A stretch of 50,791 nucleotides of DNA from Girardia tigrina (Eukaryota): assembly GCA_001938485.1 (NCBI GenBank), contig MQRK01243438.1, positions 19,233 to 70,023 of the forward strand. Direction: 5' to 3'. The position numbers and the translations under genes were made by a program. Positions 1-50,791 of this stretch are shown here, one piece after another. The notes below the pieces were generated by a model. The model had not been told where the DNA came from. It worked only from the letters and a program-made list of their open reading frames with translations, and made no database searches. How positions within the stretch are numbered: position 1 is the first letter of the stretch; the number at the start of each line of letters is the position of its first letter.

Positions 1-167
1 TGTGTTGACAACATGGGGGGATATTTTGATTAAAAATAAAATGTTATTATTTAAAAAAAATCGATTTACATTTTACTTTAATTTTGACCCGTTTCATATC
101 GAACAACCTAATATTATTGTATTTAATTATCGTTTAATTAATATATTCAACTTTTTTCAATTTTTCT

Positions 168-229
168 TAAATCCGGTACCGGCTCCAACTCCGGCCGGAT
201 TTCAAAAAAAGGAAACCGGTACATCCCTA
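168..229. mobile_element. Terminus of a probable hAT-type non-autonomous element
   Basis: Ends CCGGTACATCCCTA (reverse complement TAGGGATGTACCGG) with subterminal CCGG repeats; other end not seen in the window. Confidence 0.4.
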
Positions 230-387
230 TTTACTAGTTTAATATAAATTCGATATTTACATATAAAAATCGCCTTATCGAAACGAAAATAATAAAGACA
301 ACAATTAATAATATGAAAAATAAATAAAACAAAAGAATTTATTATTATTTCTTTTCTTGATTGAATATTTACACAAATATGAACACA

Positions 388-922
388 TCAGTCGGCATTA
401 TTCGAATAGTCCATTTCTCTCTTGATATTTGGTCCGCCGTTGTTACTGTGGTTGCCGTTGTTGTTCGTAGTACTGGTGCTACTCTCCTTGACATTATCCG
501 ACCGATTATTGTCGCCATTATCGTCTTTATAGCTCTTGTATTTGCCGGACTCTTCTTCGGGAGACTTGTGACGCCGTTGGTGTCGTTCTTTGCGGTTGTC
601 ATAGGAGCGCGAGCGGGACCGTGACTGTCGATGGCGCTTACTCGACCGATGTCGGCGGTGTTTTCTGTCACTGTCGCCCGACGAGTGTCGGTCGCGGCTG
701 TGCTTCCTGTGTCGCCGGCTACTGCTACTCTCCTCGGGGCTTCGGTTACGTTTTCTCGAGTGTTTCGATTCGTAACCCCGTTCTCGACTGCGAGAACGCG
801 ATCGACGCCGTCTTTCTGAGCTTCGTTCTCGCCGTTCTCGTGATCGGTATCGGCGAGATTCTTCATGGCGGCTCGAACGTTCTGCTTTGATGTAATTCTT
901 GCGATCGTAATCTTCATGGGAA
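388..922 (-). CDS. FIP1L1: FIP1 exon 7 (RE/RS-rich C-terminus)
   Basis: Frame HSHEDYDRK...[22 protein letters not shown]...NNAD*. This is a different frame from listed ORF 369-917. Confidence 0.9.
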
Positions 923-3900
923 CTTAAACAAGACGAAGAGGAATAAAGAGAGTAACAAAAAATGAAGTCGGTTACTGCATCGAATCGACACTGTTTGATC
1001 GCTCATAACTGCCAGTTGTTTGATTGGACCAATTATTGGCTGGATTTCCCATTCCTCCGCCACCCATTCCACTGTTATAACTATGGTTACCGGGCCCTCC
1101 AACCCCACGAACGCCTCCCGCACCGCCACCGCTGCCACTATCAATCGGGTTGAATTGGGTCATCTTGGCGTCAATTGGTGCGTTCGGTGGATTCGTGAGA
1201 ACTTGGACATTGGCAGTATTAGGGAGAATGCCCATCGCCATGGCGGCGGACATTATCGGATTAAGAATGTTGTTATTAAGGGCTTGATTGGCGAGACCTG
1301 TTCGTGTTTCGGGAAGATAAAGAGGAATTAAGAGAAAAACGAGCAAGAAAGAAATTTCACACCTGACATGTAATTATTGGGTTGATTGGGGCCAACGTTA
1401 ACATTGCCCGTTTGAACGGGAATGGTTGAGATTTTGTTTACCATGTTGAGATTAATGTCATTGTGTTTGTTTTTATATTCACTTTGTTGGCTGCTGATCA
1501 CATCAATCAAGCCGCCTTTGTTGGTTTTGTGATTGCTGCGGTTGAATCCTAAATGGATGTGACTACCGCTCAGAGGGTAACCGAAATTCTGGAGACCGCT
1601 GAGCTGAAAAAATGATTTTGGTGTTCAATCCATAAGTTCATGTGATAATGTTTGATAATAATTTATAGTATCGCTAAATTTTATTTTTATTTAAAATAAT
1701 AAACGTGATGATCAACGAATGTCTGACAGTAATTTTGTTAAAAAAGCTTTTACGTAAACTTGATATATGCATTTGTTATTCACCGAAGTACAAACGTTGG
1801 TTTCTTTTATGAGATTCATATATTTCTATGTAAACTTTTTGTGCGACTTTATTATAGTTTTGAAAATTAATTTTTAATACGAATTTCATTGTCATTTCCC
1901 AACTTTTACTTTTATAGTTACAGTACGTAGATCTAATTTGTTGTGACCTTTTAACCCTTTTACTGCTCTACAAGTATGGATACATAAATTTTATCTTAAA
2001 TGGAGAATCAAAATACGAATATGACATAGTGTAATGAAAACGTTATGGTTAATGTAAATGAAGGACAAAAGGAAGAGGAAAACCTTACAATTAATGATGT
2101 TCAGATCTTTGAATTGGATGACATTAAAGTTATATATATTCCAAATGAAGAATGTCTTAATGAAAATTCGACTGAGAATGTTGAACCTTTTGACGTGAAT
2201 GCAGAAAAGACGAAAGGTAAGGAGATTCCTTTGGATGTCGAAAGTTCTAAATCTGAAAATGCAGATAATTTCAGTGAAATGAAATATGAATTCAATAATT
2301 TGAATACGAGTAATATTGAGACAGATGAAGAAGAAGCTTCCTTTACAACATTGGGTGATTCCCAATCAAAAAGTTCATCACTTGAGGATGAAAATATTGA
2401 AATTAAAGATGCGATTACTGAAGAAAATTATTCACAAGAAGAGCATTTTACAACAAATTTCGCAATCAAAGTAGCAAGAGGTAAACTGTAACGTATACTT
2501 CCATCGTTTAATGATACCTTGCCACATTTATCAGTTGATCCAGGACAAAAAGTTTCAGAGTTATATTTAGATAATTTGCTATACAATCCTGGCAGTAGGT
2601 GCAGCAACAAGGTCCAAAGTAAGGATTTATCAAAAGATCATAACAAATGATACACTTGTATTTTTTACTAATGTTTGTTATTAAAAGGAAACGATTTCGA
2701 TCATCGGTTTTCATTGTTTACAAAATAATAAATAATAAACTCAAAAAATGCGTGTCTCAAACGCTCTGGACGTGTATTTTCGCATCATATTTTGAATAGG
2801 TTCCCCTCTCAACCCGACTTTTTAACTACATATTACGTATGTGTGTATGCAAACACGAGACCTGAAGATTTGATTTTTAAAATAATAGTTTTCTTCGGTT
2901 TTTCTATTATTTTATTTCTTACTTGAATAATCACGCAACCACTAAGTTATACGCGAACAGCGGACACGAAATCTCAAAAAGTATTGTGCAGTGAAAGGGT
3001 AAATGCATTTTCTTCGGAGGATATGTTCTGCATAGTGACTCAGGCGTATGAGTAAATTATATAAATATTGCTAAATCACATCAAAAATAAAAGAAAATTA
3101 CAAAAAATGATAAGAAAATATAAATATAGTTAAAAATAAGTTCGGTTATTTTCGATACACGGTGTCATCAAATTTTCCTAGTGGTAGTTTATTTCGATGG
3201 TTTTATTCATACATTTTTATTTTATATTTCACGTGGAGTTTCGAGCAAAAGTTGTTTTTTATTGCGTTGAATGCAAAATTAGTTGTGGTGTAACTGATTA
3301 TTGTGGCGTTAGAGGGAAGTTTTAATTTTCTGTAGCTGAAGAGCACTGTTTCAAGAATGGTGATTTCAGAGTTGAGAGCAAAGAGAAAATTGTATTACTC
3401 GATAAAGATACTAACCAAAACAAGAAGCTGGAAGAGTTATGGAACAAGCAGTTTCTGAACAATTGAAAAACATGACGATTCATAAGCAAGGCCATTGTGT
3501 GAATTTTGAGCTGGAACAGAGAGATATTACACGATGATTTTTCATTTGTGAGCAGGTGATTCAAAAGTAAAAAAGAAATTATTTTTAACATCGAAGTGTG
3601 ACTAAGGATCATAAATCAAAATCAACTCCCCAGTCAAATATTCATGGTTCGAAGGTAATATTGTATCTTCAATAATAATTCAAATCTTTTTGTAGCGAAA
3701 TATTTTCATCTAATAACTTGGCGAAAATTGTTAGAGGTAATATAGGGGTTTTCGATCTTTAATAAAAGTTAAAATCTTTAACCATTAATAAAACTGTTGT
3801 AATTAATAATTAAAATGTTGCTATCGTTAATATCCTTGTGAATTTGAATTAAAATGTGAAAACTCGGAACAATTGATTGTCAAAATATTCGAGATGTATG

Positions 3901-6900
3901 ACTTCAGTTACATCGTATCGTCAAACAATTCGAAGCTATAGGAAAATTCGAAAGTAAAAAAGGAAGAGATGAGATATTGAACATAAAGAAATAGTAATAG
4001 TACAAACACAGTGGATCGAATTTTAAGATCTTTTCATTATTCTTTAAAATGTTTGGTACTCAACCCAGAAAGAAGAAACCGTGAGACAACAAAAGAAAAA
4101 GAATCATTTATGCTTTTAGATTTCCAGAATTAGAATAGAACTTGGAATACAAATTTTATTTTCCTTGACGAAGTGGGGTTTACTCGTTCGAAAAAAAGGT
4201 AGGTCATTGATTTAAACCTCTTCGTATGTTTCTGTTCAAGCTGCAAGAAGCAGACACATAACAGAATATTCGATTTTGCTGTAACCGGATAAGATTTTAA
4301 GTTGATATCAAGGCAAAATGTATATAGGTTCAGAATAAAGAACGGGCGACGTACGACATCATCCTACATCAATTGAAAATTCTCATTCCGATTGCGAATC
4401 CAGCAAGAATTTTAGTTGACTTCGAGACGGCAGCGATGTCTGCATTTCAATCAGCATATCCAAATGCAGCCATCTCGGGATGCTATTTTCATCTGTGTCT
4501 GAGCGTTTTAAGAAAAGTGAATGAAATTGGAATGAAACAGGCTTATGAAAATGATAACATTGTCCGAGAAGCAGTCCGATGTATACCTGCGTTGGCTCTT
4601 GTCCCTGAAGATGACGTCATCGATGCTTTTGAGTTACTTTCAGGTGACATTGGTGAAGTACATGAGCAAATGCCAGAGCTTCTGTCCTATTTCGAGCACA
4701 CTTACATCCGTGGTCGAAGAAGGGCTGGACGAAACACTCAATACGGACCAAGCTTATTCTCTATCGAACGTTGGAATCAACATCAAGCTGCAGCTGACGG
4801 TATTGCCCGAACAACAAATTCCGTGGAAGGATGGCACTATGGCATCCAGTCCTTGTTCCAATGTCACCATCCTACTCTCTGGACCTTCTTGGATGGCATC
4901 TCAAAGTATATCCAGAAGCAAAAGACAAGTTTTCAACAGGGAATATCAGGAGTCGATCAACCACCAAGGAAGAAATATCGTGATTTAAAGGATCGTGTAG
5001 TTAACCTTTATTTAGCTGCAAATATTCTGCAGTTTTTGCGATCAGTAGCTCACCTGTCTCACCAGTAGTTGAAACATTATAACAATTAGGCTTATATTAT
5101 TTTTATATTTTCTATTCTTGGAATATAAAACCTGAGTAGAAATAGTATTGAATTTAAATAATTAAATAGTCTAGCATTATTTGTTAGTGAATCTTAATAT
5201 TATCTATGTTTTATTTTCTAATAACCAATACAAATGTTGTATTGTGATTATTATTTTTCTGTTTCGGGCAAATCAAACTCAAATATATTCTTTATAAAAC
5301 AGTAAACAATATAAACTATTTCATGCAATAAACAATTTTTTATTATCGTTTAAAAAAACAAAAAATTTCGTGAGTTTAAATGTCGTTGTGATTATATGTC
5401 GCCGTGTTTATCTGACGCGTGTTTAAATGTCATGTAACCACAATTCGCGATATGTTCTACAATGATTCAACGACAAATCTCGGATTGTTTATAAATATAC
5501 ATGTAATGGGTGTAACGCCACATACATTGGAGAGGCATCTCGTCATCTCTGCAAACGGATCAAAGAGCATAGTCGGTTGGATAATGGGAGCAATATTGCC
5601 GAACATAATTTAAAATGTAAAAAGAAAGTCCAATATATGATTTTAAGATTCTGTGTAATCGATTAAAAAATTTATTGTTCGAGCTTCACATTCAAATTTT
5701 AAGATTCTTTGTTTAAAAATAGAACGACACCGATGTGGAAATAAATTAGAGATAAATTTAAATTGAGTAATTGTTAATTGTCATAAAACGCAGAAAGCCC
5801 TAATAATCTAACTGTTTTCAGTGCTGAGTTCTCCTGCGAAAGTCGGAGCGTCTTCTGCTTCTCGCAATAGAGCAACCAGGTCTCTTCTGTGAACCCGTAA
5901 TTGAAATAATCGCTCACATCCGCGCCCGGTTTCTTCCAGGGCTTAAACTCATCGACTAATTTGCTCAGATCATAATCGATCGTCGGAACGCCGTTGATGT
6001 TGCCCGGGTGATCAAGATCAACCGCAGTCTTCGATAATTTGTAATTGTCTGGAAGGAATGGATTTTTGTCAATTTGAAATCTTTTTTCCGTAAATATTTT
6101 CGAAAATAGGGAAGAAAATGACAATAAAAGACACATTAATTTAGTACTAAAGTTACAAAAAAGCACCTTAAAAAATCAACAAAAAATGAATTAAAATTGA
6201 AAACAATCAATAAAAAAATAATAAATTTTTCAAATAGGTCAAATCGTTTTTGAAAATTTAAATAAAATTTATTAAAAATAAAATAATTTTTTCTTTTTAT
6301 TATTTAAATAGAAATTTATTATATATTTTTAATGAAAAAATGATAAATATTTTTAATGTTATTAATGTAAAAAATGATTTAAAAGTGACATCAGATGATA
6401 AAAAAATTAATAAATAATATTCTGCCAAAAAATTCCATTGGGAAATTCTTCAAAAATTAAATATTATTAAAACGAAACCTTAAAATTAATGGATAATTTA
6501 AAAAAAATTTTAATTAAAATAAAAATATTGCACTGAAATTTAAATTAAATTTTTGTTGATTTTTTCTGGAAATATCTATATGTATAAAAAAGCAAATTTT
6601 TAATTTTTATAAAATTAGAAAAATAATTTTAATTAAAAGTTATTTTTTCCGTAAATATTTTTTTTAAAAAAAAATAAAATAAAAAAGTATTTATTTAGTT
6701 TTTGACACAAATTAAATTACAAAAAAATTTAAAAAAATCAACAAAAAATAAACTAATCAATAAAAAAATATTTAATATTTCAAATATGTGAAATCGTTTT
6801 TTAAAAATTAAAAATAAAAAAAATCTTGTTATAAATAATAGAAATTTATTATATATTTGTATTATAAATGAATTAAAAATGAAAAAAAGGGATTATAAAT

Positions 6901-9900
6901 GAAAATATTTAAAAGTGACATCAAATGATAAAAAATAATATTCTGGCCATATTTTCGATTAGGAAATTCTTCAAAAATTTAAATTTTGCCGTTTTTAATG
7001 AATATTATAAAAACGAAATATTAAAGTTAAATATGAAATAAACCTTAAAATACTTCTAAAATTAAATAAATTATATATAATTTAAGTACGAAATTCTGGG
7101 ATTTTTTCAATAATAATAAGTATTAAGAAAGCAAATTTAAAATTTTTTAATGAAATTCTAAAAATAATTTTCGGTCAGAAGGAAAGTCGGAAAAATTATT
7201 AAAATATTTTTTTCAGGAAAGTGGTGTATTTGGTTATATTTGTCCACCGGTTTGAGAGTATAAATCAAGCAAAAACAATTTAATTATAACCACGTGTTAA
7301 TCATTCGTTTTTGTACATTATTTTTATTTGAGTTGTTTAAGTGCCTCTTTGTCCAGTTAAATTAGAAATTTGTTTCTCAGTTATTCTGTTTAAAAATTTT
7401 AAAAAATACTTTATTAACTATTGTAATTTACTTCTAAAAAAACATTCTTTTATTTTGAAATTCTAAAATTAATGACTGATTTTATTAAGTGCAAATTGTT
7501 AGTAATTTCAAAAATATTTTTAATATATTATCAAATATTAACTGAAAACAAAAAAATAGTTTAAAAATTACTTAAAATAATTAATTAAATATTTTTAAAT
7601 TATTTATTATTAAGGGATAAATAAAGAAAATTATTAAAAAATTATAACAGATTTAAAAAAAATAAATCACAAGAATTATTTAAAAATTATCAAATATTAA
7701 GTCACGGTTAAAATTAAATAAATATATTTTTTAATTAAATTTAAAATAATTAATTAAATATTTAAAAATTATTGAACATTAAGAAAAAATAAATAAAAAT
7801 TATTAGAAAAAAACAAAAATATTTTAAAAAAATAAACAGAATTTTTAAAAAATAAATAACAAGAATGATTTAAAACTTATTGAATATTAAAAAAAATAAA
7901 TANNNNNNNNNNNNNNNNNNNNNNNNNNNNNNNNNNNNNNNNNNNNNNNNNNATTAGAAAAAAACAAAAATATTTTAAAAAAATAAACAGAATTTTTAAA
8001 AAATAAATAACAAGAATGATTTAAAACTTATTGAATATTAAAAAAAATAAATAAAAATTATTAGAAAAAAAACAAAAATATTAAAAAAAAATAAATAACA
8101 AGAATGATTTAAAAATTATCAAATATTAACTCATTTGTAAAAGTGTATGAAAATATTTTCTATTAAATATAAAACAAACTAATACAATATTAACGGAAAA
8201 AATAGTAAAAAATCATTTTTTAAATTTGAAAAATAGTTTTTCAAAAAATTATCAAATATTATTTGATAAATATTTTTTAATTAAAATAAATAGTAATTAT
8301 TTTTTAAATTATTAAAAAAAATAGAAGAAATTAATTTTCGATCAAACGAAACACAAGGAGATATTTAACCAAATCCAATGACAACAATGTACAAAAACGA
8401 ATGTTCCTGGCGCGGTTTATGTTAATTCTGTCCATTAATTGACACTCTCAAAACAGTGGAGACCTTTTAAAATAACGCTAGTATTTGGTTATCGGTCTCC
8501 ATCTGTTTGAGAGTGCAAATCAATGAAAAAATAAACTATCACCAGGACAAGAGACTCCATAAAATAATAAACTTCTAGAAAAATTTAGAAAAATTAAAAA
8601 ATCCGCATAAATTTTAGATAAATGAAGTAACAACAAAGACGCACCAGTAATTAGTAAATATTTGAAACAAACTCCAATAATAAATGAACATAATCACAAT
8701 AGAAAATTAATAGAATTTTTGTAGTTTTTCTAAAATTAAGTTGAATTATCAAAATTTTATTAAGTTTAAAAAATAATCGCAATTGTTTTTTTAATTGAAA
8801 GACGCCATTTAAAAAAACAATTTTTATTAACGCAATATATTTCTACGGAATAACCGTCATCATCAGGCGATTCTGATTATATGTGACCGCAGCTGAGAAA
8901 AGGGACCAAAATTAGCTGCACAGAAAGCCCAGAAGTCACCTGTAACAGTGGATTGGTCAAAAATGGGGCAAAAGTAGTTCTCTATCTATTTCAATAGGTC
9001 AATCCATGCTCCTGAATACAGTATACATCATTTGTTGATATTTATAGGCCTTAACTACCAACTTCAAGTGACTGAGTGAAAAGGGACCACAAGTCGGCCA
9101 TTGTGTTTTCGCTAATAAATCATACCGATACTGAGGAAAATACATTTTGTAATTAGGTATTATAGTGGGCTTGATGTTTGATTTCAGTGAAAATATTTAA
9201 AGTCAGTGAATCATTATTCAGACTGCTGCTGCTGCTGTCTAAAACGCATAATGTTTCAATGTTGTTTAATAAACATGTTTCAATTCACGTTTTCTCAAAA
9301 ACGAGTTTTTCCGAATGTGACCATTGTAATACCTGTAGAAGAGTCAAATGATGGAATATCAGCATGATTGTTTGCACACTTGTTAACTATTATGAGACCT
9401 ACGCCGTGGTACTCTTTACTCAGTTTCCTACTTGTGGTCCATATTGTCAGCTTTGGTCACATATATGTTTAAATGATAAGTACGTAATCAATTATGTAAT
9501 TACCGTTTCATACAAGAACTTCCTAAGTTGATGAGTCACTTGATTGGACATTAATTGCTTTAATGAATTAGGCCTCACACGAGACTCTTTCCAATAATGT
9601 TTTAAATTGCTGCATAAAACTTTAAAATCATTTACTTCAACAGAAGAATTTATGTTCCTTAATAATTACTACTACCACTTGGATGCCCATGCTTACGAAC
9701 CCGTTTACAGAGATGACGGACTGTCTCTCCAGTGGTTGTGGCGTTGCACACATTACACGCAAATTTATACACACGATCCCAGCATAAACTCAAAGGAGTT
9801 TTCGATTTATTGCTGACCATATGCGATTTTGAATTCGAATTCAAAGTATTAACAGCTACAATCAGAATCGCCTGATGATGGCGGGTATTCGTCGAAATAT

Positions 9901-12900
9901 ATTTCATCAATAAAATATTTTATTTTAAAATGGCGTCTTTTAATTTTCCTAATTTCTGTTGTCTCTCTTCTCCGGGATCGATAACCAACACCCGCAAACA
10001 TCGCCAATATTCAGTCAATAAATAGTCGAACTTGGTGACTGCATATTGGAGATCGTCTTGTTACTGAGCATTTTCCGGGTCGTCAGTTTATATTTGATAC
10101 ACCCGTTTACAATTTATAAGGGCCCTTTTACATTAAATAAGGAATAATGAATCTATTTATAGATTCTATAATATTTTGTGATATTTTGTATTTTGGATAT
10201 ATGTTGAATTCTCAATAAAAAGTCAATAATAAGTAAGATTTTTTTAAATTAATTTTTTAATATTGATTTACATTTTATATACAACTTTTAATAATCAGTT
10301 TTTAACCTTCTAGCGGGCGCGCAGTCGTAAAATTTACGACAAATGCGCATTACAGCTTCCCCCTCTTATACCACTTAGTTATAAGCGGCGAGCTCCAACT
10401 TATTCGAAGGTCAGTGTCTCTCTAAACTACAGACGTATCGGGTGTGCTTAGAATTTTGTTATTCATTGATATTTGGGAATTTCCGTTGAGCGTAAATTTT
10501 ACAACACGCGCCTACCATATCATAAAACATGTAAGTACATTCAATAAACAACTTTTTTCTATTTATTTCTCGTTTATATAGTAGTTTTTTTACACTTTAA
10601 TGAATATTGCAGGCATAAATGCTCAAATTTTATACAAATTTGCATGCCCAGAAAAAGATCCAAAGCATAGAAGAATTTTTCTAAAAAAATTGGCATTGAC
10701 CATGATGAAAGAGCATCTTATCTTCAGGTCAAATGTCAAACATTTTCCGCAAGATATAACTGCTTTTCTCAAAGTTAATTACGGTCGGGAAGTTGAACCG
10801 ACAACAGAAGAAAGAATCCCTCCAAAACGCGGTGTCTGTCGGTCATGTGCACTGGAGAAAAAAAGATCCTCAGCATCAAGGAAGTGTTGCCGTTGNNNNN
10901 NNNNNNNNNNNNNNNNNNNNNNNNNNNNNNNNNNNNNNNNNNNNNACATGCAAGAACCATTCTGCATTTGAGGTGGTTTGTAATAATTGTAAGGATGAGA
11001 ATATTGATTCTGACTAAAACGTGGATAATTTTTGTTTTTTGTTGTTGATACAAGTGTTGTTTCGGTTTTTTTTTGTTTAGAAAGTCAAATATATTTTTTG
11101 TACATTACTGTTATTTATCATTTTGCGTAACCTTACAGCAATTCCCTTACATTTATATAAAGAAAACACCATTTACATGAAGAAAACTTGATGACGTAAA
11201 ATTTACGACAAGCGCCCGCTCCAGTGATGTTATTCAGCGCGTCCGCTGGAAGGTTAATAATATTTTTACAATAATCACAATTGTGAAGGTTTATCTTGGT
11301 ATTCCAGATTTTTTACGGGGCACATTTCAAAACGACAATTAATCAATTTTAAATAATTTTAAAAAAATGACAATAATAAATTATTTAAATATATTTTTAA
11401 CTTGTTTATTGTGATTTTTATCACAAATAACTAACATAAATTTATGAATAATAAATGATAAATGGTGAAACAATTTGTGTTCGGTCGAGGAGTCAAAGAT
11501 TAATCAAATAAATCATTTTTTAAATTAAGATTTAATCAAACAACTTGTATTAAAGAATTCAATATTCCCAAAACCCTTATAAAAATTAAATGCCCTAAAT
11601 GAATGTAAAAAAAATTTGTATGTATGACGTGTGTTTTTCATTGTGTTAGCGTGTCTGTCTGTATGTATATGTGTATGTTTTTATTTTTTCTGACCTTTCT
11701 ATATATTTGTGCCCTAATCCAATTTTAATGCCTTTTTCAAATGAAAAACAGGTTAATTTTGATTGGTTGTTTTTCATTTTTTTGCATGCTTTAGTTGTTT
11801 ATTTTTTTTTAATAGCGAAACTTTTTATAACGAGGATTTTTTGGATCTACATTTATAACTAATGATAGGATATTTTTATTTTATGATATCTGTTAATTAA
11901 TATAATAATAATTTATATAATAAATAATATTTTTTTTAGACATTTGTTAATTTAAATATATTTTTTTATTCATTTGCATTTGTCCATTAAATTATCTAAA
12001 TTATGCTTGATATTTAAAATTATAAGATTTATGAAATTTTTGAAATATTTTTTCAGTGTAGAACTTTTTTAATTGAAAACAAAAATTCAATTTCTAAAAA
12101 TATTTATTGATTTTTTAATTAAATTTAATGTATTTTTTTACTTTGGTAATTGTTAACAGAAATTTTTGAAAAATATGATTGATTTTTGTAATTTAAAATA
12201 AATTTATTAAAATATTTTGATTAAAAATTTTATTAAAAACTTAATTGAAAAATTTATGAAATTTGTATGTTTTTCATAAATTTTTCAATTAAGTTTTTAA
12301 TAAAATTTTTAATCAAAATAAATAAATTTATTTTAAATTACAAAAATCAATCATATTTTTCAAAAATTTCTTTTAACAATTACCAAAGTAAAAAAAAACA
12401 TTAAATTTAATTAAAAATTTTATATTGGTAAATGGACATTATATTATCAAATGGTCCTAATATAACGTGTGTATAGGTATGTATGAATGTGTTAAGGGGT
12501 AGAAAATATTATTTCATATATTTTCTATTCTCAAGTGGACATTTGAGTAAGTATGTTTTTTGGTTAAATATTTTGATTGGTTAAATTTTATTTTTCTATC
12601 AATTTTAGATATGGATTTACTATCAAATGGACTTCTTATATAATTAAATGGACCTCACTGTATATACACTTATTCAATTTAAATTTTCACTAATTATTTG
12701 TTAACAGGTGTAACATTAAAAATATTTCCAATCAAATTTGTTTCATTATTTTTTTAATTCTTTTATTTTAATTAATTATTTTCTCTATGGGAAATTGATT
12801 CTGCTTTTTTTGTAATAATTTAAAAATTACAAAACACCGAATTATCTGGAGTAATTTTTAAAATATTTTTTTTATTTTTCAGTTAATTTTTGATAATTTA

Positions 12901-13532
12901 AATATATTTCTGTTGAAATTAGAATCAATTTTGTTTTATTAAACTTTTTTAATTATTTTATTTTAATTAATTTAATTTTTAATAATTATTTCCCATTGAT
13001 TGACAATCTCAAGCCAGTGGAGACCATAACCAACACCTCCCTAATATTCAGTCAATAAATAGTCGAACTTTGTATCTGCGTATTGGAGATCGTCTTGATG
13101 CTGAACATGGTCTTGGCGGGGCTGTCGCTAGCGCCCGAAGTCTTCGTTATCACAGCGAAATCATCTCCGGAGTCCTCATCATCATAATCGATCGTATTTG
13201 TCGATTGGAAATTTTCTTGAACGATATTTTTATCATTTTCATTCTCAAAATTATCTGATTCGATTTCCTTCGTTCTGTATTTACCGAGATCAAGAGAGAC
13301 ACACGTAATTACATATAAACACATTAAAAAAATTTTAATCGTAATAAAAACAGAATTGAAATTTTATTAAAAAGAAAAAAATTATCAAATAGAATACAGA
13401 AAAACGAACCCGTCATCGATGGACGATTTGTCCACGAGAATCTCTTCTGAATCGATGAAAAACAATTAATATTATCATGTAAAATACGAAATAATCAAAT
13501 ATACCGTCTTTAGTGACGCTTGAAACTTCCAT
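388..13532 (-). CDS. FIP1L1: Pre-mRNA 3'-end-processing factor FIP1 (FIP1L1 orthologue), 7 exons: 13532-13505, 13446-13410, 13274-13069, 6048-5813, 1603-1363, 1297-976, 922-388; 534 aa
   Basis: Fip1 motif ([31 protein letters not shown]), acidic N-terminus, Pro/Gly-rich middle and RE/RS-rich C-terminus. All six introns are GT-AG with matching phases (1,2,1,0,1,2). Total 1605 nt ending in TGA. Extra hidden exons cannot be excluded. Confidence 0.9.
976..1297 (-). CDS. FIP1L1: FIP1 exon 6 (Pro/Gly-rich)
   Basis: Within ORF 972-1346; phase-consistent splice sites. Confidence 0.85.
1363..1603 (-). CDS. FIP1L1: FIP1 exon 5
   Basis: Acceptor ttttttcag, open frame [10 protein letters not shown]...IDVISS..., donor GTGTGA. 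Confidence 0.85.
1955..2999. mobile_element. piggyBac-like non-autonomous element carrying a RING-finger fragment
   Basis: TTAA-CCCTTTTACTGC ... GCAGTGAAAGGG-TAAA: inverted termini with TTAA-type flanks; no transposase motifs seen inside. Confidence 0.7.
2428..2714 (-). pseudogene. TRAF-like RING finger N-terminal fragment (frameshifted)
   Basis: DRNRF...[32 protein letters not shown] joined by a frameshift to ...[10 protein letters not shown]...[12 protein letters not shown]; RING Cys spacing and flanks resemble TRAF N-termini. Confidence 0.6.
3158..3620 (+). mobile_element. Degenerate mariner (Mos1-like) transposase 5' fragment
   Basis: [12 protein letters not shown]...EQAVSEQLK...[15 protein letters not shown]...ICEQ...HRSVTKDHK aligns by eye to the mariner HTH/WVPHEL/TGDEKW regions; many stops. 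Confidence 0.65.
3900..4262 (+). mobile_element. Degenerate IS630/Tc1-like transposase fragment
   Basis: [35 protein letters not shown]...AARSRHIT motifs across frameshifts. Confidence 0.7.
4326..5439 (+). mobile_element. MULE/Mutator element, 5'-truncated (C-terminal transposase ORF 4373-5068 plus 3' terminus)
   Basis: [16 protein letters not shown] and [14 protein letters not shown] motifs; subterminal TTTAAATGTC repeats ending CATGTAACC at 5439. Confidence 0.9.
5440..5700 (+). mobile_element. Penelope-like retroelement GIY-YIG endonuclease fragment, probably continuing from 4263-4325 and split by the MULE
   Basis: [28 protein letters not shown]...IAEHNLKC...DFKILC. Confidence 0.85.
5813..6048 (-). 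CDS. FIP1L1: FIP1 exon 4 (Fip1 domain)
   Basis: Canonical Fip1 motif; acceptor ttccag, donor GTTAGA. Confidence 0.95.
8829..8872 (-). ncRNA. Minimal type I hammerhead ribozyme (Penelope-type)
   Basis: AATCGC-CTGATGA-TGACGG(TTATT)CCGTA-GAAA-TATA-TT-GCGTT: core boxes, stem II, palindromic stem III and CGC/GCG stem I; AATAAA immediately downstream. Confidence 0.65.
8879..9464. mobile_element. Non-autonomous TIR DNA transposon (MITE-like), superfamily unassigned
   Basis: Imperfect TIRs ATGTGACCGCAGCTGAGAAAAGGGACCA / TGGTCCATATTGTCAGCTTTGGTCACAT with TA-rich flanks. Confidence 0.75.
9866..9914 (+). ncRNA. Second, degenerate hammerhead copy in the inverted pLTR
   Basis: CTGATGA-TGGCGG(GTAT)TCGTC-GAAA-TATA-TT; stem II kept via G-U pairs, stem I pairing lost. 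Confidence 0.5.
10306..11253 (+). mobile_element. Internally deleted piggyBac element
   Basis: TTAA TSDs; TIRs CCTTCTAGCGGGCGCGC / GCGCGTCCGCTGGAAGG; C-terminal transposase remnant 10600-11015 ([16 protein letters not shown], Cys-rich domain). Confidence 0.9.
11975..12660. mobile_element. Tc1-like foldback relic
   Basis: Right end ATAATTAAATGGACCTCACTG-TA with repeated AAATGGAC motifs; degenerate left copy GTCCATTAAATTAT; contains a long internal palindrome. Confidence 0.45.
12112..12417. repeat. Near-perfect AT-rich palindrome (about 150-bp arms, 10-nt spacer)
   Basis: 12112-12260 is the reverse complement of 12271-12417 with few differences. Confidence 0.9.
13069..13274 (-). CDS. FIP1L1: FIP1 exon 3 (acidic region)
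   Basis: Within ORF 13052-13324; [14 protein letters not shown] resembles the FIP1 acidic segment; acceptor tacag, donor GTTCGA in phase with exon 4. Confidence 0.8.
13410..13446 (-). CDS. FIP1L1: FIP1 exon 2
   Basis: Acceptor ttcag, donor GTTCGT, phases match both neighbours. Confidence 0.7.
13505..13532 (-). CDS. FIP1L1: FIP1 exon 1 (MEVSSVTKD)
   Basis: ATG at 13532, donor GTATAT, 58-nt intron to exon 2. Confidence 0.7.
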
Positions 13533-14061
13533 TTAGCATTAAGTTCGATAAATTCAATTTTAGTGTCAACAGATTCGGTAAATTAAAACAAAATATAATT
13601 TTATTATTTTAGGGGGTTGAATGAAATATTTTATGAAATTAATTTTTTTATCAAAGAAAATATGATACGAGTTTAATTGGAATATTTTTGTTTAGATATT
13701 TAATTTTTAAAGTACTGGATTTTTAGTTAATTAATTGTTTTGATTTAATGGTAAACTTGAAAAAAAAATTTGATTCATAAAAATTTGTTATTCTTAGGAG
13801 TTTGATTTGTTACTTAAAAATTTTACAACCTTTATGAATTAAAAGAAAGTATATTTTTTACAAAAATTACTAACGTTTAATTTTATAATAATATATATTT
13901 AAAACATTAATATGTTTTCCGATATTTGTATTATTATTAATTAATTCAAAATGCCCTCAATTAACAAAATTCTTGTCTCTACGCGTCGTTCATATATATA
14001 TATATATATATNNNNNNNNNNNNNNNNNNNNNNNNNNNNNNNNNNNNNNNNNNNNNNNNNN

Positions 14062-14109
<48 letters not shown>

Positions 14110-14164
14110 GAATCGATTCGACACGTTAGTATCCTTTTTACACTATTTACTAGAAATTGAATTA

Positions 14165-16379
14165 CAGGGTTTTCCATTCAGTTTTGATATATTTGCATAT
14201 GATCTTCACAATTTATCAAATGGTTTTGAATTTATAAACTAATTTAATTTTTTTAATTTGGATTTTTAATGATATAAAAAACATTTTAAAATTTTTGTTA
14301 GTTAACATATATTAAATATGTTTTTATATGAAATTAAATATTATTATTTTATTGAATAATATAGGGATATTAATGTTTATGTTTAAAAGTTATATTCATC
14401 GAGTGTTTAGCATATTATAGTCATGTGCTTCTTAACAATATGTGTAGATAAAGAAGATACGATTGATGAATAATAAATTCTATATATTTAGTTCATGTAC
14501 ATTATTTTTTTATTTTGAATTATTTTTGTTAAATTTAAGTAATTCTGTAAAAAATTATTGTTTTTTATAGTACAGTAGGTATTGCATATATACCATTCGT
14601 CTATATGCAATTATTGCATATATGCAACTTTTCCTGAACCATATAGACGAATTGCATATAGGCAATACCTACAGTAAAGATTTGCTTATATGCAAGTTCG
14701 TCTACGTGGAAGTTTTTTTGCGGCACCAAGCGACTTGCATATAGACAATATCTACTGTATTAGAATTCGAAAAAAATAAAGAGATTGAAAATTTTTCAAA
14801 ATATATAAAAGAATTATTAAATTTATTTAAATAAATAAGTATTTGAAACATAAATTTCGTTGAGTGTCTTTTATTTTCCTCTTAAATTACGAGGTTTATT
14901 TACAGTAAAAATACTATATAAAGACAATAAATTATTAACAAAGAAATGATTAAAATGTTGGGGTATCGAGGTGATTAAAAAGATTAAAAGAAAATTAAAC
15001 AAGAAATTGTTTTTAATAAAAGAAATATTTAATTAAAATTTTTTCAAAGGAAATCATAACAAGTTTTAAATCTATACCTTGATTGATAAGGATTTTAAAT
15101 AGATGTCGGAACAACTAGTATCCACGTAATCAATTTAACTATATTAAAACATGTTGAATTTAATATATAAAATATAAAATTCAATAATGGTTTTTACCAA
15201 TTTTCAATTTGTTCAACCCTCTTCTTTTAAAGAGTAAGTTCCTTCGCTTATATATTAATAAGTGACCAAGATGTTTATTTCGCCTGTTAGGCCACTATGT
15301 CAGCACTTTAACAGTTTAATCCACCTAAGAAGATAATAATATATAATTTGGACTTTTATACTTCGTATTAAGTCTTTATGTTCGTTAATTAAATAATTAA
15401 AGTCGACTAAACCATATTCTTGAGGTCCTTACCTTTATCCTTTCCTTTATCCTTTCCATGATTTTTTAATCTTTCATTTTAAAATCTCTCTTTATAGTAA
15501 TCTTCTACTTTTAATTTAACTTTATTTATGATTTTCATTTTATTGTTTACATCATTCTTATAAATATTCTTCTTTTCTTATTCCTTTTATATACCATTTT
15601 TTATCTTTATTAATCTTTATTTATATTTATTTCATATTTAATTTTGTGAAAGAGTAAATAATTTTTTACTCCTTAATTAAAATAAATTATCATTTAAAAT
15701 TTAATTCAATCCTTTAACCTCAACAAAAATAAGCGATAACTGATTTTTTGTTAAACTGGGAATCTTATCAGCTACGCAGAATATTGATTTTAATAAAAAG
15801 GTTTTATTTATTATACTTAACAGTATAATGATAATGCAATTGTTTTGTTATTCTCGTTTTTTTTCATTTATGCTCATATGTCACTACTTGCTATCACATG
15901 TTATTATTTGTTTTATTAACGATTCGATCAAAACATTCATTTTTACCCGTCTTTTTTATAAATGGAAAAAACTAAAGTTTTCAAATTGTAAAATAAACTT
16001 TTATTTTTGGATAACATTTGTTATTTTTTTAGATCATTAAATTCCATATAAATGAATTTCTAATATATTTTATGTAAAAATGCGATTCGTGTATGAATAA
16101 ATTTTATTAGTTTTGTTCTATTATTCAAAGATTCTTAGACCTACCTTTGAAACATAAGTTTTCATATAACTATATTATTCAATAAAATAATAAAATTTAA
16201 TTTCATACAAAAACATGTTTAATATATTTTGACTAACAAAAATTAAAAATATTGTGTATTTTATTGAAAAGCAAATTAAAAAAAATTAAATGTGCTAAAA
16301 TTATTTTATAAATTGTCAAAATCATTTGAAACATCGTCAAACTGTATGAAAAAGTTTCAAAATTGAATAGAAAACCATG
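14165..16379. mobile_element. Tc1/mariner-type non-autonomous element with long (about 230 bp) diverged TIRs
   Basis: TA-CAGGGTTTTCCATTCAGTTTTGA ... TCAAAATTGAATAGAAAACCATG-TA; inverted homology 14165-14400 / 16140-16379. Confidence 0.7.
14573..14757. mobile_element. pogo/Tigger-like MITE
   Basis: TA-CAGTAGGTATTGCATATA ... TATAGACAATATCTACTG-TA with an additional internal TIR copy. Confidence 0.8.
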
Positions 16380-16391
16380 TAGTTGAGATTA

Positions 16392-17071
16392 CTACCTAAA
16401 TTCATATGTATTCGGACACGTAAAATAATTCTTATTAAAAATTTTAAATTATAAATAATATGTACTTATTTGTTTTATAGATGAACTAATTTGATATTTT
16501 ACGATAATCTAAATACAATTCTAATATAATTTGAAGAAATCAAATAAAAAAGTTAACTAATAAAAATTTTATTCGCATTTAAAAATTTGTTCTCAAATTC
16601 AAATGAATTCGGAGATCTGCTTTTCAGTTCAAAAGAATTCGGACACTTAATAAAAATTATAATATAAATGTAGGCAATGAATTATTTTAAATTCAATATG
16701 GATTATTAGTAAAAACACATGTAGTTATTATTGTTTAAGTATTTCAGTCGATTAAATTTTCGTTATTTTTAAAATATGGTTCGTGGAAAAATGATGCATA
16801 CGGAAATGCGTGAGAAAATATTTGCCATGCATGTTAAAGGAAAATCAGTAAGGGAAATTTCAAAAATTTTAGAGATAATTAATAAGAATTTTAGTTACTT
16901 AACTTTTTTATTTGATTTCTTCAAATTATTTTAGAATTGTATTTAGATTATCGTAAAATATCAAATTTAATTCATCTATAATACAAATAAGTACATATTA
17001 TTTATAATTTAAAATTTTTAATAAGAATTATTTTACGTTATAATAATTATAATACATATGAATTTAGGTAG
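16392..17071 (+). mobile_element. Internally deleted Tc1 element (IR/DR type)
   Basis: TA flanks, about 180-bp TIRs, repeated ATTCGGA motifs, HTH start MVRGKMMHTEMREKIFAMHVKGKSVREISKILEI at 16776. Confidence 0.85.
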
Positions 17072-17711
17072 TATAAATCAATTTATTCATTTATTAATTT
17101 ACGAGAAATTTTAACATTAAATATAACTTTATGTAAAATTAGTTTCAGATAATAAGAATTAAAATAATAATTATCCATATAAGTAGGAAAAGCACAATCC
17201 AAAATGAATACAATTGATTTTGATTTATGTAAAAGAGCTAACTGAAAACGTGTTTCAGTGAACTCCTTTAACGTAACAAAAAATAAAGATAAATATATAT
17301 AGAACTTTTATTTTTATACAATATAAATAAACATATATAACAAAAAAATCACATACGAGAGAGAGAATTGCATGGATAAATCTCGATTTCGATTAGTGTT
17401 TATTGTTCTAAGGTGTCAAAGGAACGACCTTCTGTTGTAACAATGCCAATGGAAACGTCAGAGAATCATTTGGTTGCACAACGAGATTTTGAGGAAATAG
17501 ATTATATGAAGAGATGCACTTTCAGGGGAAATAATAATCCAACAGCGATATAACGATTCTTCGGTACGGTGAATATCGACACTGGACGCTCGTTCTATCG
17601 CAATCGCTGATTTCGTGAATTTCTGATCGGTTTATGAAAAATCCGTATAGAAAATTCCCAATACTCACAAGGATACCGATAAATAATATTAATATCGATT
17701 TATTTATCTAT

Positions 17712-17749
<38 letters not shown>

Positions 17750-17860
17750 CAGTGGTTCTCAACCCGTGTTCCGCGGCACATCAGTGTTCCGCGAATCCGC
17801 TTTCAGTGTTCCGCGAAAATATCTACATTTTATCTTTAAATTTGCATTTAAGATACAAAT
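17750..17860 (+). mobile_element. hAT (Charlie-like) element terminus running into a gap, preceded by a (TATC)n microsatellite
   Basis: CAGTGGTTCTCAACC TIR with GTGTTCCGCG subterminal repeats. Confidence 0.7.
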
Positions 17861-18220
17861 NNNNNNNNNNNNNNNNNNNNNNNNNNNNNNNNNNNNNNNN
17901 NNNNNNNNNNNNNNNNNNNNNNNNNNNNNNNNNNNNNNNNNNNNNNNNNNNNNNNNNNNNNNNNNNNNNNNNNNNNNNNNNNNNNNNNNNNNNNNNNNNN
18001 NNNNNNNNNNNNNNNNNNNNNNNNNNNNNNNNNNNNNNNNNNNNNNNNNNNNNNNNNNNNNNNNNNNNNNNNNNNNNNNNNNNNNNNNNNNNNNNNNNNN
18101 NNNNNNNNNNNNNNNNNNNNNNNNNNNNNNNNNNNNNNNNNNNNNNNNNNNNNNNNNNNNNNNNNNNNNNNNNNNNNNNNNNNNNNNNNNNNNNNNNNNN
18201 NNNNNNNNNNNNNNNNNNNN

Positions 18221-18262
<42 letters not shown>

Positions 18263-18665
18263 GGCAAGGGGTTCACTACAATTTGTATATGAAACCTTAA
18301 AATTAATTTAATAGTATGAATATTAGTTCCTTAAAATAGTTTATGAAAATTTAATAGATAGATAATAATTTACTATATTAATTATAAATTATAAAATTTT
18401 TTTTAAAAATTTCTGTACTATGAAGGAGCAAATGGAGAGTTTATTTAATCTTGTATGAAATGATGATATGAATTACAATGAAAATAGAAAACCGATTTAA
18501 GATTTATTATAAAAAATAAAAGATTAAAATTAAATGACAAAAAATTGCTTTTAAAATTAAAAAAAGTATGATATTTGTACTTCCAAATTTGGTAAAGGTG
18601 TTTTTTTAAATACCTCGGATTACTTATAATGAATATAATACAAAATATTTAAATAGCATCATTAA

Positions 18666-21600
18666 TAGGTTAACTGCCATATATAAATTAGAAAAAAATG
18701 CCCTAGAAGCCAAGTACAAAATACTCATAAAATGTATTTTTAAAAGAGTATATCTAAATTTTTATACAAATTTTTAAGAATAGGTAAACTTTTCCAAAAA
18801 ACAGTCGGAGGTCGAAGAGGTTGTGTTATTCGAGTCAGAATTTGTCAAGCAGTGACATGTCAGTCTATTGTGATTTGCATAAGCAACAGTTACAAAGACT
18901 AATCGAAGTAGAAGATCGTTGAACTTGCTTTGAAAGATGCCCAAAAGCAAGGTAATTATTATTCATTTTTTGAAAGATATATTGATAAATTGATATGGAT
19001 CAAAAAATATTGTCTTTTTTTGTATATATGAAAGCATTATGGCAGTTATTTTGATAACGATTTTTCTTATTATTTCAGGTTATAAATTTAGTTTATTTGG
19101 CTCTGATCTTTGCTCAATGTTTTTGCCATCTAGGGATGAAGAAATATTATCGAGTTCAGATTTCCAAGACTCAGAAGGGGGAACAGAATATTCCAAACGT
19201 AAAGCGAAGCTCAAACGTAAATTACAACCCAGTAAAACCATTTCAAAGAAACTGAATACTGGAAAAAAACAAGATTTTGATAAAGTATGCTGTTCCAAAT
19301 AACTTTTGTCTGCTGACGTCTGGCATGAAGAAATCGAAGACCTTGATGCCCCAACCCGTATTCTACCTGATTCTTTGGAAACAAACGGAAAACGATTATT
19401 TACAGATTTGTAAAATAACGGAAATATTTCATCAGAGCGATTGAAAGAATTCTTTGAAGTTGAAACGATAGCCCACACACAACCACCAAATACATAGGAT
19501 ATCCAGCAATCTGAAAATGAGGCTGAACTAAACCAAAACGTTCTTGAGTATACGTGGACGGAATCGGTAGGAAATCATCAAGAATTTCATTACTCCGAGG
19601 AGGGTGGTTTACAGGGAAATTACGCAGTAATACTTATAAATGAATTATTGCCCTATAACTGTTTCCGTACTTTCGTTGACAATGAAATTATTGTGGAGAC
19701 GGTAAATCAAACAAACCAATACGTAACTCAAGTATTGCGCGATTCAAAAGACATAAAGAAGGAATCAAGATTACACCGATGGACTCCAAGTGATAGAAAA
19801 GAAATGATCAAATTTTGGCCCAGTGGCTTACATTGGTTTGGTAAAAATGCCTTCATTGGAGAAGTATTGGATGAATGATGTCCTATATACGAATGTTATT
19901 ATACCAAAAACCATGTCGAGAAATAAGTTTCAATTGCTTCTTAGAATAGGGAATTTCTCTGATAATGAAAGTTTCCCAGAAAGCGACGGTCTATACAAGA
20001 TGAAGCCACTAGCAGAAAAGCTTGTTAAAAACTTTCAAAGGGTCTACACTCCTGGTCGGATGTTTCGTATAGATGAGTCTATTATTCCTTTTCAAGGGCG
20101 ATTGCTATTCAAGCAAAATATTTTATTAAAAACTCATAAGTATGGAGTAAATTTTTTTATAATTATGCAGCCACAATGGGTATAAATGGAACTTACGAAT
20201 ATATGCTGGAAAAGAAAAAAAATGATGGAAACACTTCTGTTCCCACTAATATTGTTATCAACCTCTCAAGGGATCTACTATATGTAGGACGAGCTATAAT
20301 AGCTGATAACTATTATACAAGTCTCGAATTATCAAATATTTTGTTGGACAATAAAACAAATTATACTGGTTCATTGAGAGCTAACCGGCGTGGTAATCCA
20401 TAAGAAGTTTCAGAAAAAGAAATTAAAAAAAGGGGAAGTGTATGGACAAGAAAACGAAAGAGGAGTATGCGTCCTAAATTGGAAAGAGAAGAGTGATGTT
20501 CTTCTTCTCACGCTCCTGAAACCGTAAATGTAGAGCGACGCACTGGTGTGATTCATAAACTGAAGGCAATAATCGAATATAACGATTGAAAATCGTCGAT
20601 TGATCAATCTGATTAGATGACCAGTAATAATTCTACCTTGAGAAAATCCATCAAATGGTATAGGAAACTCGATATAGAATTTATTTTAGGGACAACGCTT
20701 GTAAATTCACATATAATACGCAACCAACTTGCGAATAAAAAAATGAAAATTACAGAGTTCCGAGAAGAATAAGTTATCGTGCTCCCCTTTAAAACAACAT
20801 TAATGATGACACTAAGCCCCCATCCTATTTTCATTAGAGTTCAACGGCAACTCTATCAAACTAAACTAATTATATCTCAATGGGGAGCAGACGCGACTCC
20901 TTTGCTTGCATCAACGAGTTGTGCAAACATTAGAGCGCCTTCGGGTTCTTAACCAGTAACGAAGATGTCCCGACTGGTGGCTGAGCTTCTAGAGGGGATG
21001 ATCGTAACTTTAACGACTCAATTTCTCAAATTCGATTTTATTATCTCACGCCAGACAACGATACCTCAACGAGACAAATGACGGTCAGCCCACGTGTCCC
21101 TATGCATACTATGGTCTGCCTGCATCGTCTCCCTGAGTTCCTTGCCGAGCAGTGCCTTCATCATTAATCATAATTACACTCAGCTACTCCCGTTAACCTA
21201 CTTATATATACACTATATTTAATTACGTTTTACTGTATTCATCATATTCCATCAAATTCTATTACATGTTATTATAACTTTATTATATTCGCTCATCTTG
21301 GGGTCTAATTCGGGATAAAACTAACATCCGATGCGTATCGACTTACGTTTATCACAGAACTACAATTTCTCGATGGATTAATAAAAATAACTTTGATTGA
21401 ATTTTTAAATGACAATTCTACTCGACGCTTTTATCTCAGAAATAGTGAAAACCTTTAATTTAAAAGCTACGATTTCGCCCCTGATCATTGAACTAACTAC
21501 TGATATACAAAGTTATAGAAACGCTACACTCCTTCACTCCAACCATCAAACCAATAAAGATAATTTACAGTTAATACAAAAAGCAGTATTTTATTAAGAT

Positions 21601-23735
21601 GAACAATTTGAGACGCTTATTCTTGGTCAATCAACGATTCTGATTATCATTTCAACTTTACTTTTACCATACGGCATCTCTCTGAAGTTGACGACACCCT
21701 AGTTTATACTTTTGTCACCTTTTAATCGTCGCCTCAAAATTACTTTTCGACTTTAATTCTATTTAATCACCATTTGTAGTCCTAACGAGGACTGTGTCTC
21801 ATTCTCTCTAATTGATATCACGCCGCTCACATTTAAAATCATTAAAATTAGTATATAAGAAAAATAAAATAAGATAAAAAGAAATTTTTATTAGAAATTT
21901 ATTATTAAAAAAAATTTTTTTTGAAAGAAACGTAAGATTTACGAAAAGAATTACCATTACAAAGATTATAAATTAAATTAAAATTTATATCAAATTAAAA
22001 ATAATCCATTACGTTATTACGAAAATCCTTAAACAATTACACACTATTAAATTAATTAATTAAAAAAAAATCATTACAAACGAAGATAATCAAAATTAAA
22101 ACTGTCTGAGAATAATCAAATGTTAAAGATAACACCTAGCGCTAGATATAATGACACTCATTCGATACCGTACTCAAATATTAAAATCATTCAACCTGTA
22201 GAGAACGTCATATAAGAAAGTTTAATTAAATTGTTCATAAAATGATTACTCTGGAAGTATATACAAATATTTACACTGATTCCGTCCATACAATCTGATT
22301 ACGTACCTTAACTCAAGGACCGCATCACTCGATCCCTTGAATACGGAGACGAATCACAATCGTACTTCCGATTCTCAAGTATCATTGAGTCCATCCCGGT
22401 ATCAATCATAACGTTATTAAATAATATTATGAAACGAATCAAAGACATTACTAAGAATAATAAATTATATATTTAATTGAAGTCGATTACCTCAACCGAT
22501 AAATAAAATCGCACCTCTAATTAATAAAATGAAGACATATATAACTTCGGATCACTAACTCAAATAACAAATGATAAAATAATAATTTAAGTCACCAAAG
22601 TCGATTGGTATAAATATGCGAATCAATAACAATTAGATTGAGCCAAAATGAAATAATTAAATTAAGCCAGAGTAAATAAATTAGATCACTAGAATTATGA
22701 GCGAAATAATCATTGTGATTAAATAAGCGAATAATACATGATAATTAAATTAAATAAAAAGAAGGTAAATTAAACCCAAAAGTACTGACAATACCTTCTC
22801 TAAACTCTTCTTTAAATTAATGGTAATAATCGTCTTCTCTAATTTCTTCTCCAAATTAACAATAGTATTCGTCGGATAAATAGACTATATTAACGCGAAT
22901 TTGAAAATCGTCTTGCAGCTAATATGTCGTAATACGAATGAAGAATGAATTCGTCTAATGAATAATTTATCGTAAAATAAATGTTAACGAAAGTAGATTT
23001 TTGGATTTGTGGGCAGGCATGTGCAGATTGTGTCGGGTATTTATACCCTACCGCAAGCTTCGCTGGCTCGGCATCCTGTCTTGCGGGTGCAACATCTATA
23101 ATCATGCAGGATGTTCGATGCCAATTCTTTATTCTGCCGACCGTTCATGCCGGATGTTTACCGCGAAGGTAAACAATAGCGAATGCTACGATTTCACATG
23201 GAATTCTCGTGTGAACTTTTAGGTAAATTTTTTAATTAACTTCTTAATTAGTTTCATCTTTGTTTTTCTTTTTAGGTCTTTTCAATGGTCTCTCAAGGGT
23301 TCCTGTCAACGTTTTCCGGCTCCTGGGACCTTCCATCCTACTGCTGGTCCAGCGCATATGAAGGGATTTAAAACTAACGGGCATAATCGAGTTTGATTAT
23401 CCCCACAAACTCTGACAAAACTCTCATACGCGTGGGATAATGTAATGGGTGGAAGGGAGTTACTTAGTGAGGTGTAAAACATGGAATCGTAACAAAGTGA
23501 TATACCTTTTAACTTATGACGAAAATGAGACAAGGCAAATACCATTATATAAAAAAAACAGCACAAATTCTTAATTTGCATAAAAAAGAAGGTCCTTTTG
23601 ACAAAATCAGAAAATATTGTAAAGGTTGTTATGCAAAAAACCTTCGGGAAAAAATAACCAATAATCAAATCAAAAAGGTTGTGACCTATTGTTCTACATG
23701 CGAGATTCATTTGTATCTGGAATGTTATAAGATCA
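18666..23735 (+). mobile_element. piggyBac (PGBD4-like) transposase pseudogene interrupted by the 20775-23494 insertion
   Basis: MSRNKF, IDESIIPFQGR, HKYG, ADNYYTS, GSLRANR, KWYRKL, TEFREE motifs in 19530-20774, resuming at 23499 with the Cys-rich domain RKYCKGCY...TYCSTC. Left end TTAA-TAGGTTAACTGCC is tentative. Confidence 0.9.
20775..23494. mobile_element. Giant solo-LTR-like non-coding element, copy 1 (2.7 kb)
   Basis: TATCGTGCTCCCC (TG changed to TA) ... GGAATCGTAACA; 4-bp TSD AAGT; piggyBac sequence rejoins across it; homologous to 38221-44129. Confidence 0.85.
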
Positions 23736-23960
23736 TCGATCTTGGCTTCATCGATCTATTATTGGTCGATTGCCGATGGAATTCTAACGGAAATCCGGTG
23801 ATCCCGATCATCGAAAATATCTGATCGCGAATCGTCGCCGCAACAGAATCGTTAAAATCGAAATACAAATTATCGAACAGTCGGAGTCTGTGGGCGACAC
23901 GTTTGAGCGGGGCGGACGCGATAATTTACGCGATCGATATCGGTGATACCGGTCATCTCA
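23736..23960 (+). pseudogene. ARF/ARL-like small GTPase fragment
   Basis: RSLWATRLSGADAIIYAIDIGD resembles the ARF-family RSLW..Y..ADAIIYVID.SD segment; CpG-rich like host exons; in-frame stop. Confidence 0.4.
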
Positions 23961-24044
23961 AGTATTTTTAAATGTTTTTGTATACTTAAGCGTTCGTTTT
24001 TGTTACGTGTAGTGCAACATGTTCTTTGTTTTCAATAAAAAATA

Positions 24045-38220: not shown

Positions 38221-41200
38221 TGTCGTGCTCCCCTTCAAAACAACATTTTCGTTGGCTCTGAGTCCCCATCCGTTTTCTTAGAGTTCAACGGCAACTCTAA
38301 TTCTCAATACTTCTCTACATAGACATTCACTACACTTGGGGAGTAGACGCGCCTCCTTTGCTTACATCAACAAGCTGTGTAAACATTAGAGCGCCTTCGG
38401 GTTCTTAATCAGTAACGAGGATGTCCCGACTGGTGGCTGAGCTTCTAGAGGGGATGATTTCAACTTTTTCGACTCAATTCCTCAAATTTGATTTTATTAT
38501 CTCATGCCAGACAAAGATATCTCAACGAGACAAATGACGGTCAGCTCTCGTGTCCCTATGCATTCTATGGTCTGCCTACACTGTTAACCTAAGATCTTGT
38601 CTGAACAGTAACTTCGTCTTTTTTTACAACTACATGTATGTTCCACTCATATATGAAACTTTGTGTCTCAATTATATTTAACGGTTAATTATATATACCT
38701 TATCTTATTATATTTATCAAATTCGATTGCATTTTATTATATTGGTTATATTCGTTTATGTTGGAGAACTAATTTTCATCGTTTGATTTATGTTTAGGGC
38801 AAACTCATATTTTATATACATCAACCCACACTCTGAGCGATAGCAAAGTATAATCTTGGCGTGAAATTTGAAACTTGACTTCAATTTTGTAATAACGATC
38901 GACTTTTGAAATAACAATTTCGGCCCGAATTTCTGACTTCATTTTTATCATATACCATACTAGTTTACATTTTGATCATGTTATTTTAAGCATTATCTTG
39001 AGGTTAACTTTCAAGTTTAACTTCACTCTTTTTTTCTCAATTCAATCATCATCTATTGTAGTCCTGACAAGGACTGTGTCTCATTCCCTCATAACACCTT
39101 GACATCATGCCGCTCATATTTCACCTTCTCAGCTCAAATCTTTATCAACACAATTTCTCGTTTTAGAAAATTTCTTTTGATAGCATTTAACTATACATAG
39201 AATCCACTTTAAGGTCATAAAGCTTATAGGATTGTAACCACAGAAATTATAAAACAATTAATAAAATTTTTAATTATCGAACGAATTTACAATTGAGAGC
39301 GGCGCATATAATTTTAAGTTAGAAACCATTACTTAATTCGAAACGTTAATTAAATCAAAGATCTTTAAAACTGTATTACGATTAAATCAAATCAACTACA
39401 ATTAAATCATTTATAAATTAACTCAACATCAAACTATAAACCAAGACGAAATTGAAAATGAAATTGTTTTTATATCAGTTTTTAGTTGATCATTAATTTC
39501 CGTTTAATTTAGTTTATTTTCAATTTCAATAAGTTTTTCTTTAAATTCTCTGTGATTACTCTCATATTTTATCTTGGAATTTTCACAAATTTTTTTATTT
39601 TTAAATGTATCTTTTGCCATTGATTCTATTTTTTCATTCATTGTTTTCATATCAGTATTAATTGTGAAGGCGGATTTTAAATATAACTCTAACCATTGAT
39701 GTACACTTTTTACATTAGTTCGAACTAAGATTTATGTTTCATGATACATTAGCGATGAAAGGCAAAGAGAATTCCAAAGAAACAAACGTCGGACTGCCCG
39801 CATGCCCCTTGCATGCTACGAGCACCCTACGTCGTTACCGAAGGTCCTCTGTCCCCATCATATTCAAATGATATTTTATATTTGCATTTATATGCAAATA
39901 TAAAATATCATTTGAATATGATGGGGACAGAGGACCTTCGGTAACGACGTAAGGTGCTCGTATATATATATATATATGTTGGTGTATTTTAAATTTATTG
40001 CTGGGTATTGAATTATAGTTTTAAATATGTCTATTCAAAGAAAATATATAATTCTCTATTTAATCCACTTTAATCGAAGGCTGCGTTGCTTGTTCGTAGC
40101 TCGAACCCAGCTCAATATTTGATACTGTAAATTTTATTTGCAATTGAGATCAAATAACAAATATTATAAAAAATTATATTTGATAATCACAAAATTTGTA
40201 CATGAATCTTTACTATAAACTGAGGTTGAATAATGATTTGCTTTACTCTTCTTTTAAGTTTTATATTTTTATATTTGATTTTTGAATATTATTTTTGCTT
40301 TTATTTTTTTGTGTGTTGTGATTGAATTTTTGAAGAGTATTTATTTATTTATTATTATTTATTTACTTATATAATAATAAATATATAAAATTTAAAATAT
40401 TATTTAATTAAAAATAATTTTAATTTTTTAAATTATTAAAAATTTTAATTTTGATTTAAGCCACCATGTGGCACAAATTATTAAAATTTTAATGATTGCC
40501 TATCACTAGGCTAATTATAATTTGTGAAATTTTGCCACCATGTGGCACTAATTAGTTATATAAATTGGGAATTTGTTCCCATAAATCTTTTCAAGTCAAA
40601 AATTTTTGACTTTCAACTGGGTATGACGAGACTCGCCGATTGGTAAAGTCAATCAGCAAACGTCATCCCAGTGGAAGTCTTTTGGAATTAATTATTATTT
40701 TTCTTTTCTTCAAAAAAAAGGTAAGTTCTGTTTATAGTAATAATAATACTTTTAATAATAATAATAATACAATTTTTATAATTATAATAAAAATTTAAAG
40801 AAACTAATAATATAATATTTATAATATTTATAATATTTATATAATATTTATTAATAATAATAATAAATATTTTTTTTGAATGAAGATAAACCTTTGGCGA
40901 ACTTCTCCGTCCAAAGCAGGAGTACCCTCATAATGAATGGGTCCCTGTGGAGGAAGGAAAACCTCGCCGATAAGGAATATAATAATATTAATTCTAAGAA
41001 TACTAATAATGATATAATAAAAATAATTATGATAGTGATAAAATTAATAATTATGAACAATAATTATAATAGTAATTACACTAATAATAATAATAATTAT
41101 ACAAATGATTATAAAAATAATATTATTAATAAAGATATTAATTATATCAATATTATTGATATTAATAATAATTTAGATTCTAATAATTTTAGTAATAATA

Positions 41201-41469
41201 ATAATAATATAATAAAAAATAAATAAAGATAAAATTAATAATGTCATAACTTAATATTAAATTAATACTGATGATAAATAATAAATATTTACTAAGATTT
41301 TTTATATATATTTCTTTATTATTATTATCCAAATTAACCGCCTCGCATCCCTGAGCGACCTGCTCAAACAAAGGGAAGGTTAAAATGGGATTATCCGTCC
41401 TGTTTATTTGATTTATTTATTTATTATTTTTCTTAATTTTTTATTTAGGACAATGGGTACGCTCATTTA

Positions 41470-41512
<43 letters not shown>

Positions 41513-44129
41513 TTACATAATCCCAACATATATATNNNNNNNNNNNNNNNNNNNNNNNNNNNNNNNNNNNNNNNNNNNNNNNNNNNNNNNNNNNNNNNNN
41601 NNNNNNNNNNNNNNNNNNNNNNTATTTCATATTCGACACTCAGCGCTTCAAATACTTTAACCATTTTCGATCAGGATTATTTAAATGTTTAAACCCTACT
41701 CACGCAAATACTCAACAGGTAACGATGTTTTGTCTAATTACAAATCGATAAGCAAATCGTTTTATTCAAAATGATTTATTCAAATATTCGCATTTTAGTC
41801 AACAAAATAAAACGATCGACAATAATATTTTATTCAACACATTTTTAGTAATTCGCGAAGAAACTCGTTTTTTTTCACGAACTCTCATCTTCAACTGTCT
41901 CACTCTCACAATCAGTCTTGGCAGTCTTCTTTTATAATATCTCACGCTTTTCTTGTACTCGCACATCTTTCTGTATCTTTTCAGATCATATTATTCGGAA
42001 TAATTTCATGTTTACATTACTTCATATTTTTCACATAAGTTATATTATCCATGTTAATTTTCTATTCATACTGTTTCATGTTATTCACATAGATCATTCA
42101 AATATCTTTATCAGGTGTAGCCATTTATTCGCAGAACATTTAGGCACTCTCAAAATATAGTCCAACACAATTAAGCAACTCAAAATTTAGATAAAAGTTA
42201 TAAAAAGAAAATCGATTATCAAATAAAAATCGTTAGTATTTCTTTACAAAATAAAATTAATCAGAGATTAAATCGATTAAATTCAAATCTTAATAAAATA
42301 AAACTGTATTAATGAATTTTTTTAATGAAATTATAAAATATTTATTAAAACATTACTACAAAGTATTATTATTCATAAAATATTATTAAGACTATTAAGA
42401 ACACCAATTTGATTTTTTATATTTTTATTTAAACAACAATTTTGATTGTCCTCAAGACAATTTTTGTCAAAACTTTCGTACATTTGCATTCAAAGCGAAA
42501 TTGATTAATAGTTTTAATTCTTATTACTTTTTTAGAAAATGGGGAAATAAATATTTAAATAAAATATTCACTCAAAACTTATTGGATAATAATTAAAATG
42601 ATAATTAATAATTTAAAAAATATTAATTTGATTTATTTATTAAATATTATAAAANTTAATTAACTTATTTAAAATTTTAAAATTATATGAAATTAAAAAT
42701 AAATTTAAACATTACATATTTTTAGATAATAAGAATTAAAATATTAATCATCCATCTGGGTAGGAGAGACACATCTCCAAATCAACATACACATTCAAAC
42801 ACAAAACATCAAACATTCAAATATTCCTCACAAAGACAAAATTAATAGATCAGTGGCAGAATTAGTGACAATAATATATACAATAATAAAGTCATCATCA
42901 TATTAATTCTCCATTAACTTCATAATCTGCTATGTACATTATTTGCAAGAGCTACATGCGAATCAATTACACCTCGGAGTCCAAGGACCCTCCCTCCTGA
43001 TCCCTTGGACACAGAAGTAAACTGTGTTCGCATCTTCACCCCCTTGGACCGTTAACCTCGTCGTCCATGGCAGTTCGACTCGACCTCAACAATTTGATAT
43101 TCATACTCAAGACATAATTCAGGTTATTACTAAGTCGGAACATTGATGAAAATTTCGTTTGAAGAATTAATGAAATTATAATGTTCAAAACTTTTATTGG
43201 AAACACTCCAGATTATAGAAATGAAGTAAATAGCATAAAAAATTTTTTTAAAAATTAAATCAAAATTATTTAATTAAAACAAAATAAATAAAGTTATGAA
43301 GTACAATAAAATCAAAATAAAATGCAACGGAGATAAAATTACGTCACCAATAATCAACTAGTATTATACCTCCCAATATCGAATAATTTCGCCAAATAAT
43401 TTCAATCAAGTAATATTCGTCAAATAATTTCAACCAAAAGTGATGGGCTTGTAACAAAAGATTTAAATGAAATAAAATATCGTAAATTGTAACTGGCTGG
43501 TGAATTGTGTTTTATTGTGCACAACTTCGGCATGTATTTATACCTCCCGGATGTGCACAATCCTGGGCGAGCTCGGGCATCTGGTGCATGTCACCCCGAG
43601 GCAGGATGCTACGACATCCGCGATTCGCGGATATACTGTTACTTTAATGCAGTAGTTTACGCGGGTTACCCACAATCGTAAACAATTTTTTTCGTTATTT
43701 CTAATTATTTAAATTTTCAGTTCGGATGTTTAGGCTAGCCGGCTCTATCCACAGAGACGATGTACGGACGGTGTCCTTCATGAAACGGTGCAACACCGGA
43801 TAATCACGAACTGTCTGGATGATGTTATGATTCACATTGAATCGTCGAGGTGATTTTAACTAATTTAATTAAAGATCATTAATTTTTTATTTCGTTTCTA
43901 GAAAGCCTCAAAGGAATTTCAGAAGATTGCAAGGGGTTTTCGGATAAAAGTACTCATTCCCAAGGATCCCTCACTTTATTCTCCGTCCGGCGCGCATGGA
44001 ATCATTTAAAACTAACGGGGATAGTCGAGTTTGACTATCCCCACAACTCTGACAAACTTTCGTGCGCGCGGGATAGTGTACATTGGAGAAGGGGTTCTGG
44101 ATTTGATGTGCAAAATGTGGAACGTAAAA
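38221..44129. mobile_element. Giant solo-LTR-like non-coding element, copy 2 (about 5.9 kb including a gap and probable nested inserts)
   Basis: TGTCGTGCTCCCC ... GGAACGTAAAA (CA changed to AA); 4-bp TSD AAAC; five co-linear blocks shared with copy 1. Confidence 0.85.
39817..39962. repeat. 146-bp near-perfect palindrome followed by (TA)n
   Basis: 71-bp arms with one mismatch and a 4-nt loop. Confidence 0.95.
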
Positions 44130-44734
44130 AAACATAAAATATACCAATAAGGACAACGCAGCAGTTTCTGGAGTTAAAAATCTTTCTATGGCCTATATGG
44201 CTGTAGCCACCTTTGTAACCACTCCTGAACCCGTTAAATTTCGGAATTTCGATGTATGTTAAAACAAGAACCTGTGAGAAGACAAATGCAATTTTGAGAC
44301 ACTGATGTGCATCATTACCAGCACATGAACGAAAGGGTCACCTATTTCGTCCAACAAGTCTACGGCAATGCATTAATGCTAGTGAAAACATTTTTGAGTC
44401 AGTGCTGAACAATCATGTTGGGCTTGAAATAAATATGCTTTGGTGCGTTACCATAGTACATAGTGTTTTATAGACAAGTTAAATTAAAAAAAACTCTGTG
44501 CTGTTTAAGACCACACAGAGTAATACTTCTCGTCTTATGTGGATAGTTCTTTTTCAGGTATTTCTATTATATCACAAAAATTCTATCTTAACAATCCTAA
44601 CAATAGATATTGCACCCATAACACCATAATGAATTAAAAAATACATTTACCATTAATATTCAATTTATTGTCCAAAATCAAAAATAAGTTTTGAGATTTA
44701 CAGAATTATATAAGTCAATTGGTTTATTAAAGGA

Positions 44735-44832
44735 ATGAAATAGATGTTTTAGAGCTTTGATACTAATTACATTTGATAATTATTATAATTTATAGAAACT
44801 ATAACTATACAATAACAATAATCTTAATGATT
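44735..44832 (+). repeat. About 97-bp direct repeat, partner at 48975-49071
   Basis: ATGAAATAGATG(T/A)TTTAGAGCTTTGATACTAATT...TCTTAATGAT nearly identical in both places. Confidence 0.9.
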
Positions 44833-45577
44833 TGTGAAACAACCTTTGCATCTTGATCGATACACCTTCTGATGACAGGATGTTTGAATATTTAAAACTG
44901 TTCATTTAATCAATAATTAAATTTATATTGTAGAACAATTCAATTATGTTATAATAGGATTTCACTTGTTCGTAATAATATATGCATAAATCATGTTATT
45001 TAATTCTATCATGTAAAAAAATTTAGGTTACCCAGCCAACTTTTATATCCTTCGAGTGGCGTGCAGTGTAGATAAAATCCCACATTACCCGCGAGTTATA
45101 TGCGTGAAAATAAGATATTTTAAGTTTTATATCTATTTCAAAATGATGTTTTCCAACTAGGGAATTGCAACAAATTTCATTTAGACCTATAGCCATATTT
45201 GAAACAGTGTTTCTTCCTGTTTTTTTGAAGCATAGTTCTCCTTTAAAGTCTTTCATTCTTTCATTTTCCTTGTATGTTAAATTTGGTATTTTCAAATGTA
45301 TTTCTCCCACTAAATTGAAAATTAGTATTTTGGATATTTGAGCATAATTTACATTTTAAATTGTAACATAAGATAATTAAAAATTTTAATTATTAATTTT
45401 GTTATTGTATAAATTAAAATTTTAAACCCAGTTGTAAAGGAAGTTTGAAAGCAAATTGTCTTTATTTTTAGTGATTTGCTAAGCTTCCCTTTTGTTACTT
45501 CGAACTATCTTTGAAAGTTTTTAAAGTTTCCAATGTGTTTTTATTAATGTTATAAATAGCAATGAAAACTTTTAGGT

Positions 45578-45618
<41 letters not shown>

Positions 45619-48600
45619 CGATTATTTCAAAAAAACTTCATAACAAGGTTTATGAGTAAGGAAAAGGCAAACTAGTTTAAATCCCGTTACTAGGCTCAGG
45701 ACGTGAGTACAATTATACAAATGTAGGTAATTAACGGTTTTCGAATTTATGGCACAGGAGAAAGTCTCTCAAAAAACGCTCAGTTCTGAGTCTGATCGTA
45801 TATGATATTGTCGGTGTTGAAGATTACTGGAACTGGAATGTCTGAAGTTTCTTCCCCGAATCCGTGTACGAAAATTGACATAAAAGGATGATTTTCCGGT
45901 AAATGTTTCCCGAATATTATGGTGTCTCTGAAATTTTTTATTTGAGTTGGCACTTTCCAACTTAAACTACAAATTTGAATCCAGTGGAGGTCAATAGTAC
46001 TTGATTATTAATGATTGAGACTGAGAATAAATTTGGCTAGGGTTTCACCGACTATTCAGCCGTTATCCTGAATAATCCGAATCGCTAATTATATTTTAAA
46101 ATACCATTACTATTATCCTATAATTATAACTTTAAATTCAAAATATAATTTTTTAAATTACTATTTATTATTCAAATATAAATCTTTTTAATTTTCTTTC
46201 TTCAAAAATATTCTATCCTAACAAATCTAATCTTTAATTAATTCTTAATCTTCTTTCATATCTAAATTCTTAACAGTAAATCCTTCCATAAACGCTTTTG
46301 ATGAGCACAAGCACGCAATTGGTTGCTCAATTTGACTTGTTTTGACCAACAAAAAACAAGACTAAGTCGACATGGAGATCCGAGTAGAAGAAAATAACCT
46401 ATTTTTACAAATTACGATCGCTGTCTCGAATTGTCCTGTAAGTCGCGAAGAGCGGTCCTAATGCCCAAAGAGATATATTAATTTCGCAAATCAAACATAA
46501 ACATGTAAAATTGAATTTGCCTTGTAGATTTTCTGTGGATTTGTCTACATTAAATTTTTACGAATTGATTAAATCTTTGCTTCTTATAAATCTTTCCCAT
46601 GAAACAGAACTCGGTTGTCTTTTGATTTCTTTGAAAATATGGAACGTTTCCAAAGTTGGCAATATGGTAATTTATTAGTATTAAAAATAATGATATACTA
46701 TTTTTGTATAAATAAATATAATTCAGTACACGAGTAAATATGAGTTTGTAAATTACAAATCATTGAAATAATTTGTAAGCAAAGTTATAGCCGAAATTAT
46801 TAATGCGATCAGTTGGGAGCGTTCATAAAATATGTTGGGTTTTTAAATTATTAAAAATTATCTTTAATTCAATTATTCACTTTTTAAAACACAAATCTTA
46901 AATCTTTATCTTTAATCGTAAATCTCTTTTCTTAATTCTTTAATCAATAATNNNNNNNNNNNNNNNNNNNNNNNNNNNNNNNNNNNNNNNNNNNNNNNNN
47001 NNNNNNNNNNNNNNNNNTAATTCTCAATCAATAATCTTTAATCAATAATTCTCAATCAATAATCTTTTATCTTTTGATCTGACTCCAATTATTCAGAAAG
47101 GTCTTCCAACATAAATATATGAATAATAAACACAAATAACAAATATCAACAAGTCACAAATAATAATAATAATTCAATTCTTTGATGACAGAATACAAAT
47201 ACAATCAATATTTCGTGCGAGTTAACAGATTACAGTAAAAACTGTGAATCTNNNNNNNNNNNNNNNNNNNNNNNNNNNNNNNNNNNNNNNNNNNNNNNNN
47301 NAGAACTCTTCTGTAAACCTTGTTCTCCAATAGAGGATACTACAGGTTTTGTTCAAGTTTGAAAAATATAAAGTAAATATTAATAATAACTCTACTTACG
47401 AACAATTCTCTTCAGTTAAATTTCTTGCAAATATTTATGGGCAAACTAAAACTGAATTTGATGTTGTTTATTTAGTAATTTTCCTCAGCCTTGAAAATTG
47501 ATGAGATAAAACAAAGAGTAAAATATTTATAATTTTTGATGAAGTAAAACAAATATTTATAATTTTAATTCCAAGTTTTGTTAGACTAAATATTATTTTA
47601 TTTGAAGTTAATAATTTTACTAAAAGAATTATTAAAAAATTTCCTATATAAAATTTTATCAAAAGTGTTCACATGTATTTTTTCAGAACCCTAACAAATA
47701 TAAAAATTTTGAATCTTATCAAATTATTAAATAAACAATTACATTCCGTAAAATATTGTTATAAATATGATAAAATAAGATTTTCAGAAATTTAATGTAA
47801 AAAATTAATGTAAGTAAGAAATAAAATAAATTTTACGGTAGGTTTATTAAAAGATTTATGTAAATATTTATTATAAAGTAAAAAAAAAGTTAATTTCAAA
47901 TTTGATGAAAATATTTATTTGAAATAAAATAAAAAGTAATTTAAGTTTGATATTTTATTTGCGAATAAAAGTAAACTAAACCATTTTGGTAACTTTTAAA
48001 TCAAAGTATTAAAAATGTGGTTATAATTTTTTTGGAAAAAGTAATTATATTTTTTTAGGAAATTAAAATGGGAATTAAAACATAATTGTAAAACCATTAA
48101 CATAAATAGACTTAAATAAAAAATGCGATTTTAATTTTTGGAAAATGTAATTGAGTAACAGGCAAATTTAAATGTACCATAAAATTGAAAAATTAATAAA
48201 AGACGCAACAAAATCTTTGTGACAAAATTTTAATTGACTACAATTTTTATTAAAGAAATATAGAATTTTAATTTGTAAAAAATATACTAAACATATTTTT
48301 ATTTATAATGGTTGTGTAAAAAAAGTACAAAAGTTCCTCAAAAATATTTATTTAAAAAATTCAAATTGTTATAGAAATAAATTTTTGTGTTCATGATAAT
48401 GTCTGTACGATCAATTGAAAGTTTAAAAAATGAAAATCATAAAATTAATTTCTATTAAATAAAATTTTTATTGGAATATATTAAAATATTAAATTTCTAA
48501 AAAAGTTTAAAATAATCATGAAATTAATTTAATTGTATAAAATGGAAATCTTTGTTCAAATAATTATTTTAAAACAATTTATTATTAAATATTAAAAATT

Positions 48601-49173
48601 TAGTTCGATATAAAAATTTGGAAAACCCTTTTAGTGTTCTTAATATTCCTAAAATCCATTTAGACGGTAATTTCAAACCACTAAAATAAGCAAAATCTGT
48701 TAAAAACACAACAAATAGATTTAGTTAGAGTTAATTATCTTCCGATATTCTTTCAACATCCATCTAAAGCATTTGTAATTTCAGTTCAATGAAGAACTAA
48801 ATTTAAACTTACGCAATAAAACGTATTTCACTAAAACGTTTATTTGGTCATTAATTGTACTTATGAGAGACTCTGCCTTGATCTGTCAGTTCACATTGAG
48901 CAAGTGTTAGCGAGAATAATTAATTGTAATGTCGGGTCCTTGTGTTATACGAGATCAAATTGAATGATCAGCCCATGAAATAGATGATTTAGAGCTTTGA
49001 TACTAATTATATTTGATAATTATTATAATTTATAGAAACTATAACTATGCAACAAAAATAATCTTAATGATAAACGTCTTTTCACCAAGTGAATAAATTC
49101 CAATGTCACTAAACAAGACATTTTAATACATAAATTAAACCATATCTCTATTTAGCGAGCATTTGATTACTAT

Positions 49174-50592
49174 GGTGAGGCAACTTTACCGCGAATTTTT
49201 TCAGATTTTTAATTAAGATATTTTTTGCCATTATTACCGAATAATGCTTTATTAAAATATAATAATTATAATAAAATTTTCCATTTACGTTTAAAAATAT
49301 ATCTTAAAATATTATAAATTTCTTAAAATTTTTCTCTCACTGTTTTTTTCAGCATGAATCTTCAATTCTTTACTTCAAAATCTGGAAATCCGATTGTTGC
49401 GTATGCAGGTTATTCTTATCGCTTTGATTATGATTTAAAATCCCTAGATGGAAAATTCTGGCGCTGTGTTGTTTATGAACAACATAAGTGTAAAGGAAAA
49501 ATTCGTACTTCAAACAACAACGAGGCATCTATTATTTTAGGTCACCCTTCTGAGCATAATCATGCTCCTGAGCCAGGTAAAGTTGTCGCTAGGCACATTG
49601 CTCAGGGGATTGCAACTCGTGCATCGCAGACAGTAAAGGCCCCGAGGCAAATTATTCAGAAATCTAGGACTGGGATTCCACTTGACGCTGCAATATTTCT
49701 TCCAAGTTATCGCTCTAGTCAACGTATAATTCAACGAAAAAGAAAACAAGAGAATGCTCCTTGGCCAAATTCAAATCATCTTTCAGAAATAAATGTTCCT
49801 GAAAATTTGAGGCTTACAACTAGAAATGAATCTTTTTTGATACTCGATTCTGGATCTAATGATGCCAACCGGATAATGCTCTTCAGTACAATTGCAAAAA
49901 CATAAATCTGATGGCTTCTTGTGAAATTGGGTTTATAGATGGGACATTCTCTGTCATCCCTCGATTATTTTACCAAGTTTATACTACATACTTTAAAATC
50001 AAACAAAGTATTCCCTCTTGTTTATGCATTGATGACTAATAAAACTCAATTAAATTACACTCGTATGTTTGAAGAGCTTTTAAGACAACAACCAAATTTA
50101 AATCTACAAACTATTATGATGGATTTTGAAAAAGGAGCAATGAACGCTGTTTCCACTGTATTTTGTAATGCTACTGTTAAATGCTGTTTTTTTTCATCTG
50201 AATCAATCAATTTGGAAAAAAAATAAAAGAAACAGTTTAATGTTTTTGTATCTTTCTTCAATTTACACATCACATTTTTTGGGTTATTTGAATTTTTTAA
50301 ATTAGGAATTTACTAATTTTTCGTATGTTGTTTGTTTGTTTTTTTTATTAAAAAGAATAATTAAATGTCATGTCCATCTGAAATTTTCTATCCATTTATG
50401 TTTTCAAATTAAAACCTTATTATGATTCATTGTTTTATCATTACATAATTAAAATTTATATATATATTTTAGATGACATTGTTTACTTTTTGACAATTTT
50501 GTTGTAAATTTTCCGCGATAAAGTCACCTGCTACAAAGTCGCCCGCGATAAAGTCGTCCGCGGTAAAGTCGCCGCGGTAAAGTCCGGGTACC
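49174..50592 (+). mobile_element. MULE/Mutator element with FLYWCH-MULE transposase pseudogene (49354-50226)
   Basis: 9-bp TSD GATTACTAT (49165-49173 / 50593-50601); GG...CC ends with ACTTTACCGCG subterminal repeats; FLYWCH FWRC...HKCKG...HNH; DGTF, FPLVYALM, DFEKGAMNA across frameshifts. Confidence 0.93.
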
Positions 50593-50791
50593 GATTACTA
50601 TGGTTGAAGACATTTGATGTACTGTGACTCTTTAGTTAATCATTATTCAACCCTTTGAAAGAGCTCTGGTAAAGTGTTTGTAAGTAGCGTTTATGCCACT
50701 TTCATTATTATCATATTCTTGAGCCATGATTTAACACCACAAAAATTTATTAATATAACAATTCACATTTCTAAAACAAATTTTCCTGTTA

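What the first reader, a model, noticed from the sequence alone, without database searches (positions are those of the whole stretch)
20775..44129. Family of giant non-coding TG..CA elements (solo-LTR-like) keeping an ordered array of covarying RNA structures
Seen: two insertions (20775-23494, TSD AAGT; 38221-44129, TSD AAAC) share both termini and five co-linear blocks: A 20775-21150/38221-38600, B 21774-21834/39056-39121, C 22311-22341/42979-43010, a TATA block, and E 23360-23494/44000-44129. The kilobases between the blocks are AT-rich and align poorly. No credible ORF. Known: TG..CA ends with 4-bp TSDs point to Gypsy-type integrase, and multi-kb LTRs occur in giant elements such as planarian Burro and plant Ogre. 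Inference: modular conservation with compensatory changes implies selection on an RNA. It could be a large structured UTR/packaging RNA or an LTR-encoded lncRNA system I do not recognise as described.
Basis: partly seen in the sequence, partly recalled or inferred. Interest (0 to 1): 0.85.

Follow-up and report, generated by a model that had tools for sequence, protein, structure and literature searches.

The report
Two decayed solo-LTR-like insertions
Two old non-coding insertions in a transposon-crowded, AT-rich invertebrate-type genome region look like leftover single LTRs of one retrovirus-like transposon family; this is ordinary, and only one of the claimed RNA structures holds up.

Summary
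The two insertions are real. Copy 1 (20775-23494) and copy 2 (38221-44129) share both ends, each has its own matching 4-base flanks (AAGT, AAAC), and neither has a credible ORF. Three shared stretches are statistically solid: A, B and a 3' region D-E. Block C is not significant on its own, and the TATA block is patchy.

The termini fit the published integrase-recognition consensus of LTRs at 13 of 14 positions. There are no terminal inverted repeats, no internal LTR pair, no PBS and no PPT. Solo LTRs of a Ty3/Gypsy-like family is therefore the best reading, but no third copy or full-length element could be found in any collection I could search.

The "array of covarying RNA structures" is not supported:
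- **Block E** has a robust nested stem-loop (z down to -7), equally good on both strands.
- **Block A core** is about 90% identical but folds no better than shuffles.
- **Block B** is a 6-bp hairpin with an invariant stem.
- **Covariation** cannot be tested with two copies. There are 2 compensatory pairs of 26, which shuffles reach often.

Copy 2's size is unreliable. It spans an assembly gap and holds a perfect palindrome and a stray A-like fragment. The finding is ordinary, with low interest.

The parts
20775..23494 (+). Copy 1, solo-LTR-like insertion (2720 bases), ends TA...CA
   Evidence: Shared ends with copy 2. No ORF longer than 86 aa. No internal direct repeats or TIRs.
20771..20774 (.). 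Left copy of the 4-base target duplication AAGT of copy 1 (right copy at 23495-23498)
   Evidence: Read directly.
23495..23498 (.). Right copy of the target duplication AAGT of copy 1
   Evidence: Read directly.
20775..21310 (+). Block A of copy 1. The core, about 20881-21135, is about 90% identical to copy 2.
   Evidence: blastn E 1e-113. Window identities. No excess folding.
21734..21834 (+). Block B of copy 1, containing a 6-bp hairpin with an invariant stem and a variable loop
   Evidence: blastn E 1e-14. Single-sequence fold z -0.5. Consensus-fold z -3.2 on the + strand, with no compensatory pair.
22311..22341 (+). Block C of copy 1 (weak, not significant alone)
   Evidence: E 3.1. Fold z -0.7.
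23037..23047 (.). Shared TATA-like 11-base motif of copy 1. It is nearly palindromic and reads as a better TATA box on the minus strand.
23223..23275 (+). AT-rich island (17% GC) bounded by GT...AG in copy 1. It may be a short intron or the AT-rich R stretch of an LTR; neither is tested.
   Evidence: Inference only.
23347..23438 (.). Block E nested stem-loop of copy 1 (outer stem plus 10-bp inner hairpin)
   Evidence: -25.7 kcal/mol, z -2.9 on +, z -3.3 on -. Consensus fold.
23435..23494 (+). G/T-rich, C-poor tail of copy 1 ending in CGTAACA
   Evidence: G+T 58%, C 7%. The end matches YNYAACA (PMC3601003).
38221..44129 (+). Copy 2, solo-LTR-like insertion with a composite interior. Ends TG...AA. 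The length is an estimate because of the gap.
   Evidence: Gap 41536-41622 and single N at 42655.
38217..38220 (.). Left copy of the target duplication AAAC of copy 2 (right copy at 44130-44133)
44130..44133 (.). Right copy of the target duplication AAAC of copy 2
38221..38774 (+). Block A of copy 2
39011..39121 (+). Block B of copy 2
39755..39849 (+). Diverged extra fragment resembling the 3' part of block A, inside copy 2
   Evidence: nhmmer E 1.2e-6. Alignment.
39817..39962 (.). Perfect palindrome (71-base arms, 4-base spacer) beside a (TA)n run. It is either a foldback or an assembly artefact.
   Evidence: Only sub-threshold Rfam miRNA-model hits.
41536..41622 (.). Assembly gap inside copy 2, between blocks B and C
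   Evidence: Continuity not testable.
42979..43010 (+). Block C of copy 2 (weak)
43534..43544 (.). Shared TATA-like motif of copy 2
43850..43901 (+). AT-rich GT...AG island of copy 2, at the position aligned with that of copy 1
   Evidence: Inference only.
43985..44074 (.). Block E nested stem-loop of copy 2 (12+4 bp outer stem, 11-bp inner hairpin)
   Evidence: -45.7 kcal/mol, z -7.0 on +, z -5.5 on -.
44070..44129 (+). G/T-rich, C-poor tail of copy 2
   Evidence: G+T 62%, C 7%.
19498..23821 (+). Decayed piggyBac-type transposase pseudogene into which copy 1 is inserted. It is a neighbour, not part of the element.
   Evidence: DDE_Tnp_1_7 hits left of copy 1. The last left-flank piece aligns weakly to piggyBat transposase residues 428-470 of 578. 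The right flank carries a Cys-rich C-terminal-like motif, seen by eye only.
31609..32760 (+). Remnant of a Ty3/Gypsy-type pol gene (RT and RNase H domains) between the two copies. It is not shown to belong to the same family.
   Evidence: RVT_1 E 8e-19. RT_RNaseH_2 E 3e-14. Relatives are named Ty3, opus and 297 pol.

Best explanation
The two sequences are independent, old, decayed solo LTRs from two diverged sublineages of one LTR-retrotransposon family, probably Ty3/Gypsy-like.

Inferred history: each came from a full element that integrated with a 4-base target duplication, then lost its interior and one LTR by recombination between its two LTRs.

The shared modules are the parts an active lineage must keep:
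- the two ends, which are integrase recognition sites;
- a promoter-proximal region with a TATA-like motif;
- an R/U5-like 3' region with an AT-rich stretch, a stable nested stem-loop (block E) and a G/T-rich tail.

The AT-rich centre of U3 is free to vary. A long 5' U3 module (block A) is also conserved for a reason that is not RNA folding. Possibilities are regulatory DNA, a linear RNA signal in the 3' untranslated part of the genomic RNA, or mosaic recombination between sublineages.

Shown: the copies, ends, flanks, blocks, the E structure and the absence of coding capacity. Inferred: LTR origin, U3/R/U5 assignment, strand and every function.
For: - **Separate insertions.** Each copy has its own matching 4-base flanks (joint chance about 5e-5).
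- **LTR-type ends.** The ends fit the published LTR short-inverted-repeat consensus TGTTRNR...YNYAACA. The 5' end TGTCGTG matches 6 of 7 and the 3' end CGTAACA matches 7 of 7. The 3' end equals the rGmr1 motif CGTNACA (PMC3601003).
- **No other architecture.** There are no terminal inverted repeats beyond TGT/ACA and no internal direct repeats. There is no credible ORF.
- **LTR-like motif order.** The order TATA-like motif, AT-rich stretch, stem-loop, G/T-rich C-poor tail, end motif matches the LTR grammar of PMC3601003.
- **Real structure in E.** Block E beats shuffles. The same paper links residual conservation in R regions to stem-loops.
- **Uneven identity.** Identity ranges from 90% in the A core to unalignable in the centre. 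Uniform decay after insertion cannot produce this, so it reflects divergence in the active lineages.
- **Known LTR sizes.** Multi-kb LTRs are documented: Ogre 1.9-6.5 kb, and Burro more than 30 kb in total with an internal region of up to 25 kb (PMC6431247).
- **Host context.** A Ty3/Gypsy-type pol remnant lies in the same window, so such elements live in this genome.
Against: - No third copy and no full-length element with paired LTRs, PBS, PPT and gag-pol was found. All public scans and ORF-based protein searches came back empty, so the defining feature of an LTR is untested.
- Neither copy has both TG and CA intact.
- There is no AATAAA on the + strand between the TATA-like motif and the 3' end of copy 1.
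- The TATA-like motif is nearly palindromic, so the strand is uncertain.
- A 540-base conserved 5' U3 module is unusual, because U3 is normally the least conserved part.
- Copy 2 may be a scaffolded composite.
Confidence: 0.65

Rival explanations
1. The element family carries an ordered set of several RNA structures kept by selection on a long non-coding or packaging RNA, visible as compensatory base changes.
For: - Block E folds far better than shuffles in both copies and as a consensus (z about -5).
- 2 of 26 pairs on the + strand change on both sides and stay paired. 3 more change on one side and stay paired. None breaks.
- The block B hairpin keeps its stem while the loop changes.
- The minus-strand E consensus has 4 compensatory pairs, with P 0.015 against column shuffles.
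Against: - With two sequences, 123 of 500 shuffles reach the observed covariation, and 26% of column-shuffled alignments reach 2 compensatory pairs.
- Both strands fold equally well, so an RNA and its strand are not shown.
- Paired and unpaired columns of E differ at similar rates, 7 of 52 against 9 of 40.
- The A core shows no folding signal: z +0.3, +1.9, -1.1 and -0.5, and consensus z -0.3 and -1.3.
- B and C folded alone are at shuffle level.
- C is not significantly similar between the copies.
- There is no Rfam match.
Confidence: 0.12
2. The two copies are the 5' and 3' LTRs of one giant element of about 23 kb (20775-44129). Its interior would hold the Gypsy-type pol remnant on the same strand, later invaded by other transposons.
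For: Both copies and the RT/RNase H remnant lie on the + strand, with the remnant between them.
Against: - The outer flanks do not match (AAGT against AAAC), while each copy has its own matching pair.
- Copy 1 is flanked on the left by piggyBac-type transposase sequence (weakly). Its right flank carries a Cys-rich C-terminal-like motif, seen by eye only.
- By eye, there is no tRNA-complementary primer site right after 23494 and no purine tract before 38221.
- The copies are 10-35% diverged and unalignable in the centre. That is far more than LTRs of one insertion with intact duplications would show.
Confidence: 0.02
3. A non-autonomous non-coding element that is moved as a whole by a retroviral-type integrase, or a cut-and-paste or rolling-circle transposon (Ginger-like, Sola, Chapaev or Helitron types), rather than a recombination remnant of an LTR element.
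For: 4-base duplications and TGT/ACA ends also occur in integrase-encoding DNA transposons (my knowledge). No paired-LTR parent was found.
Against: - There are no terminal inverted repeats beyond 3 bases and no internal LTR pair as in TRIM or LARD elements.
- The target duplications and the ends do not fit Helitrons (my knowledge).
- The ends fit the LTR consensus on both sides.
Confidence: 0.08

Closest known systems
LTRs of animal Metaviridae (Ty3/Gypsy) as modelled by Benachenhou et al. 2013 (PMC3601003)
   Same: Short inverted end motifs fitting TGTTRNR...YNYAACA. An AT-rich or TATA-like core promoter stretch. A G/T-rich stretch near the 3' part. A poorly conserved U3. Residual conservation tied to stem-loops.
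   Different: Much longer (2.7 kb or more). No clear AATAAA on the + strand. A 540-base conserved module at the 5' end of the presumed U3. No parent element known.
Long LTRs of giant Gypsy-like elements: plant Ogre (LTR 1.9-6.5 kb) and planarian Burro (PMC6431247)
   Same: Multi-kb non-coding LTR size. AT-rich invertebrate-type host in the Burro case. One flatworm protein is among the named relatives of the neighbouring RT, which is weak evidence.
   Different: No sequence comparison with Ogre or Burro LTRs was possible here. The source organism is unknown. The neighbouring pol remnant is not shown to be Burro-like.
R/U5 stem-loops of retroviruses and LTR retrotransposons (for example TAR and poly(A) hairpins, U5 inverted-repeat stems; my knowledge)
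   Same: [quoted passage not shown]
   Different: No sequence or Rfam relation. The strand and any transcript are unproven. Function is untested.
TRIM and LARD non-autonomous LTR elements
   Same: Non-coding, with LTR-type ends and duplications.
   Different: Those have two LTRs plus PBS and PPT. Here there is no internal direct repeat.

Membership tests
LTR of an LTR retrotransposon (solo LTR) | Ends 5' TG...CA 3' within short inverted repeats that fit the integrase recognition consensus | tested here: met
   The composite fits at 13 of 14 positions. Each copy has one mutated terminal dinucleotide: TA...CA in copy 1 and TG...AA in copy 2.
LTR of an LTR retrotransposon (solo LTR) | Target-site duplication of 4-6 bases flanking the single LTR | tested here: met
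   AAGT/AAGT and AAAC/AAAC.
LTR of an LTR retrotransposon (solo LTR) | The same sequence occurs as a direct pair around an interior with PBS, PPT and gag-pol elsewhere in the genome | not testable with these tools
   No eukaryotic genome collection can be searched by DNA here. Pattern scans and ORF-based protein searches found nothing.
LTR of an LTR retrotransposon (solo LTR) | Internal promoter and polyadenylation signals (U3-R-U5 grammar) | tested here: inconclusive
   A TATA-like motif, AT-rich stretch and G/T-rich tail are present in order. There is no AATAAA on + in copy 1, only ATTAAA in copy 2. The TATA-like motif is nearly palindromic.
TRIM / LARD non-autonomous LTR element | Own pair of terminal direct repeats with PBS and PPT | tested here: not met
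   No direct repeat links the two ends of copy 1.
TIR DNA transposons with 4-base duplications (Ginger1, Sola, Chapaev) | Terminal inverted repeats of tens of bases | tested here: not met
   Only TGT/ACA is inverted at the ends.
Any Rfam RNA family (including hammerhead ribozymes of Penelope-like pLTRs) | Covariance-model match | tested here: not met
   No match at gathering score in the window. None at E up to 1 in copy 1. Only sub-threshold miRNA-model hits on the palindrome in copy 2.
   Two sequences give no power. Only E has a structure above shuffles, on both strands. The A core does not.

The most novel reading that the evidence does not exclude
The family is an unusually long LTR, or an LTR-derived non-coding element, that carries three things: a roughly 250-base ultra-conserved non-folding module at its 5' end, a conserved short GT...AG AT-rich island that is a true spliceosomal intron inside R/U5, and a selected nested stem-loop. 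Together these would amount to an LTR-borne spliced non-coding transcript unit that has not been described.
Probability: 0.08. Interest if true: 0.5.

Novelty: new member of a known kind. Interest (0 to 1): 0.18.

Why it matters
As it stands, this is routine repeat annotation. It adds one long, uncatalogued LTR-like family to a transposon-dense region, and it marks the region 20775-44129 as a stack of nested mobile elements rather than a single system.

It would matter modestly if a genome-wide set of copies showed that block A or the E stem-loop is under selection, or that the AT-rich island is spliced. Long LTRs are poorly understood, and their U3 regions are usually thought to be unconstrained.

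Tried and rejected
**Searches for more copies, all empty**
- Exact-pattern scans with the best conserved stretches of A and E in viral contigs, metagenome contigs and genome contigs.
- A word-indexed protein search with a chance ORF of block A.
- A full HMMER search of 1.84 billion representatives with a chance ORF of block E.
- nhmmer profiles of the blocks against the window. This found only the two copies, the E palindrome on the opposite strand, and one stray A-like fragment.

They found nothing and fetched nothing, and I did not use that road again.

**Source organism, not identified**
- Exact look-up of two window ORFs found nothing on record.
- The mariner search gave its best hit at 85% identity on a 1.2 kb metagenome contig.
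- The RT search gave mostly unnamed metagenome hits. The named ones were Trichobilharzia at 50% identity and spiders and a bee at 35-46%.

**Other checks**
- Coding reading of block A rejected: differences show no three-base periodicity (read) and there is no shared ORF.
- Rfam: nothing.
- tRNA genes: none.
- Nothing suggests human DNA (29% GC, invertebrate-type transposons).
- My first label of the ORF 32950-34152 (-) as hAT-like came from memory. Pfam and PDB did not confirm it, so I withdraw it.
- The Grohme 2018 Burro paper is not held in the library.
Gaps were left as they are.
Full report
**Setting**

The window is 29% G+C and has ten runs of N. It is crowded with transposon remains:
- a MULE domain at 4328-5065;
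- a decayed piggyBac-type transposase from 19498;
- two mariner-type pieces at 24449-24886 and 26966-27901;
- a Ty3/Gypsy-type RT plus RNase H remnant at 31609-32760;
- a FLYWCH ORF at 49327-49902.

Two host-gene-like pieces are also present: a Fip1 motif exon at 5777-6175 on the minus strand and a RIO domain ORF at 37552-38109. Nothing suggests human DNA. The source organism could not be named.

**The observation**

Two co-oriented sequences share their ends and several collinear stretches.

| Stretch | Copy 1 | Copy 2 | Identity | E-value |
|---|---|---|---|---|
| A | 20768-21310 | 38214-38774 | 77% (core of about 250 bases near 90%) | 1e-113 |
| B | 21734-21834 | 39011-39121 | 75-80% | 1e-14 |
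| 3' region D-E | 23183-23496 | 43822-44131 | 66% (E core 83%) | 1e-25 |
| C | 22314-22347 | 42982-43015 | 71% | 3.1 |

- Block C is not significant on its own.
- The TATA block is an 11-base shared motif followed by patchy similarity with many indels.
- The centres align only as AT-rich low complexity.
- Each copy has its own matching 4-base flanks, AAGT and AAAC. The joint chance is about 5e-5.
- Copy 1 reads TA...CA and copy 2 reads TG...AA, so the TG..CA of the finding is a composite.
- There is no credible ORF in either copy.

**Gaps**

The gap 41536-41622 sits inside copy 2 between B and C. Copy 1 has nothing alignable there, so continuity cannot be tested. Only block order and the matching flanks speak for one element, and the length of 5.9 kb is an estimate.

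Copy 2's interior is also composite. It holds a perfect palindrome with 71-base arms next to a (TA)n run (39817-39962). It holds a diverged extra fragment resembling part of block A (39755-39849, nhmmer E 1e-6). It also holds a small AT-rich repeat shared with 17069-17203.

The gaps at 25457-26224 and 33351-33397 lie between the copies. Frame continuity across the latter cannot be known.

**What it is**

- The ends fit the consensus of LTR short inverted repeats published by Benachenhou et al. (TGTTRNR...YNYAACA). The match is 6 of 7 at the 5' end and 7 of 7 at the 3' end. The 3' end equals the rGmr1 motif (PMC3601003).
- Only TGT/ACA is inverted at the ends. No direct repeat links the two ends of copy 1. 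This excludes TIR transposons and TRIM/LARD-type mini-elements.
- Copy 1 sits inside the piggyBac-type pseudogene. Pfam hits lie to its left. The last left-flank piece aligns weakly with piggyBat transposase residues 428-470 of 578. The right flank carries a Cys-rich C-terminal-like motif, which I saw by eye and Pfam did not confirm.
- The order of features in the 3' region is: TATA-like motif, AT-rich stretch, stem-loop, G/T-rich and C-poor tail (G+T 58-62%, C 7%), then the end motif. This is the LTR grammar described in PMC3601003.

The best reading is two independent solo LTRs of two diverged sublineages of one family. Identity ranges from about 90% to unalignable along one pair of copies. 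This cannot come from uniform decay after insertion, so it reflects constraint or recombination in the active lineages. The defining test, paired copies around a gag-pol interior with PBS and PPT, could not be run.

**Not one giant element**

The outer flanks AAGT and AAAC do not match. No primer-binding-like site follows 23494 and no purine tract precedes 38221 (read). The copies are far too diverged. The pol remnant between them has its RT and RNase H parts in different frames (at least one frame break). No protease, integrase or gag was detected in neighbouring ORFs. Nothing ties it to this family.

**RNA structure claim**

- **Block E** is a nested stem-loop that beats shuffles. Copy 2 gives -45.7 kcal/mol and z -7.0. 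Copy 1 gives -25.7 kcal/mol and z -2.9. The minus strand gives z -5.5 and -3.3. The consensus fold beats column-shuffled alignments by about 5 sd on both strands.
- **Compensatory changes on the + strand** number 2 of 26 pairs, with 3 one-sided changes and none broken. However, 123 of 500 shuffles reach this, and so do 26% of column shuffles.
- **The minus strand** gives 4 of 30 pairs, with P 0.015.
- **Paired and unpaired columns** differ at similar rates, 7 of 52 against 9 of 40.
- **The A core** folds no better than shuffles on either strand in either copy.
- **Block B** is a 6-bp hairpin with an invariant stem. C is a short hairpin. Both are at shuffle level when folded alone.
- **Rfam** gives nothing.

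One structure is real, as an inverted repeat at least. Covariation and an RNA strand are not shown, and an "ordered array" is not supported.

**Mechanism proposed (inferred)**

- The ends serve as integrase sites.
- The TATA-like region serves as core promoter.
- E and the G/T-rich tail are R/U5 elements of the kind that act in 3' end formation, strand transfer or primer use in retroelements.
- Block A is a constrained U3 module of unknown kind.
- An AT-rich island bounded by GT...AG at aligned positions (23223-23275 and 43850-43901, 17% GC) could be a short intron or simply the AT-rich R stretch. Only transcript data can tell.

**Comparison and novelty**

Long LTRs are known. Ogre LTRs are 1.9-6.5 kb, and Burro is more than 30 kb in total with an internal region of up to 25 kb (PMC6431247). 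Modular LTR conservation with stem-loops is described in PMC3601003. I could not compare with Dfam or Repbase. I rate this a new member of a known kind, with low interest.

I did not fetch genomic loci of the RT relatives found, because I could not tell whether that counts as fetching a provirus of an animal. Two early pattern scans of viral contigs found and fetched nothing, and I then stopped using that road.

Noticed in passing
window 39817-39962: Perfect palindrome (71-base arms, 4-base spacer) beside a (TA)n run inside copy 2. It draws many sub-threshold Rfam miRNA-model hits. It is either a foldback element or an assembly artefact.
   Followed up: partly
window 39755-39849: Diverged extra fragment resembling the 3' part of block A, in the same orientation, about 630 bases after block B of copy 2. 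Copy 1 has no counterpart.
   Followed up: partly
window 23223-23275 and 43850-43901 (also 43678-43720): AT-rich islands (16-17% GC) bounded by GT...AG with pyrimidine-rich 3' ends, at aligned positions in both copies. They could be introns or the AT-rich R stretch of an LTR.
   Followed up: partly
window 17069-17203 vs 42645-42781: AT-rich stretch of about 140 bases shared at 72% identity between copy 2's interior and a site near the 17861-18220 gap. Possibly another small repeat family.
   Followed up: partly
window 12112-12417; 16390-16573 / 16881-17073; 14151-14392 / 16142-16394: Other inverted self-matches at 77-94% identity, suggesting foldback or TIR-type elements upstream of the finding.
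   Followed up: no
window 32950-34152 (-), continuing to about 34795: Open frame of about 400 aa across the gap 33351-33397, with no Pfam or PDB match. It abuts the 3' side of the Gypsy-type pol remnant. My first impression of a hAT-derived protein was not confirmed.
   Followed up: partly
window 5777-6175 (-) and 37552-38109 (+): A Fip1 motif exon and a RIO kinase domain ORF. The latter looks degenerate and ends about 110 bases before copy 2. These are host genes or pseudogenes among the transposons.
   Followed up: no
window 44735-44831 vs 48975-49071: 97-base direct repeat at 95% identity, 4.2 kb apart. The second copy lies about 250 bases upstream of the FLYWCH ORF (49327-49902).
   Followed up: no
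window 372-923 (-): Weak D5_N (primase-helicase N-terminal) Pfam hit, E 0.007 and below the cut-off, in the relatively GC-rich first 2 kb.
   Followed up: no

Follow-up and report, generated by a model that had tools for sequence, protein, structure and literature searches.

In the accounts given in PMC1636488 and PMC2615633, the Drosophila elements HeT-A and TART produce non-coding antisense RNAs with several introns in their terminal repeat regions; intron size and spacing are alike across diverged subfamilies, the sense RNA is unspliced, and the role of the splicing is called elusive (PMC2615633). Among deltaretroviruses, the AS1 and AS2 transcripts of BLV, which are probably non-coding, and hbz of HTLV-1 are described as spliced antisense transcripts that start in the LTR (PMC10186651). 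Antisense promoters or open reading frames (ORFs) are reported for the LTR retrotransposons micropia, Grande, Retand, AtRE1 and IAP, and for micropia a regulation through double-stranded RNA by non-coding antisense transcription was proposed (PMC7264820). Large gypsy elements, namely Burro and Ogre, are described as having multi-kb LTRs and extra ORFs, Burro in an AT-rich animal host (PMC6431247).

We analyzed a window of 50,791 nucleotides from Girardia tigrina (contig MQRK01243438.1), to which all coordinates below refer, and compared its two LTRs with these systems. As in HeT-A and TART, an intron-bearing non-coding antisense RNA would arise from the terminal repeat of a retroelement, with the splicing here predicted from the sequence. 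However, HeT-A and TART are non-LTR telomeric elements with RACE and EST proof, whereas the present element is an LTR element of putative gypsy type, the predicted introns lie wholly inside U3 and are of minimal host size, and a covarying RNA rod lies downstream of them. The predicted RNA also resembles BLV AS1/AS2 as a probably non-coding antisense RNA from an LTR, although complete short introns inside U3 do not appear in the account of PMC10186651, and, unlike the protein-coding hbz, no antisense ORF was found for it. By analogy, the RNA may work like those of HeT-A/TART and BLV AS1/AS2 while belonging to neither system. The predicted non-coding antisense transcription of an LTR element would be shared with micropia, whereas LTR-internal introns and a conserved RNA fold are absent from the account of micropia, Grande, Retand, AtRE1 and IAP in PMC7264820. 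Multi-kb LTRs (here 2.6–3.8 kb) and extra ORFs are shared with Burro and Ogre as described in PMC6431247, as is the AT-rich animal host with Burro, but here short ORFs precede gag, transmembrane-like ORF pieces precede the polypurine tract (PPT), and no polyprotein was recovered. In a partial survey of the literature, we met no account of a gypsy element whose LTR itself holds antisense introns together with a conserved fold.

Anatomy and orientation of the LTRs

Copy 2 occupies positions 38221..44129 of the minus strand, with an AAAC target duplication and TG..CA-type ends of which the last CA is mutated to AA. Copy 1, a member of another subfamily, lies on the same strand at 20775..23494 (2720 bp) with an AAGT target duplication, and its similarity to copy 2 is confined to the two ends and to short blocks in the middle. 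The length of copy 2 is about 3.7–3.8 kb once its secondary insertions are subtracted: one at 42393..42832, missing from close relatives, and an AT-rich insertion or rearrangement at 39903..41622 (borders approximate). Genome searches, in each of which the best 40 of 638–2733 first-look candidates were scored and which therefore do not give copy numbers, returned many relatives with the same end bases and unrelated flanks. Both repeats, introduced in the initial annotation as copies of an LTR-like element, are therefore solo LTRs. TG...CA termini with a perfect 4-bp target duplication were observed in 10 of 14 rows compared and with one mismatch in 2 further rows, and four loci gave no row for comparison.

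We determined the strand of the element from its internal junctions. Read on the minus strand, a TGG adjoining the left LTR end gave 42 matches in a pattern search of the genome. The plus-strand orientation was rejected, as 6 matches to a TGG resembling a primer-binding site (PBS) were found at the corresponding end and the internal sequence was common to none. A PBS was present at the LTR end in 6 of the 30 loci inspected, with a common internal sequence downstream in 5 of those 6; on the minus strand it matched the 3′ end of the tRNA-Pro(UGG) encoded in the same genome at 18/18 positions in L122, L125 and L133, and with 1–2 differences in L114, L117 and L137. Beyond the PBS, a gag-like ORF lies on the minus strand, and its 91%-identical relative P0001 contains a zf-CCHC domain (PF00098). 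At the opposite LTR end, a PPT with a common internal flank was found at L212 and L217 (2/30 loci), and two degenerate PPT pattern searches returned no match. The tRNA-Pro PBS, gag and PPT therefore place the element sense on the window minus strand, and the window plus strand is the antisense strand of the LTR. For copies with two LTRs around one internal region, only 5′ or 3′ junctions were recovered in the fragmented assembly. When the first ~80 termini showed unrelated flanks, a Ginger-like (TGT..ACA) DNA transposon and a non-autonomous unit standing alone had been considered. Relatives of copy 2 terminate at the identical base, and the PBS and PPT junctions found in relatives ruled both candidates out.

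U3 is probably longer than 2 kb, and its distal 600 nt hold the intron-like segments on the antisense strand, where they escape loss by reverse transcription because the replicating sense RNA is the other strand. Of the two transcripts initially proposed for these segments, an antisense RNA fits this orientation, while a spliced leader coexisting with an unspliced replicating RNA does not, since the replicating RNA, as located by PBS, gag and PPT, is of the opposite strand. A TATA box at 38690..38697 (minus strand) is likely the genomic RNA promoter at the U3/R border, and an AATAAA at 38493..38498 (minus strand) is likely the poly(A) signal in R; among 55 LTR ends, a strict sense TATA was found within 380–560 nt of the LTR 3′ end, at about 420–480 nt, in 27 and a sense AATAAA 255–300 nt from it in 25. 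A distal TATA block lies at 43534..43543, with the canonical form TATAAATA on the minus strand and TATTTATA on the plus strand; it is quasi-palindromic in many subfamilies, and across its variants the minus-strand consensus is better kept than the plus-strand one, which counts against an antisense RNA.

The 4-bp target duplication, a length typical for gypsy-type elements, and the CCHC gag suggest a probable gypsy-type element; pol pieces near LTR loci may belong to nested elements, and none was linked to this LTR. Between PBS and gag, 3–4 short sense ORFs of ~130–160 aa form an unusual layout in L114, L122, L125, L133, L137 and L161; they share ~70–85% DNA identity between loci and gave no Pfam match. 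Directly ahead of the PPT, at L220:3709-5593, sense ORF pieces with hydrophobic stretches were observed, which from that stretch and their position alone are possibly an env-like gene; they gave no Pfam match, and their Atlas matches, all below 0.85, are leads only. L147:24-3866 and L149:2-4445, beside LTR-PBS starts, contain ORFs on the opposite strand whose domains are ankyrin and RNase T exonuclease on the one hand and Ulp1 protease on the other; these ORFs are probably pieces of other large elements.

Several other features were observed in the window. An intron-less ORF of 183 aa with a RIO1 kinase domain, possibly a processed or captured fragment, lies just outside the LTR at 37561-38112 (plus strand). 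A 71-bp near-perfect inverted repeat at 39817-39962 marks the edge of the copy 2 insertion; in other subfamilies, part of this module comes immediately after the initial 240 nt of the LTR end, which suggests chimeric LTRs. Within the other secondary insertion, 42720-42833 is a very high-copy repeat with the heaviest contig coverage. Decayed transposon ORFs occur at 4328-5068, 19498-20185, 24449-24889, 26963-27901, 31609-32559, 32947-34489 and 49327-49905; reverse transcriptase (PF00078) and FLYWCH (PF04500) domains were identified among them by Pfam, and others we take, by resemblance, to be MULE-, piggyBac-, mariner- and hAT-like. The last exons of a host gene with an arginine/serine-rich tail lie at 388-1640 (minus strand), with short introns of ~65–75 nt by eye.

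Intron-like segments on the antisense strand of U3

The initial annotation had described three GT..AG segments of host intron size on the plus strand, at 43678-43720 and 43850-43901 in copy 2 and 23223-23275 in copy 1, and their coordinates and sequences proved exact. We compared them with host introns from myosin loci of the same genome, which were 43–89 nt in length and 43–60 nt in 17 of 19 cases, in agreement with the proposed host-like size; these 19 were chosen by eye from 83 noisy spliced-alignment candidates, and the choice favoured AT-rich GT..AG pairs, so that the AT content of these introns gives no independent support. The window DNA has roughly 28% GC, and its two strands hold 1.1 and 0.8 T-rich GT..YAG pairs per kb at a length of 40–62 nt and an AT content of at least 0.8. 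With about one such pair per kb per strand, a lone segment is therefore ordinary. Pairs that also have GC-richer flanks number 5 on the plus and 4 on the minus strand, and the three segments are 3 of these 5.

The segment at 43850..43901 (52 nt, 83% AT) is homologous, as had been suggested, to 23223..23275 of copy 1 (53 nt, 83% AT; host-model score 16.0). From 142 anchored LTR ends we retained 84 distinct insertions, which form 26 clusters at 80% identity, and searched both strands for the corresponding pair. An AT-rich GT..YAG pair, mostly of 51–54 nt, was found on the antisense strand of 67 of the 84 insertions compared with 3 on the sense strand, counts that, like all counts here, are inflated by related copies; among subfamily representatives the numbers were 17/26 and 0/26, respectively. 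A stricter filter retained 63/84 insertions and 15/26 clusters. Of the 9 representatives without the pair, 6 were truncated or rearranged, one had an AAG acceptor, one had lost the GT and one had no donor. By eye, no precise intron-less copy was seen among the 84 insertions.

Across 15 representatives, the donor hexamers were of 8 kinds, including GTAAAT, GTAAAA, GTGATT and GTAAGT, the acceptors were TAG (11), CAG (3) and AAG (1), and the length was 44–57 nt, with 51–54 nt in 13 of 15. The donor profile is G/GTAAAT-like, with exon positions –2 to –8 variable. A GT was present 5–10 nt ahead of an internal anchor in 66 of 81 copies, while control windows gave 4–36 of 81. The dinucleotides AA, TA and GG scored equally high in the anchor window because all are part of one G/GTAA motif. 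Varied donors, exchanged acceptors and a near-constant length amid diverged flanks are the pattern expected of selected splice sites. The segment combines a GT donor, a YAG after a T-rich tract, a host-like length and conservation across homologues, and judged by these features 43850-43901 is probably a spliced intron.

A different reading of the same segments is that the AT-rich patches are enhancer DNA, with homeodomain arrays of TAATTA, forkhead sites of RTAAACA and nucleosome-excluding tracts, whose GT and AG are the inherited edges of motifs and are not spliced. The interior of the conserved segment is 75% identical on average between subfamilies, compared with 59% for the flanking exons and 56% for unrelated host introns, and it contains 1–3 TAATTA motifs, compared with 2 of 17 host introns that have one; for this interior, more conserved than expected, a role at the DNA level is therefore at least shared. 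A boundary test based on composition alone was weak: both GT and AG were present in 15 of 51 cases, compared with 17% in controls. However, enhancer DNA does not predict the 67:3 strand bias, the exchange among TAG, CAG and AAG, the length of 51–54 nt or the donor-like profile, nor an RNA-type covarying rod on the antisense strand (see below), and as an account of the region as a whole we consider it rather unlikely.

At copy-1 position 23169, enhancer DNA is nevertheless the reading we prefer. A donor there was initially described as shared with copy 2, but it is not homologous to 43678 and belongs to a different module. Its GT is not invariant, since the sequence at 23169..23175 (plus strand) is GTAAACA in 16 copies and ATAAACA in 7 (A for G in 7/23), and the sole AG that lies at intron distance is immediately adjacent to the next donor. 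RTAAACA, which we take to be a forkhead-type motif, occurs 56 times in U3 compared with 2.2 expected. Because the motif is kept while G and A are exchanged 16:7, the site is better read as a forkhead-type site, which it likely is, than as a splice donor, which it probably is not.

The segment at 43678..43720 (43 nt, 84% AT, GT..AG, plus strand) is specific to one subfamily. Its score of 8.4 falls inside the host leave-one-out range of 1.5–19.3, and its donor overlaps a forkhead-type GTAAACA motif. It is present in 10 of 10 close copies, all from one young subfamily at about 90–95% identity, so that its conservation is uninformative; no homologue was found in other subfamilies. Conservation of GT and AG across copies, proposed initially as a check on all these sites, was accordingly seen for the 52/53-nt segment, was lacking at 23169 and gave no information for the 43-nt segment. 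We regard 43678-43720 as a possible intron whose splicing is slightly less likely than not; for this segment enhancer DNA stands at close to even odds. Further upstream, non-homologous intron-like calls numbered 8 in 19 clusters on the antisense strand compared with a shuffle mean of 1.45 (0 of 200 shuffles reached 8), and 1 compared with 0.83 on the sense strand; these counts cover the 48 of 84 insertions in which the TATA block was found, and the excess should be read with the caveat that shuffling destroys AT clumping. Some of the upstream acceptor calls coincide with TGTTTAT motifs, which are enriched (56 compared with 2.2). These calls are no more than suggestive of differing, non-homologous upstream antisense introns among subfamilies. 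In the distal U3 of L023, L025-L027, L017, L018, L021 and L028, GT..AG-bounded AT patches of 26–39 nt were also observed, shorter than the host introns seen.

Junction reads had been named as a further check, and we examined contigs from five sequencing runs, none of them on record as RNA and their RNA origin thus a guess; their word shares did not exceed 0.07. No splice junction was found among 7 contigs of this thin data set, which is in line with enhancer DNA. Of the contigs from run X1, one extends ungapped across 43738-43920 and three others retain the T-tract ahead of the AG of the 52-nt segment, as does a single contig from X2, and one contig is ambiguous; the 43-nt segment was covered by zero contigs. 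As sense genomic RNA holds U3 unspliced, and the contigs may be of DNA origin, retention is expected under either reading and is therefore weak counter-evidence. A join from 43843 to 44006 in one X1 contig, with 28 letters on its short side and GT..AT ends, did not recur on a shorter stretch and was set aside as uninterpretable.

A covarying rod in the predicted last exon

Within 230 nt downstream of the conserved acceptor and 30–170 nt from the PPT-side LTR end, RNAalifold predicted a covarying RNA rod at 43963..44098 (136 nt, plus strand), with an inner hairpin at 44017-44042 (23379-23404 in copy 1) flanked by conserved single-stranded loops. For 26 sequences, the antisense strand gave 32 pairs with a covariation of –2.9, whereas the sense strand gave 11 pairs, the inner hairpin only, with –0.05. 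Among 29 named rod pairs, 95.2% of 753 cells were paired, double changes were found in 30 cells compared with 11.3 in shuffled alignments, and pairs with double changes numbered 10 compared with 7.3 (32 of 500 shuffles reached 10); these statistics ignore relatedness, and the structure was derived from the same alignment. The folding z was lower on the plus strand in 32 of 37 copies. At inner pair 8, 13 copies from related subfamilies have a G.U, which fits a plus-strand RNA.

The rod could alternatively act in minus-strand cDNA, whose sequence is that of the antisense RNA, while the plus strand is primed next to the PPT; the intron-like patch would then be an unrelated DNA element. Its position near the LTR end adjoining the PPT agrees with such a role, and with DNA energies the sequence still folds somewhat better on the plus strand (–3.2 compared with –2.3; 19/26). 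However, this asymmetry is largely shrunken from that obtained with RNA energies (–6.2 compared with –3.4; 25/26), many single changes from C-G to U-G are tolerated in the rod pairs, and the conservation of the splice sites would be left unexplained, so that we consider a cDNA rod improbable.

Rfam covariance models gave 0 matches at the gathering threshold over the window, with 3 chance-level matches at E 0.45–5, and the hairpin core had no match in a metagenome scan. A resemblance of the region to a spliced-leader RNA or hammerhead ribozyme was unsupported by Rfam. On the antisense strand the longest ORF starting with Met is 34–41 aa, with no frame common to the subfamilies; the predicted last exon has no AATAAA, which counts against the antisense RNA. 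Also improbable is a spliced antisense RNA that serves as leader for a protein encoded antisense in the internal sequence past the 3′ LTR: there are precedents in HTLV-1 hbz and plant antisense ORFs, as described in PMC10186651 and PMC7264820, and the transcript would exit the 3′ LTR into that region, but at the sole good 3′ junction (L212/L220) the adjacent 2 kb has sense ORF pieces with a transmembrane-like stretch, overlain by antisense frames of at most 106 aa, the second (L217) is interrupted by another element after about 140 nt, and no conserved hbz-type antisense ORF fed by the LTR exon was found with the one usable junction.

Two further observations concern structure in the repeat. 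X1 contigs at 44004-44050 represent a more distant family, with only the inner hairpin and a flanking loop and a high summed depth, which was not located in the genome. The mid-U3 block at 42920-43080 and 22205-22378 is also conserved, with a second stem whose CCAAGG…CCTTGG arms vary by subfamily and are followed by a conserved GTAA; it has no conserved reading frame, and the LTR middle is without protein-level conservation.

The putative antisense gene and its meaning

On balance, we favour the reading that the antisense strand of U3 encodes a spliced, structured, non-coding RNA. The anatomy and orientation of the LTR, the strand-specific conservation of GT, AG and length, and the covariation on one strand are observed; transcription, splicing, start and end sites and function we infer as follows. 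Antisense transcription by polymerase II would start from a bidirectional promoter located at the quasi-palindromic TATA block (about 43540) or close to it. Excision of the ~52-nt intron would be the work of the host spliceosome, which in certain subfamilies would also take out additional short introns that are non-homologous, 43678-43720 being one example. The rod, in this model, would be a protein-binding element for stability or export, and the RNA would most likely dampen its own element by pairing with the 3′ end of the genomic RNA. The introns would persist because the antisense strand is never the template for reverse transcription.

More speculatively, and with somewhat less than even confidence, the U3 of this LTR clade may be a self-contained antisense non-coding gene, with one fixed minimal intron, independently gained introns and an undescribed rod, kept by selection in no fewer than 17 diverged subfamilies and duplicated along with each solo LTR. 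Within U3, purifying selection appears to act on the splice sites and the folded last exon throughout the LTR radiation, which argues for function over noise, and introns can persist in an LTR by occupying the strand that is never reverse-transcribed. If the antisense gene is real, the element would have a built-in antisense regulator, and the host would have many dispersed copies of a structured lncRNA.
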